A DNA stretch of 64,000 nucleotides from a virus, in IMG/VR virus record IMGVR_UViG_3300043427_001988, positions 4,927 through 68,926 of that record; one strand, 5' to 3'. Position numbers and translations under genes: made by a program. Within the stretch, counting starts at the first letter, position 1. The number at the start of each line of letters is the position of its first letter. Positions 1 to 64,000 of this stretch are shown here, piece after piece. The notes under the pieces are model-generated. The model was given only the letters and a program-made list of their open reading frames with translations, made no database searches and was not told the origin of the DNA.

Positions 1-162
1 AAATTCCTGCTGTGAGTAGTGATTTGAATATTGATTATCCGCCGCAAGGTCACGCATATCTTCAACGCACAGCCAAAACGCGTCTGTGTCGTTTTGTGGT
101 AACTCAATAAGGATTTTGTACGTTGCCCAAAACATCACGGTATAGTTAGTCCACTTGTTCAT
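1..162 (-). CDS. small early protein, partial (runs off window)
   Basis: ATG at 162 (MNKWTNYTVMF...), AAGGAG RBS and TTGACA-17-TATACT promoter upstream; not in ORF track. Confidence 0.7.
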   Translation of the reverse strand, partial: MNKWTNYTVMFWATYKILIELPQNDTDAFWLCVEDMRDLAADNQYSNHYSQQEF

Positions 163-193
163 ACGTCGCTCTCCTTAACTTGCTTACATAGTA

Positions 194-248
194 AGTATAC
201 ACGATAAACAAACCGGTGTCAATAGCAGTTTTATGAGAAATCTCTCAT
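194..248 (-). promoter_or_regulatory. sigma70-type promoter with upstream ATGAGA-N4-TCTCAT palindrome
   Basis: TTGACA (222-217), 17 bp, TATACT (199-194); palindrome at 233-248. Confidence 0.9.
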
Positions 249-322
249 AATCGGGGCTTGGGGCACCCCCTACCCCCTAAAACCCCTTACACTTTCGTGC
301 AAGGGGCTAGAGGTGTAAGTGA

Positions 323-1045
323 TTAGTGATACTTGAAACCGATTACACGGGGCGTTGTAAGGCTTGGTAATGCGCTAGGAGCGCACAAGCGACACGCTAC
401 ACATTTTACAGTACCCTGTGTAATCTGATTTGGGCAAATAACTAACTTTGCCCCGCCTAACATATCCGGTGTAGGAATATTTTTTACATTTACCGCCAAC
501 GTCGTAAGCCATCCTAATGCACGGGCAAGCCGTACTTCGTCTGCTGTATCACATGAAGCCATAAACCATTTTTTGAGCGGTTGCAATTCATCTAACATCC
601 AGCCGTGAGTGTATCCGATACTTTTTACACCGATTGCATCTAATTGTTCACACGCCCACACTTGTGCATCAATATACTCTTTACTTGGCTTATCGTTCTC
701 AAACACATCACCGCTAACATGCCAGCGTACCATTTGTACACGTTTAGCCGCAGTTACGCCCTTGCCTTTATCAGCGTTGCGTAGCGTCATAAACTTTGAC
801 ACTTCTACCCGTAACTTAAGAGCATCTACCATACCCGATTTTGCCTGCTGTAAATTAGTGCGCCCTTTTTTGGTGTAACAGATAGTCATACGCCCGAATG
901 CTTGACGTTTTGCCTCACCGTACTCGTTAGGCTCGGGGTGATACATACACGACGACGGGCAAGAATCACCGGTACGGTTGTATGTTACTGCTACTGATTT
1001 GTCGGTTGACAGTTTCGCATCGCCACTATTTACTACAAACTTCAT
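323..1045 (-). CDS. Cys-rich phage protein, GP88-like (possible Fe-S protein)
   Basis: SCPSSC..CY, RWHVSGD, YTHGW, ASCD, CPNQ..CVACRLC motifs resemble the GP88-like phage family; AGGAG RBS. Confidence 0.6.
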   Translation of the reverse strand: MKFVVNSGDAKLSTDKSVAVTYNRTGDSCPSSCMYHPEPNEYGEAKRQAFGRMTICYTKKGRTNLQQAKSGMVDALKLRVEVSKFMTLRNADKGKGVTAAKRVQMVRWHVSGDVFENDKPSKEYIDAQVWACEQLDAIGVKSIGYTHGWMLDELQPLKKWFMASCDTADEVRLARALGWLTTLAVNVKNIPTPDMLGGAKLVICPNQITQGTVKCVACRLCAPSALPSLTTPRVIGFKYH

Positions 1046-1244
1046 AATCGTTACTCCTCAATCACTTACATATATAGTATAACATACAAATACCCAAAGT
1101 AAAATGAGAGAATGATGAGAAGCAACACTTTACACCCTTACACCGGCCAGGGCTTTGTGATGCGGTGTTGGCCCTGGGTGGTGTAAGGGGGCCTGTGGGC
1201 GACCCCCTACCCCCTAATTCAAAGTGAATTGGGGGCTGTGGTGA

Positions 1245-1499
1245 CTAGTCGTCGTATGCAGGGTCTGTACCGTCTTGATGAAAAGTCATTCCTACTCGAT
1301 TGTAGTTACCGTTAACAAACTCAATGTGTTGAGTAATACGAAAATCAGCGGTTTGTAGCCACTTATCTGAAAATGGTATCAGCAGAAACTCGTAACCATC
1401 CTCATCCAAAAATCGAATACCATCCTCAACGACAACCAAGCGGTAATCGTGGGTATGTTCCTGCCGACTTACTAAGTCACCTCGGTTAAAGAATGTCAT
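1245..1499 (-). CDS. hypothetical early protein
   Basis: ORF with GAGG RBS directly behind cassette promoter 1529-1557. Confidence 0.75.
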   Translation of the reverse strand: MTFFNRGDLVSRQEHTHDYRLVVVEDGIRFLDEDGYEFLLIPFSDKWLQTADFRITQHIEFVNGNYNRVGMTFHQDGTDPAYDD

Positions 1500-1528
1500 A
1501 ACAACCTCGCTTACTAACTTATGTATTA

Positions 1529-1583
1529 AGTATACCGCAAACTAGTGTATCTGTCAACAACAAGTTTATGAGAGTTTTCTCAT
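1529..1583 (-). promoter_or_regulatory. sigma70-type promoter with palindromic box
   Basis: TTGACA 1557-1552, 17 bp, TATACT 1534-1529; ATGAGAGTTTTCTCAT at 1568-1583. Confidence 0.9.
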
Positions 1584-1622
1584 TTGACGTGCTGCACGGC
1601 CTGGGGCACCCCCTACCCCCTA

Positions 1623-1844
1623 CTACGCTGGATTACCCAGGTAGTAGTGGACTTCATATACATCTATCAATTCCCCGTTTTCGTCGAGTGCCTCAAAGTG
1701 ACCGTCTACACGCTCTAGTTCATTTTCATAACAATAATCCGCACAATACATATCCGAACGCAATATAAAATCATCCATATCATTAATAGTAAAATCATCC
1801 ACCAACATCAAATCTTCACCCATATACGCACGTACTGTAATCAT
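1623..1844 (-). CDS. acidic hypothetical early protein
   Basis: ORF; AAAGGA RBS before MITVRAY; stop abuts the G-box repeat. Confidence 0.7.
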   Translation of the reverse strand: MITVRAYMGEDLMLVDDFTINDMDDFILRSDMYCADYCYENELERVDGHFEALDENGELIDVYEVHYYLGNPA

Positions 1845-1857
1845 CTGCTTATCCTTT

Positions 1858-2226
1858 CTACCATACCTCATTATTCCAGCGTGGATAGGTTAACCATCGA
1901 CGAGGCTCAAAACGCTCATCCAGTAATTCCTTCCCAAATACTGCTATTGAATCAATAACATCTTCATCTTCTTCCCCAAAGTATGCACAAGCGACTACCT
2001 TATTCCACTCTTCGGCGTAATAGTGATTCTTCCCTACAATCAGTTCGTATACATCGGGAAATTGTGCATACTCATAACCATGCACGAAAAACTTAATATT
2101 ACCTACATGACGCACAAGATGACGAACACGCCCACCGAGTACCATACGTGCGGCTTCAATTCGCTCTTCCACGCTCATCTGCTGTACCAAACGCATCACA
2201 TTCTCTAGGCTCATTGTGTACTCCAT
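1858..2226 (-). CDS. hypothetical early protein
   Basis: ORF behind TGnTATAAT promoter at 2244-2252. Confidence 0.75.
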   Translation of the reverse strand: MEYTMSLENVMRLVQQMSVEERIEAARMVLGGRVRHLVRHVGNIKFFVHGYEYAQFPDVYELIVGKNHYYAEEWNKVVACAYFGEEDEDVIDSIAVFGKELLDERFEPRRWLTYPRWNNEVW

Positions 2227-2371
2227 TTCTTGATTACATAGGTATTATAACACACTTTTGATAACTGAATTATGAGAACAAGATTAGAAAAACGGATTTT
2301 CAGTTTTCAGTTTTCAATTTTCAATTTTACTTGACTTTTTTCGATTTTCGGGTTACCCCCTACCCCCTACG

Positions 2372-2404
2372 CAAAAAGCCCCCGCTGATTACTCAACGAG
2401 GGCT
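2372..2404 (-). terminator. probable intrinsic terminator
   Basis: Minus strand AGCCCTCG...CGGGGGCT followed by TTTTT, downstream of ORF 2421-2837. Confidence 0.55.
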
Positions 2405-2420
2405 ATATACATTGTACACA

Positions 2421-2837
2421 CTAGGGAATAGCAAACCGAGAGCGATACCCTTCAATACCTAACTGCTCCGGCACACCTTTACTAATCAGTTCCTCAAACG
2501 AAACCGAGTGAGAGTATTGTACCTTCTCTGCTTCCGCATGGTAATGGTATATCTCTACCGTCTGCGTTGACCATGTGATTACAGGCAATTCACGGTACTC
2601 TGATTCGGGTAGAAACCGACCATACAACGACACACCACCGCCGAGCGTTGATTCATAACTGTTGATGATAGCATTCAACGCAATACGATTTGCATATGAA
2701 TAATCACTCCATCGCCCACTAGCCTGCACAACGGCGTTTTGTGCATCTACCATAGGATGCTTGCCCCAATGTGCATACACAAACATGATAGGCGACATCT
2801 GCGTATCACGAATACCCACTACTACACGATTACCCAC
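2421..2837 (-). CDS. conserved-type phage hypothetical protein
   Basis: MGNR...YAHWG N-terminus typical of a widespread phage family; GAGG RBS. Confidence 0.75.
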   Translation of the reverse strand: MGNRVVVGIRDTQMSPIMFVYAHWGKHPMVDAQNAVVQASGRWSDYSYANRIALNAIINSYESTLGGGVSLYGRFLPESEYRELPVITWSTQTVEIYHYHAEAEKVQYSHSVSFEELISKGVPEQLGIEGYRSRFAIP

Positions 2838-2880
2838 TAGCGCACCTCTTTCTATCTCTTACACAAGTATTATACCACAA

Positions 2881-3147
2881 TTAAAAATAGCGGTCAATCA
2901 TATCTTCGTAATCTTCCCCACGCTCATACTCCGAGATACGGTACTTAATACCCTCTGATTCAGCACGGTTAAGAAACTCCGGCGCATCACAATCCTCTTC
3001 GAGATACCACGTACTACCGACACAAACACTAAAACGAGTAGGCTTGAAACTGACACGCTCAACGAGAAACGTGGGCACTTCCAAATACCCGTGACGTGGC
3101 GTGCTTGAGAATACTAGACCGTAGATTACTTGTTGTGTGTTGCTCAT
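2881..3147 (-). CDS. phage hypothetical protein (STPxHG...LEEDCD type)
   Basis: Motifs STPRHGYLEV and WYLEEDCDA; AAGGAG RBS. Confidence 0.75.
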   Translation of the reverse strand: MSNTQQVIYGLVFSSTPRHGYLEVPTFLVERVSFKPTRFSVCVGSTWYLEEDCDAPEFLNRAESEGIKYRISEYERGEDYEDMIDRYF

Positions 3148-3353
3148 TTGGCAATTACTCCTTAACTTGACTACATAATTATTATACCAGACTTTTATGA
3201 GAATGGGGTGAGAGAATTTTGGGTTCCTGGACCAGGACCAAGGTAGTGCAGCGACGGCCTCACAAATGCCCCTAGAAATTTATTAGAGCGACGATAGCCC
3301 CAAAGTAGGGGGGCTGGGGGGTACGCCCCGAAGGGCTTGTTGTCAAGTGGTTT

Positions 3354-3587
3354 TTAGAGCAAATCTACCTCATTTGAACTAATCCAGTGCCCAACGTTAT
3401 TACGGTAATCCACCACGGCTATAAGCATTTCTTGAAGGTCGTTTAATGTGTATGTAAACTTTTCTACTGTTTTATACCATTCCAGCACATCGTTTGATGT
3501 AATTTCCAAAAAACAATGATTTTGAGTAATTTCGATGGTCAATGTGTATGCTTTGTACTCGGTAGTGACTTTATTAGTCCACATCAT
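3354..3587 (-). CDS. hypothetical early protein, paralog A
   Basis: GAGG RBS; similar to 3717-3965 (MWT...Y.L.I.ITQ...VVD....WI.SN.VD.L). Confidence 0.8.
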   Translation of the reverse strand: MMWTNKVTTEYKAYTLTIEITQNHCFLEITSNDVLEWYKTVEKFTYTLNDLQEMLIAVVDYRNNVGHWISSNEVDLL

Positions 3588-3618
3588 AACGCACCTCACT
3601 TAACTTGATTACATTAGT

Positions 3619-3673
3619 ATTATAGCGCAGGTAATAACCCGTGTCAAGAGGAAGTAGATGAGAGTTTTCTCAT
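3619..3673 (-). promoter_or_regulatory. sigma70-type promoter with palindromic box
   Basis: TTGACA 3647-3642, 17 bp, TATAAT 3624-3619; box at 3658-3673. Confidence 0.9.
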
Positions 3674-3716
3674 TTGACAAACGCCCCGGTCTGGGGCACC
3701 CCCTACCCCCTATCGC

Positions 3717-3965
3717 TTACAACGTGTCTACATCATTTGAATGAATCCATACCTTGAAGTTGAGGTAGTTATCAACTACCTTCATTAATAGTGCTTGTGC
3801 ATCTTCTAAGGATGCATCGCCACGGTTAATTATATGTGAAAATACCGGCGGGCTATCATATTGATTTGGTGCATCAATGAATAGGATATAATCCCGCTGA
3901 GTAATCACAATTTCCAAATTATACAACTCATAATCCCGCGATGCTCTCACTGTCCACATGTCCAT
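3717..3965 (-). CDS. hypothetical early protein, paralog B
   Basis: GAGG RBS, own promoter near 3998-4025; similar to 3354-3587. Confidence 0.8.
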   Translation of the reverse strand: MDMWTVRASRDYELYNLEIVITQRDYILFIDAPNQYDSPPVFSHIINRGDASLEDAQALLMKVVDNYLNFKVWIHSNDVDTL

Positions 3966-4021
3966 GATGTACCTCACTTAATTTGATTACACTAGTAGTA
4001 TACCATGAACCTAAACCAATG

Positions 4022-4234
4022 TCAATAAGTTTGTGAAATCCGCTGTAATTGACCGTCTGCATCAACGGTAAAATCAAAAGCGTGGGAATCTAAATCAATA
4101 AAATCATCACCAAAATCTGTGGGCGTGTAGGTTATTGAACTTAACACTGCACCATCTTGAGCATAGGCAGTTACGTCAAAGGTATCAAATCCACGAATAT
4201 GAACTTGGATGCGAACTTGTTGAATCTGGCTCAT
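4022..4234 (-). CDS. hypothetical early protein
   Basis: Start revised to MSQIQQ, behind GGAG RBS and promoter 4271-4299. Confidence 0.7.
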   Translation of the reverse strand: MSQIQQVRIQVHIRGFDTFDVTAYAQDGAVLSSITYTPTDFGDDFIDLDSHAFDFTVDADGQLQRISQTY

Positions 4235-4270
4235 GTCATTAACTCCGTTACTTAACTTGATTACATTAGT

Positions 4271-4325
4271 AGTATAAACGATATTCATACTGTTGTCAAG
4301 AGCAGTTTTATGAGAGTTTTCTCAT
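4271..4325 (-). promoter_or_regulatory. sigma70-type promoter with palindromic box
   Basis: TTGACA 4299-4294, 17 bp, TATACT 4276-4271; box at 4310-4325. Confidence 0.9.
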
Positions 4326-4389
4326 TTGACAAACGCCCCGGCCTGGGGCACCCCCTACCCCCTACGCAACGAAAAAAGACCCGCCCTGA

Positions 4390-4557
4390 TTACCAGGGCA
4401 GGTCTGACAAGTCAACAATCGGACTAGTATCAGCAGGGATAATTACATCTTGCTCATCAATCCACTGCTCCCACACTTGCTCAAAGTCGGGGGCGATTTC
4501 GTCAACTTGCTCATCCATCATGAAGTCGGTGAGGAAGATAAGTGGTAAGTTTGGCAT
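4390..4557 (-). CDS. small, highly acidic protein
   Basis: Start revised to MPNLPL behind AAGGAG; D/E-rich; own promoter near 4588-4616. Confidence 0.7.
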   Translation of the reverse strand: MPNLPLIFLTDFMMDEQVDEIAPDFEQVWEQWIDEQDVIIPADTSPIVDLSDLPW

Positions 4558-4612
4558 TTCGCATCTCCTTAACTTGATTACATACGTAGTATAGCACACA
4601 TTGAAACCGGTG

Positions 4613-4858
4613 TCAAGTGAGTATTTTTTCAATTACCACATACGGGGCAATAAACATACATACATCACTTGGTAACATAAGATGTAATGAAACAGTATCT
4701 TTATTTTGCACATATGCAACCATCTCGGCAATCTCACGGGCACGCTCTTCTGTAATCGTAGCCGCAATACGCTCATCTTCGGTTAATTCAATACGCCCGA
4801 CAATCTCGCCGTTGTGAGTGATTTTGATGTGTGTCCACGGTGCAAGTGTGTTGCTCAT
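4613..4858 (-). CDS. hypothetical early protein
   Basis: Start revised to MSNTLAPW behind AAGGAG. Confidence 0.75.
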   Translation of the reverse strand: MSNTLAPWTHIKITHNGEIVGRIELTEDERIAATITEERAREIAEMVAYVQNKDTVSLHLMLPSDVCMFIAPYVVIEKILT

Positions 4859-4888
4859 TTCGCATCTCCTTAACTTGATTACATTAGT

Positions 4889-4943
4889 AGTATAAACGAT
4901 ATTCATACTGTTGTCAAGAGTAGTTTTATGAGAGTTTTCTCAT
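4889..4943 (-). promoter_or_regulatory. sigma70-type promoter with palindromic box
   Basis: TTGACA 4917-4912, 17 bp, TATACT 4894-4889; box at 4928-4943. Confidence 0.9.
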
Positions 4944-4979
4944 TTGACAAACGCCCCGGCCTGGGGCACCCCCTACCCC

Positions 4980-5081
4980 CTAGTCCTCGTCGAAAAGTTC
5001 TGATTTAATCCGCCCGCTAATTACTAAAACAAAACCCACAATACTTACATAACCCATATAAACCAAAATCATCTCTAACAT
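4980..5081 (-). CDS. 33-aa single-pass membrane peptide
   Basis: MLEMILVYMGYVSIVGFVLVISGRIKSELFDED*; AAAGGG RBS; stop abuts G-box; not in ORF track. Confidence 0.6.
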   Translation of the reverse strand: MLEMILVYMGYVSIVGFVLVISGRIKSELFDED

Positions 5082-5101
5082 AGTACACACCCTTTCTATA
5101 A

Positions 5102-5234
5102 TGGTGGAGATGTCGGGAATCGAACCCGAGTCCAAAATGCTTTACACCATTGAAGGTAGGCGGTTTTCGCGTCTTACCGTGGGCAGTTATCACTACTCAC
5201 CGCCAAAACACCCTGTCAATACCGTGTCATCCCC
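5102..5234 (-). ncRNA. ssrA: miniature tmRNA (tRNA-like domain with very short insert)
   Basis: 5' GGGGATGACACGGTATTGAC...GGACTCGGGTTCGATTCCCGACATCTCCACCA 3'; acceptor stem with G3-U70, no D stem, P2-like helix, T arm, encoded CCA; only 133 nt. Confidence 0.85.
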
Positions 5235-5471
5235 TTATTGCAAATCCAGCGTATTCGTCACAGGATTAAAGTAGCGCACCGTTTTTGAGCCTTTAGCAAA
5301 CAACGGGTTACGAATTGGGGCACTAATTAACCACCGCCCATCATCCTGTGCAATAATCGAAAAATCCTCTAATCGTTGACCGCACATCTTCATCTCACGG
5401 TGTGAGAAAAACAGAGGATGATTCTCTTTGGTCAATCGCTTAATCTCGTGAATCGTTGGTCGCTTGTTCAT
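5235..5471 (-). CDS. phage hypothetical protein
   Basis: ORF with GAGG RBS behind promoter 5503-5531; stop directly abuts the tmRNA 5' end. Confidence 0.8.
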   Translation of the reverse strand: MNKRPTIHEIKRLTKENHPLFFSHREMKMCGQRLEDFSIIAQDDGRWLISAPIRNPLFAKGSKTVRYFNPVTNTLDLQ

Positions 5472-5502
5472 CGTGTCACCTCTTATCTAACCTTATGTAT
5501 TA

Positions 5503-5557
5503 AGTATACAGCACAAATACCAGCGTGTCAAGAGCAATTTTATGAGAGTTTTCTCAT
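5503..5557 (-). promoter_or_regulatory. sigma70-type promoter with palindromic box
   Basis: TTGACA 5531-5526, 17 bp, TATACT 5508-5503; box at 5542-5557. Confidence 0.9.
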
Positions 5558-5593
5558 TTGACAAACCCCGCGGCCTGGGGCACCCCCTACCCC

Positions 5594-5809
5594 CTATCGC
5601 TGAATATGCTCATATTTTGCTTCACATTGTTTACAAATATGTTTCACCCCGACGTTACCATCATAGAAACAATATTCATAAAAGGTATAAAAGCCTGCTG
5701 GGAAAGTAAACACCCGCAAATTATACTCTTCTTTACCACACGCCTGACAATGCGTATCAAAATATCGCTCAAGCCGACCATCATCACCGATACGTAGTTT
5801 AGCCTCCAT
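5594..5809 (-). CDS. small zinc-finger protein
   Basis: CQAC...CKQC; AAGGAG RBS. Confidence 0.75.
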   Translation of the reverse strand: MEAKLRIGDDGRLERYFDTHCQACGKEEYNLRVFTFPAGFYTFYEYCFYDGNVGVKHICKQCEAKYEHIQR

Positions 5810-5991
5810 AGCACACTCCTTAACTAACTTACAAGTACATTATAACACACATTCATACTGAGTTTTATGAGCGCAAGATTAGAAAATCAAATTTTGAATT
5901 TTAGATTTTGAATTTTCAATTTTAAATTTTAATTTTTCTTTTAATTTGACATTTTTTGAAATTCGGGCTACCCCCTACCCCCTGAACGCCA

Positions 5992-6168
5992 CTACGAGTA
6001 GTAGCGTTCGACCAACTCTTCACCATTTGCCCCGATGAAGTAGAGCAGGAACATAGTTTTCGGCATCATGACTTTGAGCAGTTGAATAGTCAACAGTGCC
6101 TTATCCAAGCCCTCTACATCCATTGAGCCGTTCCCGTGAGCGTATTCCATCTTGATGCGGTATGTCAT
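5992..6168 (-). CDS. 58-aa hypothetical protein
   Basis: MTYRIKMEYAHG...ERYYS*; AAGGAG RBS, TATAAT at 6203-6198; not in ORF track. Confidence 0.7.
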   Translation of the reverse strand: MTYRIKMEYAHGNGSMDVEGLDKALLTIQLLKVMMPKTMFLLYFIGANGEELVERYYS

Positions 6169-6300
6169 ATCAGACTCCTTACTTAACTTATGTATCTATT
6201 ATACACCAAAAAAGTACGCTGTGCGCGACTTTTCATGAGAATTAGATGAGAAAACAGGGGGGCTGGGGGGTGCGCCCCGAGGGGCTTTTTGTCAAGCGGG

Positions 6301-6714
6301 CTACTCTTTTGGTATTGGATACCAGCCAAGTAGTTTACCTGATTCATCACAAGTAAACATGTAACCATCAGCGGATAGTCTATCCAAATCACTTGCGATT
6401 TCTTTCCAAAGTGATACCCAATCTTCTTGAGAGATTTGCTCTACATCGGTTACATCATTCTCAAGATACGTAAAAACCCGCCCCAACATATTATCTGACA
6501 AATACCTACATGAAATATCCACCAAATCAGGAATAGGCAAGTCAATAGGCGCAAACATACGATTAGCAAACATAGCACTCTGCTCCTTTTTTACTGAATC
6601 TGTAGCCTTTGATGATACTGAACATTTCACAAGTACCGGTTGCTTTGGTACAAAAGAATCCCGCACATCGTTATTCAACCACTCTTGCAATTCACTAATC
6701 GTCATATCACTCAT
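6301..6714 (-). CDS. hypothetical early protein
   Basis: Start revised to MSDMTI behind AAGGAG; TTGACT/TATACT promoter near 6740-6768. Confidence 0.75.
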   Translation of the reverse strand: MSDMTISELQEWLNNDVRDSFVPKQPVLVKCSVSSKATDSVKKEQSAMFANRMFAPIDLPIPDLVDISCRYLSDNMLGRVFTYLENDVTDVEQISQEDWVSLWKEIASDLDRLSADGYMFTCDESGKLLGWYPIPKE

Positions 6715-6904
6715 AACATACTCCTTACTTACATACATAAGTATACACGAAATGCAGAAAAAAGTCAAACGCAAAAAAAAAAACTCCCCGACGCTGGGCC
6801 GGTGTAGTGGGGAAATGGCCTATACAGGAAATCTCTCGGAGCTGGACCGGAGTAGTGGCCCCTGCGGTTATCTATACGACCTTCAAAAAAAAAAGGGCGT
6901 TTTT

Positions 6905-7035
6905 CGGGGGCGGGGGCGCGCGCGTTATGTCAAGTTGTCGGGGCGTGTAGCGGGGCGGGGCGTGTAGCGGGGCGGGGCGTGTAGGGGCGTTTGGGGGCGT
7001 GTAGCGGGGCGGGGTAGGGGTAGGGGCGGGCGGGT
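6905..7035 (+). repeat. G-rich tandem repeat (GGGGCGTGTAGC/GGGGC units), G-quadruplex-prone
   Basis: More than ten G3-G5 runs in about 130 bp. Confidence 0.85.
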
Positions 7036-7587
7036 TTACCATGATGTGACGTAGTGATACCCTACACAACAATCAATACACGAACCACAATATGCACATG
7101 TTTCACCCGTCAAACAATCGAAACAATCAGTACATGTACAATGATAGCGGGTATCGTTGCATCGTTTGCATTGTAATTCACTACGGTATACATCTGTTAT
7201 GTATTGCGGGGTTTGACGGTATGCAATTACATCGTCTACTACGTAGTGAACCAATTCATTTACGATAAACGCTATAGACGGTTTACGGTGTGTACGAACG
7301 GGGGCGTAATTCATATGTAAACCCGTTTGGTAGTATTTGGTATTTAACGCCCGTACATATCCAAACGTATCATAGTGAACCGTTGCATAAATATGCGTTC
7401 GTTCAATTATGCCAGGTATCGTATACAGCGTATGTAACGCCCCGTTATGGTACGTATGTGCGGGTAAATCAATATTGATAGATAACGCCCCGTTCGTATC
7501 ACGGTGAACCCCTACGCTATACCCCGCAACAATCGTATTAATATAATCACCCCAAACCGTTCGTTTGATAGAATAATTCCTATTCAT
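7036..7587 (-). CDS. hypothetical protein with Cys-rich C-terminus
   Basis: CKRC..HCTCTDCFDC..CAYCGSCIDCC. Confidence 0.75.
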   Translation of the reverse strand: MNRNYSIKRTVWGDYINTIVAGYSVGVHRDTNGALSINIDLPAHTYHNGALHTLYTIPGIIERTHIYATVHYDTFGYVRALNTKYYQTGLHMNYAPVRTHRKPSIAFIVNELVHYVVDDVIAYRQTPQYITDVYRSELQCKRCNDTRYHCTCTDCFDCLTGETCAYCGSCIDCCVGYHYVTSW

Positions 7588-8068
7588 GATTAACCCCCGA
7601 TACAGTATTAATAAACTTACGAATTGAATTGATAGATAAATCCACGTTCACAGAGTAGGGTAGTAACAGTAGTATTTGCTGCGGGGTTAATACATCACGT
7701 TGCAACGAATTACATTTACTACAATCTACATACAAATTGAACGGGGTTAAATTACCCCCGAATATTCGGGGTATCTTATGACATATTGCAAGTTTATCAC
7801 CCCCGCAATTTATGCATTTGGGGCGTTCGGGTAAATCCAAACCGAACCGTTTGCAATTATCGTACACGCCCCTATGTGGTAAATGTTTAAATGATGTATC
7901 ACCCCCGATACTACCCGCTATCAAACCGTTATGCTCTAATAGGATTACATCATGATAGCGTTTATTAAAATCGGTAATTATTGCATCTGTAAGATACATA
8001 GATAATGCATCAAACGCCCCGCCCCCGTTTAATAAACGGTTCACTAGAATTAGTGGTATTTTCATCAC
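7580..8068 (-). CDS. HNH endonuclease-like protein
   Basis: CINC...ICHKIPRIFGG...NLYVDCSKCN matches the zinc-bound HNH pattern. Confidence 0.7.
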   Translation of the reverse strand: MMKIPLILVNRLLNGGGAFDALSMYLTDAIITDFNKRYHDVILLEHNGLIAGSIGGDTSFKHLPHRGVYDNCKRFGLDLPERPKCINCGGDKLAICHKIPRIFGGNLTPFNLYVDCSKCNSLQRDVLTPQQILLLLPYSVNVDLSINSIRKFINTVSGVNHE

Positions 8069-8658
8069 TCACCCCGCAAATTATCTGTATGAACGCCCCG
8101 TTTGATATATTCATAACGCCCCGAACCAAACGCCCCCGCTACATATTCGGTATGTTTGAATAATCGTAAATCGGGTATACGTAAACGAACCGCTACGCTA
8201 TCACTATTCACAAACGCATTATCAATATAGATGTAATCAATAACGGTATTTGTATCGTCTACCATATCCAAACGTAAACGATTTAACGCCCCGCTATTCA
8301 ATTCAATATTAATAATGCATTCATTCGGTAATAGATGATTTACGGGGTTATATTCATACCCGTAAAATATCACCCGATTATGATTATTAAATCGAACCCG
8401 TTCGTTAAATTGTTCTATTGCATCGTGTAGCGTGTAGTGGTTCGTTGTATCGTATAAATACCCCCCGTCGTTTACTACGCTAGTATGAAACAAATCACTA
8501 TAAGAGTAGCAGATGATTTGTAGTGTAGCGGTTTGGGTTTGTGCTACTGCAATAGCATTAACGTCAATACCCCCGTATGTTGTAACAATACGATATGTAA
8601 TACTTGAATAATCTACCCGTTCACCATTTGCATAAATATGCGTTCGTTTGTTAATCAC
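8065..8658 (-). CDS. hypothetical protein
   Basis: Start revised to GTG 8658 behind AGGGG RBS; the ORF-track extension is repeat DNA. Confidence 0.7.
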   Translation of the reverse strand: MINKRTHIYANGERVDYSSITYRIVTTYGGIDVNAIAVAQTQTATLQIICYSYSDLFHTSVVNDGGYLYDTTNHYTLHDAIEQFNERVRFNNHNRVIFYGYEYNPVNHLLPNECIINIELNSGALNRLRLDMVDDTNTVIDYIYIDNAFVNSDSVAVRLRIPDLRLFKHTEYVAGAFGSGRYEYIKRGVHTDNLRGE

Positions 8659-8727
8659 TACGATACCCCTATCAATATAATAGCGGGGGCGTATATCACC
8701 CCCGCAACGAACCCGCTGCAAACCGAT

Positions 8728-8743
8728 TGTTTCACGTGAAACA
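8728..8743. promoter_or_regulatory. parS: parS site (chromosomal consensus)
   Basis: Exact TGTTTCACGTGAAACA. Confidence 0.85.
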
Positions 8744-9124
8744 TTAACCCCGTTTGATTGTTGTAATCAATACGTCTAATGCATCACGGGTATTTTTTGC
8801 ATCATTCGAATATGTTTGTAGACGTGCTACTAATGCATTATTACGTTGAATTAACCCCCGCAACGTTTGTTTGTATGAACGTCGTAATTCTATATCGTAC
8901 CATTTGGTATCAATAAGTAGACCGCTGATAATAGTAATTTGTTTCGTTACATCGTTCAATTCTACGGTGTCAACATGGGTAAACCGTTCGATAGTTTGTA
9001 GCACGTCTAGTGTAGTACCAAATGTTGCAATTTGTAGCGGGTTCATATTCTTAACCCGTTCGTTCAATACCCGCTTATATTCGCTAGAATTAACCGGTTT
9101 ACGTTGCGTTTGTTTGTTATCCAT
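8744..9124 (-). CDS. hypothetical coiled-coil protein
   Basis: ORF with AGGGG RBS; stop abuts parS. Confidence 0.75.
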   Translation of the reverse strand: MDNKQTQRKPVNSSEYKRVLNERVKNMNPLQIATFGTTLDVLQTIERFTHVDTVELNDVTKQITIISGLLIDTKWYDIELRRSYKQTLRGLIQRNNALVARLQTYSNDAKNTRDALDVLITTIKRG

Positions 9125-9138
9125 TGTGAACCCCTATT

Positions 9139-9225
9139 CTATACTAATGCTAAAAATACAAATACTGCTATCACCCAAACATACACCCATACACAAACCC
9201 AAAAAATAAACGTCAAATTATCCAT
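9139..9225 (-). CDS. 28-aa hydrophobic membrane peptide
   Basis: MDNLTFIFWVCVWVYVWVIAVFVFLALV*; same AGGGGTTCACAATGGA start context as neighbours; not in ORF track. Confidence 0.7.
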   Translation of the reverse strand: MDNLTFIFWVCVWVYVWVIAVFVFLALV

Positions 9226-9293
9226 TGTGAACCCCTATCAATATAATAGCGGGGGCGTTTATCACCCCCGCAACGAACCCGCTGCAAACCGAT

Positions 9294-9309
9294 TGTTTCA
9301 CGTGAAACA
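9294..9309. promoter_or_regulatory. parS: parS site
   Basis: Exact TGTTTCACGTGAAACA. Confidence 0.85.
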
Positions 9310-9310
9310 A

Positions 9311-9595
9311 TCACCCACGGTGTCCAAATGTGAACCGGTGTATGTACACCCCGTCGTATTTACCATGTTTGATTAACTTGCGTACACGGTGTATTAACTT
9401 ACGTGCTACCAAATCATCACCCCGTAACAATGCGTTATATGCATCATCTAACAATCTACGTAATCTACCATAATAATCGTATACGTACACCTCATTTACC
9501 CCCAAATTGTAATCATCACATGCACGTTGTAGCATGATACCCGTTGTAACATGTAAGAGAAACAAACGTTTACCTAATTCACTAATGCTATTCAT
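9311..9595 (-). CDS. hypothetical protein
   Basis: ORF between repeat copies; AGGGG RBS. Confidence 0.75.
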   Translation of the reverse strand: MNSISELGKRLFLLHVTTGIMLQRACDDYNLGVNEVYVYDYYGRLRRLLDDAYNALLRGDDLVARKLIHRVRKLIKHGKYDGVYIHRFTFGHRG

Positions 9596-9663
9596 TCGAT
9601 ACCCCTATCAATATAATAGCGGGGGCGTTTATCACCCCCGCAACGAACCCGAACCGAACCCAT

Positions 9664-9679
9664 TGTTTCACGTGAAACA
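9664..9679. promoter_or_regulatory. parS: parS site
   Basis: Exact TGTTTCACGTGAAACA. Confidence 0.85.
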
Positions 9680-9680
9680 T

Positions 9681-9860
9681 TTACACCATTGACCATTGCA
9701 TAAACGCAACATAGCGGGGCGTATCGTATACACCCGCCCGTACATACCGAACGTATGGAACGCTATCACCCATGTACCATGTAGCAGTACCGACAATCAC
9801 CCCGCCCCGTACCAATTGAATGATGTATGCATCGCTATACATCGTATGTTTGTAATCCAT
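9681..9860 (-). CDS. 59-aa hypothetical protein
   Basis: MDYKHTMYSDAYIIQLVRGG...WSMV*; AGGGG RBS; fills the gap between repeats; not in ORF track. Confidence 0.7.
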   Translation of the reverse strand: MDYKHTMYSDAYIIQLVRGGVIVGTATWYMGDSVPYVRYVRAGVYDTPRYVAFMQWSMV

Positions 9861-9928
9861 TGTGAACCCCTATCAATATAATAGCGGGGGCGTATATCAC
9901 CCCCGCAACGAACCCGAACCGAACCCAT

Positions 9929-9944
9929 TGTTTCACGTGAAACA
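9929..9944. promoter_or_regulatory. parS: parS site
   Basis: Exact TGTTTCACGTGAAACA. Confidence 0.85.
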
Positions 9945-9946
9945 AT

Positions 9947-10219
9947 CTATAACCCGTTGCGTTTGTCGGTATGGTATATCATTGTTTGAATGTATACCAA
10001 ATCTAGAATTGACGGTTTACGCTTGTTTTCAATAATGCGTTCACCGTAGCACGTCGTAATAGCGTATGGGTTATGTACCGTTTTGTATACCGTGATGTAA
10101 TAATCACGAACGTACACGAATGTGTAGATTGTTTCATTGCCGTTCACGTCGTTAACCGTTAACGTCGTTGCGGGTGAACCGTCAAACGTCGTATTACCCC
10201 AAATCAAACCATGCTCCAT
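9947..10219 (-). CDS. hypothetical protein
   Basis: ORF between repeat copies; AGGG RBS. Confidence 0.75.
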   Translation of the reverse strand: MEHGLIWGNTTFDGSPATTLTVNDVNGNETIYTFVYVRDYYITVYKTVHNPYAITTCYGERIIENKRKPSILDLVYIQTMIYHTDKRNGL

Positions 10220-10286
10220 TGTAAACCCCTATTCATAATAGCGGGGGCGTTTATCACCCCCGCAACGAACCCAAACCCGAACCGAT

Positions 10287-10302
10287 TGTTTCACGTGAAA
10301 CA
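10287..10302. promoter_or_regulatory. parS: parS site
   Basis: Exact TGTTTCACGTGAAACA. Confidence 0.85.
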
Positions 10303-10323
10303 TTTACCCGAACCCGAACCCAT

Positions 10324-10339
10324 TGTTTCACGTGAAACA
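10324..10339. promoter_or_regulatory. parS: parS site
   Basis: Exact TGTTTCACGTGAAACA. Confidence 0.85.
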
Positions 10340-10567
10340 TTTTCACGTATTGACGGGCGGCATTTACCGATACAATCGGGTATTACGCCCCCCCCGTCTA
10401 TTGAATTGTCAATGTACCGTGATAGCGGGGGTTCGTTTACGCTACGTTTACCGTATGGGGGCGTTCGCAGTAGCCAAACCGTGAACCCCCCCGAACCCAT
10501 ATCACCCGCCCGTATCGGCGTGGACACCCGCCCGTATGGGGGCGGGGCGTAATTTAACGCTACGGGT

Positions 10568-10632
10568 ATTGTAACAAATCCAATACCCCCGTGCCAAAAA
10601 ATAGATTAACGTTTGATGAGAGAATTATGAGA
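10568..10632 (-). promoter_or_regulatory. probable promoter of the island operon, with TCTCAT direct repeat
   Basis: TTGGCA-18-TACAAT with extended TG; ATGAGA at 10616 and 10627. Confidence 0.6.
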
Positions 10633-10769
10633 AAAAACACTTAAAACCGTTTTTATTCATATTTTCTTAACAATCCAGGGGTAGAACAAATGTGCTACTT
10701 TTTGGGGTACGGACTATACACAGACCCTCAAAAATTTTTAAAAGCCTCCCCTTCCTTTTTACCCCCAGG

Positions 10770-10845
10770 AACCCCACATAAACCCCACATAAACCACCAA
10801 GAACCACCAGAGAACCACCAGAGAACCACACATAAACCACACAAT
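10770..10845 (+). repeat. about 11-bp tandem repeat (AACC(C/A)C..., 7 copies)
   Basis: aaccccacata x2, aaccaccaag, aaccaccagag x2, aaccacacata, aaccacacaata. Confidence 0.85.
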
Positions 10846-10864
10846 AAAAAAGAAGAGGAGCATG

Positions 10865-11218
10865 TTACTGCTCCTCCTCCGTGCTATTATTCGTATGTCT
10901 GCTCATGCGCAACCGCCGCTCTTCTACCGGCCTGGATAAATATTCTTCTCGCACATATTCATAGGGAACGTAATCAAGTAATCCCTTCGGGTCATCAAAC
11001 GACGTAGGGCTATTCAGGTGTTTGCGTACATACCATTTCAAATCGCGAGATGGTTTGAGATTAAGCACGGTCATCGTAGGGCCGTAGTGTACGCGTACTT
11101 CTTTATCATCCCAGGCCATGAAATACCCTGCACCCCATCCTTCTTTTGGTTTATAGAATTCTATCCAGCGTTCTTCAATACTCCCGCCGATAACAACGAC
11201 TTTACGAAATAAACTCAT
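10865..11218 (-). CDS. hypothetical protein
   Basis: Start revised to MSLFRKV behind GAGGAG. Confidence 0.7.
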   Translation of the reverse strand: MSLFRKVVVIGGSIEERWIEFYKPKEGWGAGYFMAWDDKEVRVHYGPTMTVLNLKPSRDLKWYVRKHLNSPTSFDDPKGLLDYVPYEYVREEYLSRPVEERRLRMSRHTNNSTEEEQ

Positions 11219-11468
11219 CGCGCGGTGCTCCTCGGTAATTGACGACGATAGTGTCGATAAAGAGATACCAGAAGTATATGGCAGTAACCTCGGCGGGAAG
11301 GAAGCCGGTGGTATCAAAAAAGGCCAGGACGATACTCGCCGACCAGGTGTACCGCCAGAGCAAAAAGGGGATTTGTAAGAGAAAGATAGGGCTCGCCAAA
11401 TCGGGCAACCAGTCATAGGCTACGGCAAGGGCACTAGACCCGAGCGCAAGAAGTAGGGTTGCCACCAT
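11202..11468 (-). CDS. small membrane protein
   Basis: Hydrophobic segments from MVATLLLALG; start uncertain. Confidence 0.55.
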   Translation of the reverse strand: MVATLLLALGSSALAVAYDWLPDLASPIFLLQIPFLLWRYTWSASIVLAFFDTTGFLPAEVTAIYFWYLFIDTIVVNYRGAPRDEFIS

Positions 11469-11977
11469 GAAGCCTGTACGATAAACGAGTCTGGTTTCAT
11501 CTCCAGCTGCATCGTAATAAAAAACGAACTTGTATTGGTAATCCGCAAGTCTTGCTCTTGCGTTGCTGAGCCATCCATGTTCCATATTGATACGTTGTCC
11601 TGTCGTTCTACCTCTAAGAGAGGAGTGGAATGAAGGGGAAACTCACGTTCCAGGCCAAATACCCGCGCGAGTTCTGCGTAGCGTGATGCTAAATCACACC
11701 ACCCACCGCCATAGACTCCCCCAGCGGTGATGAGTGGGTACATATCGGGATGACCGACCGTACCGTTAAAAGACCAGGTTTCTCCTGGCGCAATCGTGAC
11801 TGTTTCCAAGGGAGGAACAATCAGCGCAATATTGGTATCTCGCTCATGTCCACGCAGGATTGGCGTGGCCGTATAGACCACCTGGCGCGGAATGAGGGAG
11901 AGGATAAAAATAAGAAAAAATGTAATAAAGCTAGAGACGGCGTGCGTCGGTGACATAGACTTCCACGTCATTTTCAT
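11420..11977 (-). CDS. VanW-family membrane-anchored protein
   Basis: N-terminal TM; IAPGETWSFNGTVG and GGGWCDLAS match VanW motifs. Confidence 0.75.
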   Translation of the reverse strand: MKMTWKSMSPTHAVSSFITFFLIFILSLIPRQVVYTATPILRGHERDTNIALIVPPLETVTIAPGETWSFNGTVGHPDMYPLITAGGVYGGGWCDLASRYAELARVFGLEREFPLHSTPLLEVERQDNVSIWNMDGSATQEQDLRITNTSSFFITMQLEMKPDSFIVQASWWQPYFLRSGLVPLP

Positions 11978-12206
11978 CTTCGATACGTTTCCACAGGTCC
12001 ACGTCGAGGTGTTTCACAAAGAGCTGCAGTACATATGCCTTATCGGTGCGATTCGTAAACACCGGTACTTTTGCTTCTTTTTCAATGTGTTGGGTAAAGG
12101 CGCGAATTGCGGCGGGGTTTACCCAGTCTTGTAATTTAAGGGTAATCGTAATTACGTGATATGGTTTAATTTCCTTTCCTCGTTCATCTAGGAGCCGTGG
12201 TTTCAT
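11931..12206 (-). CDS. hypothetical protein
   Basis: Start revised to MKPRLL behind GGAGG. Confidence 0.65.
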   Translation of the reverse strand: MKPRLLDERGKEIKPYHVITITLKLQDWVNPAAIRAFTQHIEKEAKVPVFTNRTDKAYVLQLFVKHLDVDLWKRIEDENDVEVYVTDARRL

Positions 12207-12448
12207 AAAGCCTCCTTTGTATATTTTGGGTGTACCTGGTCTAATGCAACAACTTCCAGGCATGTTTCATTTTCATAAAATTCAATTAAATAGATAAATG
12301 GGTTTTCGGGTTTGCCCATGAGATAAAATCCGCCGTATCGTACTCCTACGCGTCCTTCCTGGGCGGGTAACTCTACAATACCGCGGAGTGCCCCATGGGC
12401 TTCCAGTTCATAGCGGTCGGTACATTGAAAGATATGGTTGGTGTTCAT
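12203..12448 (-). CDS. hypothetical protein
   Basis: ATGA-coupled ORF in operon. Confidence 0.7.
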   Translation of the reverse strand: MNTNHIFQCTDRYELEAHGALRGIVELPAQEGRVGVRYGGFYLMGKPENPFIYLIEFYENETCLEVVALDQVHPKYTKEAL

Positions 12449-12702
12449 AACTCCTCTACCTGTGTAATAATAATCCCTCGCCCGGGAAATGTCCGGTAGG
12501 TAATTAAGAACTTCCCGTCGCTATCTTCAAAAACGGTAGTATACTCATCTGGATACTTCGTGGAGATTTCGTATTGTATCCACATGCCGTCTGCTACAGG
12601 CTTAAAATCCCGATGCCAACCGGTTTCCTTAATATCGGATACGGTTCCGTATTCACGCAGTTCATCAAGGCTATTCACATGCATAATGATTCCTAGGTTC
12701 AT
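12445..12702 (-). CDS. hypothetical protein
   Basis: ATGA-coupled; weak similarity to 12699-12989 (S..EL..YG...LI.Y..F.G..II...VE). Confidence 0.7.
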   Translation of the reverse strand: MNLGIIMHVNSLDELREYGTVSDIKETGWHRDFKPVADGMWIQYEISTKYPDEYTTVFEDSDGKFLITYRTFPGRGIIITQVEEL

Positions 12703-12989
12703 GCTTTCTCCACATGTTCAACAATAATTCGATTTCCGGCGAATTCTTTATAGTAGATAAGAAGCTCCACGTCCCCTTGTAGTAAGTTCACAGTACCTTC
12801 GCCCATGAATCTATACAAGAACCCAAAGATACTATCGCTTAAGCCCATTCCATTAGGTTCAACGGGTCTTGAGTAAAGTCCTTCGTTAAAGAGATGGCCG
12901 TACCGTGCGAGTTCTTCCATACTCCTACATTTGCGAATAGCCGTTAGGTCTAAGTCATAAAATTGATTAGTGTCCAAGTTTTGCGACAA
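12699..12989 (-). CDS. hypothetical protein
   Basis: ORF in operon; AAGGAG RBS. Confidence 0.7.
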   Translation of the reverse strand: MSQNLDTNQFYDLDLTAIRKCRSMEELARYGHLFNEGLYSRPVEPNGMGLSDSIFGFLYRFMGEGTVNLLQGDVELLIYYKEFAGNRIIVEHVEKA

Positions 12990-13371
12990 TCTCCTTTCGT
13001 TTCACAGTGTAATAGTGAAACCCCTTAAAGCGTTCAAGACGCTCTCTAATTCTGCCGGTCAGGTAGGTAAACACCTCATTCGTGTGTAGTTCTCCCTTCC
13101 AGTTTCCCTCAACGCGTTTTCCTATCATCTTTGGTACGAGGGTATTATCCCCGTAGATTTCGATAAAGAAATCGCTTGTATCCTCGTAGTGAATATGCAA
13201 CCGGCGGAGCATTCTCAGGAGCATTGTAAACTCGCCCTGGTTACTGTCGCCAATTCCGTCCATATCAAACTTGTGGTGGTATAAAATAGTTTTTGGGGAT
13301 ACGTTATCAACATAGATAACATAGCTACCATGTTGCGTACCCCCATCAAAATAACAGATTAACTTCGTCAC
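12967..13371 (-). CDS. RNase H-like protein
   Basis: YFDGG, SNQGEF, IYGDN acidic triad typical of RNase HI. Confidence 0.7.
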   Translation of the reverse strand: MTKLICYFDGGTQHGSYVIYVDNVSPKTILYHHKFDMDGIGDSNQGEFTMLLRMLRRLHIHYEDTSDFFIEIYGDNTLVPKMIGKRVEGNWKGELHTNEVFTYLTGRIRERLERFKGFHYYTVKRKEIVAKLGH

Positions 13372-14525
13372 TCAGACTTGCCGGTAATACCGGAGAGCAA
13401 TTTCTTTTGATACCAGATTTGCTGTGTTGATGCAACCACCCCTGCATCAAGGAACGGCGTGCCATCCTGGTATACAAGTGGTCCCTTCCAAAGGGTTTTA
13501 CCACTAGCCAGCATCGCAATAAACTGGTCTAATGCAGCGTTTTCCGTAAAGGCCTCTCCGCGAGTAAAGCCGATACCATTTGTGTCCATACTGTCAAAGT
13601 CGTCCCAGTTTGGTGCAAACCATACAAAGTCTGGTTGGTATGCGCGGTTCTTTTGTGCGTCGGCAAGGCGCATGTACTCTGGGTACCAGTTAAAGTACGG
13701 AACACCAAGACATGCTTCAGGACCTTTCTCACAGGCTTCTGGGTGGTCATAGGGCAGTGAGTACACGTCCTTTCCATCAGCACGGTGCTTTGCGACTTGT
13801 ACCGCAACGTCTGGGGTGTCAATACCGCCCATGATAACATCGTGACCGGTAGATACAAAGTCCCCCACAATCGTTACGGGGTCAAGCGTAACACCTGGGA
13901 TATTAAACCAGAATCCTACCCATACGACATTAAACGAAAGTGGTTCGGTTTGCCCGCGGAGTGCAGTCCAGCAGTAGTTCGCGCCCAGGTAGGCCGAGTT
14001 GACAAGACGGCGGGTTTCGTCGTTAATGAGTGGCCCGACGTAGCCAATCTTACCGGTCTTCGTGGAAAGGGCTGCTGCACAACCGGCAATCATCTTGCCG
14101 TATTCCATCTGACCCATCACGTTCCCGAGGTTATCTGGAGCCTTTCCTGTGATACGGTCATCGCCTGATGCGTGAACAAACTTGATTTGGGGATGGGCAA
14201 GAGCCGCGTTGCGGGTGCCGTCCTTAAAGTCATCCGAGTTGGTGATAATCATGGTAGCACCCTGACCAATCAACTCCTCAATTACTTGCTCTACCTTAAC
14301 ATTGGGTCGGTCAGCTGGGTTAACCTTGTCTACATAGACGTACTTAATTCCCGCATCTTTCTCCACACGAAGCATGGCATCGTGGTGTGCTTGGCTCCAC
14401 CCGCCGTCGTTAATTGGCCCGACCAACACCATACCAATCGTGGTGGTCTGGGTTTCTGCGGGACTTGCCCCACAGGCCATGAGCATTACGGCGATAATCG
14501 CCATCAGTACTGTTCGCAAAATCAT
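13368..14525 (-). CDS. BMP-family (PnrA/Med-like) ABC substrate-binding lipoprotein
   Basis: Lipobox LMAC; VGPINDGGWSQAH, GKIGYVG, VWVGFWF motifs. Confidence 0.9.
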   Translation of the reverse strand: MILRTVLMAIIAVMLMACGASPAETQTTTIGMVLVGPINDGGWSQAHHDAMLRVEKDAGIKYVYVDKVNPADRPNVKVEQVIEELIGQGATMIITNSDDFKDGTRNAALAHPQIKFVHASGDDRITGKAPDNLGNVMGQMEYGKMIAGCAAALSTKTGKIGYVGPLINDETRRLVNSAYLGANYCWTALRGQTEPLSFNVVWVGFWFNIPGVTLDPVTIVGDFVSTGHDVIMGGIDTPDVAVQVAKHRADGKDVYSLPYDHPEACEKGPEACLGVPYFNWYPEYMRLADAQKNRAYQPDFVWFAPNWDDFDSMDTNGIGFTRGEAFTENAALDQFIAMLASGKTLWKGPLVYQDGTPFLDAGVVASTQQIWYQKKLLSGITGKSE

Positions 14526-14540
14526 TTCTCCTCAAAAATA

Positions 14541-14680
14541 TGGTACGGCAAAGTGCGTAGTAGCCCGCCGTGGGCCGTTCACAGGTGCCACCTGTAGGTT
14601 CTTCTAGCTACGTTTTCATAAAGTCATGATAGTACTCGTATGGCTAGTACTTCGCTATCATGTGCACTTCGGCCGTGCCA
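14541..14680 (-). ncRNA. candidate structured RNA (leader or sRNA)
   Basis: Closing helix TGGCACGGC..AAGTGC / GCACTT.GCCGTACCA with three internal hairpins; promoter at 14722-14750. Confidence 0.55.
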
Positions 14681-14721
14681 AAGCTACCAAGAATAGTAGA
14701 AACTACGCTTAACCTATAGAT

Positions 14722-14750
14722 AGTATAGCAGGTTTTGTTTCCCTTGTCAA
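14722..14750 (-). promoter_or_regulatory. sigma70-type promoter
   Basis: TTGACA-17-TATACT with extended TG. Confidence 0.85.
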
Positions 14751-14754
14751 GAGA

Positions 14755-15954
14755 TTAAAGGTTCATTGGGTTCTGTGCTTGCCAATGTGCAATACGTTTC
14801 TCGGCGATTTCTTTATATTCCTCGCTAAGTTCAATTCCAATAAACTGCATCCCCTCTAATACAGCCGCACATCCCGTACTTCCACTCCCCATAAACGGGT
14901 CTAATACAACTCCATTTGGTGGCGTGACGAGGCGCACGAGGTAGCGCATGAGGGCAATAGGTTTGACGGTGGGGTGGTGGTTGGCTCGTGCATCGCTCGC
15001 ATCCAGCCCAGCCTCCCGCTCAGCCTTCGACGCTTTGGCGGTGTAGAAAAAGCGTGACGGCGTTGCATCACTCTGCTCGTCCAATGCCTCGCCTGCGCTC
15101 TCGTCGAGGATGACGTTGGCAGGCCAGCGGCCGGAGGGTTGCACGAATTGGCCCGCTCCACCTGGCTTTTTACCATTGAAGTACTGGTCTACTTCTCGTG
15201 TGGTATTTCCATATGAACCACCATTCAAATCATCATCCGTCGCCACCCTGCACCCATCAATGTTGAGCGCACCGGTGCCCCACGTCAAAACATTGTCGGC
15301 AACGGTGCCGGTCAGTGGTTTGCGGGCAAGCACGGCAGGCTCATGAGCTGGCTTGATGGCAGTGCCCCAACCGTGCCACTGCTTTGCGAGGTCGGTGGCG
15401 GGAGTGTTTCCAGCGTGTTCGTGATAGCCAACTTCTCTTGCTTTAGTTAGCCGGGGTCTTTCGTCAAGTTCATTTGATAAACCTTTTCCGGCTGTACTTT
15501 TTGGAGTAATTGGAGTTCTTATTAACTCCCTCTCCGCACCTGCCTGCTTATCCAACGCCTTGCTGACATCGTGCGACTTCGGAAACCCCGAGCCATACAG
15601 CCACATAATTGTATCTCTAATTTCAAAGCCTGCTAAACGAAGTGATATAGTCATCAAATCAACAGTACGTGTCCCTGCGAAACAAATAAGATGTCCGCCG
15701 GGTTTTAATACACGAAATACTTCAGACCAAATAGCAGGTGGGGGTACAAAGCCATCCCAGTCTTTCCCCATAAACCCTTTTCCTTCAGGAATGTAGGCTG
15801 GGTCATTTGTTAGCCATGTAGTAAGCGTTGTGCGGATTTTCTTTTCATCAAAAGAACTTAACCCGTAGGGTGGGTCAGTTACTATTGAATCAACACTGTT
15901 ATCCGGAAACTCTTTTAGCACTTCTAGGCTATTTCCTACTCGTAAATCAATCAT
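14755..15954 (-). CDS. DNA N6-adenine/N4-cytosine methyltransferase (beta class)
   Basis: TDPPY at the N-terminus; HPTVKP and VLDPFMGSGST near the C-terminus. Confidence 0.92.
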   Translation of the reverse strand: MIDLRVGNSLEVLKEFPDNSVDSIVTDPPYGLSSFDEKKIRTTLTTWLTNDPAYIPEGKGFMGKDWDGFVPPPAIWSEVFRVLKPGGHLICFAGTRTVDLMTISLRLAGFEIRDTIMWLYGSGFPKSHDVSKALDKQAGAERELIRTPITPKSTAGKGLSNELDERPRLTKAREVGYHEHAGNTPATDLAKQWHGWGTAIKPAHEPAVLARKPLTGTVADNVLTWGTGALNIDGCRVATDDDLNGGSYGNTTREVDQYFNGKKPGGAGQFVQPSGRWPANVILDESAGEALDEQSDATPSRFFYTAKASKAEREAGLDASDARANHHPTVKPIALMRYLVRLVTPPNGVVLDPFMGSGSTGCAAVLEGMQFIGIELSEEYKEIAEKRIAHWQAQNPMNL

Positions 15955-15968
15955 ATAACTCCTTAAAA

Positions 15969-16000
15969 TAAAAAGAGAACGCCCCCGAAGGGGCGTTTCT
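15969..16000 (-). terminator. intrinsic terminator
   Basis: AACGCCCC-TTCG-GGGGCGTT followed by T-rich tail on the minus strand. Confidence 0.8.
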
Positions 16001-16428
16001 TAACCCTCCGCTTTCTGAATGCCAATCTCGACAACGAGTTGTTCAGGCTTGTCTTGCCGAAGAATATTCTCGGCAATTTCCTTTGTTAACACGGGTTCCA
16101 TGTTCTCTACAGCGAGTTGTTTTGCGTGGCTCGCTACCACGTCCTGGGGATAGATAAACCAATGCAGGTTTAGTGCCTTAAAGAACGTTTGATATACACC
16201 CTGACTAATCGTAAAGATAGTCAGGAAGTTTGCGGTAAGCGATGTGGGGGTTAATTGCCCTTCAATATACGCGGTAAGTGTCGCGAGTACAACCGAAAGA
16301 GCCACCGCTAAACCGAACTTATAGTGACTCGGCCAGCTCAAACGCTTTAGCCACAGGATAACAATAGGGATAACGGTACCACTCAACACCATACTAATCG
16401 TTTGGGCGAGTTGCATTTCTGGGTTCAT
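16000..16428 (-). CDS. holin-like membrane protein
   Basis: Two to three TM segments, downstream of the amidase. Confidence 0.6.
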   Translation of the reverse strand: MNPEMQLAQTISMVLSGTVIPIVILWLKRLSWPSHYKFGLAVALSVVLATLTAYIEGQLTPTSLTANFLTIFTISQGVYQTFFKALNLHWFIYPQDVVASHAKQLAVENMEPVLTKEIAENILRQDKPEQLVVEIGIQKAEG

Positions 16429-16745
16429 AGATGCTCCATTTTCTCGCTCATTTCGGCGAGTTTCTTTTCTAAATGTTCTACTCGTGCAATCAAGGCCTGC
16501 CGCTCAGCGGTAAGTTGGGCGTTTAATTGCACAAGCTCTTGATTACGCTCAGAGAGTCTGCGATTATCTTCTTCTAGAGCACTGATGCGTTCGCTGTGTT
16601 GTTTAATAAGTTGGAGAAGGTCATCTCGAAAGTTTGTTTCGGCGGAATTTTTATTCCCTTTAAAGGCAACAAGAGAACCGACTGCTCCAACAATAAGACT
16701 GACAAGGGCGGTGAGCGCATCGCTTAAATTAAAGTTTTCTGACAC
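16425..16745 (-). CDS. TM plus coiled-coil lysis-cassette protein
   Basis: N-terminal TM and heptad coiled coil, between amidase and holin. Confidence 0.6.
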   Translation of the reverse strand: MSENFNLSDALTALVSLIVGAVGSLVAFKGNKNSAETNFRDDLLQLIKQHSERISALEEDNRRLSERNQELVQLNAQLTAERQALIARVEHLEKKLAEMSEKMEHL

Positions 16746-16748
16746 AAG

Positions 16749-17465
16749 TTACTCCACAGTGTGATGATGAGATAAAAGTGGCTCAAAGATATAGCCGAGG
16801 CCAAGTGCGTATCGCCACCGGTTATTTCCGGTAATCTCCTCACCAAAAACTACATCACCACCAAAAGAAAACACTGAGGAATTCTCTGGGAGTGTTGTAA
16901 TTACTTGGGAATTTCGTGTAGGACTTTTTCGTACATTCGTGCGTGTGTTAGTTTTATAGATAGTATATGGGCGTAAAAAGTGCTTCGACCAGTATGTAAA
17001 AAATTCGTCAGTAACCCCAGATGGGTCAATCTTTCTCCCTGGTGGAGTAGCGATGTAGCGGTGGGTAACTCTTTCTAAAAGAGGGAACTTACGCGCTAGC
17101 GTGGTGATACCCATCCACATCTCTCCAGTCCAAAACCCCTCGCCTGGCGTAAAGTGAACCTCTACACCAACTGCATGAGGATTTCCATATTTATTTAAGT
17201 CTCTGGTGCGTCCTGTATGCCACGCCATGTAGTTTGCAGGGTCAAGCATCTGTACTACCTCACCTTGTTTTGAAACAAGATAGTGTGCAGATACATCGGG
17301 GGAGTTTAAAAGAAAATTAAGCTCATTCTCAAACTTCGTTCCTACTCGTCCGTTCGTAGTATGGATAACAAGGCTTCGATATGGAATTGCGTTACTCCTC
17401 TGGCTGTACCCCGTCCCTGGCGGGAGGCGATTGTTCTTCTGGAACTCGGGGCGAACTATTATCAT
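16749..17465 (-). CDS. endolysin, N-acetylmuramoyl-L-alanine amidase with SH3-like domain
   Basis: VIHTT, VSAHYLV, AWHTG, GVEV, THR...RKIDP; C-terminal NVRKSP; start revised to MIIVRP. Confidence 0.9.
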   Translation of the reverse strand: MIIVRPEFQKNNRLPPGTGYSQRSNAIPYRSLVIHTTNGRVGTKFENELNFLLNSPDVSAHYLVSKQGEVVQMLDPANYMAWHTGRTRDLNKYGNPHAVGVEVHFTPGEGFWTGEMWMGITTLARKFPLLERVTHRYIATPPGRKIDPSGVTDEFFTYWSKHFLRPYTIYKTNTRTNVRKSPTRNSQVITTLPENSSVFSFGGDVVFGEEITGNNRWRYALGLGYIFEPLLSHHHTVE

Positions 17466-18831
17466 TTTCGGTTGGCACCTCCTGTACGACTTCGGTATCA
17501 ATTTTCTCCTGCTCATCCTCATAGGTAGTACCGTAAAGTTGAGCAATTGTGTCTTTACTGATAGCCCCAATCTGCTGTGCTTGTATCGCCAGCTGAGTGA
17601 GCGCAGTAATATCTTGAATGGGTATTGGACTAAAGAATGGCTTTGGGTACCAAGAAAAGTTATTGGCTTCTGCAAGCTCTTTGTATGCGTGTTCAACCCA
17701 TAGAAGAATCGCTTCGCGTAGGTCATTGAGTGTGGAAATTGGTCCAAGACTTGCGGTCTTATTATCAGTTGAATTACTGCGTAACGTTTCCCCCACGGCT
17801 AGGATTCGCGGGAACCCGAGGGCGAGGAAGATGTCCGCATTTGGTTCTACGTACTTAGCCTCATTTAACAGGGCTTCCATTGGCGGAAATACCCAGCTGA
17901 TTTCTACCGTATGATTCGTGAAGAGGTTAAACACCCTATCACCAGTCACTGCGGCGTTTGCTAGGACCGTCTCGGTTGCATTGATGTCATCATCCGTTGC
18001 GGGGAATGTGTCGCTACCAATCTTTACATGGCGCAAAAGCTCACTCGCTCTTGCAGCAATACTGCGGTCCATTTGTTTCAAATAGTACTTATGCTGGAGT
18101 GCGTAGAGTGCATTTTGAAGAAATGGCTTTGGATAATCGTCGTAAGAACGGAGCTTTCGGTAAATTGGGCGCACATTTTCCAGCGGGAAAAGGCGTTGCC
18201 CTTTTTCTACTGCACGGACAAATGCAGGGAATTCGCGCACGAGTTCTTGATACCCTTGCTTATCGCTGGTACCGTCTCTGCGCTTTCCCTTGGTCAGAAT
18301 AAAGTCTACCTCAGCGTCTGGTACTTTGAAGAATACCAGGCGAGACGTACCGATAGGGCGACGCTTCAGCTCAATAAACTCAGGATTACGCACCCAGAAC
18401 TCATTCGGGAACTGTACACGCTTTCGCCCCAGCGTAGAATCAACTTTATTTCCCATGATAGACTGCGTGGTCATTTCAGGAACACTCATTCCATGAATGA
18501 AGTAATCCAACGCAACAATCTTGAGATACGGCTGAAGAAACTCTGCGACCGCATCGAAGTACTTTACACCCTCTTGAGGATTATCTTTATCACGGCGATT
18601 GCGAAGTTGCGTCATCGACATATCTACCATGCGGTCAATCACGGTACCGACAATGGTATCGTTATCGTAGTAAAACCGGCAGAACTTAATTAACTCGTGG
18701 TAGGTGTACTTTTTAGAATTATCAAAAGGCAACGTTGTGGGGTCATAATACCCAGCAACGAATTGGTTATTTACGAAGAATGGAGACGGCATATATGCCG
18801 CTACACTTCGTTTAGGTTGCGCTAAAGTCAT
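17392..18831 (-). CDS. portal protein
   Basis: 479 aa directly after terminase; helical portal-like pattern (GAISKDT near the C-terminus). Confidence 0.75.
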   Translation of the reverse strand: MTLAQPKRSVAAYMPSPFFVNNQFVAGYYDPTTLPFDNSKKYTYHELIKFCRFYYDNDTIVGTVIDRMVDMSMTQLRNRRDKDNPQEGVKYFDAVAEFLQPYLKIVALDYFIHGMSVPEMTTQSIMGNKVDSTLGRKRVQFPNEFWVRNPEFIELKRRPIGTSRLVFFKVPDAEVDFILTKGKRRDGTSDKQGYQELVREFPAFVRAVEKGQRLFPLENVRPIYRKLRSYDDYPKPFLQNALYALQHKYYLKQMDRSIAARASELLRHVKIGSDTFPATDDDINATETVLANAAVTGDRVFNLFTNHTVEISWVFPPMEALLNEAKYVEPNADIFLALGFPRILAVGETLRSNSTDNKTASLGPISTLNDLREAILLWVEHAYKELAEANNFSWYPKPFFSPIPIQDITALTQLAIQAQQIGAISKDTIAQLYGTTYEDEQEKIDTEVVQEVPTENDNSSPRVPEEQSPPARDGVQPEE

Positions 18832-18832
18832 G

Positions 18833-21436
18833 TTACCTCTCTGTAGTCTTTGCGGATGGTCTGCCTAGGGCGACCGATTGTGCGATGTTATCAATTTTTC
18901 CACGAAGTGCGTAAATAAAACACAAGTAACTTGCAAAGATGTGGTCATCATCAGCAGCCCCGCTTCCACGGTCGCTCATAATGAAGTAGTGGTCGTTTCC
19001 AGTAATTCTACGCTGTCGGGTTAATCGCTCGAGTTGCGAAATACCCTCCACATCAATTTCCGAAAATACCACGCGCCCTTCTGTAACCATTCTGGCAAGC
19101 TCCTTACCACCCCATGAACGGAAAACTTCAGTGAGTTCAGTATCGTCCTCGGTTCGCCCAACTGGCACACGCTCGTTAAATAGTACGCTAACCACTCGTT
19201 CAGAATATTTATTATTTGCATATTCAGGCCTTGTTGTTAAAGATTGGATAATGCCAGGACCTCCACCACCAGCACCTACGTCAATAGCGATGCGACTGGG
19301 GTTATAGTGTTTTGTAAGATAGTGAATAATACGTTCTTGCTCTGGATAGTCAATCTTGGTAAGTCGGTATCGCACAAATGTTCTATACGTATTTTCGTAC
19401 AATCCAATAACTTGAATAATCGTCGGGTCGGTAAACCCTGTGTCAATAGACAGAATGATTGTTTCTTGGTTCTTGACGTTGTGTAGTTTTAGCACTTCTT
19501 CGTAGCTTTTTCCCTTCATCTTATCGTTGTTACTAAAGCGATAACTGTAAAAGTCAAACGCTTCGGTTACAAACGCATCGCGAGGGATTACCTGGAAGCT
19601 TGCACTACCGTGTTTACCAAGTACGAGTTGTTGGAAAATGTCTTCCTCAATACCACCGTATTTCCGTAAAGAATCGTTCCAGTCATCTAGCGTGAAGTAC
19701 GGATTGTTCGGAGAAGGGATGCGGTACTTCTTGTACTTCGCTCTTCGCATATCTAAGTCGTATAGTGCTGAATTTCTGAGGCCGTTTGGCACGCCGCAGT
19801 ACACTTCCTGTACCTTTGGTTCCCAGGTATTCAACGTGGGTTGAAGCTGATTAAACGCGGTCATTGGGAATAACTGCATCTCATCACCAGCAATCTTAGG
19901 GATATGCAGACCGACCAAGTTGTTCGATTCCTTTGTACCCGCAATACGCGCGTAGAAGCGATGATTCCGCCCACCAAACTTAAAGTCAAGCGTACCTTTT
20001 GACCTATTCACATTATTCCCTAAGAACTCACGTAATAGCGGTGACGTAGTGAATTTGAGAATTACGCGGTCGAGAAGCGGTGTTAACTGGTTTGTGTTTG
20101 GCGTGACTAGTAATTGTTCTGCTGTTTTTGGAAACTCGATGTCATTGTTTACAATCTGGTACGTGAGTAAATCTTCAATAATTACCGAGTTATGCACAAT
20201 GACGTACTCAGAAATATAGGTTTCATCAGTATAGACAGACACTGCATACGTAGCGACTTTGTACGGACGCTGTGTGCGTTTTTGAAGCGGTTCCCAGCGC
20301 ACTAATGGCGGTGGGTCAATGTCGTCATAGTTGGCTTCAACTCTAACCCCAGGGATTTTAAACGTCTGCCAGAACCGTGTTGCAAACTCTTTGCTGATTG
20401 TTTCTACGCGCCACATATCGCGATTGTACCGTAAGTTTCGCGCGCTATACTCATCATGCATTCCGATGTGTACCAGCTTAGTCGCTACGCCAAAGTAGGA
20501 CAGTACTTCTTGGAAGTCTTTTGCGTATCGTGTGTTAAACACAGGGATGCTGACTTTTTCAAGACTAAGTGTTCCATACTGGGCGAATACCGCCTCAAGA
20601 AAGATTTTAATATTATCAAGTTTTTCTTTCTTTAACCAGTCCAAAGTAGCCGACCGGCGGTATCTTCTCTTTAATGTACCAATCTCTTGCTGAATTTGAA
20701 AAAGGTAGTGCCTCGATTGCCCCGTGTTATAACGGTCGAAGTAATAATACCCATCCTCAATACGCAGTTTTGTAAAGATGTTATCGTTAATAAACTTTAA
20801 CTCTTCTGCAATCTGCTTGTACTTCGGCTTGATTTTTAAATGACTCTTTAGCCGCATACGAGAGAGGGCATCATACCCCAAAAGGCGTAACTCAAACCAG
20901 CTGTACGAATCGTTTACGCAGTGGTCAGTAGGGAGGTAATTTGCAATACCGACTAAGTCGCCGAGTTTTAAGTCACCAGCCAGTACAAATCCATGCGGAG
21001 TGAGTACGGGGTGATTTTCAGTACATTCTAGCTCGTGTCCAGTAGGAAACTCATATGTGTACGTGTATGTCCATTTGTCAGGAGTTACTACCCCTCGACG
21101 CTGACGAAACTTCCCGTCAGTTGTGTACGCGTAGGTAATAAAGGAGCCTTTCTGCTCAAGTTGTCGGATAGACTTAAATCCATCAATCGTGTAGATTTTC
21201 GCGTTGAGTGGTTGGCACTTACCGATGGAACGCCCGCCAGTAATAATAATGTGCTTGTTTTGGTCGGTGAGGATTTCTTTTTGATATGGTCGGTGTTTGA
21301 ATTCTTCCGCAGGCCAGTTATTCTTGTTCATGTCCCCGTTATTTGTAGAACGGAGAAACTCATTAAGCCAGATAGGGTCTTCCATAATCTCAAGGAGAGC
21401 TAACTCTGGCTCTTCAATCTTTTTCTGGAGTGGCAT
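18833..21436 (-). CDS. terL: terminase large subunit (intein-containing)
   Basis: RPYQ, GGRSIGK/S Walker A, GDEMQ Walker B, IDTG and DDH nuclease residues. Confidence 0.9.
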   Translation of the reverse strand: MPLQKKIEEPELALLEIMEDPIWLNEFLRSTNNGDMNKNNWPAEEFKHRPYQKEILTDQNKHIIITGGRSIGKCQPLNAKIYTIDGFKSIRQLEQKGSFITYAYTTDGKFRQRRGVVTPDKWTYTYTYEFPTGHELECTENHPVLTPHGFVLAGDLKLGDLVGIANYLPTDHCVNDSYSWFELRLLGYDALSRMRLKSHLKIKPKYKQIAEELKFINDNIFTKLRIEDGYYYFDRYNTGQSRHYLFQIQQEIGTLKRRYRRSATLDWLKKEKLDNIKIFLEAVFAQYGTLSLEKVSIPVFNTRYAKDFQEVLSYFGVATKLVHIGMHDEYSARNLRYNRDMWRVETISKEFATRFWQTFKIPGVRVEANYDDIDPPPLVRWEPLQKRTQRPYKVATYAVSVYTDETYISEYVIVHNSVIIEDLLTYQIVNNDIEFPKTAEQLLVTPNTNQLTPLLDRVILKFTTSPLLREFLGNNVNRSKGTLDFKFGGRNHRFYARIAGTKESNNLVGLHIPKIAGDEMQLFPMTAFNQLQPTLNTWEPKVQEVYCGVPNGLRNSALYDLDMRRAKYKKYRIPSPNNPYFTLDDWNDSLRKYGGIEEDIFQQLVLGKHGSASFQVIPRDAFVTEAFDFYSYRFSNNDKMKGKSYEEVLKLHNVKNQETIILSIDTGFTDPTIIQVIGLYENTYRTFVRYRLTKIDYPEQERIIHYLTKHYNPSRIAIDVGAGGGGPGIIQSLTTRPEYANNKYSERVVSVLFNERVPVGRTEDDTELTEVFRSWGGKELARMVTEGRVVFSEIDVEGISQLERLTRQRRITGNDHYFIMSDRGSGAADDDHIFASYLCFIYALRGKIDNIAQSVALGRPSAKTTER
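20189..21217 (-). mobile_element. intein (343 aa) in terminase Walker A
   Basis: K|CQPLNAKI...CTENHPVLT...VIVHN|S; central degenerate LAGLIDADG-like region. Confidence 0.92.
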
Positions 21437-22052
21437 CGCTCAGAATTACCTCCTCATCAGTTTCTGGAATTAGCTTATCTTCGCTAGTTTCGGGCTGAAT
21501 TACCTCGTACAAATACTGCTTGCGCCATTTGTAGTCCTTAATATCAAAAAGCACCCCTTCCGAAGCCGCTTTCCGCGAGGCCGTAACGCGCTTGCTGCAC
21601 TGACTGCATTGACACTCGAAGTGAAACGCTGTGTGGTCCATTACTGGAGAAAACCGCGCCAACAGTATTTTACAATCTGGGCAGTACACTTTAATCAACC
21701 GTTTCTCAAGAAAGTTCTGCGCGTTTACTTTTAAGTCAGTAATGTACGTAGCAAGGCTATCTGTGTTTTCCGACTTGCGTGTCTTACGGTCAAGCGCAAG
21801 TGCACGTTCAATTTGCAGGTTTCTTTCAATCAAATCGCGCATCGCATTACCGATTTGCTTTACTTCCTCAATGTTATCAACGGCGGATACCTCTGTGACC
21901 GCAAGCATCTCTGCTTGAAGTCGTTCAATAATTACTTGATTATTGATAAGCATGGTGAGATTTGCCTTGTCGTTGGGTGAATCTAACGTTTCAATATCGT
22001 ATTTCTGCCCATACTCCTGCAAAATCTCATCAAATCTCTTCTTTTTCGCCAT
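21414..22052 (-). CDS. probable terminase small subunit with zinc ribbon
   Basis: Helical protein overlapping the terL start; CPDC..CSQC. Confidence 0.5.
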   Translation of the reverse strand: MAKKKRFDEILQEYGQKYDIETLDSPNDKANLTMLINNQVIIERLQAEMLAVTEVSAVDNIEEVKQIGNAMRDLIERNLQIERALALDRKTRKSENTDSLATYITDLKVNAQNFLEKRLIKVYCPDCKILLARFSPVMDHTAFHFECQCSQCSKRVTASRKAASEGVLFDIKDYKWRKQYLYEVIQPETSEDKLIPETDEEVILSDATPEKD

Positions 22053-22129
22053 AAAAACCCCTTTTAGGGAGGGTAAGTCTCCAAAACTAGAGAAAAACCC
22101 TCCCTAACCTTATAACAAGTTTTTATACA

Positions 22130-24274
22130 CTACCGTACTGGACAGGCACCGCCAACACAGTCAGCATCCAACTCATCCTCATCAAACATAATAAACTCGC
22201 GCTGTGACAATTCCTGCACAATACGCTCCCAGGTTACATGCTCAACTTCATTCTTACGCTTCGTATATTCCTTCTCGGTAATCTCCTCATAGGGCATGAG
22301 AGGATATGCGCCGGTGTTCTTTGGAAGGAACGATACGCCAATGTAACTATCCCACCGCTCAAGAATCAAGTCGATAATCGCATCAACTTCCTCAGGAGCA
22401 AACGTCACTGTAATTGACGTGTTGTGGTCGGTATAGTTGTTCTGCAAAATGAAATAGCGATTGAGCTGGTCAATTGCTGACTCCGTGTTTGCTGAACGTG
22501 GTGCTGAGGTCTTAATTGGGAACTCAATTACCCACGTCTGCGCACTATCGAGTACCTTCATGCGCTCGAAGTTTGAGAGCTTAATAAACTCTTCAGGGCG
22601 CATGGTCGTGGCCTCTGGATAGACTGGATAGCCAACGGCCAACATCGTCTTAGCCAATGGGTCAAACGACGAAATACGAACACGGCGGATGTAGTATGGC
22701 GCGTATGAGCTATGTGCCCCTGACGACACAGTTGGGAGTTGGCTAATCGTACCCGATGGCTTCACAGCGGTAACGAGCAAAGGCGTTTGGATACGCATTT
22801 CTGATGCGTACACCTGTGCAGTTGTATTTGCGCCACTACTCAACTCAGCCAAGAACTCATAAAGCGTAATGTCTGAATCGTAACCGCCCCAAAGTACTGG
22901 TACTCGTGAAAGTTCTTCAGTACTATCCACACCAACCGCATCCATAGCCTCCACATACCCAGTAAGAGAAACGCCCGTCAGACGGTCACGCTTCTGAACC
23001 TTATCCCAGTGAGGAAGTTCAAGAGTTACATTAGTCATGCGCAACCCAATACGGGTTGCAGTCTCCACAGCCCAGCCAAGTGCATCGAGGTCAATGACCT
23101 TCTTACCGTTATGCATCTTCACAAATGCCGCAACATTGACTTCGGACAAGTTACAGACCCCGTTGTCAGCGAGCAAAATCTCGGCACAGGGGTTCGTACC
23201 AGCATACCACGGGCGACGACGGCTTGCGGCTTCGGCATTAATAAAACCTGGCTCACCATTGTTCAGCACGCGGTTAAAGATGTCTACCAACTGCTCTCGC
23301 GTAGGCTTTTCAGTGAAGTACACCGAATTGTTACTCATACCACGATAGAAATACTTTTCCTTCGCACGGTCAATCCACAGGTCAACCTTCGCGTCCATAA
23401 CCTCTGTGTCGTTAATATCAAAAAGGGTAATCTCTGATGAACGACGCACACCACCAACAACAACGCATGAGCCAATAATGTTCATGATGTCCATGGCTTG
23501 GACTGTTGAAAGTTTTGTACCACCACGGCAGACTACTTCGTGAATTTGCTTGAACATAGTACGAAGTGCGGTATGCCCTGAGGCACGCCCACCGAAAGTC
23601 TTCAAGATTTCGCCTTGAGGACGGACGTTGTCGTAGCTAATGATAATTGATTCAACATGTGCATCACCAGTCAACAGCTCGAAATAGATTTCAAGGGCAC
23701 GAACCCAGCCTTCTTTTGAGTCCCCAACTACGATGTACTTGTCTCCTGCGTCCTCAAACAACTGAGTGTCCTCGTAACGCTCGCTCTTGGCTTTTTGGTG
23801 GTAAGGCTTATGCGCAACCACAACGTTATTTTTAATTTCCGGAAGCTCCGCAACATCGCTTGGAAGCACACGGAATCCTACACCAGTACCGAGCATCATC
23901 AAGTAGAACGCATCCACAAACGATTGAAATGAATCTACAACTGTGAATGAACAGTTGAAGTTAGCTAGCGGGAATTTCTTTGCGGCTTCAGTACCGCCAA
24001 TCCACATGGTACGCCCCGCGGGGAAAATACGCAAGTGGAACATATTATCGAAAAAGGACTCAGCGTCAACGCGCAGTGTTGTAATATCCGCCGGACCGTT
24101 ATACAATGACATGCTATATTCTACAACACGCTGGCAGGTCTCTTTCCAGTGCTCACGACGCTTTGCCTCGTTGTTCCAGCGTGAATAGGTGCGCAAGTAG
24201 ACAAATTGCCCCAGTAGAGAATTCCACTGGGGATTGTCAGGATACTTCGCAAGAAACGATTCGCTCAAATACAT
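22130..24274 (-). CDS. nrdJ: class II (B12-dependent) ribonucleotide reductase
   Basis: RTYSR, PAGR, FNC, GGVRRS, TNPCAE, KPSGT, C-terminal CVGGACPVR. Confidence 0.95.
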   Translation of the reverse strand: MYLSESFLAKYPDNPQWNSLLGQFVYLRTYSRWNNEAKRREHWKETCQRVVEYSMSLYNGPADITTLRVDAESFFDNMFHLRIFPAGRTMWIGGTEAAKKFPLANFNCSFTVVDSFQSFVDAFYLMMLGTGVGFRVLPSDVAELPEIKNNVVVAHKPYHQKAKSERYEDTQLFEDAGDKYIVVGDSKEGWVRALEIYFELLTGDAHVESIIISYDNVRPQGEILKTFGGRASGHTALRTMFKQIHEVVCRGGTKLSTVQAMDIMNIIGSCVVVGGVRRSSEITLFDINDTEVMDAKVDLWIDRAKEKYFYRGMSNNSVYFTEKPTREQLVDIFNRVLNNGEPGFINAEAASRRRPWYAGTNPCAEILLADNGVCNLSEVNVAAFVKMHNGKKVIDLDALGWAVETATRIGLRMTNVTLELPHWDKVQKRDRLTGVSLTGYVEAMDAVGVDSTEELSRVPVLWGGYDSDITLYEFLAELSSGANTTAQVYASEMRIQTPLLVTAVKPSGTISQLPTVSSGAHSSYAPYYIRRVRISSFDPLAKTMLAVGYPVYPEATTMRPEEFIKLSNFERMKVLDSAQTWVIEFPIKTSAPRSANTESAIDQLNRYFILQNNYTDHNTSITVTFAPEEVDAIIDLILERWDSYIGVSFLPKNTGAYPLMPYEEITEKEYTKRKNEVEHVTWERIVQELSQREFIMFDEDELDADCVGGACPVR

Positions 24275-24283
24275 AACTCTTAT

Positions 24284-24577
24284 TTACTCCTGTGTGTTAT
24301 TTATATCAATGAAACTCGCTTGAACGTCGGTTGTCCACGTTAAGTCCATGAGTTTCATTTTCGTTACTTGTAGTCGCCGTAGGTTCATAATGTACATCGT
24401 AATAACCGACTGTACTTTTTGTGCGAATTCATACGGGTCTTCAAACGTATACTGAATAGGAACTTTATGAAATTCGACATGCTCAGTCTCCTGGTTCGCA
24501 ACGCAAAAGGCCACGGTGAACGTACTTGTCGTGCTATCGTAGGTCCAGTGAGTAACTGAAAACTTATGTCGGCTCAT
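24284..24577 (-). CDS. hypothetical protein
   Basis: Coupled ORF in operon. Confidence 0.7.
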   Translation of the reverse strand: MSRHKFSVTHWTYDSTTSTFTVAFCVANQETEHVEFHKVPIQYTFEDPYEFAQKVQSVITMYIMNLRRLQVTKMKLMDLTWTTDVQASFIDINNTQE

Positions 24578-24927
24578 TAGCGATTATCCCCGCTTCCCTT
24601 GAGCACACCGCGTGCTTGTCGGCTTTGTAACTTCATGTAGTTATCATAGAAAATATCGCTAATCTGTACACCAAGGTCGTCTGCGGTTGCAGTAACGTAC
24701 CAGAGAACATCCCCAAGCTCAGCAATCAACGATTCAAAGCTTTCCTGACTCAACTGACCATCCTCGTCGCGCATAATCTTCTTGAGCTTACCAGCGACTT
24801 CTCCTGCCTCGTTTGCAAGACCGAGAATAGGATAAACCAGCTCGTACTCCTTGTCGTATACTTTGGTTGACTTCACAAACCGCTGGTAATCTTCCAGACT
24901 CTTAAACTCATTTGGTAACTCTTCCAT
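24577..24927 (-). CDS. MazG-like nucleotide pyrophosphohydrolase
   Basis: LGLANEAGEV...AELGDVLWY. Confidence 0.9.
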   Translation of the reverse strand: MEELPNEFKSLEDYQRFVKSTKVYDKEYELVYPILGLANEAGEVAGKLKKIMRDEDGQLSQESFESLIAELGDVLWYVTATADDLGVQISDIFYDNYMKLQSRQARGVLKGSGDNR

Positions 24928-25253
24928 TACTTCCCCCACTTTCCTCGTTGTAATACTAATGCAATTATAGCATAATTCGCCAGGTCAAGCAAGTTATCCT
25001 CAATACTTTCATTCTTTGGCGAACGTTTACCCTTGAATTCCCCCGTCGTAATATCGAATCCATAAAGATTCATTAGGCGGGCTGTTTTATCCCAGATGCG
25101 AACGACCGCACCAACTTCTCCAGTGCCCAGCATATTGTAGGGCGAGTAGTCAATGTTTTTGACGGTGAGAATATGACGAAGTGTTTCAATAATCTCGTCA
25201 ATCTCAGCCTCTTGTTCTGGGAACGGTGCATACGCAGTCTTCTTCTCGCTCAT
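24927..25253 (-). CDS. DUF1599/nucleotide-modification-associated domain (Nmad1-like) protein
   Basis: KNIDY...VRIWDKTARL...ESIEDNLLDLANYAII. Confidence 0.8.
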   Translation of the reverse strand: MSEKKTAYAPFPEQEAEIDEIIETLRHILTVKNIDYSPYNMLGTGEVGAVVRIWDKTARLMNLYGFDITTGEFKGKRSPKNESIEDNLLDLANYAIIALVLQRGKWGK

Positions 25254-25311
25254 AATACCTCCATAAAGTTTGTGAAGTTATGCCCCTCAACACAACTTAA
25301 CAACATGACTA

Positions 25312-25547
25312 AGTATACCACAGATACTTTTGCGTGTCAAGTACTTTCAAAAAAAAAATCCCCCTATATACCCCCTAGTAATATAACTAGAATAATAATT
25401 ATAATAATATAAATAAAACAATAGTAATATAACTATATTAATAACTAGGGTTAATAGCCCCGGGGGCTTATCCAGATTATATCACATCTTGAAAGTTTTG
25501 TCAAGTACTTTTGTACACTTGACTTTTTTTCAATTGCGTAGTATAAT
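25312..25547. promoter_or_regulatory. divergent promoter region, AT-rich
   Basis: Minus: TTGACA-17-TATACT (25340-25312) and TTGACA-17-TATAAT (25504-25476); plus: TTGACT-17-TATAAT (25519-25547). Confidence 0.85.
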
Positions 25548-25591
25548 TTTAGTGGGGTAATATTATACCCTCTATTTATACAGGAGTTATT

Positions 25592-25966
25592 ATGAAAAAA
25601 TGTATTATTTGCGATAATTTTGTAGTACGGAATACGCAATTCTGTAGCGAGTGTAGTATATTATATCAGGGGATGGAACAAGAACAATGGTTTAAAGACC
25701 TCGCAACAATGATGAAAAAGCAGCGTTATATTGATGATATGGAACGATTTAGTCTACACAATGTAGAAAATGGTCGTAGGGTTAAAGCACGGAGAGCGAA
25801 GATAGGAAGACCCCCAGTTCCTTTGATTGTAAAAGAATTAATTTTATCTATTTACAGAGGAGACCATGTATTATCCTTACGCGAAATTGAAAAGATTTGT
25901 AAGAACAGCGGTGTGTCGGTTTCTATAGGAACTATCCGCAAAATACTTCTTGAGTATAAAGAATAA
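25592..25966 (+). CDS. zinc finger plus HTH DNA-binding protein
   Basis: CIIC..CSEC; GRPP...LSLREIEK...VSIGTIRKIL. Confidence 0.7.
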   Translation: MKKCIICDNFVVRNTQFCSECSILYQGMEQEQWFKDLATMMKKQRYIDDMERFSLHNVENGRRVKARRAKIGRPPVPLIVKELILSIYRGDHVLSLREIEKICKNSGVSVSIGTIRKILLEYKE

Positions 25967-26658
25967 TGTTCCGCAAATATTACTATTACTATCTCAGAGA
26001 CCCAGGTACAGAAGAAATTCGGTACATAGGAATTACACTACGTCCTAAAGATAGGTATTACGACCACATACATGATGCAAAAACAGGTAAAGAGAAAAAT
26101 ACATGGAAAGCAAACTGGATAAAAAGTTTACTTGCGCAGAATAAAAAACCGCGCATGGATATTTTTCGCGTATTTATAACGAATACTGCTGATGAGGCAT
26201 ATAACCTAGAGCAGGATTTACTTGAAGAGCATTTTAAAAACGGACACAATCTTGTAAATGTTTTAAAAGTCCCCTATTCAGGCAGTAATCCAGGCAGTGT
26301 ACGCAAGAAAGTTTATCAGTACGATGGGGTTACTGGTGAATTTATACAAGAGTTTCCTAGTGTAAGTGACGCATCAAGAGCAGTTAATGCAAAGATTGAC
26401 GGTAGCGTTCGTCGTCCTGGTAAAAGTATAGCAGGCGGTTACTGCTGGTCTTTTGATAAAAAGGAGCGTATCGTTATTTCCATTATACCACGCGGGAGAC
26501 CCTCAATGCCGGATATTGTAAGAAATTCAATCCAAGATTTATACAGAGAAAATCCTTCGCTATCCGTTAGACAGTTATGGAGGCTTTGTAAATCGAAGGG
26601 GTTTAATGTATCTCGAGAAACTGTAAGAAGTTTAATGAATGCTGTAAAATTAACATAA
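25966..26658 (+). CDS. GIY-YIG homing endonuclease with NUMOD1 and HTH
   Basis: YYYLRDP..IRYIG..R..H; KVYQYD..GEFIQEFPSVSDASR. Confidence 0.85.
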   Translation: MFRKYYYYYLRDPGTEEIRYIGITLRPKDRYYDHIHDAKTGKEKNTWKANWIKSLLAQNKKPRMDIFRVFITNTADEAYNLEQDLLEEHFKNGHNLVNVLKVPYSGSNPGSVRKKVYQYDGVTGEFIQEFPSVSDASRAVNAKIDGSVRRPGKSIAGGYCWSFDKKERIVISIIPRGRPSMPDIVRNSIQDLYRENPSLSVRQLWRLCKSKGFNVSRETVRSLMNAVKLT

Positions 26659-26720
26659 ACTTAACCTGCTGTATAAAAACAGAGTAGAAGAGTGTAGAGA
26701 TATTTTTTTTAGGAGGTTCC

Positions 26721-27506
26721 ATGGGAATTAATGTTCCGAGTTCAACGCCCATTACTATTTCTGCTGTACAGGCGAATGATGAGTATTATCAAACGTTTAC
26801 AATTGCAAATAGTGTCGGCGAGTTAATTACCGAAGCAACGCCACTTCCTGTGGCCGTATCCGTTTCAGGATACTCAGGAACAGCTTCAACGTATCAGGGA
26901 ACGGTTGTTCCTATTGGCGGTGTCTACATCAACGATATGGCTGGTGGCGATTTTGTGGAAATGCTTGACGGTGAGGTAGGCACTGTGCGTGTAAATTCAC
27001 GCAGAGCTATGCTTACTGCCTCAGATGGGCAAGTAACAATTTTAAATAATTCCGCCATCACTAACTTTCACGACACAGTAGTAGCTTCTGGTACATTTGA
27101 TGGTAATGTAGTTCCTGCATACGCAGGTTTCTTTACGTACACAAATAGTAATTCAGAGCGGCATGTCTACATCCCAATTTCCCGCGCTGGATTTCGGCGA
27201 TTAAACTTGTTTTTCCGACACACGCTACTTAATGACTCAACGAGTACTGGGGCAGTTGTTCCAATTAGTGTGTATTTAGACTTTGGGCAATTTGATACTG
27301 ACTTCCCTGTGTATTACGGCACTGTTAGTGGTGTTGCTGGTGATTCAGTAAGTCGTGCGTTTCTCAGCTATCAGCCAACAACTTCTGGTGTAAACTACCA
27401 GTACATGCCTGAGTTTGATAGCCCAGTAGCAGGGATTATTTTTACACTTGCACCAAGTGAGTCAGTTACTGGAGCCTTTGAATTATACGCGAGTAAGTCA
27501 GCATAG
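26721..27506 (+). CDS. probable virion structural protein
   Basis: Beta-rich S/T/G composition; AGGAGG RBS; first gene of head region. Confidence 0.5.
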   Translation: MGINVPSSTPITISAVQANDEYYQTFTIANSVGELITEATPLPVAVSVSGYSGTASTYQGTVVPIGGVYINDMAGGDFVEMLDGEVGTVRVNSRRAMLTASDGQVTILNNSAITNFHDTVVASGTFDGNVVPAYAGFFTYTNSNSERHVYIPISRAGFRRLNLFFRHTLLNDSTSTGAVVPISVYLDFGQFDTDFPVYYGTVSGVAGDSVSRAFLSYQPTTSGVNYQYMPEFDSPVAGIIFTLAPSESVTGAFELYASKSA

Positions 27507-27514
27507 GAGTTTCA

Positions 27515-28075
27515 ATGAGAGTTGGACAGTTTGTAGAATGGGATTCCTCGGGAGGTACAGCCCGCGGGAAAATTACCCAAATTATCCGTAATGGAACTGT
27601 ACCAAACATTGACGCTAAGATTACAGGCACGAAAGAAGCCCCCGCTGCGCGTATTCAAGTATACCGAGAAGATTCAGATGGTAACTATGAAGCAACAGAT
27701 ACATTTGTAGGGCATAAGCTCACAGAACTTCGAGGCATTAAATCACTCGCTGAGGATGAGATGCTTAATAACAGACAGCGCATGTTAATCGAATCGTATA
27801 TTACTACAGTAGAATATATGGGTATGTTTAACAAGGGCGTTGGTGCTGATGGAGCGCATTACATCCCAGCAGAAAAGAATGTGTTTGCATCTGAAGGTAT
27901 TGCCTGTAAGAACTGTGTATTCTACGCAGAGGACTCTGGTTCATGTTCCATCGTTAGTGGCGAGATTGAAGAAAACGCCGCATGTAAACTTTGGGTTATT
28001 GAAGAGGAATACTTAGGCACAGGTATGCCTGAGGAAGAAGACAATGAGGAGGACGACGATGAGCAAGTACTCTAA
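27515..28075 (+). CDS. head-region protein with HiPIP-like Cys domain
   Basis: N-terminal GQFVEWDSSGG..G.I; C-terminal CKNCVFY..CSIVSGEI....CKLW. Confidence 0.65.
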   Translation: MRVGQFVEWDSSGGTARGKITQIIRNGTVPNIDAKITGTKEAPAARIQVYREDSDGNYEATDTFVGHKLTELRGIKSLAEDEMLNNRQRMLIESYITTVEYMGMFNKGVGADGAHYIPAEKNVFASEGIACKNCVFYAEDSGSCSIVSGEIEENAACKLWVIEEEYLGTGMPEEEDNEEDDDEQVL

Positions 28076-29276
28076 CATTAACTTTAATCCTCCAGAGGGT
28101 GTTCGCAGTGCCGCAAAACGCGGATTAGAGTTGCACGAGAAAGGCCTAAGTGGTGGTGGGTTAGAAGCCGCAACCGTTGCTTGGGCGAGAAAATACGTTA
28201 GTGGTGACAATGTCAGCCCAGAACGCGCTCGTATGGGTAACCGATTCTTTGGGAGAAATGCACGGTTTGCGAAAGCACCGAAAGATTCTCCGGCATGGGT
28301 CAGTTGGCTTTTATGGGGTGGCGGTGCTGGTAGAGCATGGTTCGCCAGTTTAGTGAGGCAAATGGATAACGCAGACAAAGCAAAATCAAGTGCGTCAACG
28401 ACAGTCAACGGATACCTTCGCTTGGCTGAGGATTATACGCACCCACTTCATAAAGTTGTAGAGATGATTCTGACCGACTTTGAGGTAAACGCAAACAACG
28501 AGGCAATTCCTCAATCCGAGACGGTCAACATTATTCGCACCGCGAAGTACTCACCAATTAAGATTGCAGCTTCAAAGGCTTCTTATGGTGGACACGACGG
28601 TGCAATTCCTATCGGGCCTATTATTGATGTGTACGAAGGTACATATAAAGACAAGCTCGTAATTATGGCGAAAGCCCTTATCTGGAGTGATGAATTCTCA
28701 GATATATATTCGCTCCTCAAATCAGAAGCAGGGGAGCGTGAATATATAGGTACTTCTTGGGAGTTATACCATCAAGGTTCGGAAGAGATTGACGGCGTAA
28801 CGTGGCTCAAGAATGTAACCTTTGCGGGAACGTGTATTGTAAACAGCCCTGCATATGGTGAACGTACTAAATTATTAAAGGTTGCAGAAAACAAGAAAAT
28901 GGAAGAATTACAAAAAGAACTGGAGCTTATTAAAGCTTCACTTGCCGAGAAGGAGGCAGAATTAGATGGCTTACGGAAAGAAAACGAAACCTTCAAAGAA
29001 GCCGATGAGCGGCGGAAGCAAGCCGAAAAGAAGCAGAGCGTAGTCACGCGTCTGGCTCAAGCAGGTTTTAGTGAGGCTGAGATTCAAGAAAAACTTGATT
29101 TTTACCTTACACTCAACGATGAAACCCTTGACGTTATTGTAAAGGATTTCTCGAAAATCAAACGCAGTGAATCAAGTCAAAAACCTGATGTAGCAATTCC
29201 GGAGCCTCGTGAGCCCGATGCCGTGTTGGACCCTGCTACAATCGCTCGAGAACTTAAGAAGATTATTCGTAAGTAA
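28059..29276 (+). CDS. prohead protease/scaffold protein
   Basis: H...PIG, TSWE, G..IVNSPAY protease pattern; coiled-coil C-terminus; N-terminal SWLLWGG domain. Confidence 0.7.
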   Translation: MSKYSNINFNPPEGVRSAAKRGLELHEKGLSGGGLEAATVAWARKYVSGDNVSPERARMGNRFFGRNARFAKAPKDSPAWVSWLLWGGGAGRAWFASLVRQMDNADKAKSSASTTVNGYLRLAEDYTHPLHKVVEMILTDFEVNANNEAIPQSETVNIIRTAKYSPIKIAASKASYGGHDGAIPIGPIIDVYEGTYKDKLVIMAKALIWSDEFSDIYSLLKSEAGEREYIGTSWELYHQGSEEIDGVTWLKNVTFAGTCIVNSPAYGERTKLLKVAENKKMEELQKELELIKASLAEKEAELDGLRKENETFKEADERRKQAEKKQSVVTRLAQAGFSEAEIQEKLDFYLTLNDETLDVIVKDFSKIKRSESSQKPDVAIPEPREPDAVLDPATIARELKKIIRK

Positions 29277-29503
29277 TGCCTTACGATTACCGAGAGAACG
29301 AGGGAAGGATTTTTGATTACTGCGTGTACCGCCAGGGAGATGAGAAACCGATGCAGTGTTTTGAAACTGCGGAGGAAGCCCAGGCGTACTGGATGGCTCT
29401 GACAATTGCAGATGCTACGTCTTCTGAAGCTGGTACAAAAGAGTACTCTCCAAAAGAACTCGCCGCATTTATTAAGGAATCGCTAAAAAATAAATGGCGG
29501 TAA
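29276..29503 (+). CDS. hypothetical protein
   Basis: Coupled ORF; C-terminus resembles the scaffold end. Confidence 0.6.
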   Translation: MPYDYRENEGRIFDYCVYRQGDEKPMQCFETAEEAQAYWMALTIADATSSEAGTKEYSPKELAAFIKESLKNKWR

Positions 29504-30030
29504 TTGTATCCGCACGGTATACAACGCAAGCGGTTGCAGGTAAGCATTCTGTAATTGAGGGACGAGCAGTGGTACTCACGAACGCCTATGCTGTAGGTGA
29601 CTTACCTGGTGTGGAATATCCAGACCACGTAAACCCAACGCGCGTATGGGTTGCGATGATGCCATCAGACAACTTCCCGCTACCAACTCCGCACGATTTA
29701 TTCACTGCACCATCCACGCGAAGTTACCGAGTTACTGACCCTGCGATTTACACAAACCCAATACTAACGGGAGAGGATTGGTTAATCCCTCATTCAGCAA
29801 TAGCTGTTCCTGTTATTCACCATTATGAGAAAGTTGCGCTAGTACGAGGAGTTGTTGGTATTACTATTGAATGTTACCAAGAAAGCGTAGAAGTAGAAAC
29901 TCCGGGAGCTTTACTCGCAATCAATCCAAATGGGTTGTTTAGAAAATCAGATAAAAATCATCCCATTGTTGTAGCGCAGACCGTGTATTATTCACACAGT
30001 ACTGGAATGCTTTACATCAACGTATTTTAA
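29494..30030 (+). CDS. capsid decoration-like protein, paralog 1
   Basis: Alignable with 30078-30605 (EGRAVV, DLP.V.Y, P.DNFP.PT). Confidence 0.6.
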   Translation: MAVIVSARYTTQAVAGKHSVIEGRAVVLTNAYAVGDLPGVEYPDHVNPTRVWVAMMPSDNFPLPTPHDLFTAPSTRSYRVTDPAIYTNPILTGEDWLIPHSAIAVPVIHHYEKVALVRGVVGITIECYQESVEVETPGALLAINPNGLFRKSDKNHPIVVAQTVYYSHSTGMLYINVF

Positions 30031-30077
30031 CCCGTAGGCTACGGTTTAGCCAAACTTTAAAAGAGGTATTAATAAAA

Positions 30078-30605
30078 ATGGCTGTACTTGTTACAAGTCT
30101 CCGCTCACGTCAAGGCGTGGCTGCCGCTACGATTGTAGAAGGCCGTGCTGTAGTGGTAGGTGCTTCGGGTGTCCGAAACGACCTGCCAAATGTGACGTAT
30201 GCGACGGCAAACACTGAGAAGGGCGTTTACGTGGCCTTCTTTCCCCCAGACAATTTCCCGCGCCCAACTATTGCGGATTACTACACCGCTCCGTTTATTC
30301 AAAGCTACAATTTGAATAACGCTGCATTGTACGGCGACCCAACTTTGACCCAGACGCAGTACCTTGTCCCACGTTCACAGTGGCGCGAGCCGATGGTTTA
30401 CAGCGGTGAGTTGGTTGGCTTGCATCATGGCAAGATTGGTATTACCAGCGGTTGTTTCATCGCCTCTGCCGATATTCGCGTACCTGGAAACAAGATTAAG
30501 GTTGCCGCCAGCGGTCTTTTTGAGTACACCTCAGGCACCTACGCCGTTGGTGAAATTGACCGTTACGATGCCCAGACCGACACGTTGTACATTATCCTTT
30601 ACTAA
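30078..30605 (+). CDS. capsid decoration-like protein, paralog 2
   Basis: Directly upstream of the major capsid gene. Confidence 0.65.
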   Translation: MAVLVTSLRSRQGVAAATIVEGRAVVVGASGVRNDLPNVTYATANTEKGVYVAFFPPDNFPRPTIADYYTAPFIQSYNLNNAALYGDPTLTQTQYLVPRSQWREPMVYSGELVGLHHGKIGITSGCFIASADIRVPGNKIKVAASGLFEYTSGTYAVGEIDRYDAQTDTLYIILY

Positions 30606-30628
30606 CTTTGGAGAATATAAAAGAAAAA

Positions 30629-31579
30629 ATGGAAAAGAACGATACTTTGAAGGCATTGGCAGAGATGGCTAAGACTGCGGGTCAAAGTCCCTTTGGTAAG
30701 TCAGCCTTCGCAGAAACAATTATTCAGTTGGTAGAGCCGAACCACTTGTCACTTGACTTGTTCAGCACCTTCATGCCAACTCGACAGGCCGCTCTTGGCG
30801 ATACGATTATTAAGCGTGTTCGTCGCGGTCGTTATGGTGTGCAGACGATGGTTCCTGGCACCAATCACTTGGTGTCGCAACCAACCGATGTACAAGATTA
30901 CCACACTTACGTATTTGACCGCCTTATTGGTGGTGTACGTGAGTCAACGTGGAATCTTCGTAATGGCGACTTGACCACGATTGATGGTATGCGTCAGCAG
31001 TTGCAGTTTGACCTTACGGACAACTTGATTGCAAAGGTGTTCAATCTCTTGACCTCGGTCTGGAACACAACTGACACCCCATCAAACTACGTTGAGACCG
31101 CTTCACTTACGTACCCAACTTTGGATACGATGATTGAGAACATTCTTGACTTCTCGGGCGATGTACGGGCCATTATCGGTACTCGTAGAGCTTTGCTCCC
31201 AATCTATCAGTTCGCTGGCTGGCGTGAGTATCAGTACATGGATAACACCATCAGTGATATTGCCTATCCAGTAACTCCTAAGTTGCTCGAGTACCTCAAC
31301 ACCAACCGCGTTTCAACCTACAAGGGTATTACGCTTGTTGAGCTGCCACAGGTGTTCAAGAACCAGCTTCCAAACATGCGCGAGCGTTTGATTCCTGACG
31401 ACAAGATTCTTGTTGTTGGTGGAAACGCTGGTGAGATTCTCATGTACGGTGGCGTGGAGTTCCAGGATTACACCGACATGACCATTCAACCCGCCGACTA
31501 TATCCTCAACGCGTGGATGTCATACGGTATGATTGTTGATATGCCAGAGAATTTGGGTGTCATTAAGTTGACTGCTTAG
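30629..31579 (+). CDS. major capsid protein
   Basis: Position, size, HK97-like C-terminus (YKGITLV...GVIKLT), terminator after it. Confidence 0.8.
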   Translation: MEKNDTLKALAEMAKTAGQSPFGKSAFAETIIQLVEPNHLSLDLFSTFMPTRQAALGDTIIKRVRRGRYGVQTMVPGTNHLVSQPTDVQDYHTYVFDRLIGGVRESTWNLRNGDLTTIDGMRQQLQFDLTDNLIAKVFNLLTSVWNTTDTPSNYVETASLTYPTLDTMIENILDFSGDVRAIIGTRRALLPIYQFAGWREYQYMDNTISDIAYPVTPKLLEYLNTNRVSTYKGITLVELPQVFKNQLPNMRERLIPDDKILVVGGNAGEILMYGGVEFQDYTDMTIQPADYILNAWMSYGMIVDMPENLGVIKLTA

Positions 31580-31593
31580 TATAAAGAAAAGGA

Positions 31594-31617
31594 GTGGGGG
31601 AGCTTTGCTCCCCTTTA
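31594..31617 (+). terminator. hairpin after capsid gene
   Basis: GGGGAGC-TTT-GCTCCCC-TTT. Confidence 0.65.
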
Positions 31618-31623
31618 AAGGAT

Positions 31624-32133
31624 ATGTCTAAAGAAAATATTTATCCAGAACTTGCTGATAAAGTGGTAAAACGGTACGCAAAGGTACCAGTGCATATGGT
31701 CTCAGGCTTCCGCATTGACCCGTATGATACCCGTAAACAAGTCGCGTGGTTGCTCGCAACACGACCTGAGAACTACGATGTGAAGACAAAAGCCCGCACG
31801 TTTGAATACGAGGACGAGGTTATTGAACTCTATAGTGAGTTTGAGGCTGAGGCGTTTATCCGTCTTAATCGAAAATTGATTGCGCAAGGACTTCTCAAAG
31901 TTTATGAAGGTGTGAATAATCAAGTGAATGAAGTAAATACCATGAGTGATACACAGGTACTTGAGATTATTAATATCCGCGCAAATACTGATTTTCAGAA
32001 CGAGCTTGAAAAGATTACAAGCCCACTCACTCTTATTCGCATGAAACATATGGCAACCGATGCGGGAAAGTCAATCAAGCGTATTCAAATGATTGATTCT
32101 CGTATTGAGGTGCTTGACAATGGCAATAATTAA
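31624..32133 (+). CDS. hypothetical protein (head region)
   Basis: Start revised to MSKENI. Confidence 0.7.
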   Translation: MSKENIYPELADKVVKRYAKVPVHMVSGFRIDPYDTRKQVAWLLATRPENYDVKTKARTFEYEDEVIELYSEFEAEAFIRLNRKLIAQGLLKVYEGVNNQVNEVNTMSDTQVLEIINIRANTDFQNELEKITSPLTLIRMKHMATDAGKSIKRIQMIDSRIEVLDNGNN

Positions 32134-32500
32134 CCCAAACGATATTTTACTTATTCGGCAGAAAGCAGAGGAGTTTCTTTTAAGCACTGCTGAACTTTAC
32201 CGCTATCAAGGTACCACCGCCGTAGATGGTGAAATTACCGTAGCATATAGCGAGCCTGAAGCTATTCAATGTAGAATTATTAATCGCTCAGGTGACGTGA
32301 CCAGTTCCGTGGCTGCTCAGTTTAGAGCACTTCAACAATCAACCGCCCGCCAACTATACCGATTACAGATTCCATATTCATTAACGGTAAATATTAAAGA
32401 TAGAATTAAATACAATGGGCGGTTTTACGATATTAAATATGTTCCCATCAAACATGAAATGATGGGCGCACAAATACTCTTCATTGAGGAGCTTGACTAA
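32120..32500 (+). CDS. head closure/head-tail adaptor
   Basis: IKDRIKYNGRFYDI pattern; position. Confidence 0.7.
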   Translation: MAIINPNDILLIRQKAEEFLLSTAELYRYQGTTAVDGEITVAYSEPEAIQCRIINRSGDVTSSVAAQFRALQQSTARQLYRLQIPYSLTVNIKDRIKYNGRFYDIKYVPIKHEMMGAQILFIEELD

Positions 32501-33567
32501 TGGCACAGGCGTTTAATCTCCAGATTCAACCAACGCTGAAAACAAAAAATATGGGAATTATCAACGGTATTGCCCAGTTTGTAGAAAATAGTGAAATTAT
32601 GCGGTATGAGTTGGAGAAACGTTCTTTGCGAGCTGCAAAAGAGGTTGCTCCTGAACGGGCTGGCGGTCTTAAGAAAGCAATTGAAATTTCTAAGTCCACT
32701 CCAAATGGGTTTACTTTAGGTGTTAGCAATAGCATTAGTTCAGGTAAAGCCGCGGTACGCACCACAAAAACTTATACAGGAGTACTTAACTACAGCTCAA
32801 CTCCTGAAAAATATCGCCCGAAGTTTTTAAAAAGACGTAAAATAGAAAAGCCTAGTAGGTATAAAGATGACCCGGATGACTTTTTTAATGTCCTTGAAAA
32901 ATCATCTGAAGAGTACGCAAAAGACATGGACTCGTATAATCAGGCGGTGAAGGAAGAGGATGACCGCGTAAACGCACTTTTGAGCAAAGGATACTTAAAA
33001 AAGTATAAAGTTACTAAATCGTTTCAACGCGGTAAAAACTATAACCCATATAGAGACGGCGGTGGTAAAATTCGTGCGAATATGCAAGAGTTTGGGTATC
33101 CATATAAAACAACGTACTGGGGTCCGTATAAACCAAACCCAAATGCTAAAAAGGGTCCTGAAGGTAAAGGTTATCTACGCTTAGGACAAGTACTTGCAGC
33201 GAAATCCCTAACGAAGGACTCGGTAAACTACAATGTTAATGTTACAGACGCGGAAGTAGTCCGTTACGAGAAAACAATTGAAGCCGAGATGGTAAAAGCC
33301 TACACTAAGCTTCTTGCAAAATATTTACGCGGGCAAAAACTCCCCGCGTACTACAAAGGAATTGATAAATTAAAGCAGAAAGCACCAATTCCAGACAGAG
33401 CTTTGGCTTATGGTAATGTTACAAACATTAACATTGACTTACCATTACAATTCCCTGAAAACCCCTACTCGTGGATGAATCTCGGAAATAAACTTAAAGG
33501 CGTGACTACGTCGCTCAATCAAAATCGTCCATTTGAGCCTGGCTTTAGTTTTTTAATTGATGAGTAA
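32500..33567 (+). CDS. neck protein (HK97 gp10-like, with insertions)
   Basis: AKEVAPERAGGLKKAI...QEFG motifs. Confidence 0.55.
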   Translation: MAQAFNLQIQPTLKTKNMGIINGIAQFVENSEIMRYELEKRSLRAAKEVAPERAGGLKKAIEISKSTPNGFTLGVSNSISSGKAAVRTTKTYTGVLNYSSTPEKYRPKFLKRRKIEKPSRYKDDPDDFFNVLEKSSEEYAKDMDSYNQAVKEEDDRVNALLSKGYLKKYKVTKSFQRGKNYNPYRDGGGKIRANMQEFGYPYKTTYWGPYKPNPNAKKGPEGKGYLRLGQVLAAKSLTKDSVNYNVNVTDAEVVRYEKTIEAEMVKAYTKLLAKYLRGQKLPAYYKGIDKLKQKAPIPDRALAYGNVTNINIDLPLQFPENPYSWMNLGNKLKGVTTSLNQNRPFEPGFSFLIDE

Positions 33568-33575
33568 GGAGATTT

Positions 33576-34007
33576 ATGCACGACCCCGTTCTTTACGCGA
33601 ATGTCTGGAGAATAATTGGCCGCAGTTTATCAGGCATTTTACCTACGTATAGTGGGCGTGTATATTATCAAGCGGCCCCATTAAATACAACATTTCCCAT
33701 TCTAGTCTATCAGCCGGTAGTTAATCAAGCCTACGCAAACTTAATGCTAAATGATAGTTACTGGGAAGGTGCTGTTATTTTTCGCAGTATTGCGCCGAGC
33801 TTTGTTGAAGCGCAAGAACTTTTAGGTACGGTAGCTGTGTATCTCGACGGAGTAGTAAAACCCGTTACAATTAGCGGATTAAATCCTTACACAGTGCAGT
33901 ATACGATACGCGAAACCCCGAGTTTCCCTGTAGAGCGATTGACCGACGGGTATATATACACCGCCGCAATTACTACGGAAACAGTTATATTTCCAACCGA
34001 TTATTAG
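33576..34007 (+). CDS. tail terminator protein
   Basis: GRVYYQAAP...FPILVY; precedes the tail tube gene. Confidence 0.7.
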   Translation: MHDPVLYANVWRIIGRSLSGILPTYSGRVYYQAAPLNTTFPILVYQPVVNQAYANLMLNDSYWEGAVIFRSIAPSFVEAQELLGTVAVYLDGVVKPVTISGLNPYTVQYTIRETPSFPVERLTDGYIYTAAITTETVIFPTDY

Positions 34008-34016
34008 GAGAAAAGA

Positions 34017-34463
34017 ATGACCATTATTAGAGGTCTTGACGGCTGGTTGAAGGTACGCACCAGCGCAAGCGGTTATGAGAACGTTCGCTTTGTGAGTTCA
34101 TGGAACGCCTCGTTGCAGACCGCACAGGTGGACCAAGGTCCTTTCTTGAACGATGAGGGTAAAATCTACACGTTCACGACTTCAAAGCGAATCACTGGCT
34201 CGTTTGATGTGACCTTGCCGATTAACCGTACTGATGTACACACGGCCTTGATTAATGCCGCGAACAGCGGTATTGAAGTAGGCCTTCGCCTGATTTCAAA
34301 GGGTGGGTACACTTGGACTGTTCCAAGCGGTATCCTTACAAACTATAACGTCACGAATAGTGCGGGGGACGCTGTTACCATGAGCTTTGACTTTACGGAT
34401 AACGGCGGATTTGTGGTGGAGAACTCAACGACTACCAACAGTAATACTGAGTACCCATCGTAG
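34017..34463 (+). CDS. major tail tube protein
   Basis: RGLDG..., SSWN, VTMSFDF pattern; terminator after it. Confidence 0.75.
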   Translation: MTIIRGLDGWLKVRTSASGYENVRFVSSWNASLQTAQVDQGPFLNDEGKIYTFTTSKRITGSFDVTLPINRTDVHTALINAANSGIEVGLRLISKGGYTWTVPSGILTNYNVTNSAGDAVTMSFDFTDNGGFVVENSTTTNSNTEYPS

Positions 34464-34475
34464 GTAAAACAAAAA

Positions 34476-34505
34476 TCCCCCCAGAGTATTCTGGGGGGTT
34501 AATTT
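34476..34505 (+). terminator. hairpin terminator
   Basis: CCCCCAGA-GTAT-TCTGGGGG. Confidence 0.7.
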
Positions 34506-34530
34506 ACATAGATAAAAAAGGAGTGTACAA

Positions 34531-34929
34531 ATGGTATTAGATTACGTAGTAGGGCAAGGTGAATATTACGAGGATATTGATGATTTTTTGAAGGACGACC
34601 CTACACTTGAAGTAGACGTAAAGGCGACCGGGATGCGAAAGCGACTACGTATTCGAGCATTGACGTTTGCACAGATGGAGCGAATTAACAAGGCATCCAT
34701 TGTAGACAACAAGGTAGATAACACTGAGTTTGTTCTTAACACGCTCGTTGAAGGTATTGTTCGCCCGAAGTTAAATACAGCACAAGCACGAAGGCTCCTG
34801 GATGCCCACGGAGAAACGGTGAAGGAAATTGCAGACTCAATCTGGCAACTTGGAAGAGTATCACGCGGTGCTTTTGAGCAGTACATCAAAGCACTACAAG
34901 AGTCCAGCGACCTACCTACCGACGAGTAG
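34531..34929 (+). CDS. tail assembly chaperone
   Basis: LRIRALT...EGIVRPKL; between tube and tape measure. Confidence 0.75.
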   Translation: MVLDYVVGQGEYYEDIDDFLKDDPTLEVDVKATGMRKRLRIRALTFAQMERINKASIVDNKVDNTEFVLNTLVEGIVRPKLNTAQARRLLDAHGETVKEIADSIWQLGRVSRGAFEQYIKALQESSDLPTDE

Positions 34930-35203
34930 TTATAATGGGCTACATCATACAATTACAAAAGCGTTACTTATTTACGAAGAAACCGCCCAATGGGTATATT
35001 CGTTTATACCATCAGATAAAATAAACATTCTCCATATTAAAAGGATAAGAGACATATCAGTCGTTGACATCGGTATTTTGCTAAAACTACGCACTATCGA
35101 CAAAGAGGCTGAGATTGCACGAAAGCGCAAAAAACTTGCGGAGAAGGAGAAACAAGAAATACTTGAAGAGGAGGCAGTCGTCCGTATGATTAACGGAGGC
35201 TAA
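34829..35203 (+). CDS. chaperone extension ORF (probably frameshift-expressed)
   Basis: Overlaps the chaperone in the +1 frame, lacks an ATG/RBS start, ends 5 nt before the tape measure. Confidence 0.55.
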   Translation: MQTQSGNLEEYHAVLLSSTSKHYKSPATYLPTSSYNGLHHTITKALLIYEETAQWVYSFIPSDKINILHIKRIRDISVVDIGILLKLRTIDKEAEIARKRKKLAEKEKQEILEEEAVVRMINGG

Positions 35204-35208
35204 GAAAG

Positions 35209-38200
35209 ATGACTACACCATCACCCAGAATTAGTATTCTGTTTGACTCAAACGCAAAGTCAGTTGCGAAGCAAGTTAAGGATTTGGAGAATGTCCTTAG
35301 CGATATTAATAGAAAAGGCTCCGGAAGAAGAAGAGCTGTGTCAGGTCAATCGCGCACGGCTATTGGGGCTGTAGCTGAGCAGATTAACCGTGCGGATATG
35401 ACACGACCTGGCTCACAGAACGTCATTAGAGCTGCAAGTCAGGCTGGCTTAGGAACACAACTGGAAGCCACAGCCACGATGGCCGGGACTATGATTGGCG
35501 GTGTACTTGGAAAAGAACTCCAACAAGGTATTGGGTATCTCGTCAATGAAAACATGCGCCCCATTAAACAGGCTATCGCTCGTTTACGAGAGCAAGCCGC
35601 ATCATCAACAAGCCCTGCAATAGCTGCGAACATAACACAGACTGCCGACGATTTACAGGCGCAATTATCTGCGTATCAAGAACTAGCAGTCTCAAGAAAA
35701 TCCGCACTTCAATCCTTACAAGAACCAAAAGTTCTTGAAAATCTAGAGAGAGTCCGTTCCCAATACAACCGATTAGGTTTAGACGTTGGTTCAATAGGTG
35801 ACTTAGGGAAGTTTGCTTCTCAGTTATCAACGATTAGTCCTGGAGTTGCTGGGTCTATTTCAATGCTTACAGCTAATGTAGAGAACTTAGACCCGCAGGA
35901 GTATACAAAACAATTTCAAAGAATCGCAAGTGAAGGTTTAAAACAAGTTGATTCTCAGAAAAGAGAATTAGAAGCGGCTATCCAACGGCAAACCAGCAGG
36001 TCTGACCGCAGAATGGGGACTTCATTTACAAGAGTTTTTGAAGACCGCTTCGGTAAAATTGCGGACTTTTTAAGTGGCGCGGCTACTTTTGATAAAAGCT
36101 CCTTACCCAATCAAATGGCGATGTCTGTGTTTAGAGACCAGATTAAGGCAACCGCACCAAGCTCTATCCGAAGTCAATTAGACGCGCGGAATATTTCGCA
36201 GTTACAAGCCTTAGCCAGTGCTCGTGCTGGAGGAGACCCTGCACAAGTAGCGACCGCATTAGTAGCCGCAGAAAAGGCAATCCAACGCAGAATAAGGGCT
36301 GTACAGGAAGACTTAACAAAGCTTACAAAAATAGCTGAGGCTAGTGGAGACAACGACTTAAAAGCGGCGATTAATCAGTTGCGTGTAACTGCTAACGAGG
36401 CGCAACAAAAGCTTCTAAATCAGGTAACTGGCGCACAGCGTTCTATTCAAACCGGCATGATGCGTCAGCTGGACGCATCTCTTAAAACCTTCACCGACTC
36501 TGTATCAGGGGCTGGTGGAGATAGGGCCGGAATAACAACCCGCCAAGGATTACTTGAATACAACAATCGCCTTACTGGGTATATTGGAGACTTATTTCAA
36601 GCTACTAATAAATCGTTTGCAAATGTGCAATTTCAGTCCTTAGGTGGGCAGAGCCTTGCACAACTGTTTCCCGGTAAGGGCGGTGGTCTTGGTGCAAAAG
36701 CGAACTTCCTAACCAATCAGGTTCTTGCTCCAACAGGATTTTTTAAAGAAGCTACTGCGGAGGGTAGAATATCCGCATTAGGCCAGGCAGTAGACCAGGT
36801 AGAGCCGAAGTTAAAAGCACTCGGTCTAAGTGGGCAGGAGCTTGCTGATGCGTCAGAGCAGTTACGTGCTGTTCTTTTGCGGGTAATGAAGTCGTATGAG
36901 CCAGTCATCTCTACAGCAAACCGTCTTAACGCGGTGCAGTTTGAAGCTGCAAGAGCTAGAGCAGAGAGAGCTATTGCAACAGGTGACTACGCAGGTGCTC
37001 GCGCAGCAATTACTGATTTACAGAACTATACTACAACAACAGTACCTACAAGTAGAAAAGCCCCGCTTACTACTGAAGCACAAATGACTGCTCAGGTAGC
37101 GGGTGATTTATCTCCTAAAGGCTTAATTAACTACGAAGAAAACATTGATAGAATTGAGCGTGATATTGAACGTGCTCAAAATCGTGCAAATCGAGATGGA
37201 TTATTTACTCGACTCGGCCGTTTTGCGGGCCGTGCGCTGTCTATCTTCGGTGGTTTGCAGTTTGCTATTGGCGGTACGGCTCAAGCTATCGGAACTTTAG
37301 TTGAACAAGCTAACGCGCTAGATAGAGCAGCAGCTACGGTTAATGCATTGTCAGGTTCTTTTAAAGGATTTAATCAGGTTCTGACGCTTGCGGCTACTCA
37401 ACAAGCAAAGTTTGGTGGTACGCTAGAGCAGAACTTGCAGGGTTTTAACAGTCTTATTCCTATCTCAAAAAGATACGGCGCAGACTTACTGCAATTAGAT
37501 AATATCGCTCGGCGTTTAGCTGTGATTGACCCTTTGCAAGGGTTTGCAGGTGCTTCTATTGCGCTTAAAGAATTCTTTTCTGGCGACATCACTTCACTTT
37601 CACGGCGTTTTGAAATTGACCGTAAGACTCTTAACAGCATTAAAGACGCGGGTGGTCAGTTAGAACAGCTCCAGAAGCTTGACGAAGTACTTGCTGATTT
37701 GGGTATTTCCAATGCGGTGCTTGAGGCGAGAACCCAAACAACAGCGGCAACCTATGACCAATTCGGCGCGACACTTAGCAATTTTACGACACTGGTTGGT
37801 AAACGATTACAAGGTGGTTTTGAGGGGCTAGTTCTTGCGATGACTAACAGTTTAGATGTGACCAATACACTAAATGAAGCACTTGCAAACGAGCAAGCCT
37901 ATATTAACTTATCTACAAATATTGAACGAGTCTCTCGTAAAATTAACATGCTGCAAACAGAAACAGAAAAAATTGAAAACCCATTAACTAAGTACACAGG
38001 CGACTTTGTAAACTTAGATGCACTAGTAGATAAAAATGCGAAGTCAGTTTCTGAGTTAGTAGATGAGTGGAACAGCTTAATTATAGAATTAAATAGACTA
38101 CGCGCTTTAGAGGGTAAGCCACTGCTCGCCTTGTTTAGTCAGCAAGATACACAACTCATCCAAGACTTAGTTGCATTAAGCAATCGTACTGGAATATCTG

Positions 38201-40782
38201 TAATGAGTTTGCTTGAGGGTCGTGACCCTATTACAGGTCAGATGCTCTCTACAGAGCAGACCTTTCAACAAGCTTCTGGGCAAGTCGCGTGGTGGGAAGA
38301 GGCTCTTGCAAACTTGTTTGCGTATGAAACGGAGAATGTACGGCGCAGAAATGATATTGCAGCTCTCGCTGGTAGACCTGGAGGTCAAGGTGGTCTTGCA
38401 GGTATTCGTCAGTTTACAGACCCATTATTTTTAGCGGAAAAGTATTTTTCAGAACAGTCCATGAATCGTGTACAAGAAGACTACGGTATCTTTGGCGGAC
38501 TAATTCCTATGGTTGGATTTGATTTACAAAAGAACTTGGATAAGGTCGCCCCTGCATACTTAGAGCAACTACAAGCACAAACAAAGGCACTAGATACTAA
38601 TACAGGATTTTATGAAGCACAAGCAAGAGTTCTGGAAGAGCAAACAGGGATTAATTATGCAGAAACCGCAGCTGAGTACCAACGACAACTTCAATCCGGT
38701 GAGTTGTCACAAGAAGAAGCGAATGCAATTGTCCTTAAACTTATTGAGTTAAACAAAAAACTTCTAGAAGTAACAGAGGAGCGAGTTCGCTACGAGTCGG
38801 ACTACATTACACAGAATCTAGCTACAGCGTCTTCTTTCGGCGGTCAAGCTCTTAATGAAAGTTTGGTTGGAAGAATCAACCAGATTACTCAAGACAATGC
38901 ATCAGTCGCTCAGCAGATTATATCACAAATGTACTTAGGCCTTGGTGGTGGTGCGTCCGCGGCAGGTATGTCCCCTCAACTACGCGCACTAGTCAAATCT
39001 GCGGAGGAAATGTATGGATTAACGCGCGAGCAGTTATACTATATGTCTCAATTAGAACGTAGACAAGCTAAGCTTACGTTAGAGGCGAACAAAAGCGTTT
39101 CTGCATACGGTGCCTTGAATGCCCAGATGTCTGGAATGCAGATTACCCTTCAGGACGCGGTTAGGCTTGCCATGGAATTTAACGAGGGTGTTCAAGGGAT
39201 TGTATCAGGTACAATGCTTGGGCAACTTTCTTTAGATGACCGATTGCGATTCTTCCAAGGTGAGTATTCTAATCCGATGTCAATGCAGAATCAAAGTGAC
39301 GTACTTGGTAATTTAGATTCTATTCTAGGATTAATACTCGAAAAAGAGCAGGAACGTTTAGACCTTGCGGCTGAAGAAAAAAATCTCGCGCAAGAAAGAG
39401 CCGAGGAGGCACGCAAGGCAGACGAAGACCGCGTTGAATACGAGAAAGACCGTAATGACTTAATTAAAGACGCTGAAAAAGACCGTGTAGATTTACAAAA
39501 AGATTATGAGGATAAGAAGTTAAAACTTCTTGAGGACTACGAGGAAAAGAAAACTGACCTTGTAGAAGATTTTGAAAAGAAGAAACTCCAAGCAATTCTT
39601 GATGCACAACTGTCGGTAAAAGAAAACCGCACAGACTTTTTTAGTGCATTAATAGGTGCTGAAACTTTAACCGAGGCTGATAGAAATAGGTTTACTGGTG
39701 AATATGATAAACTAGTAGAAGAGGCTGCAAGATTGCGTGAGGGTGGTAGCTTTGAAGCTGCTGAACAAGTGTTACGGTCAGGCCTTGAATTACTAACAAA
39801 TCAAATTAATCTTTTGGACCAGCTTAATCAAAGTCAAGAAGAGTTAGCGGAAACCAGCAAGCAACTTACCGAGATTACAAAAACCTCGCAGTCAGGTATT
39901 TTTGGTACTGGTTTATCAAAAGAAAAAGACAAACTGGAAGAAGATTCTAAAAATCTTCAAGAAGAAATTGCACGTCTTGAACAGCGTATTAAAGACTTGA
40001 AAGTACTTCAACAACTGCAATATGACGAGGACCTTACTCGTTTAGAGCAGGCTCGTAAACTACGGGATAAAGAAAAGACTGAGTTCAAAGACATGCTTGA
40101 CGAAATGAATGACGACTATAAGAAAAGTCTTGGAGAGATGGATGAGGATTATAAAAAATCGTTAACTGAGCGTGAGGCAGACTTCAAGGAGTCGTTAACT
40201 ACTCTGGATGATGAGTTTCAAAAGAATCTTAATAAACAAAAAGACGCAACTATAGAGGCTGAAAAAGCGCAGATTATATCCTTTGACGATATGATGAAGT
40301 TTAGACAAGCTGGTTATATTGCGATGGAGGCTGCTAGACTTGCAGCCGAGGGTGGTAATCGAGAGGATATTCAAAAACAATTGAGCGGGCAGTTATCATC
40401 AGTTAAAGATTATTTTTCACAGAGAAACACACCTGCGGCCAGAGCTATTCTTGAAGCCTTAACAAAGCTTGAAACATTACCTCCAGGAATACAACAAGGC
40501 TTTAATCCAGCGATAGCGAGTGCAATCGGGACTAGTACTCAAAATAACCCATATCTAGAGGAGATGCTCCGTGCTGGAGTTTCTAAAGAAGATATGATGG
40601 CTGCACCAGCAATTGCACCGTTCCAAGCAGCTCTTATTTCTAATACGGGCGAGTTGGAGACTAACACGAGTGCTATCAAAAAGTCTACAGAGGCTATAAA
40701 ACGTTTAGGAGATATTCTAGAAAAGCGTCCTGCGCCACCATTAAATCGTCCTATACAACCAGGAAGTTCAGCAGTTGGTTAA
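35209..40782 (+). CDS. tape measure protein
   Basis: 1857 aa, A/Q/L-rich helical, position. Confidence 0.9.
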   Translation: MTTPSPRISILFDSNAKSVAKQVKDLENVLSDINRKGSGRRRAVSGQSRTAIGAVAEQINRADMTRPGSQNVIRAASQAGLGTQLEATATMAGTMIGGVLGKELQQGIGYLVNENMRPIKQAIARLREQAASSTSPAIAANITQTADDLQAQLSAYQELAVSRKSALQSLQEPKVLENLERVRSQYNRLGLDVGSIGDLGKFASQLSTISPGVAGSISMLTANVENLDPQEYTKQFQRIASEGLKQVDSQKRELEAAIQRQTSRSDRRMGTSFTRVFEDRFGKIADFLSGAATFDKSSLPNQMAMSVFRDQIKATAPSSIRSQLDARNISQLQALASARAGGDPAQVATALVAAEKAIQRRIRAVQEDLTKLTKIAEASGDNDLKAAINQLRVTANEAQQKLLNQVTGAQRSIQTGMMRQLDASLKTFTDSVSGAGGDRAGITTRQGLLEYNNRLTGYIGDLFQATNKSFANVQFQSLGGQSLAQLFPGKGGGLGAKANFLTNQVLAPTGFFKEATAEGRISALGQAVDQVEPKLKALGLSGQELADASEQLRAVLLRVMKSYEPVISTANRLNAVQFEAARARAERAIATGDYAGARAAITDLQNYTTTTVPTSRKAPLTTEAQMTAQVAGDLSPKGLINYEENIDRIERDIERAQNRANRDGLFTRLGRFAGRALSIFGGLQFAIGGTAQAIGTLVEQANALDRAAATVNALSGSFKGFNQVLTLAATQQAKFGGTLEQNLQGFNSLIPISKRYGADLLQLDNIARRLAVIDPLQGFAGASIALKEFFSGDITSLSRRFEIDRKTLNSIKDAGGQLEQLQKLDEVLADLGISNAVLEARTQTTAATYDQFGATLSNFTTLVGKRLQGGFEGLVLAMTNSLDVTNTLNEALANEQAYINLSTNIERVSRKINMLQTETEKIENPLTKYTGDFVNLDALVDKNAKSVSELVDEWNSLIIELNRLRALEGKPLLALFSQQDTQLIQDLVALSNRTGISVMSLLEGRDPITGQMLSTEQTFQQASGQVAWWEEALANLFAYETENVRRRNDIAALAGRPGGQGGLAGIRQFTDPLFLAEKYFSEQSMNRVQEDYGIFGGLIPMVGFDLQKNLDKVAPAYLEQLQAQTKALDTNTGFYEAQARVLEEQTGINYAETAAEYQRQLQSGELSQEEANAIVLKLIELNKKLLEVTEERVRYESDYITQNLATASSFGGQALNESLVGRINQITQDNASVAQQIISQMYLGLGGGASAAGMSPQLRALVKSAEEMYGLTREQLYYMSQLERRQAKLTLEANKSVSAYGALNAQMSGMQITLQDAVRLAMEFNEGVQGIVSGTMLGQLSLDDRLRFFQGEYSNPMSMQNQSDVLGNLDSILGLILEKEQERLDLAAEEKNLAQERAEEARKADEDRVEYEKDRNDLIKDAEKDRVDLQKDYEDKKLKLLEDYEEKKTDLVEDFEKKKLQAILDAQLSVKENRTDFFSALIGAETLTEADRNRFTGEYDKLVEEAARLREGGSFEAAEQVLRSGLELLTNQINLLDQLNQSQEELAETSKQLTEITKTSQSGIFGTGLSKEKDKLEEDSKNLQEEIARLEQRIKDLKVLQQLQYDEDLTRLEQARKLRDKEKTEFKDMLDEMNDDYKKSLGEMDEDYKKSLTEREADFKESLTTLDDEFQKNLNKQKDATIEAEKAQIISFDDMMKFRQAGYIAMEAARLAAEGGNREDIQKQLSGQLSSVKDYFSQRNTPAARAILEALTKLETLPPGIQQGFNPAIASAIGTSTQNNPYLEEMLRAGVSKEDMMAAPAIAPFQAALISNTGELETNTSAIKKSTEAIKRLGDILEKRPAPPLNRPIQPGSSAVG

Positions 40783-40791
40783 GGAGAACTT

Positions 40792-41166
40792 ATGCCACAA
40801 ATATTTATTAGCGGGTACTACTCCGGTAGTACCCCTTTTCACTACGAAATTAAACCCAACAGTATAAACATGTCCATAGAAAACTTTGGGGATGATGTAC
40901 GCGCTTTAGACGGTACTAATCATCGCTATCACCGCGCCTATAAGCGTAAGTGGAGTTTGTCTTTTCAAAATGTTTCTTCAGGAATTGCGAATACATTAGA
41001 CCGAATCTTCACCACGCCTGACGAGTTTGTGTTTCAGGACATAGAAGGTAATACATATAGTGTATTTACCGACGCAAATACATTCCGCCGGACTATTTCG
41101 GCAACGACCGTGTCTCTACAAGGGGTAAGATTGTACACCGTTACATTCGACTTATGTGAAGTATGA
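40792..41166 (+). CDS. distal tail-like protein
   Basis: RALDGT...KRKWSLSF; follows the tape measure. Confidence 0.65.
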   Translation: MPQIFISGYYSGSTPFHYEIKPNSINMSIENFGDDVRALDGTNHRYHRAYKRKWSLSFQNVSSGIANTLDRIFTTPDEFVFQDIEGNTYSVFTDANTFRRTISATTVSLQGVRLYTVTFDLCEV

Positions 41167-42860
41167 TTAAAAATTCGCGACAGTACTTAAAGATTACATA
41201 CAACGACGGAGTAACATCACTCGTTATTCCACCCAGGTACATCGCAGATGTGCAAGGAAGTTTTTCAGCTGAGTTTAATCCAAACACGGAGTTAATGACG
41301 GGGATTGCTCCTCCAAGCACCGCACAGGTACGTATCTTGCGTCCAAGTGATTTTCCTCAACTAACTGCATTTCTTTCACGCTCGTTTGACTGGCGTATGA
41401 CCAAGGTTGAAATGTTTTACAGTGATAATAGTGGTCAAAACTTTTTTAAAGTAAACGAGGGTTTAATATTTGTTCGACAAGAGACTAACGTTGATGTAAC
41501 TTTTACTATCCGTGGTTATCTTGATTTATTCAATATTACATTAGTAGAAAGTCCACTATTCCGCAATCGTCAAGTTGCCACAACAATCCCCACCGGCTCT
41601 ACTGACGCGGAAAAAGCAGGTTTACTACAAACACAAAATCCGTACATTTTAGCAGGCGCAGGAGTTGGGGTATTAAATGCACTTCTCTGGGCAATTGGCG
41701 GCCGTCCTTATAACTACAAGTCACTGTATGATAATCAGTACACAACTGTTTCAGGTGAGTACCCTAAGTTTTACTTTGACATGGATGCATCAGTACTAAA
41801 CCCTGAATGGGTTTGGTTTAATTATGAAAATTTACTTGAGGATATTAATTCACTCTGTAAAGCTTCAGGGGGTATTTTACGCCAAGACGGGAACGGAGTT
41901 ATTCGTTTTGAAAACATACTTAACTTTAGAAAACAATTTAGTGGAATAACGTTAACGGATGCTCATTACTCTACGCTGGCTATTGAAGAACTTGGTACAG
42001 AACCATATAATCGAATTGTAGGAACGTATACACCAAGGTATCTTAGTGGTTCTCAAATAGTATACTCAGAAGCCTTACGCGATAATTTATCGTACAACTC
42101 AAGCCTTACTAGACAGATTAGTTTTGAAAAACCCGTCTGGAAAATTTTAAACACTACGGTTTCTGGACAACTTAGTGATACCGTAGTAAGTAGTTCTTAC
42201 CGAGTAGTTAATGACTCTGAGCAAATTGAGTCATTAGATTACGTCGGAACAACTCGTCCAATTTCCTTTAGAATACTTCCCCATACTACTTTTTGTGTTA
42301 CTAAGTACGTAGCTTCTGGAACTGCTGGTAATTTTGCGTTAGTTCAGGATTTAAATGTAGTGTCCAGTCAAGCAACGACCCTAGATATACTAAACAATCA
42401 AGTAAGTGATTTTTCAAGTTTATACATAGGTGAAGTTAAGCTATATGGCCGTTCGCTAGAGTCTGCTACACAACAGCGGTATATCCTTCCAATAAGACAG
42501 TATGCAACAATCAGTGGATTTAAAGAACTAACTCTCCCTGATAACCCATACGTTCAATCATCGAACCACATACAAAGACTTGCGGTTGTTTCAAAGTACC
42601 TTATGGAAAATAATCGTATGCGCGTCGGTCTTGGGGATGTTCCGTTTATAAGCGGTCTTGTTCTTGGGAGTGTGGTACGTATCAATAGTGCGCTAAATGA
42701 GTTAGATGATTATTTTAAAGTAACGCAGATAACACACACAGATGCATTTAGTCGTATGGACCTAGAGGTAATTTCTGTTTCAGGCTTATACATGCAGGAT
42801 GATTTGTTCATTGTAGGTAATTCTTATACAAACACCGATGTAAAGGTACTTTCTTTTTAG
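41163..42860 (+). CDS. tail hub/baseplate protein
   Basis: GILRQDGNGVIRF, DNPYVQ, FKVTQIT; position. Confidence 0.65.
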   Translation: MIKNSRQYLKITYNDGVTSLVIPPRYIADVQGSFSAEFNPNTELMTGIAPPSTAQVRILRPSDFPQLTAFLSRSFDWRMTKVEMFYSDNSGQNFFKVNEGLIFVRQETNVDVTFTIRGYLDLFNITLVESPLFRNRQVATTIPTGSTDAEKAGLLQTQNPYILAGAGVGVLNALLWAIGGRPYNYKSLYDNQYTTVSGEYPKFYFDMDASVLNPEWVWFNYENLLEDINSLCKASGGILRQDGNGVIRFENILNFRKQFSGITLTDAHYSTLAIEELGTEPYNRIVGTYTPRYLSGSQIVYSEALRDNLSYNSSLTRQISFEKPVWKILNTTVSGQLSDTVVSSSYRVVNDSEQIESLDYVGTTRPISFRILPHTTFCVTKYVASGTAGNFALVQDLNVVSSQATTLDILNNQVSDFSSLYIGEVKLYGRSLESATQQRYILPIRQYATISGFKELTLPDNPYVQSSNHIQRLAVVSKYLMENNRMRVGLGDVPFISGLVLGSVVRINSALNELDDYFKVTQITHTDAFSRMDLEVISVSGLYMQDDLFIVGNSYTNTDVKVLSF

Positions 42861-42868
42861 GGGGTTAA

Positions 42869-45277
42869 ATGATTACTGATTTTCAAGCAGTACCGCAGTT
42901 TAATAACGGACAGGCAATTTCAGCGTCTGATTTAAACGCCCTGCTATATAACAACTCGCTAATCGAGCGAATTGCAAACTCAAATCAACCTTTGTTTATG
43001 ATGAGTCACGCATACTCGCCGACGTTTCTTCCTGCGTCTTGGCTTGATTCTGACTACAACTTCTGGGAAGGGTCGTTTTTGTACCGCGAGGGTATGCGAT
43101 ACGCGTACATTGGGTTTTGGTATAAATTGGAAAACGCATTAGACATTACAAATGAGTTTGCATTGGGTAACTTGCGAGGAGACCCCTCGCCAACCCAGAT
43201 GGCTTTGCATATCTGTGCTTCTTTAAATTCAAAGGAGCGTCCTGTGAGCTACAGCAACACCGGCGTGCAGTACTTTGCATTTGCAGACGCTTCTCGTGCA
43301 TTGACCACTAACACTACGGGAACCACTACGGAGGGGAAGGAGTTTCAACACACGATTACTATTCGTGAAGGTGCGGGTTCTGGTTCACAGAGTACGCAAG
43401 TTAATGCTGGACAAACGTACATTACACCAAATTCTCGTGTATCAACCGTGCGCATGGATATTGGTAATATGGGATTTTCTGATGGTGAGATTGTTACTGT
43501 TCGGTTATGGATAGGCACATACTCAAGGTATGCAACATATTTCGACCAATTTGCGTCTATACGAGACGTTTTAAGAAGTAACACAACTAATCCTGGGTCG
43601 ATTCCTGGTTTTTTCGATACATACTTTATCAACTACGGGGTTTTGTACGCACAAACCGACGGTGACTTATCATATACAGCTAACTGGCCTAGTACTAATT
43701 ATTCAGGAACATTATCCCAGAATGATTTAGGTATAATTACAAAAAAACAATCTTATATCAAGGAACGCATACAGCAAAGACCTAGACCGCTTACAGGTTC
43801 CATTGTGTACATAGGTACTAGAGGTGGAACTGCTTCTTTATTTTACCCAAAGGGAGACCATAACCTTGGAGACCCTGACTACACTAAAGAAAATTACTGG
43901 ATGCCAAGAAGTTCTACAACGTTTGAACCGATGTACGCAGATTCTGTAAACATGGTAACCGGCTATAATATTAACTCTTGTTTAGCTTCTTTTTCATGGA
44001 ATCCCTATTTATCTAAATACGATACTATTTATTTTGATATGCGGTTCTTTGGTAGAGGAAATACACGACAAGTACTATTAGCAGATTTAGCAGAACAACC
44101 AACGGGGTTGTCATCGTTTAGGCGTGTCCGCAGGGCAGACGACGCTAGTAAATTGTATCCTTATATACTTGGAGATGTTATCTCAAGTGATGCAAACAGT
44201 TCTTTTTACGGGGCTTATGGTTCAGCAAGTGCGTTATCCGCGGGTGTTGAGGAGCCTTATAATGCGGCTAGGTTTAAAACTTATTTAAATAAAGCGTTTA
44301 ACGTGCGTATACCGTCGCCATACACACCGGTATATTCACCAGAGTTACAAGTTTATTCAAACCAAAATAACGCACGCACTAATTACTATCTAGCAAGCGG
44401 ATTATGGGAAGACTCTATACCTATACGCTTCACTGAAGACGTTGTTGACGGTATATACACTTCGTGGGGTTTATTTAAATCTGATAATCAAACAGTGCAG
44501 TTTGGTTTTCGCAGTGACCTTGACCCTGCTATTATTAATAGCACGTTCCCTTTAGAAATTCCCGTACCCAATGGTGAAAGATTTTATGCTCACTCGTACC
44601 AGGCTATCTATAACGGCCCTACTTGGAAGTGGGTTACTGCAAATGGTGTTCGTGGATATGCCCCTGTATTTATTAATTTATACGACCACTCAGGTACTGA
44701 TAACGTTAATAAAGAAAATTATACAAGCTTTATACATGTTTTTGGTATGAGTACTGGTTCTCCAGAGTATAGAGATTATGCAACCCCTGTGGACTACAGT
44801 GCGGAACAACAACTAACCTATAGTGGTTTAGTTAACGAGTTAACCAGTATTCACACAGAGTTAAATACGTATTATACAGAACTGTTTTCAGTGAATCCTT
44901 ACTTTTCTCGGTACGACATGTTCTGGGGTGCTCCAAAATCACCCACTGACTACATGCCATTACTAACGGAGTACAAAGAAAAATTTTTCTATTTTAGTGG
45001 GCAACGGCAAGGTAACTACTTGATTCTAAGAGGAAAAGATGTTACAATGTATTGGGGAGAGGTAGAAGAAGTAAATCTTACTGACGAGATTAAAGGAAGT
45101 CTTTACCCAGCTTCATCGGTAAACCTCACGTTTAGTGATAGTACAGGACTTATTAGCGGGGACACAGAGGAAACGGTCATTGTAAATCTAGACGCTTTAG
45201 GCATACCGCTAGGTTCACGCTATCATCTACAAGGAGAGGTAATTTATGCGGCAGAGTTTTTTGAGGAGCCACTATGA
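42869..45277 (+). CDS. minor tail protein
   Basis: GQAISASDLN N-terminus; beta-rich. Confidence 0.6.
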   Translation: MITDFQAVPQFNNGQAISASDLNALLYNNSLIERIANSNQPLFMMSHAYSPTFLPASWLDSDYNFWEGSFLYREGMRYAYIGFWYKLENALDITNEFALGNLRGDPSPTQMALHICASLNSKERPVSYSNTGVQYFAFADASRALTTNTTGTTTEGKEFQHTITIREGAGSGSQSTQVNAGQTYITPNSRVSTVRMDIGNMGFSDGEIVTVRLWIGTYSRYATYFDQFASIRDVLRSNTTNPGSIPGFFDTYFINYGVLYAQTDGDLSYTANWPSTNYSGTLSQNDLGIITKKQSYIKERIQQRPRPLTGSIVYIGTRGGTASLFYPKGDHNLGDPDYTKENYWMPRSSTTFEPMYADSVNMVTGYNINSCLASFSWNPYLSKYDTIYFDMRFFGRGNTRQVLLADLAEQPTGLSSFRRVRRADDASKLYPYILGDVISSDANSSFYGAYGSASALSAGVEEPYNAARFKTYLNKAFNVRIPSPYTPVYSPELQVYSNQNNARTNYYLASGLWEDSIPIRFTEDVVDGIYTSWGLFKSDNQTVQFGFRSDLDPAIINSTFPLEIPVPNGERFYAHSYQAIYNGPTWKWVTANGVRGYAPVFINLYDHSGTDNVNKENYTSFIHVFGMSTGSPEYRDYATPVDYSAEQQLTYSGLVNELTSIHTELNTYYTELFSVNPYFSRYDMFWGAPKSPTDYMPLLTEYKEKFFYFSGQRQGNYLILRGKDVTMYWGEVEEVNLTDEIKGSLYPASSVNLTFSDSTGLISGDTEETVIVNLDALGIPLGSRYHLQGEVIYAAEFFEEPL

Positions 45278-47115
45278 CGAATAAGAATAGTCCAGTTCGT
45301 ATTATTGACCAGAAGGGAACGCCCCTTGTAAAAAACCCCCCTGCAACTACTGCTAAATTCAATCCATACACAGGCTCACTTATTAAACAAGGTGAGGCCA
45401 AATCATATGGCGTTTGGCTACGTAGTACAGGGGGTGGATTAACCCGCACTATCCCTGTTACAATTTCAGCAACAGACACTAGACTAGTCTTTATTCGTAT
45501 CGCTATCCCAAACGTCGTTGTGCGGTTAGATAACCCTAATTACACTCTAGAAAAACTAAAGTTCTTCTTTACGTTCTCGCCTGAAGTTTTTAATCAATAT
45601 CTTGAATCACAGTACTTTCTTGGGAATGATGACAACCTAGATAAAATAGTTACACTTGATAGTACTTCAGTACTTTCTCTTAGAAATACAAGTGGTCAAG
45701 GTGCGTTAGAGATAAGTGCACACATCGCACGGTTATTCCGAAAATACACGCTAGCTGATTTAGTAATTTTAGTAGGAGCTGCTTCAACAACAGAGGGCTT
45801 AAGCTCAGATGACTTGTTGAGATTATTTAAAGCGAATGAATCTCGTCTTGTGCTACATTGTCAAGTAGGTTTTCAAGACCTTGTACCCCTTAAAGCCGGT
45901 AGAAAAGTACCCTATGTAAAACGAACAAATACAACAGTCCAATTTACTTTTAGTGATGAGCGTTTACAAGAGGATAGCTTAGGTGATATAAATTTTTCTG
46001 TAGAAGGCACCGAAAAAATAATTCAGTTTACAAAAAAGAATATCTCGCGTATTGAATACAGTGTTTATTCTATATCTTTTGGAGCGCGTGTAAAGGTACT
46101 TACAGGATTTATTGGCCCGCTACGTGCTGAACAAGACCAGTTTAAAGAAAGTATAAAGTACACACCGTCTATTACCGACTTTAGCTGGATTAATAATCTT
46201 GCTGGAAGCGAGCAGCAACTTGTGGAGTTTTTACATAGGTATAGTAGAAATCTACAATTGTCTATTGACCGCGTAGTAACTGCAAAAAATGTATCTTATA
46301 CAGGGACTACACTACGTGAGCGGTATGGCCTGGATGAATTCTACACCGCGGATACTACTCAAGAAAGTTTCGTAAAACCATCTATGCGTTATAGTATGAA
46401 ATATTCTTTTACAAAAGGTACTCGTACTTTTGTTGTTGACACTGGAGGACCTACTCAGGACGTTGTAGGTTTTGCTATTATATACACAGGTGCATCTTCT
46501 GACGGTGGTATAACATACCCTTCTTTTTCAAGAGTAATTCCTAAAAAAACACAGGCTATGTCTGACGAAACGCGGTACGTTATCGTTGATGGACTAACCT
46601 CTAAATTTTACCCTATCCCACAAGCAAACTTGAGGATTACAATCTATACACTATTAAGTAACGCGCACGTTGGTAGTGTGGTTGTGCAGTTTAACTCCCC
46701 GCCACGTATTCGTTTACAAAAACTGATACCAACTCAAACACAGAATGTGGGGTATTTTAATCAAACAATTAAATTGAGCACCGATAAAAACTCAATAGTA
46801 TTCAATGAGTTCGGTAAGAGGGGTAATGCTTTAGAGGCAATTACGGATTTTAATTTAGTTGTCCAGCGACTTGTTGGTACTAGATGGGTCACATTGACAA
46901 ATGGGATTATTCAATGTACAATGGAGTATAACCCTGATTATACTGGGGTACGCATTTTTAACGCACAGGGAAATCAGATTAGTAGTATCTCTATCGCTAG
47001 ATTAACTAGCGCGCGGGGAACTTATCGAGTACTTGCCGAGCCGAAAATTAATGCGGCGTATTCTCTATACTATGAATCAACCACAAGTCTTACCAGAATA
47101 CAATTTACTAGATAG
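45274..47115 (+). CDS. putative tail protein
   Basis: Coupled ORF in tail operon. Confidence 0.5.
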   Translation: MTNKNSPVRIIDQKGTPLVKNPPATTAKFNPYTGSLIKQGEAKSYGVWLRSTGGGLTRTIPVTISATDTRLVFIRIAIPNVVVRLDNPNYTLEKLKFFFTFSPEVFNQYLESQYFLGNDDNLDKIVTLDSTSVLSLRNTSGQGALEISAHIARLFRKYTLADLVILVGAASTTEGLSSDDLLRLFKANESRLVLHCQVGFQDLVPLKAGRKVPYVKRTNTTVQFTFSDERLQEDSLGDINFSVEGTEKIIQFTKKNISRIEYSVYSISFGARVKVLTGFIGPLRAEQDQFKESIKYTPSITDFSWINNLAGSEQQLVEFLHRYSRNLQLSIDRVVTAKNVSYTGTTLRERYGLDEFYTADTTQESFVKPSMRYSMKYSFTKGTRTFVVDTGGPTQDVVGFAIIYTGASSDGGITYPSFSRVIPKKTQAMSDETRYVIVDGLTSKFYPIPQANLRITIYTLLSNAHVGSVVVQFNSPPRIRLQKLIPTQTQNVGYFNQTIKLSTDKNSIVFNEFGKRGNALEAITDFNLVVQRLVGTRWVTLTNGIIQCTMEYNPDYTGVRIFNAQGNQISSISIARLTSARGTYRVLAEPKINAAYSLYYESTTSLTRIQFTR

Positions 47116-47123
47116 GAGATTTA

Positions 47124-49184
47124 ATGGAACCTGATGCTTTAAGCCCTGGCTCTAGTCCGTATTACGACTTCGTGTATAACAACGAATCCGATGTAGAACC
47201 TACATACTGGCCGTTGATTATATCGCAAATGCAGACAAAAAGAGCCGCGAACGAATTATACACGGATGACCCCTCTCAGTATATTACATACAGTGGGTCC
47301 TGGCAATCTCTTTTAGTGGCACGAGAAAAAGAGGGGCGTTATAGAAACTTTAGTATCCGAGCGTACTCTGGGGATTCTTTTAACTTTTATATCAGTATTC
47401 CTTCTGGCGAGCTATCTACGTATTATTCTGGTCCCGTTACCAGCTCGGGGGCATACTCGGTACTCACCGCTTATGACCTAGAAACTGACGCGCAGCAAAC
47501 TCCCGTAGTCTTTCAAGCTCCCGATGATAACATACGCGTTTATACACTACCCTCTATTCAAGCAGTTGACTGGGTACGGTTACATCATGAATCAGTAGTA
47601 AGCGGACAAGCCTATCGTATCTATCAATTTCTACCGCGCACACTTATTCAAGTAGACGACCTAGAAGCTGACGTAATCGACGCGGTGACTATTCGTGTAT
47701 CGGATAGTATTGTAGTAAGTGCTGATGATTTAGCCCCCGGAAGTATTACTGGTGAAAAAATTCTTGCGGGTACTATATCGGGAGTGTTAATAACCCCGGG
47801 CACTATTACCGCAAACGAAATTAACGTAACTCAGTTGGATGCTTTAGCGTCTAATATGGGTACTTTAACAGTCAACAGTGGTCTTACTTTGGGTCAAGAT
47901 GGATTTCTGTGGACTGGTTATAGTAAAAGCGGTGAGTATACACTCTCAAAAAAGGGAGTTAGAGTAGTAAATTCTTTTACTGTTGGTGCAGAGGCTTACT
48001 TCCCTGGTGGTGGTAGTGTTGTAAGCTTTGGTGACTTGGATGACGCTGCCAAAACAGTTGCCTATCCCCCTACTTATTTTACTACTCCTAGTGGTACACT
48101 TTCAAATCCTTTGTATACTCTTAGTCCTTATTCCGGTGAACTTAACTACTTTCAAATAGTTGCTAATCAGTTCGGTAAAATAAATCAATCACAGTCAGCG
48201 TTTAATGGATACAACGCCGATATTAGATTAGGATTCTCACCAGACATAGTTGATGACTTTAATAGTAATTATAGTTCTTTTAAAATAGGGGTGATAGCTT
48301 CTGGGTACTCTCTACTAAGCTTGTACAGTAGAGGTTACTATACAGGTTTAACCCCCGAGTCCTCTAGTATAAACTTAGAAAACGGCGAGACTTACATAAC
48401 CAGCACTCACAGAATACAATTAAACAGCCCGATAATACGCTCTGTTGATAGCTTTAAAGTCTCGAAAGATATTTCTCAGTCTTTCCCTTACATAGAAATG
48501 TACTCAGATGTGCTTTCTGTAGACAGTACAAACTTTGTCTACAGTAAACCAAGTGCCGGTTTAGGCTCGCCTGCGGTAGAGAGATTACGTATTACAGCCG
48601 AGGGTCAGGTGTCAATTAGCGGTGCTTTAACTGTTAGCGGTAACATTGTTGGTACGGGTGTACTTCAAGTATCTGATGGTTCTGTTTCAGCTCCTACACT
48701 TTCCTTTAGAAACGACACAGATACCGGATTCTACAAAGCAGAGGACAATGCTATAAGAATTGCTACAGGTGGTAACTTCACCGGACTGTTTGCTACAAAT
48801 CAAATTCAAATGGCATCAGGAACAGAAGCATTACCCTCCTATACATTTGTAAATGATAACGATACTGGTATGTTCCGGAGTGCGGCTAACGCTGTAGCTT
48901 TATCAGCAGGTGGTAATCAGATTCTCACTGCGGCCGCAGCTGGGCAAGTACTAATTTCCACAACTAACAGTAATGGTCAGCTAACTATTGAAGTACCAAA
49001 TGGAACTGCTCGAAACTTAACTACATGGAGACAGTTTAATGATGCAAGCGCGTATATTAATTTTGTCTCTAATACCATCACAGCGACTACACCCATACAA
49101 ACGTCGGCACTAGGAACTTACTACGGAAAGGCAAGAGTACAGGTAAACGGCACAGTTCGCTGGATTGCCTTGTACAATACTTAA
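47124..49184 (+). CDS. tail fibre/receptor-binding protein
   Basis: GSITGEKILAGTI repeats; duplicated G(S/T)..AP(T/S).(S/T)F.ND.DTG fibre motifs. Confidence 0.8.
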   Translation: MEPDALSPGSSPYYDFVYNNESDVEPTYWPLIISQMQTKRAANELYTDDPSQYITYSGSWQSLLVAREKEGRYRNFSIRAYSGDSFNFYISIPSGELSTYYSGPVTSSGAYSVLTAYDLETDAQQTPVVFQAPDDNIRVYTLPSIQAVDWVRLHHESVVSGQAYRIYQFLPRTLIQVDDLEADVIDAVTIRVSDSIVVSADDLAPGSITGEKILAGTISGVLITPGTITANEINVTQLDALASNMGTLTVNSGLTLGQDGFLWTGYSKSGEYTLSKKGVRVVNSFTVGAEAYFPGGGSVVSFGDLDDAAKTVAYPPTYFTTPSGTLSNPLYTLSPYSGELNYFQIVANQFGKINQSQSAFNGYNADIRLGFSPDIVDDFNSNYSSFKIGVIASGYSLLSLYSRGYYTGLTPESSSINLENGETYITSTHRIQLNSPIIRSVDSFKVSKDISQSFPYIEMYSDVLSVDSTNFVYSKPSAGLGSPAVERLRITAEGQVSISGALTVSGNIVGTGVLQVSDGSVSAPTLSFRNDTDTGFYKAEDNAIRIATGGNFTGLFATNQIQMASGTEALPSYTFVNDNDTGMFRSAANAVALSAGGNQILTAAAAGQVLISTTNSNGQLTIEVPNGTARNLTTWRQFNDASAYINFVSNTITATTPIQTSALGTYYGKARVQVNGTVRWIALYNT

Positions 49185-49193
49185 GGAGGACTT

Positions 49194-49472
49194 ATGGCTT
49201 TAGCTAAAACAAAATCTACTAATTTTGGTGTTGATACCACGTATCATAAGCTAGGTACAATTAATATCTCGTGGCACTTCAGGACTTGTTTTGTTGACGT
49301 TTTTAGTTACTTAAATCAAGATACGAGGGAGCAAGAAAAATCACCGCTATCTACTTCCTATCACGAGTTTACAGAAGATAACTTCACGTTTGATATTACT
49401 GGTAACATTAGCGAACAAGTTTACGAAAAATTAAAACGATTACCGGAGTGGCAAGATGCAACAGACTGCTAA
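49194..49472 (+). CDS. tail fibre-associated chaperone-like protein
   Basis: C-terminal YEKLKRLPEWQDATDC pattern. Confidence 0.65.
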   Translation: MALAKTKSTNFGVDTTYHKLGTINISWHFRTCFVDVFSYLNQDTREQEKSPLSTSYHEFTEDNFTFDITGNISEQVYEKLKRLPEWQDATDC

Positions 49473-49656
49473 TAATATGACAGTAGAACAAGCTCTCACT
49501 CTCTTACAACAGGCTACGAGTCAGTTTAAAGGTACGCTACAAGACCACCAGCTTATTCTACAAGCGTATCAAGTAATTATCGCGGCAATTAACGAGCCAA
49601 AAATTAATATCCAAGCAGAAGCGGTAGAGGTGGCCCAGGACTTGACAGGGAGATAA
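49456..49656 (+). CDS. hypothetical protein
   Basis: Small ORF after fibre genes. Confidence 0.6.
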   Translation: MQQTANNMTVEQALTLLQQATSQFKGTLQDHQLILQAYQVIIAAINEPKINIQAEAVEVAQDLTGR

Positions 49657-49670
49657 AAATCTGGTACAAT
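49642..49670 (+). promoter_or_regulatory. sigma70-type promoter
   Basis: TTGACA-17-TACAAT with extended TG. Confidence 0.8.
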
Positions 49671-49680
49671 CAGGAGAAGC

Positions 49681-50259
49681 ATGATTACAACACCCACAAA
49701 CATTGATTACATGATTGACCAAGTGCGCTTGCGTCTTGGTGATTTTGATGGCACGGTTTACTCAGACACGCTAGTACGCACTGCGTTAGTTTCGGCAATC
49801 AAGTACTTGCAAAAACGATGGAGAAGTAAGTACCAGGTAGTCACCTCGGGAACGTACACAGGGAACAATGAGCTAGCCCCAAGTGGATTTGCGCAAGCGA
49901 ATACTATTGACGGTATGGCCTACATTCCAGACGGACTCGTAAATAACGACGTATTCCGTAATCCGTACATTACGTTTAATTCTACACAACCACCAGTTAT
50001 TGAACAGAACGACGAGGACGCAATCGTACTGGCTACTGCGTACATTGTACATTTGGCTAAGCTTACAAATAGCTCAAGTACATTTGTATCCTGGTCTACT
50101 GAAGATATTCGCTACACAAACACAACCGCCGCAAATACTATGCGTGCAGTTTTAGAAACATTACAAACGGAGCTGAACACTGTATTCGCTACACGTATTG
50201 CACAACCAGTAGTGAGTCGTCAGCCTGTTAATATTATTACCGGAACGAAGGTATACTAA
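49681..50259 (+). CDS. probable head-tail connector/adaptor
   Basis: IDQVRLRLGD...YSD..V adaptor-like N-terminus. Confidence 0.55.
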   Translation: MITTPTNIDYMIDQVRLRLGDFDGTVYSDTLVRTALVSAIKYLQKRWRSKYQVVTSGTYTGNNELAPSGFAQANTIDGMAYIPDGLVNNDVFRNPYITFNSTQPPVIEQNDEDAIVLATAYIVHLAKLTNSSSTFVSWSTEDIRYTNTTAANTMRAVLETLQTELNTVFATRIAQPVVSRQPVNIITGTKVY

Positions 50260-50269
50260 AGGAGAAAGT

Positions 50270-51466
50270 ATGGCAAGGGAATTACCAAAGATGCTGTATG
50301 TTGGAGACTTTCCAGCACCTACAGGGTTCGGCATCGTATCGCGAAATTTGATTAAAACGTTTCGTAAGCACTACGATATGTACATCGTGGGAATTAATTA
50401 CTATGGTGATTATGACCCGTTGTGTGAGGGTTTAAAGGTCTATCCGGCTTCGGCGGGTACTGGTGATGTGTATGGCGGACCGAAACTTCAAGATTTATTG
50501 TTTACAATTAAACCAGACGTTGTGTTTGTTCTTAACGACGTTTGGATTGCGATGGACTATTCACGTATTATTACAATGTATCGAGAAAAGTTTCCAGACG
50601 CAAAAACTAAATTTATTCTTTACACTCCTATTGATGCAGAGAACATTAAGAAGATGTTTCTTGATGGAATTGTTCAATATGACCACGTAATTACGTACAC
50701 TGAATTTGGGCGAGACCAGATTAAGCACGCAATCTCCGCAGAAAAACTCCACGTTATTCCACATGGAGTTGACTTGAAGAACTTCCGCAAATTGGATAAA
50801 GCTAAACTACGGAAGACCATGGGAGTTGGTGTTGATGATTTTCTTGTACTTAATGTAAGTCGTAATCAACCACGCAAACGTCTTGACCTTTACTTCTACA
50901 TCTTTGCAGAATGGGTAAAACGGTACAATCTTCCGAAGACTGTTCGCGTCTATTATCACGGCGCGTTGCAGGATGTTGGTATTGATATTATTCAATGGTG
51001 TCAGTATCTTCAGATTGAAGACCGTCTGGCAATTACGTCAACCGACCTCACGCCGGATAAAGGTATCACTGATGAACAGATGAATATGGTGTACAATGCG
51101 GCGGATGTATTTCTCACAACCGCACAAGCAGAAGGCTGGGGTCTTCCAGTTGCAGAAGCGATGGCTGTAGGACTTCCGACAATTGTACCTCGCCACTCAG
51201 CTCTTGCAGAATGGCCTGAAGGGAACGCAATTGAAGTTGATTGCGTAAAGTTCCCTATTCTTACCGACCGTGGCTTGAATACAATTCACCATTTGATTGA
51301 TGTGGAGGCGGCTATCCAAGCGTTACAGTATCTCTACGAAAATGAGTCTGTGCGTAAGGTGTACAGTGAGCGTGCTGAGAAGCACATGAAAAATAAAAAG
51401 TTTGACTGGGAGCGCATTGGTTCGCAGTTCTTGGAGATTATGAAAAATGGAAAAGTCAGTGATTGA
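50270..51466 (+). CDS. glycosyltransferase family 4 (GT-B)
   Basis: PTGFG, VIPHGVD, RNQPRK, EGWGLPVAEAMAVG. Confidence 0.92.
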   Translation: MARELPKMLYVGDFPAPTGFGIVSRNLIKTFRKHYDMYIVGINYYGDYDPLCEGLKVYPASAGTGDVYGGPKLQDLLFTIKPDVVFVLNDVWIAMDYSRIITMYREKFPDAKTKFILYTPIDAENIKKMFLDGIVQYDHVITYTEFGRDQIKHAISAEKLHVIPHGVDLKNFRKLDKAKLRKTMGVGVDDFLVLNVSRNQPRKRLDLYFYIFAEWVKRYNLPKTVRVYYHGALQDVGIDIIQWCQYLQIEDRLAITSTDLTPDKGITDEQMNMVYNAADVFLTTAQAEGWGLPVAEAMAVGLPTIVPRHSALAEWPEGNAIEVDCVKFPILTDRGLNTIHHLIDVEAAIQALQYLYENESVRKVYSERAEKHMKNKKFDWERIGSQFLEIMKNGKVSD

Positions 51467-51608
51467 GGGGCTCGCGAAAAAATACGCGCGCAGACTCTTG
51501 ACAAAGTTGGAAGAACTTGGTATACTTAATCCTGTCGTGAGGAAATACGTTCTAGACGAGATGAATAATCTTGCCCGAGAGTTATCCAATACCGATAAGA
51601 CTAAATAA
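51447..51608 (+). CDS. 53-aa hypothetical protein
   Basis: MEKSVIEGLAKKYARRLL...; fills the gap; not in ORF track. Confidence 0.6.
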   Translation: MEKSVIEGLAKKYARRLLTKLEELGILNPVVRKYVLDEMNNLARELSNTDKTK

Positions 51609-51636
51609 AATCTTTTGAAGGAGAGTTGTGAACCGT

Positions 51637-52506
51637 ATGGGATTCGGAAGTATGCTTGATGTTGCGAAGAGTGCAGTGAAAGAGTCGATGGGTGATGGTG
51701 TTCGTATGCCGAATGCGTTTTTGGATGTGCGTGAGGGGAAGCGAACGTTCCGCTTTATCCCTGACCCAAAGAATCCTGGGGAGCCATTACAGGGCGAAAT
51801 CGTGTTGAGCGTGTGGATTCCTGTGATGAAGGATGGGAAACTCGTAGAGCGTCGTGTGTTTATTGATGAGCAGGGTCGTCGCTTGTTGAACGAAGCAGAC
51901 AAGGCGGCTGGACGTGATGGTGATACCGCGTGGGCTAGTAAGATTAAGCGTCGCTTCTTCCTGAATGTCTACGACCGCACTCGTGTTATCAAGTTGCCTG
52001 AGGGTACGATTGTGTACCCGAACTTGAAGAACGAGTACTGGCAGAAGAGTGCTGAAGGCAAGATGAATCAGATTGCTGGTACTCCACAACCAAACAACAC
52101 GGTAATGGTTTTGGAGGGCTCTGTCTCACTCCGCGCTGACCGTCGTGGTGGCTTGCTTAATGACCTGGACGACTTGTCGAAGATGATTTACGATGAGAGT
52201 GGTACCAAGTTGGTTCCAATTACTCATGTAGACATTGAGATGGTTACGAAAGGTACTGGCCTTGCAACCAGCCGGACCGTACACCCTGGAATGAACCGTG
52301 AGGCATTCCCTGCTGACCCAGCCACGTTGCCGGTGTACGACCTTAAGGCTTTCACGAAGGCATGGCCGATTGACGCAATTGGCTTGTTGTTGAACGGTAC
52401 TGAGTACACCGAGGTTGTGAAGAACTTCGGCTTGTCAATGGTACCGCAGATGACTCAAACTGATTCTAAGACGGCTGTTGCTGACTCGGATGACCTGCCA
52501 TTCTAG
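51637..52506 (+). CDS. single-stranded DNA-binding protein (gp32-like)
   Basis: RTFRFIP, RFFLNVYDR, KGTGL, acidic DSDDLPF tail. Confidence 0.75.
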   Translation: MGFGSMLDVAKSAVKESMGDGVRMPNAFLDVREGKRTFRFIPDPKNPGEPLQGEIVLSVWIPVMKDGKLVERRVFIDEQGRRLLNEADKAAGRDGDTAWASKIKRRFFLNVYDRTRVIKLPEGTIVYPNLKNEYWQKSAEGKMNQIAGTPQPNNTVMVLEGSVSLRADRRGGLLNDLDDLSKMIYDESGTKLVPITHVDIEMVTKGTGLATSRTVHPGMNREAFPADPATLPVYDLKAFTKAWPIDAIGLLLNGTEYTEVVKNFGLSMVPQMTQTDSKTAVADSDDLPF

Positions 52507-52520
52507 GATACAATGGAACA

Positions 52521-52556
52521 AGGGGCGTACTAATACTACGCCCCACTTATTTTTAT
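52521..52556 (+). terminator. intrinsic terminator
   Basis: GGGGCGTA...TACGCCCC followed by T-rich tail. Confidence 0.75.
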
Positions 52557-52568
52557 TAGAGGTGTGCT

Positions 52569-53444
52569 ATGAATTATAAAACAACCTGCCCACGCTGTGG
52601 CGGAAATGACTTCTACGTAACACCGCATAATGGGATGGGTTATTGTTTCCATTGTACGTACTTAGAGAAGAGTGGAGAATCTCGCGAGGTTACACAGTTA
52701 ACGTATTCTATCGAAGCGGTTCGTGGGGCGTATAAATATCTCGCCGACTACTACCACTCATCGCTTACAGAAACTGCACGCATTTATCTTAACAGCAGAG
52801 GATTTGATGACACAACAATCCAACGCCTTAAGTTAGGATATATTACCGAAGAGTGTCCGAAGATGTTTGATAAAGCCCTAGCGCGAGATACTGGGCTTTT
52901 TGTAGATGGTAAGTCTGTACTTGCTGGGCGTATCTCGTTTCCCTATCTGGTAAAGGACGCGGTTACGGATATTCGAGGACGGTCTCTTGATAAGACCCAT
53001 CCAGTTAAGTACAAGTCACCGCTTGGTTCTTCTGAGGTACGTGGCGCGATATTCCCCTACAACTTTGATGACGCACATACAACACACGTAGTGACTGAGG
53101 GTGAGATTAAGGCTGCAATCTCTAGCCAGGCTGGCGTTCCGGCAGTGGCACTGCCTGGAATTGTTTCATGGAGACCCCGATTACGGTGCGGAGAAAAGCA
53201 GGTTATTGTGTTTGACTCCACCACAAACCGTAGTACGCGCGAGATTACACTCCGTGCAATCGACTCGCTTGCAAGTAAGCTCGTAAATCCATATGTAGCT
53301 ATGCTTCCCCTACGCGGGAATGAGAAGATGGATATTGATACCTACATCCTAACTTACGGTGAATCTGAATACCGTTTGATTATACAAAATGCCCTACCGT
53401 ACAACGAGTGGGCTACACTACAAAGGAGACCAAATGTACACTGA
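52569..53444 (+). CDS. DNA primase (zinc ribbon plus TOPRIM)
   Basis: CPRC..CFHC, YLNSRG, RISFP, GR, KYKSP, TEGE, FDS, DID. Confidence 0.9.
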   Translation: MNYKTTCPRCGGNDFYVTPHNGMGYCFHCTYLEKSGESREVTQLTYSIEAVRGAYKYLADYYHSSLTETARIYLNSRGFDDTTIQRLKLGYITEECPKMFDKALARDTGLFVDGKSVLAGRISFPYLVKDAVTDIRGRSLDKTHPVKYKSPLGSSEVRGAIFPYNFDDAHTTHVVTEGEIKAAISSQAGVPAVALPGIVSWRPRLRCGEKQVIVFDSTTNRSTREITLRAIDSLASKLVNPYVAMLPLRGNEKMDIDTYILTYGESEYRLIIQNALPYNEWATLQRRPNVH

Positions 53445-54621
53445 CACAACAGCAGAATGGCGACTACTTTCTACACTGATGGACAGCCCTGCGATGCTCC
53501 ATAAACTCACAAGGGAGATTTTCACGGAGGAGCGTCAGGATATTTTAGAGGCCATGCGCGGTGCCTACATTAAGTACGGCGAGCTGACATACGAAAGTGT
53601 ACGCTTGGCTTTACACGGAAATATTCCGCCCCAACTTACTAGTGGAGTTGTGGCAAATCAACAAGCACTCGTAGACGAATTAGTACTTATTGCACGCCGT
53701 CGTCAATTATACCGTGCGGCGCAAAAGCTTGAGGAGCAGAGCCGTTTGTTTGTACCCGATGAGGTAGAGATTGAACGTAGTCTTACCTTTGAGCCACTCG
53801 CATCAACGGCTGATACAACCATTGTACCAGGTGCGCAAAAGATGCTTGGAGATTTGTTTCAAAAGACCAACGGACAGTATCAATTCCTACGCACTGGTCT
53901 AAAGTTTCTGGATTCTATGATGGGCGGTGAGTGGATGCCAAAGACGCTTACGGTAATCATGGCAAAGCCAGGGACTGGTAAGACTGCACTTGTGGGGCAG
54001 TCAATGATTGAGATGGCTCGTCAATACAACGTACCGTCTATGTTGATTAGTCTTGAGATGGCAAAAGAGCAGTTGGTACTTCGATGGGTATCGTATATGC
54101 TCGAGATTGATTCAAGCAACTTGCTTGTAGGGCGTATCACAAAGGACCAACGTGACCAGGTTGAAGAGGCTGTGCTTGAGTTACAGCAACTTCCCATCCA
54201 TGTCATTGATACACCAACACTCCGTCTTGACCAAATCAAGAAAGAGATTAAAGAGTTCGCACAGCGTGGTGGGCGTGTGGTTTTTCTGGACTATGTGCAG
54301 ATTGTGAACCACATGAACACTGGGATTAAAAACTATGACCTCGGTGAGGTTGCACAGGCATTAAAGGAAAGTGCGAAAGAAAACAACATCGCAGTTGTTG
54401 CGTTATCACAGATGAATAAAGGTGAAGGTCTTGACGCTATTCGAGACTCAGGAGAAATCGCACAAATTGCCGACACCGTTATTCAACTCTCGCCAATTGA
54501 CGAGTTTGCTGATGACCATGGTATCCGTGGTATCAGTATTGACTTTCACAAAAATCGTAATGGGAGACTTGGAAAGAGTTCCGTTGCTTTTAATGGAGCC
54601 TTCCAAAAGTTTATTTCATGA
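53434..54621 (+). CDS. dnaB: replicative DNA helicase, DnaB family
   Basis: AKPGTGKT, SLEM, DYVQ, LSQMN, DSGEI.Q.AD, KNRNG. Confidence 0.95.
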   Translation: MYTDTTAEWRLLSTLMDSPAMLHKLTREIFTEERQDILEAMRGAYIKYGELTYESVRLALHGNIPPQLTSGVVANQQALVDELVLIARRRQLYRAAQKLEEQSRLFVPDEVEIERSLTFEPLASTADTTIVPGAQKMLGDLFQKTNGQYQFLRTGLKFLDSMMGGEWMPKTLTVIMAKPGTGKTALVGQSMIEMARQYNVPSMLISLEMAKEQLVLRWVSYMLEIDSSNLLVGRITKDQRDQVEEAVLELQQLPIHVIDTPTLRLDQIKKEIKEFAQRGGRVVFLDYVQIVNHMNTGIKNYDLGEVAQALKESAKENNIAVVALSQMNKGEGLDAIRDSGEIAQIADTVIQLSPIDEFADDHGIRGISIDFHKNRNGRLGKSSVAFNGAFQKFIS

Positions 54622-55220
54622 CCGTTAACCGAATCGTAAAGCCTGTGCCAATCACAAGCAAAAGGAGATTTGCACAGTTGGAAAAGAACCGCAAAGAAAT
54701 TAATCGCCTGAATCGACAGCGAGCGAAAGCTATGGAAAAGCGAGTAGCTCGCTACCTGGATGGTACGCAAACACCACAGTCCGGGGCTGGCTCTGCAAAG
54801 GGAGATATTCTTATTGACTTTGTAAACCGCCCCGGAAAATACATGATTGAATGTAAGATGTCCTCAGAGACTACTGATGGAGAGGCTTCAATCACTGCAT
54901 ATAAACTGTGGTTTGATAAGATGTATAAAGATGCAAGGGCTATGCGTGCGCTGTTTCCTATTTTGGTAATTCACTACCACAATCGCCAAGGCGACTATGT
55001 AGTTGCGCCAAAGGAAGGGCTGCTTAAGTTAGGCATTACGTTTGATGAAGTTGGGGCATTCGTCAAAACATATAATACAACGGCAAAGTCGTTTAAAATC
55101 CATTCACGACATGCGGATACCACAAAGAAACCGCCCTACTATATTGTAATTATCATTAATGATGTGGTATACTATTGTATGACGTTAGAATACTTTAGGG
55201 ATATAATGAAGGAGATTTAG
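54618..55220 (+). CDS. Holliday junction resolvase-like PD-(D/E)XK nuclease
   Basis: EKRVA..L.G...PQSGAG..KGD...IECK. Confidence 0.8.
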   Translation: MTVNRIVKPVPITSKRRFAQLEKNRKEINRLNRQRAKAMEKRVARYLDGTQTPQSGAGSAKGDILIDFVNRPGKYMIECKMSSETTDGEASITAYKLWFDKMYKDARAMRALFPILVIHYHNRQGDYVVAPKEGLLKLGITFDEVGAFVKTYNTTAKSFKIHSRHADTTKKPPYYIVIIINDVVYYCMTLEYFRDIMKEI

Positions 55221-55221
55221 T

Positions 55222-55569
55222 ATGGACACTATGAACGAGAAGGTATTGCTTCCTGTGTGGTCGATTATTGAGCAAGAGCCTGGAGTAATTCGAGATGACT
55301 GGCCTGGAGATATTGATGCGGATGCGGCTATTCAGTCCGTAACGTTCTTTGACCGCTGGACATTTGAGGCTTACTATAGCAAAGACCAGACTTCTATTTA
55401 CATGCTTCAGTTTGATGACCAGCTGGATATGGAAGTGGTCTGTGTTGCAGAGTTTAACGATGCACGAATTAATAATCCAACAAATTTCAAGGCGTTTGCC
55501 ATGTATTATTTCTTGGAGTTCGTGAAGTCTGAGGGTATTACTAAGATTGTAGAACCGGAGCAGGAGTAA
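55222..55569 (+). CDS. hypothetical protein
   Basis: AAGGAG RBS, in operon. Confidence 0.7.
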   Translation: MDTMNEKVLLPVWSIIEQEPGVIRDDWPGDIDADAAIQSVTFFDRWTFEAYYSKDQTSIYMLQFDDQLDMEVVCVAEFNDARINNPTNFKAFAMYYFLEFVKSEGITKIVEPEQE

Positions 55570-55572
55570 ACA

Positions 55573-55905
55573 ATGCAAAAGTTACTGATTGATAACGGAT
55601 TGTTTGAATCATTACAAGGGAAGTCAGTATCTATTAGTATTAAACAGGGCGACGTTGTTTCGCATGTCCTCGGTCCGATTGTGTTTCTTGGTGTAGAAAA
55701 GCAGAAGCTTACCGGTATGAAGAATGCGCCTGAGAAGCGTACTGCAAACGACAAGTCCTATACCCCAGGTTGTTTCGCGTTGTTATTTGAAAATAACGCC
55801 CGCCTTGTATTCGTAGAAGAGGATACAAAAATCCTTGCACGGCATCAAGGTGTACGTCTAGTACTTGACAATACTACAGTAGATGTGGTAGAATATACAG
55901 TATGA
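55573..55905 (+). CDS. hypothetical protein
   Basis: AGGAG RBS, in operon. Confidence 0.7.
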   Translation: MQKLLIDNGLFESLQGKSVSISIKQGDVVSHVLGPIVFLGVEKQKLTGMKNAPEKRTANDKSYTPGCFALLFENNARLVFVEEDTKILARHQGVRLVLDNTTVDVVEYTV

Positions 55906-57839
55906 ACACATACACTATTTTACGAACAACTACCGAGATTTCCTCGGTAGTTCACTCCCTCCGCAATCGCCCTATTCTGTACCTTGATACAGAGACCACT
56001 CACCTGGACCCACATCGAGCACGCTTACTTACAGTGCAGGTATACGACGGTGAGGAAGCCTATGTAATCGACTGCACGTCCTTGTCAGATATTTCGGTAA
56101 TTTCTCCGCTGTTCACAGGAACTGCCCTGAAGGTATTTCACAATGCGGCGTATGACCTAAAGATTATCTACAAGAACTTTGATTATCTTATCCGTGATGT
56201 GTATGATACCATGATTACCGAGCGTATGCTTACCGCAGGATTTCCTAGCGCACTGTACTCGTCGGCCTTAGGAGCAGTCGCTGAGCGTCGTCTGCAAATC
56301 AAGCTGGATAAATCGGTACGAAGTACCTTTACAACCAGCGAGATTTCAGTCTTAAGTCAGGAGCAACTTGACTATGCAGTCAACGACGTATTTGTGCTTA
56401 AGCCTATCCATGAACAACAGATGCGCGAGGTTCAGGAGCACAGCCTGCAGAAAGTACACGAGTTAGAAATGCGCTTGTGTCCTGTAACAGCGATGATTGA
56501 GTACACAGGTATGCCATTTGACGATGAGCATCTGAAAGAACTCGCCCCGACGTTTATTCGTCTTATTGAAGAATCTGATAAAGTACTTCAAGACGTATTC
56601 ATCAGTGCAGGGGTTTGTGACCAGATTGTATTTAGTCGAGACGGCTATCGTGCAATCAACCCTGGGTCATCCCAACAAATGGTAGAGATATTCAATAAGG
56701 TAGGTATCAACGTAACGAGTCTTAATGCTCGTGTCGTTATGCAGTGGGATTTTAAGAACAAGAAGAAGGCAAAAGATTTCACAGTGGACTTTGCTGAGTT
56801 ATCACAGGATGCTGACCTGGGTGAGGCGATGGATAGGTTCGGTAGCTTTGAGAACAAATACCTACAAGCGTATGCGTTCTACACTGCGGCTAAGAAGATT
56901 TATTCCACGTATATCAAGGCTCTTCCTGAATTGCGGAATCCTGTAACAAAACGGATTCATTGTTCGTTTAATCAGTATGGTGCGGCTACCGGTCGTTTCT
57001 CAAGCTCATCTCCAAATCTGCAAAACATTCCGTCAGACCAGAAGATGAAAAACTTGGGAATCTCATCAAGTATCCGTCATGCGTTCAAGGTGTCATCTCC
57101 AGGGCGTAAGTTAATCATCGCCGACTACTCAACTATTGAGCTGGTCATTATTGCAGATGCAAGTGGTGATGAAGGTCTGATTAAGAATCTAGATGACTTG
57201 CATACGTTTGTTGCTCGTGAAGTTCTTGGCGTTAAAGATATTAACAATAAGAATAAGAAAGAGCATCCCTATAAACTCTGGCGCGATGTAGCCAAGATGG
57301 TGAACTACTCAATCGCCTACAACGTCGGCGGTGATAGTCTTGGTAAGCAGATGTCGATTGCCCTATCCCCTCTGGGTGAGAAGATTTCTGCGGAACGTGC
57401 TGAGAAGATTATTGAGGATTGGAAGGGACGCTTCCCCCAGGCCGCACAGTGGCTTCGTAATAGTGCACGGTCAGTGATGCTTTACGGATGGGTAGCAGAT
57501 AGTTATGGGCGCAAACGCTTCTGGGACCGAAGCGAGTTTGGTAATAAGTGGCGACGACTGGCCGCGGAGCGAGAAGCGATGAACTTCCCAATCCAAGCGT
57601 TGTCAGCGTCAATGGTTAAGTTAGCATTGGTTGGTACGTTTGACCGCCTTGACCCCTCACGAGGTCGTATTGTGTCAACGGTGCATGACGAAATCATTCT
57701 CGAAACCACGAAGAGCTACGCAGAAGATGCGGCGCAAATACTCAAGGAAGAAATGGAGAAAGCGGCGCAAGCTGTACTACCGAACCTTGGTCCAACGGTA
57801 GAAGTAACGCCCGCAATATCAGACAAATATGACAAATAG
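55902..57839 (+). CDS. polA: DNA polymerase family A with 3'-5' exonuclease
   Basis: DTET, HNAAYD, YAVND; TGRFSSSSPNLQNIP, ADYSTIE, R..AK.VNY, VHDE. Confidence 0.96.
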   Translation: MNTYTILRTTTEISSVVHSLRNRPILYLDTETTHLDPHRARLLTVQVYDGEEAYVIDCTSLSDISVISPLFTGTALKVFHNAAYDLKIIYKNFDYLIRDVYDTMITERMLTAGFPSALYSSALGAVAERRLQIKLDKSVRSTFTTSEISVLSQEQLDYAVNDVFVLKPIHEQQMREVQEHSLQKVHELEMRLCPVTAMIEYTGMPFDDEHLKELAPTFIRLIEESDKVLQDVFISAGVCDQIVFSRDGYRAINPGSSQQMVEIFNKVGINVTSLNARVVMQWDFKNKKKAKDFTVDFAELSQDADLGEAMDRFGSFENKYLQAYAFYTAAKKIYSTYIKALPELRNPVTKRIHCSFNQYGAATGRFSSSSPNLQNIPSDQKMKNLGISSSIRHAFKVSSPGRKLIIADYSTIELVIIADASGDEGLIKNLDDLHTFVAREVLGVKDINNKNKKEHPYKLWRDVAKMVNYSIAYNVGGDSLGKQMSIALSPLGEKISAERAEKIIEDWKGRFPQAAQWLRNSARSVMLYGWVADSYGRKRFWDRSEFGNKWRRLAAEREAMNFPIQALSASMVKLALVGTFDRLDPSRGRIVSTVHDEIILETTKSYAEDAAQILKEEMEKAAQAVLPNLGPTVEVTPAISDKYDK

Positions 57840-58050
57840 GGAGCAGTATGAAATCTCAATACACGGATACGAACATGAAGGTAGTTATAATTACGATATT
57901 ATTTTTTATTGTTACACCACTGATACTGTGGTTTTTCGGGAAAGACTATCTGGAAGAAATCGCGCAGAATCTGGAATAAAGCTTAGCACAGCACTACGTG
58001 CATATTTAGGAGGGGTAGAATGGCAAAAAGTGTTAGCTTCGAGGGAATGA
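57829..58050 (+). CDS. hypothetical protein
   Basis: Overlapping ORF in operon. Confidence 0.55.
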   Translation: MTNREQYEISIHGYEHEGSYNYDIIFYCYTTDTVVFRERLSGRNRAESGIKLSTALRAYLGGVEWQKVLASRE

Positions 58051-58985
58051 GTATGGCTGAGACAGTGCGGGAACACTTGTGGTTCCCCTCTAGTCTCCCA
58101 AGTGTGAATTACGCGCTGGGTGATATGCGCGGTATTCAAGGTGGTAGTATTGTGATGCTACTCGCTGAGCCTGGGCATGGCAAAACAACCATGGCCTTAG
58201 ACCTTATCGCACAAGCACAGCAAAAAGGCGAGCTTAAGGAAATAGAGGTTAAAATTGATAAGGGTATGCGCATAATTAATGCGCTGTTCGTTGATTTAGA
58301 GCGAACGTTTGATGCAGAGTACGCTAGTCGTATAGGTGTGGATGTGAACAAGCTCGCCGTGTACAAGCCGAACTATGCAGAACAAGCCCTTCCAGTTATT
58401 GAGCACTTACTTGAGCAGGGACTTCAGCTTGTGGTATTTGATAGTGTACCTGCGATGATTACGAAGGATGAATTTGACAAAGATGTTGATGAGCCAGCTC
58501 GTATGGCTGGTTCTGCAAATCTGCTTGCGCGTTGGCTTGTTCGTCTACTGGGTTTAGTTGATAATGCAGACGCACTGTTTGTATTCATCAATCAATACCG
58601 CGCAAATATTTCACCAATGGCCCGCTCTGAGAAAAAGCCATACGGTACACGAGCACTGCGGTACTTCTCTAAGATTATCCTGGAGCTAGTGAAGATTAAA
58701 AATGAGGAAGACCGCTCTACTATTCAAATGACTGTGAGCAAAAACAAACAAGCTCCGGAAGGTCAGAAAGTAGAGTACCTCATGCGCAAGGGTCAGGGCA
58801 TGTCTGCGGCGCACGACGTGTTTGCCTGTGCTGTAGATGCTGGGCTTATTCGTAAGAGTGGTAGTTGGTTTGAGTATGACGGGCACAAAGCCCAAGGCGC
58901 AGATTCTGCAATTGCCCAGTTCCCAATGGCTGAAATTAGAATGAAAGTGGAGGCTGAACTATCCAATGACCTCACGCGTAAGTGA
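58020..58985 (+). CDS. recA: RecA-family recombinase
   Basis: AEPGHGKTT, FVDLE, VFDSV, FINQYR, KNK, KSGSWF. Confidence 0.92.
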   Translation: MAKSVSFEGMSMAETVREHLWFPSSLPSVNYALGDMRGIQGGSIVMLLAEPGHGKTTMALDLIAQAQQKGELKEIEVKIDKGMRIINALFVDLERTFDAEYASRIGVDVNKLAVYKPNYAEQALPVIEHLLEQGLQLVVFDSVPAMITKDEFDKDVDEPARMAGSANLLARWLVRLLGLVDNADALFVFINQYRANISPMARSEKKPYGTRALRYFSKIILELVKIKNEEDRSTIQMTVSKNKQAPEGQKVEYLMRKGQGMSAAHDVFACAVDAGLIRKSGSWFEYDGHKAQGADSAIAQFPMAEIRMKVEAELSNDLTRK

Positions 58986-59313
58986 CTGGTTAGAAAACCC
59001 GCCGGATTATTACGACATGACCACCGCCTATCAACGCCTTGGTGAACTTCGGGCAAAAGTCATCAAATTAAAGCGGGAGATAGAACGCATTGAAGAACAA
59101 GTGTCCATCGAAGCGGAACGCCCACGCTCGAACGAGGCCAGGAGTCGGCGTTTACAAGCAACGTCAGTACTCAAGGACTCACTATCAGATTTTGAGGCAG
59201 AAACAGCAATACAAGAGGCCCTAGTCAAGTCCCTTGAATACCGTAAATCTATGTATGCGTCAATTGCATACACGACTAAATTACGATTAGAGGTCATAGA
59301 AGCGAATGAATAA
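58966..59313 (+). CDS. coiled-coil protein (possible recombination mediator)
   Basis: Helical ORF right after recA. Confidence 0.55.
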   Translation: MTSRVSDWLENPPDYYDMTTAYQRLGELRAKVIKLKREIERIEEQVSIEAERPRSNEARSRRLQATSVLKDSLSDFEAETAIQEALVKSLEYRKSMYASIAYTTKLRLEVIEANE

Positions 59314-60046
59314 AGGGGAGTTTAGTGCTTCCCGCATCAATACGTATATGACGTGCCCTCGGCTCTTTTACTACAATTATGTGGAGAAAGCAGAAGAGCC
59401 GAGGCATGTCCTCACACTGATGGGAAGCGCACTACATAAGGCTATTGAACATTTTTACGAGGATGGGAAAGACCCTCAGGCTACATTTAACCGTGAGTTT
59501 TTTAACCAGGTAAGTTACGCCCAGGGTACACTACTCGGTATCAAAGGGAAGGAGAGTCCAGTACAAGTAGCTGTTCTTGGTAAGTCTATTATCGAAGCGA
59601 TGGACTGGTCGTTTAAGCCTATCGCATTAGAACAATCGTTCTCACTTCCATTTCCAAATAAAGAAAACCCCGTGTGTACTATGCGCGGTATCATTGATAT
59701 GATTATCGGTGATGATATTATCATAGACCACAAGTCGAGTAAAGTCAAGCCAAGTAAAAAGAAGTTGGCAGAGAACTACCAGTTCTCAATCTACGCCTGG
59801 GCCTACCGAGAAATTCACGGACACTTACCAAGTAAGGTATACTGGCATCATCTACGCACACAAGAACTTATTGAAGCGGATGTACTAACTGATTTAGATG
59901 CACGTATTGCACGAATTACTGAAGATGTGAAAACTATTATTGCTGATGAGCAATATGATAAAATAGAGAAGAATGGATTCTGTACAAACGTTTGTCATTT
60001 CCATGACAAGTGTTGGGGTGGTGAAAATGTCGAAAGCAATAGTTAG
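59306..60046 (+). CDS. PD-(D/E)XK exonuclease (RecB/Cas4-like)
   Basis: SASRI..Y.TCP, GSALH, GIID, DHKS, Q..IY, C...C.F...C. Confidence 0.88.
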   Translation: MNKGEFSASRINTYMTCPRLFYYNYVEKAEEPRHVLTLMGSALHKAIEHFYEDGKDPQATFNREFFNQVSYAQGTLLGIKGKESPVQVAVLGKSIIEAMDWSFKPIALEQSFSLPFPNKENPVCTMRGIIDMIIGDDIIIDHKSSKVKPSKKKLAENYQFSIYAWAYREIHGHLPSKVYWHHLRTQELIEADVLTDLDARIARITEDVKTIIADEQYDKIEKNGFCTNVCHFHDKCWGGENVESNS

Positions 60047-60389
60047 AGAAAAGTTGCGCGATTATTTTAAAGAAGGTTTATCTTCTGAGGAGCGTCTAGA
60101 GATAAAGGATGCACTTGGTTCATTGTACGGGGTCTTTGTTGACCACAATGCGTTTGCGCCTGCGTACTTGTATCGGTACAGTATCGGATACTCCTGTGAG
60201 GAGATTGCAGACCTGTACGGCCACACTGTAGATGAGGTGCAACGAACCCTGCATTACTGCTACGCGTTGCTTGGAGAAGTGCTTCAACTTGATGATGAAA
60301 TGCTTATCCGCAAGGTGCAGAAACCTTTAAAAGAAGTCGCTGAAGATATTCTTAATAGAATTTACACAAACTTTACGGAGGTAGAATGA
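60027..60389 (+). CDS. hypothetical protein with sigma-4-like HTH
   Basis: GYSCEEIADLYGHTVDEV; start revised to MSKAIV. Confidence 0.55.
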   Translation: MSKAIVREKLRDYFKEGLSSEERLEIKDALGSLYGVFVDHNAFAPAYLYRYSIGYSCEEIADLYGHTVDEVQRTLHYCYALLGEVLQLDDEMLIRKVQKPLKEVAEDILNRIYTNFTEVE

Positions 60390-61348
60390 TTACAGAAGAG
60401 ATTATCCAGGAAGCCCTGCGACTTCGTGCAGAGAATCCTCGCATGACGTTTCGTCAAGTCGCAGAACAACTTCTTGGAGATGGGGATTTTGCGACTGCTC
60501 TGCGTAAGAGCATCACAGACCAGCAACGGGATTCTGAAAATAGTGTATTGAAAAATGAACGCCGCCGAGTTATTCCACAAGAGCTTCCAGAGATTACGGA
60601 ACTTCCAGAACAGTACAAGATGCACTTACCAAAACCATTACAGGCTAATGTAACAAGCGCAATTATCTTTGGAGACCTGCACTGTCCGCACGTTGACCGA
60701 GGACTCGTACAGCAAGTCCTTCGCGAAAGTCTGACCTGTAATATTGACACGGTAGTTCTCGCAGGTGACATTATCGACGGGCAGTTTACCGGCCGTCATA
60801 AGAATCCCCCTGAGTATGTAGCTCCGGCAATTCATGAGTTAGAATATATGCAGTACTATCTAGATTATCTAGAGCGTGAATTTGCCGAGGTCTATGTATT
60901 GCCGGGTAATCATGATGGCTGGGTCACTGATTACTTTGATATGGATTTTACTACACTCATCAATACAATGCTCCCAAACAATAACCTACATATTTCTAAG
61001 TACGGTTACATGTATATCAATGATAACATTGTAGTGGGGCATCTGGAAGAATGGAATGAAACTCCGGGGTATCTGGCGTGGAAAATTGCCCAGCAGTTTA
61101 AACGTCACGCGATTGTGAATCATGACCATATCCGAGGAGTCTACTCAGAGCGCGATAATAAATACTACGGTGTTTCTGTAGGGGCTTCACTGGTTCCTGC
61201 AAATATTTACTACAAGAACGCATCCTTTAACTCATACCCAGCAATTGACCGCGGGTATGCAGTCCTCCAGAACAAAACAACGTTGCGACTTATGGCCTGG
61301 GATGGCGAATCTGCAAGCGTTGATAAAATTATTCACTTAGGAGATTAA
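60386..61348 (+). CDS. metallophosphoesterase (calcineurin-like)
   Basis: GDLH, GDIID, GNHD, H.H motifs. Confidence 0.9.
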   Translation: MITEEIIQEALRLRAENPRMTFRQVAEQLLGDGDFATALRKSITDQQRDSENSVLKNERRRVIPQELPEITELPEQYKMHLPKPLQANVTSAIIFGDLHCPHVDRGLVQQVLRESLTCNIDTVVLAGDIIDGQFTGRHKNPPEYVAPAIHELEYMQYYLDYLEREFAEVYVLPGNHDGWVTDYFDMDFTTLINTMLPNNNLHISKYGYMYINDNIVVGHLEEWNETPGYLAWKIAQQFKRHAIVNHDHIRGVYSERDNKYYGVSVGASLVPANIYYKNASFNSYPAIDRGYAVLQNKTTLRLMAWDGESASVDKIIHLGD

Positions 61349-61349
61349 C

Positions 61350-61901
61350 ATGTATTCACTCCAAAACATTATCTACGGGCCTCAGGTATCGCCGCTTGTG
61401 TTAGCACAGGCGGTAAAGGCTCTCAACAAGAAAGTTGCCCGCCTAGACGAAATTGTAGAAGCTTACACAGTGTATGGTAAACTCACACGTATCGGGAACC
61501 TCATGCCATTTGCACAGGCCATACACGAGACAGGCTGGTTTAGTTCCTGGCGTTGGACTAAGAACTTTAATCCAGCAGGTATCGGAGCCACCAACGACGG
61601 TGCTGTTGGAAATGATTGGAAAAATCCCGCCGAAGGTATTATTGCGCAGTACGCACACTTAATCGCTTACGCAGTAGACCCCGCAGACTATACTGCTACG
61701 CAAAGAGTATTGGTAAACTTATCGCCACGGTATCGAATTTTACTGCAGAAAAATTTACTAGGCAGTGCTCCTCGTTGGGTAGACCTCAATGGAAAATGGG
61801 CCTGGCCTGGCACAACATATGCACAACGTATTGAAAAAATCGCAGAGACCATTATGAACTTGTCCGAGAATCCAAGACTACTTGACATGGAGCTTTTGTA
61901 G
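61350..61901 (+). CDS. glucosaminidase-like (GH73) cell-wall hydrolase
   Basis: AQAIHETG, NPAGIG, LNGKWA..Y. Confidence 0.8.
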   Translation: MYSLQNIIYGPQVSPLVLAQAVKALNKKVARLDEIVEAYTVYGKLTRIGNLMPFAQAIHETGWFSSWRWTKNFNPAGIGATNDGAVGNDWKNPAEGIIAQYAHLIAYAVDPADYTATQRVLVNLSPRYRILLQKNLLGSAPRWVDLNGKWAWPGTTYAQRIEKIAETIMNLSENPRLLDMELL

Positions 61902-61910
61902 TGGTATACT
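61882..61910 (+). promoter_or_regulatory. sigma70-type promoter
   Basis: TTGACA-17-TATACT with extended TG. Confidence 0.85.
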
Positions 61911-61935
61911 GTACAACAGAAGGGAGTATTGATTA

Positions 61936-62310
61936 TTGATTAGTGTAATGAGTGTGTTTCTTAGTCTTTATTTGCGTGTTTGTGACTTTGGGTACTGTAA
62001 GTTAACCCCTGTGGATACAGCGGTGATTGCAATCACATCTTGTGAATCTGGTGATGGGCACCACTTCGGTACAATTAAGTGGGATGCGGTAAGTGCAACA
62101 AACGATACAGGTGCATTTCAATTTAATGACCGGACTTGGCAGTGGTTAACAGGACGCACTGACAGGGCGATTGATGCACCGCATTCAGCACAACTTGCGG
62201 CGTTTTACAAACTTTGGAATGATGGGTATGGACACACCCATTGGTCAGCATCACAACCCTGCTGGAGTCAATGGTTAGAAATTAAAGATGGGAGAGCAGT
62301 CGCGAAATGA
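61936..62310 (+). CDS. lysozyme-fold transglycosylase (Rpf/SLT-like)
   Basis: CESG...GAFQF...TW...Q...W. Confidence 0.8.
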   Translation: MISVMSVFLSLYLRVCDFGYCKLTPVDTAVIAITSCESGDGHHFGTIKWDAVSATNDTGAFQFNDRTWQWLTGRTDRAIDAPHSAQLAAFYKLWNDGYGHTHWSASQPCWSQWLEIKDGRAVAK

Positions 62311-62564
62311 AAACATTATTGTATTTTACCGCAGAGTGGTGTACACCGTGTAGACGAGTGAAGCCGTTGTTGCAAGAAGTTTTGCCGGAGTTTCCTGATG
62401 TAAACGTCGTGTTTATCGACGCTGACGAGCATCGCGAGATGCTTCACGAGTACAATGTAATGTCAGTGCCTACACTACTTAATCCAGAAACAAAGAAGAT
62501 GGTAAACCCTCAAGCAAATAAAGAAGCGTTGCGCTACTTACTGAAGGAGATGTCGAATGTCTGA
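62307..62564 (+). CDS. thioredoxin
   Basis: FTAEWCTPC, VMSVPT. Confidence 0.92.
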   Translation: MKTLLYFTAEWCTPCRRVKPLLQEVLPEFPDVNVVFIDADEHREMLHEYNVMSVPTLLNPETKKMVNPQANKEALRYLLKEMSNV

Positions 62565-62766
62565 TGACGCATTAAGTCCATTTGGTAAACCCTGTACCGT
62601 GTGTGGTACTGATAATACTGATGGTAAAGAAGATGGTGATGGTGTGTACTGGGTATATGGGTATATTGGAATTCTTCCAATTACTTTGTGTGGTATCTGT
62701 TATAATGGGGTTGTGCAGATGGTACGCACATTAGAAGGAGACTATGAGGATGACGCAGAAGCGTAA
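62557..62766 (+). CDS. small zinc-finger protein
   Basis: CTVC...CGIC; AAGGAG RBS. Confidence 0.7.
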   Translation: MSDDALSPFGKPCTVCGTDNTDGKEDGDGVYWVYGYIGILPITLCGICYNGVVQMVRTLEGDYEDDAEA

Positions 62767-63052
62767 GTACGAAAAGAAAACCGGCCGACTTATCCACACG
62801 ATTGATGTACTCAAAGTAATCCGCTTTGAATTAATCCTAGAGGATAATGAAACAGAGTGTTGTGTGTACTTCTCAATGTTGAGAACGAAGGGTAAACTAA
62901 AGGGCCAGTATACACCACGCCTGCGGGACTACTGGTTTCCTTACCGTAAGGACGATGACGCTGCAATCCAGCAGTTCAAGAAATTTGTAACTGCCTATCA
63001 CGAAACCTGGGAGCAACGACTGGGTAAAAAGAAAAAAGCAAAGATTGCCTAG
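62750..63052 (+). CDS. hypothetical protein
   Basis: ORF in operon. Confidence 0.65.
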   Translation: MTQKRKYEKKTGRLIHTIDVLKVIRFELILEDNETECCVYFSMLRTKGKLKGQYTPRLRDYWFPYRKDDDAAIQQFKKFVTAYHETWEQRLGKKKKAKIA

Positions 63053-63081
63053 ACTACGGGGTGTAGAAATACACCCCATGC

Positions 63082-63157
63082 GCCGATATAGTTTAAGGGA
63101 TAAAACAGCAACCTTCTAAGTTGCATAGTGGGGGTTCAAGTCCCTCTATCGGTACCA
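63082..63157 (+). tRNA. tRNA-Arg(TCT)
   Basis: GCCGATA/TATCGGT acceptor, GTTT/AAAC D stem, GCAAC-CTTCTAA-GTTGC anticodon arm, TTCAAGT loop, ACCA end. Confidence 0.95.
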
Positions 63158-63168
63158 AAAGGAGGATT

Positions 63169-63780
63169 ATGCACACACCACTCATTACTGTAGTTGCCGT
63201 CGACTATGACGGCTGGGTTAAACGTCTCGGCGCAAAGAAAGGTATGAAAAGTCTGGAAGCACAAACAATGCAGGACTTTGAGGTGCTTTTCTTTCACGAT
63301 GGACCACGCACACGCGATGTCAAAGCAGACCTAGACCTAACGCACACCAAGATGGACATTCGTTACATTAGCACCCATCAACGATTTAATCTTTGGGGAC
63401 ATCCGCAAAGGCACCTCGGAGTACAGATGGCTCGCGGTGATTACATTTTTCATTTTAACTGCGATAACTACTTAGAACCAAATGCGTTTGAAATAATCCG
63501 CGACGCAATCACTCCGGATAGACCGCCTGCAATTGTGTGTAGCATTCGCTGGGATGGAAAATATTTTCCAGGAATTCCTGTGAAGCCTTGGAACATCGAC
63601 TGTATGCAGATGATTGCGAAAAAAGAAGTTTGGGACGCTATTGGCGGGTGGTATCGGTACGAGCCGGACAGTGACGGATATATATACGAAGAAATAGCCC
63701 GTCGCTATCCTATTAAGCACGTTGATACAATTATCGGAGATAACTACGTAACCACGGGCGGTAGTGGTACCCCGGAGTAA
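63169..63780 (+). CDS. glycosyltransferase family 2
   Basis: QTMQDFEV..HDG, G...R..G...ARGDYI..FNCDN; start revised to ATG behind GGAGG. Confidence 0.88.
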   Translation: MHTPLITVVAVDYDGWVKRLGAKKGMKSLEAQTMQDFEVLFFHDGPRTRDVKADLDLTHTKMDIRYISTHQRFNLWGHPQRHLGVQMARGDYIFHFNCDNYLEPNAFEIIRDAITPDRPPAIVCSIRWDGKYFPGIPVKPWNIDCMQMIAKKEVWDAIGGWYRYEPDSDGYIYEEIARRYPIKHVDTIIGDNYVTTGGSGTPE

Positions 63781-63789
63781 GGAGTTTTA

Positions 63790-63967
63790 TATGATTCTTA
63801 ATTGTCTTTGCACTCAATGCCGAATGGCTCGCCGTCGTCACCAAGAGTACCTCGCGCAAACGAGAAAAGTCCGCCGGAAAGTTACTCAACAACTAAACTA
63901 CTACACCTCTCGAGGAATAGTAGAATTTGAAATACCAGAAAAATACGCCGGAGTTTATGCGGCGTAA
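63790..63967 (+). CDS. small basic Cys-containing protein
   Basis: MILNCLCTQC; AAGGAG RBS. Confidence 0.6.
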
Positions 63968-64000
63968 AGGAGCTCTATGAAATTTATCGACATCACTAAG

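Follow-up and report, generated by a model that had tools for sequence, protein, structure and literature searches.

Six perfect chromosomal-type parS sites in the early region of a large uncultured phage: a putative loading array for host ParB

No chromosome-organising system of bacteria is more conserved than ParB–parS. Extrachromosomal replicons like P1, N15 and F (SopABC) possess their own ParA and ParB as well as site sequences of their own. Hairpin cassettes that recur from one phage early gene to the next include the promoter–stem-loop ("PeSL") modules of T4-type phages and the RNase III sites of T7, none of which is known to carry a host centromere sequence. Direct use of a host centromere system is described for the virulent, ParB-less phages phi29 and Nf (Salasmaviridae), which exploit host-type parS through Spo0J of Bacillus subtilis; phi29 has five such sites, and Spo0J takes part in prespore segregation or spore entrapment (PMC2731898). 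phi29 in sporulating Bacillus is the only studied phage that exploits ParB–parS without a ParB of its own. The searched literature contained no natural orphan parS in phages beyond the phi29 family and dealt mostly with engineered parS/ParB labelling. Among other mobile elements SGI1 is described as hijacking the parABS system of IncC plasmids (PMC10954446). For chromosomes PMC7022226 gives TGTTNCACGTGAAACA as the parS consensus across phyla and lists origin-proximal sites in B. subtilis (10), C. glutamicum (10) and Hyphomonas (2 exact TGTTTCACGTGAAACA).

Here, we analyse a virus record of 68.9 kb (68,926 nt, about 90% complete), most of which forms the window, i.e. the whole stretch of 64,000 nt to which all coordinates refer. 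Genes for terminase (with an intein-like insert), portal, DNA polymerase A, DnaB, RecA and RNR leave its assignment to a phage, already made in the first-pass annotation, well founded. An ORF of 1857 aa, matching 0 Pfam families, was taken as the tape-measure gene solely on account of its length and location.

The 16-mer TGTTTCACGTGAAACA occurs six times in the window with 0 mismatches each (Table 1), compared with a chance expectation of about 0.05, and 0 of 100 shuffles yielded six copies. Each copy is a perfect 16-bp palindrome and all six match the chromosomal consensus. Additional parS-like matches were absent from the window at ≤2 mismatches, and across the whole 68,926-nt record there was no other copy of TGTTTCACGTGAAACA at ≤3 mismatches. 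The first-pass annotation had reported these six sites and their identity with the chromosomal consensus, and both statements hold, the latter with respect to the cited source (PMC7022226). It had also placed four of them within 0–2 nt of a stop codon, which is true on the minus strand, the remaining two (sites 5 and 6) being located in the leader upstream of the first gene. Its further statement that the sites are invariant while the neighbouring bases vary stands in part. In an alignment of the five cassettes 16 of 16 parS columns are invariant versus 52 of 69 in the remaining cassette (naive P ~0.011), but a GC-rich hairpin is nearly as fixed (22 of 23 columns). The repeat is thus well conserved as a whole and contains two frozen blocks, of which parS is one, and since the remaining cassette is also highly conserved, recent duplication accounts for part of the invariance.

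Table 1. Features of the parS array and its surroundings (window coordinates; SD, Shine-Dalgarno sequence).
Feature	Position	Strand	Description	Basis
parS site 6	10324..10339		perfect 16-bp palindrome in leader; first reached by leftward transcription	pattern match
parS site 5	10287..10302		paired in tandem with site 6, the two starts being 37 bp apart	pattern match and repeat family
parS site 4	9929..9944		2 nt past stop codon of minus-strand ORF 9947-10219	pattern match and ORF coordinates
parS site 3	9664..9679		1 nt past stop codon of minus-strand ORF 9681-9860	pattern match and ORF coordinates
parS site 2	9294..9309		1 nt past stop codon of minus-strand ORF 9311-9595	pattern match and ORF coordinates
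parS site 1	8728..8743		0 nt past stop codon of minus-strand ORF 8744-9124	pattern match and ORF coordinates
Cassette 1	10205..10345	-	two parS, GGTTCG-rich spacers, GC hairpin 10241-10263, SD TATTATGAATAGGGGT, ATG of 90-aa gene	
Cassette 2	9850..9950	-	parS, spacer, hairpin 9884-9906, TATTATATTGATAGGGGT, ATG of 59-aa gene	
Cassette 3	9585..9685	-	hairpin 9619-9641, then ATG of 94-aa gene	
Cassette 4	9200..9315	-	hairpin 9249-9271, ATG 9225 of 28-aa hydrophobic ORF (9139-9225), then 126-aa gene	
Cassette 5	8640..8749	-	hairpin 8683-8705, likely GTG start 8658 of ~197-aa gene ending 8065	
Sigma-70-like promoter	10568..10597	-	TTGGCA-18-TG-TACAAT, 10/12, extended -10, directed into array	consensus match only
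First early genes within array	8065..10219	-	90, 59, 94, 28, 126, ~197 aa	

The sites are embedded in an intergenic cassette of about 95 nt that is present five times at the head of an early operon, downstream of a sigma-70-like promoter. On the minus strand the stop codon and parS are followed by a GGTTCG-rich spacer, then by the GC hairpin, and finally by a Shine-Dalgarno sequence with its ATG; the likely GTG start in the last cassette was assigned from its Shine-Dalgarno spacing. Four of the five GC hairpins scored as terminator-like, with a GC stem-loop followed by a T-rich tract and repeated between early genes. The hairpin pattern of the cassette matched 0 viral contigs, and its sole match, metagenome contig L160, was rejected as chance (GC 0.69, no parS, no phage genes in common).

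Profile searches of the whole 68.9-kb record detected neither ParB_N nor HTH_ParB, and there was no match to AAA_31 (ParA-like ATPase) at E≤0.1; as a control, the ParB_N model was positive in 10 of 14 genomes from many phyla. The lack of parAB noted in the first-pass annotation for the window thus extends to the whole record, and cognate phage genes that would turn the sites into ordinary plasmid-prophage partitioning were not found in about 90% of the genome. Neither the own parB nor the own parA of a self-encoded ParABS locus (P1/N15/plasmid type) is there. The likeness to P1, N15 and F SopABC is that of clustered repeat centromere sites on an extrachromosomal replicon, whereas here ParB_N, HTH_ParB and a ParA-like ATPase are missing and the site is the chromosomal consensus. 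In the same ~90%-complete record there was no match to Phage_integrase (tyrosine recombinase) and no repressor-like family among the matches listed. With no integrase and no parA the phage looks virulent and strictly lytic.

Five relatives were compared, with terminase identities of 58–91% across the family. Perfect parS was found in none of the five, and ParB_N in none either, three of these genomes being at least 90% complete. As relatives at ~70% terminase identity do without parS, the array is an accessory trait. At the corresponding hypervariable place the relatives have hairpin cassettes that differ by lineage, again without perfect parS. This early region (window 1245-11416) is so variable that tblastn matched only 3 of its 26 ORF calls in the relatives. 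The hexamer CACGTG occurs six times in the record, always within parS, and the family genomes G001–G004 have 1, 0, 0 and 0 copies. It is purged from this phage family, yet retained here in parS.

The array is not an isolated case among viral sequences. Perfect parS is present in at least 119 IMG/VR contigs, 26 of which hold 2–5 copies, compared with 2 contigs for a reversed control palindrome and 39 for a centre-swapped one, neither of which had any multi-copy contig. Such a count in phage databases had been proposed with the first description of the array. Comparison of the 26 multi-copy contigs gave 8 unrelated groups, and ParB_N was detected in none of the 26; among the 93 single-site contigs, 50 of which were tested, there was one weak ParB_N match below the cut-off. 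In five multi-copy records 18 of the 19 sites found at ≤2 mismatches are perfect. The survey suggests that there are at least eight unrelated groups of ParB-less viral contigs with perfect parS clusters. That phages without relationship to each other have converged on a single exact 16-mer points to a conserved binding protein of the cell.

Because a phage ParB or ParA is lacking from the ~90%-complete record, the consensus is matched exactly and multi-copy orphan parS recurs, recruitment of host ParB is the best reading: the six sites probably constitute a nucleation array for host chromosomal ParB in a virulent-looking, ParB-less tailed phage of ~70 kb. The earlier proposal that the phage hijacks or titrates host ParB is therefore retained for recruitment, with binding inferred, while the functions it had listed (localisation, protection, gene control, disruption of host segregation) cannot be separated from sequence. 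After entry of the early region into the cell, host ParB–CTP dimers would clamp onto the DNA at the six consensus sites. By sliding away from there they would come to cover the early promoter together with the first genes of the early operon. The phage DNA would gain a centromere-like complex open to host ParA and SMC. As possible pay-off we rank first the tethering or partition of an unintegrated genome during stalled infection (carrier state, dormant cells), as in phi29 with Spo0J, second a ParB-dependent damping of early transcription and third a titration of host ParB.

Exploitation of host parS is not new in kind, as phi29 and Nf had set the precedent, which the first-pass annotation missed. 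Both phi29 and the phage described here are virulent (here in appearance), lack ParB and carry several orphan sites of chromosomal type. A search of phi29 recovered five sites, four with one mismatch and one with three; the four read TGTTTCACGTGGAACA, whose opposite strand matches the consensus with N=C. One of the five (17243-17258) directly follows the gene 16 stop codon (17242) and precedes an annotated Rho-independent terminator (17262-17301), a local arrangement that recurs in the present cassettes. In phi29, however, the sites are scattered across 19 kb and four of the five are intragenic, whereas here six perfect sites within 1.6 kb are all intergenic and form a module of the early-operon cassette. 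Furthermore, phi29 is a 19-kb protein-primed podovirus, in contrast with a phage of ~70 kb with terminase and portal, and Spo0A boxes, which in the phi29 type lie at the early promoters, are not enriched here. Chromosomal parS clusters share the same 16-mer and its clustered copies, but they lie next to parAB and oriC and take up tens to hundreds of kb, not 1.6 kb of a phage early region. SGI1 resembles the phage in using a partition system encoded by another replicon, but it is no phage itself, and the system it is described as hijacking belongs to a helper plasmid instead of the chromosome. Like the T4 PeSL modules and T7 sites, the array and the cassettes of its relatives have a conserved stem-loop that recurs among early genes which are small and hypervariable.

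Judged from its sequence, this uncultured freshwater phage, which is unrelated to phi29 and much larger, appears to use the phi29-like trick in a different form, with a dense array of perfect sites in early-operon cassettes. If host ParB loads there, phages would hold a general handle on segregation, SMC loading and perhaps gene silencing, and parS content could then mark non-lytic persistence (carrier state, dormancy entrapment) in virulent-looking phages. It is a tentative extension that orphan parS arrays are a widespread convergent phage device beyond the phi29-like phages of spore formers, by which large virulent phages with aquatic, non-sporulating hosts would couple their early region to host ParB–CTP/SMC, either silencing and partitioning the genome in a carrier state or crippling host segregation, with the site variant tracking the parS of the host.

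The same sites could serve as a sponge: replicating phage genomes with six strong sites each would titrate host ParB off the chromosome. In the course of host takeover this would interfere with the loading of SMC, with segregation or with the control of replication that is linked to ParA. The position of the array in a hypervariable early, host-takeover region, the packing of six perfect sites, two of them in tandem, into 1.6 kb, which would maximise affinity and number, and the strictly lytic look (no integrase, no parA) agree with this function. We nevertheless regard titration as the main purpose as rather unlikely, since phi29, the only studied precedent, uses its sites for its own localisation, and the gain is doubtful where parB is listed as non-essential in several species (PMC7022226). 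From the sequence titration is not distinguishable from tethering or silencing.

Less probable still is an operator function, in which an unrecognised phage DNA-binding protein, encoded within the array, at another locus or on the ~10% of the genome that is missing (which could hold such a binder), recognises the palindrome and its identity with parS is coincidence or mimicry. The sites do lie in regulatory intergenic cassettes downstream of an early promoter, and a coincidence of 1 in 65,536 is not impossible with ~250,000 windows scanned. A Pfam/PHROG scan that covered the five array proteins of 90, 59, 94, 126 and ~197 aa gave no family, and two of the array proteins are basic (pI 9.7 and 9.8). 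However, 57 small ORFs contained no HTH or ParB-like family at E≤0.05 among the best 25 of 40 families. The model of the 94-aa protein (pLDDT 66) is a plain helical bundle without a PDB match at E≤0.001, and the Atlas model of the 126-aa protein resembles generic helical bundles only; an AlphaFold2 model of the latter was discarded (pLDDT 47.5). Coincidence also leaves unexplained why 26 ParB-less contigs are multi-copy while the two controls gave none.

An RNA or transcription element without involvement of ParB is improbable to a higher degree. Here the palindrome would act as a 3' UTR hairpin (processing, stability, attenuation) together with the terminator-like GC hairpin. As RNA the extended parS palindrome folds into an 8-bp hairpin beside the 9-bp GC hairpin (MFE −31 kcal/mol), 4 of 5 GC hairpins are terminator-like and the relatives' cassettes at this place combine hairpins with a lack of parS, but the fold z-score of −2.1 is modest. 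Any AU-rich hairpin would suffice for such a role, so that exact parS identity in 6 of 6 sites is left unexplained, as is the retention of CACGTG that is otherwise purged from the family. We give very little weight to parS as a passenger of recombination or boundary sites of mobile early-gene cassettes, the repeats being scars or substrates of shuffling: the palindrome directly follows each small ORF and the region is hypervariable (3 of 26 ORF calls matched), but no tyrosine recombinase was found, the extra parS of cassette 1 was duplicated without a gene and the exact parS identity again has no explanation. Integron-like gene cassettes with attC after each ORF were rejected, as there is no integron integrase (no Phage_integrase match).

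Sequence comparisons were also used to look for the host. There is no nucleotide match to cultured phages, tblastn of the terminase and of a 565-aa structural ORF gave no match in 50,697 phage records, and scans of genome contigs with terminase and RNR alignments revealed no relative. The portal has only matches at E~6e-4, to Bacillus phages, the DNA polymerase is ≤29% identical to those of Pseudanabaena, crAss-like or Thermus phages, and the RNR is ~40% identical to those of Bacillus phage PK2 and of Thermus and Nodularia phages. A Bmp-like protein has Atlas neighbours from four phyla, and WhiB was found in 0 of 5 family genomes. Shine-Dalgarno sequences of AGGAG type are frequent, which is, together with the run labels given below, a hint on whether the host forms endospores. 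Spo0A boxes (TGTCGAA) are not enriched (5 versus ~9 expected) and none is located in window 1-24,000, which comprises the early region. The sequencing runs that contain the phage DNA are labelled freshwater or aquatic metagenome, settings in which endospore formers are not dominant; runs X8 and X10–X24, with a small share, carry no weight on habitat. These labels and the lack of Spo0A enrichment weaken a phi29-like pay-off. There were no RNA runs among the listed runs containing the phage DNA. Run X5 represents a diverged strain, for which 40 of 308 differences are listed and parS is readable at site 1 only. Coverage by runs X6, X7 and X9 is confined to the conserved right part (~10,680–12,000) and to pieces of 24–53 nt at parS sites.

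The array consists of six copies of the 16-bp chromosomal centromere palindrome parS (TGTTTCACGTGAAACA), numbered 1 to 6, and a pattern scan of the window found all of them without a single mismatch. By chance 0.05 copies are expected, and six were reached in none of 100 shuffles. No seventh copy exists in the window when up to two mismatches are allowed, and the whole 68,926-nt IMG/VR record (of which the window covers bases 4927-68926; estimated completeness 90%) has none beyond the six even with up to three. The array is a real and non-random feature and probably a functional one. The first-pass annotation had placed six perfect sites at these coordinates and four of them within 0-2 bp of a stop codon, and both statements hold (Table). 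Every gene here is encoded on the minus strand. Sites 5 and 6 lie in tandem in the leader upstream of the first gene, their starts 37 bp apart.

Table. Coordinates of features in the window and in related or comparable viral contigs.
Feature	Source	Position	Strand	Remark
parS sites 1 to 6	window	8728, 9294, 9664, 9929, 10287, 10324		all 0 mismatches
ORF	window	9947-10219	minus	ends 2 nt before parS site
ORF	window	9681-9860	minus	ends 1 nt before parS site
ORF	window	9311-9595	minus	ends 1 nt before parS site
ORF	window	8744-9124	minus	ends 0 nt before parS site
28-codon strongly hydrophobic ORF, MDNLTFIFWVCVWVYVWVIAVFVFLALV	window	9139-9225	minus	directly behind cassette 4, own Shine-Dalgarno
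Sigma-70-like promoter, TTGGCA-18-TG-TACAAT	window	10597-10568	into array	consensus match only, 10/12
Bmp/PnrA-like substrate-binding lipoprotein	window	13368-14525	minus	Pfam Bmp, E 2.8e-17
Large terminase, 867 aa	window	18833-21436	minus	intein-like insert
tRNA-Arg(TCT), single gene	window	63082-63157	plus	
GC hairpin GGGGGTCTNAGACCCCC	related record G001 (L145)	1-13,400		~24 copies between small early genes
GGGGAGCTNCGGCTCCCC and second GC hairpin	related record G002 (L151)	45,900-57,700		repeated ~20 times between small early genes
Five perfect parS	viral contig L060	10535-11462		beside terminase gene
Five perfect parS	viral contig L021	2657-3444		

Each of five cassettes of ~95 nt begins, in minus-strand reading, with parS as its first module. 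After the stop codon come (A)AT-parS-AAT, a 21-nt GGTTCG-rich spacer, a 9-bp GC hairpin (GCGGGGGTGATAWACGCCCCCGC), TATTATATTGATAGGGGT comprising a -10-like AT stretch and the Shine-Dalgarno sequence, 5-6 nt and ATG or GTG; in a consensus scan four of the five hairpins were called terminator-like. The claim that parS is invariant while its neighbours vary stands for the cassette as a whole (16/16 columns versus 52/69 in the remainder of the five-cassette alignment, naive P ~0.011) but not for the hairpin, which is nearly as fixed (22/23), so that parS is one of two frozen blocks. Recent duplication may lie behind part of this uniformity. Interspersed with the cassettes are genes for proteins of 90, 59, 94, 28 (hydrophobic), 126 and ~197 residues. 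The 28-codon ORF may specify a small membrane peptide, and none of the other five, all of which were scanned, belongs to a Pfam or PHROG family.

The record is that of a tailed phage. Its genes include a large terminase, portal, DNA polymerase A, DnaB, a primase-like protein, RecA, class II RNR, an N6/N4 methyltransferase, MazG, thioredoxin and glycosyltransferases; an 1857-aa ORF without a Pfam family is taken for the tape-measure gene, judged by size and place only. The initial remark that no parAB is in view extends beyond the window, as six-frame searches of the whole ~90%-complete record gave no match to ParB_N, HTH_ParB, ParA-like AAA_31 or tyrosine integrase, models that score in 10-14 of 14 control genomes.

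The count of parS in a phage database, proposed in the first-pass annotation, was run on IMG/VR against control palindromes. Perfect copies of TGTTTCACGTGAAACA occur in at least 119 contigs, 26 of the 119 listed carrying 2-5 copies, versus 2 contigs for parS read backwards and 39 for a centre-swapped palindrome, neither with a multi-copy contig; a second natural variant (TGTTCCACGTGGAACA) is found in at least 120 contigs, three of them multi-copy among the matches listed. By tblastx the 26 listed multi-copy contigs sort into eight groups, all of them unrelated to this phage. Group A (13 loci) comprises small genomes, three with inverted terminal repeats, and the one polymerase queried (from contig L105) shows ~35% identity to its counterparts in Clostridium phage HM2 and Amedibacillus phages; from genome size, repeats and this polymerase the group is read as putative phi29-like podoviruses of Bacillota. 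Group B contains seven loci of ~60-kb phages. Five perfect sites within ~0.8-0.9 kb are present in two contigs of this ~60-kb group (Table), tandem pairs 26-37 bp apart in L006, L013, L020, L041, L105 and this phage, and in five multi-copy records 18 of 19 sites are perfect in a scan allowing up to two mismatches. ParB_N was found in none of the 26 listed multi-copy contigs (eight at least 90% complete) and above cut-off in none of 50 single-site contigs tested out of 93 listed, with one weak match below it. The best explanation for unrelated ParB-less phages converging on one exact 16-mer is that a conserved cellular protein binds it. Chromosomal ParB is the one binder known, its consensus TGTTNCACGTGAAACA being common to Firmicutes, Actinobacteria and Proteobacteria (PMC7022226).

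The principle of host-type parS in a virulent phage without ParB is already known from phi29, which resembles this phage in that respect. The phi29 record (L322) contains exactly five parS-like sites at up to three mismatches versus 0.17 expected, four of them TGTTTCACGTGGAACA. They are scattered over 19 kb and four of the five lie inside genes, whereas here a dense perfect array is embedded in cassettes. The fifth phi29 site (17243-17258) is located between the gene 16 stop codon (17242) and the annotated bidirectional terminator TD1 (17262-17301), the same stop-parS-terminator order as in our cassettes. What is new is the form, with perfect sites packed densely into cassettes by the early promoter of a large uncultured phage, and also the apparent breadth of parS clusters over unrelated viral contigs.

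According to PMC2731898, host Spo0J takes part in segregating phi29, through its parS sites, into the prespore, and the phi29 promoters are repressed through Spo0A boxes; no enrichment of such boxes was found in this phage. The array stretch is present almost whole in sequencing runs that bear the label freshwater metagenome and come from two studies, which may be the source. A diverged variant occurs in a run from a third study, labelled 'aquatic metagenome'; its contigs break at the cassettes and, among the differences listed, none falls in site 1, although a G>C substitution lies 3 nt from it (8725). Neither the breadth of restriction-site avoidance nor the weak enzyme similarities to cyanophages and to Thermus or Bacillus phages points to one host. 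A role in spore entrapment therefore finds no support in the case of this phage.

What the sequences show is the six sites, how the cassettes are built, that the phage lacks parAB, and that orphan parS recurs specifically among viral contigs. We consider it rather probable that the array, placed where the early operon begins, serves to load host ParB. Host ParB would bind at the sites and spread from them, and the pay-off we favour, by analogy with phi29, is that the unintegrated genome would be tethered or partitioned during a stalled infection; as a second effect, ParB might also damp the early promoter next to the array. That the array's purpose is titration of ParB is a live rival, if a doubtful one. 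An unrecognised phage regulator is a lesser candidate and unlikely. In RNA form, both the GC hairpin and the palindrome with its extension can fold (MFE -31 kcal/mol, z -2.1), and a purely RNA-level element is a reading to which we give still less weight. A recombination boundary is very improbable.

Within its family, this phage stands alone in having the parS module. A terminase search retrieved 23 related IMG/VR loci, most with 58-91% identity and two with 44-45%. Four larger records (G001-G004, ~70% terminase identity) have structural and replication modules in common with this phage; the small-gene region is not shared, with tblastn matches in them for 3 of 26 crude ORF calls (window 1245-11416). 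Neither perfect parS nor ParB_N occurs in any of five relatives, one of which has a single 2-mismatch palindrome. Hairpin cassettes as such are a family trait because each lineage carries its own repeated one in the same early region (Table), which may serve as promoter, terminator or processing site, and the hairpin of this phage was found in no other viral or metagenome contig except for one chance match.

Palindromic restriction-type sites are avoided to an extreme degree. GATC is absent from the whole record (261 expected), as are 13 palindromic hexamers (AGATCT, ATCGAT, GATATC, TGATCA, AGCGCT, CGATCG, CGTACG, GACGTC, GCATGC, GGATCC, TGGCCA, GGCGCC and GGGCCC); among relatives G003 and G004 likewise lack GATC, as do five of the nine partial loci counted, with 57 copies in G001 and 31 in G002. 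This avoidance suggests that the host has many restriction systems. CACGTG occurs six times, each within a parS site, versus 1, 0, 0 and 0 copies in G001-G004; being near-absent in relatives and here confined to parS, it indicates that the sites are kept against the family's trend.

The leader that separates the promoter-like site from the first parS (~230 nt, 10340-10560) contains GC-rich repeats, CACCCGCCCGTA twice and a hairpin (CCCGCCCGTATGGGGGCGGG). Five overlapping direct repeats of 11-nt period (AACCCCACATA-like; 10758-10856) have a terminator-like hairpin (10851-10880) on one side and the early promoter-like site on the other; they may represent bent DNA, iterons or an UP-like element. 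The terminase insert extends from Cys74 to His-Asn-Ser416 in the terminase alignment (A2) and is kept in 10 of 10 aligned relatives; an Intein_splicing match to residues 126-416 (E 1.3e-4) is below cut-off. The Bmp/PnrA-like gene, whose product has 59-85% identity in relatives and an Atlas model with pTM 0.89, looks like an auxiliary gene.
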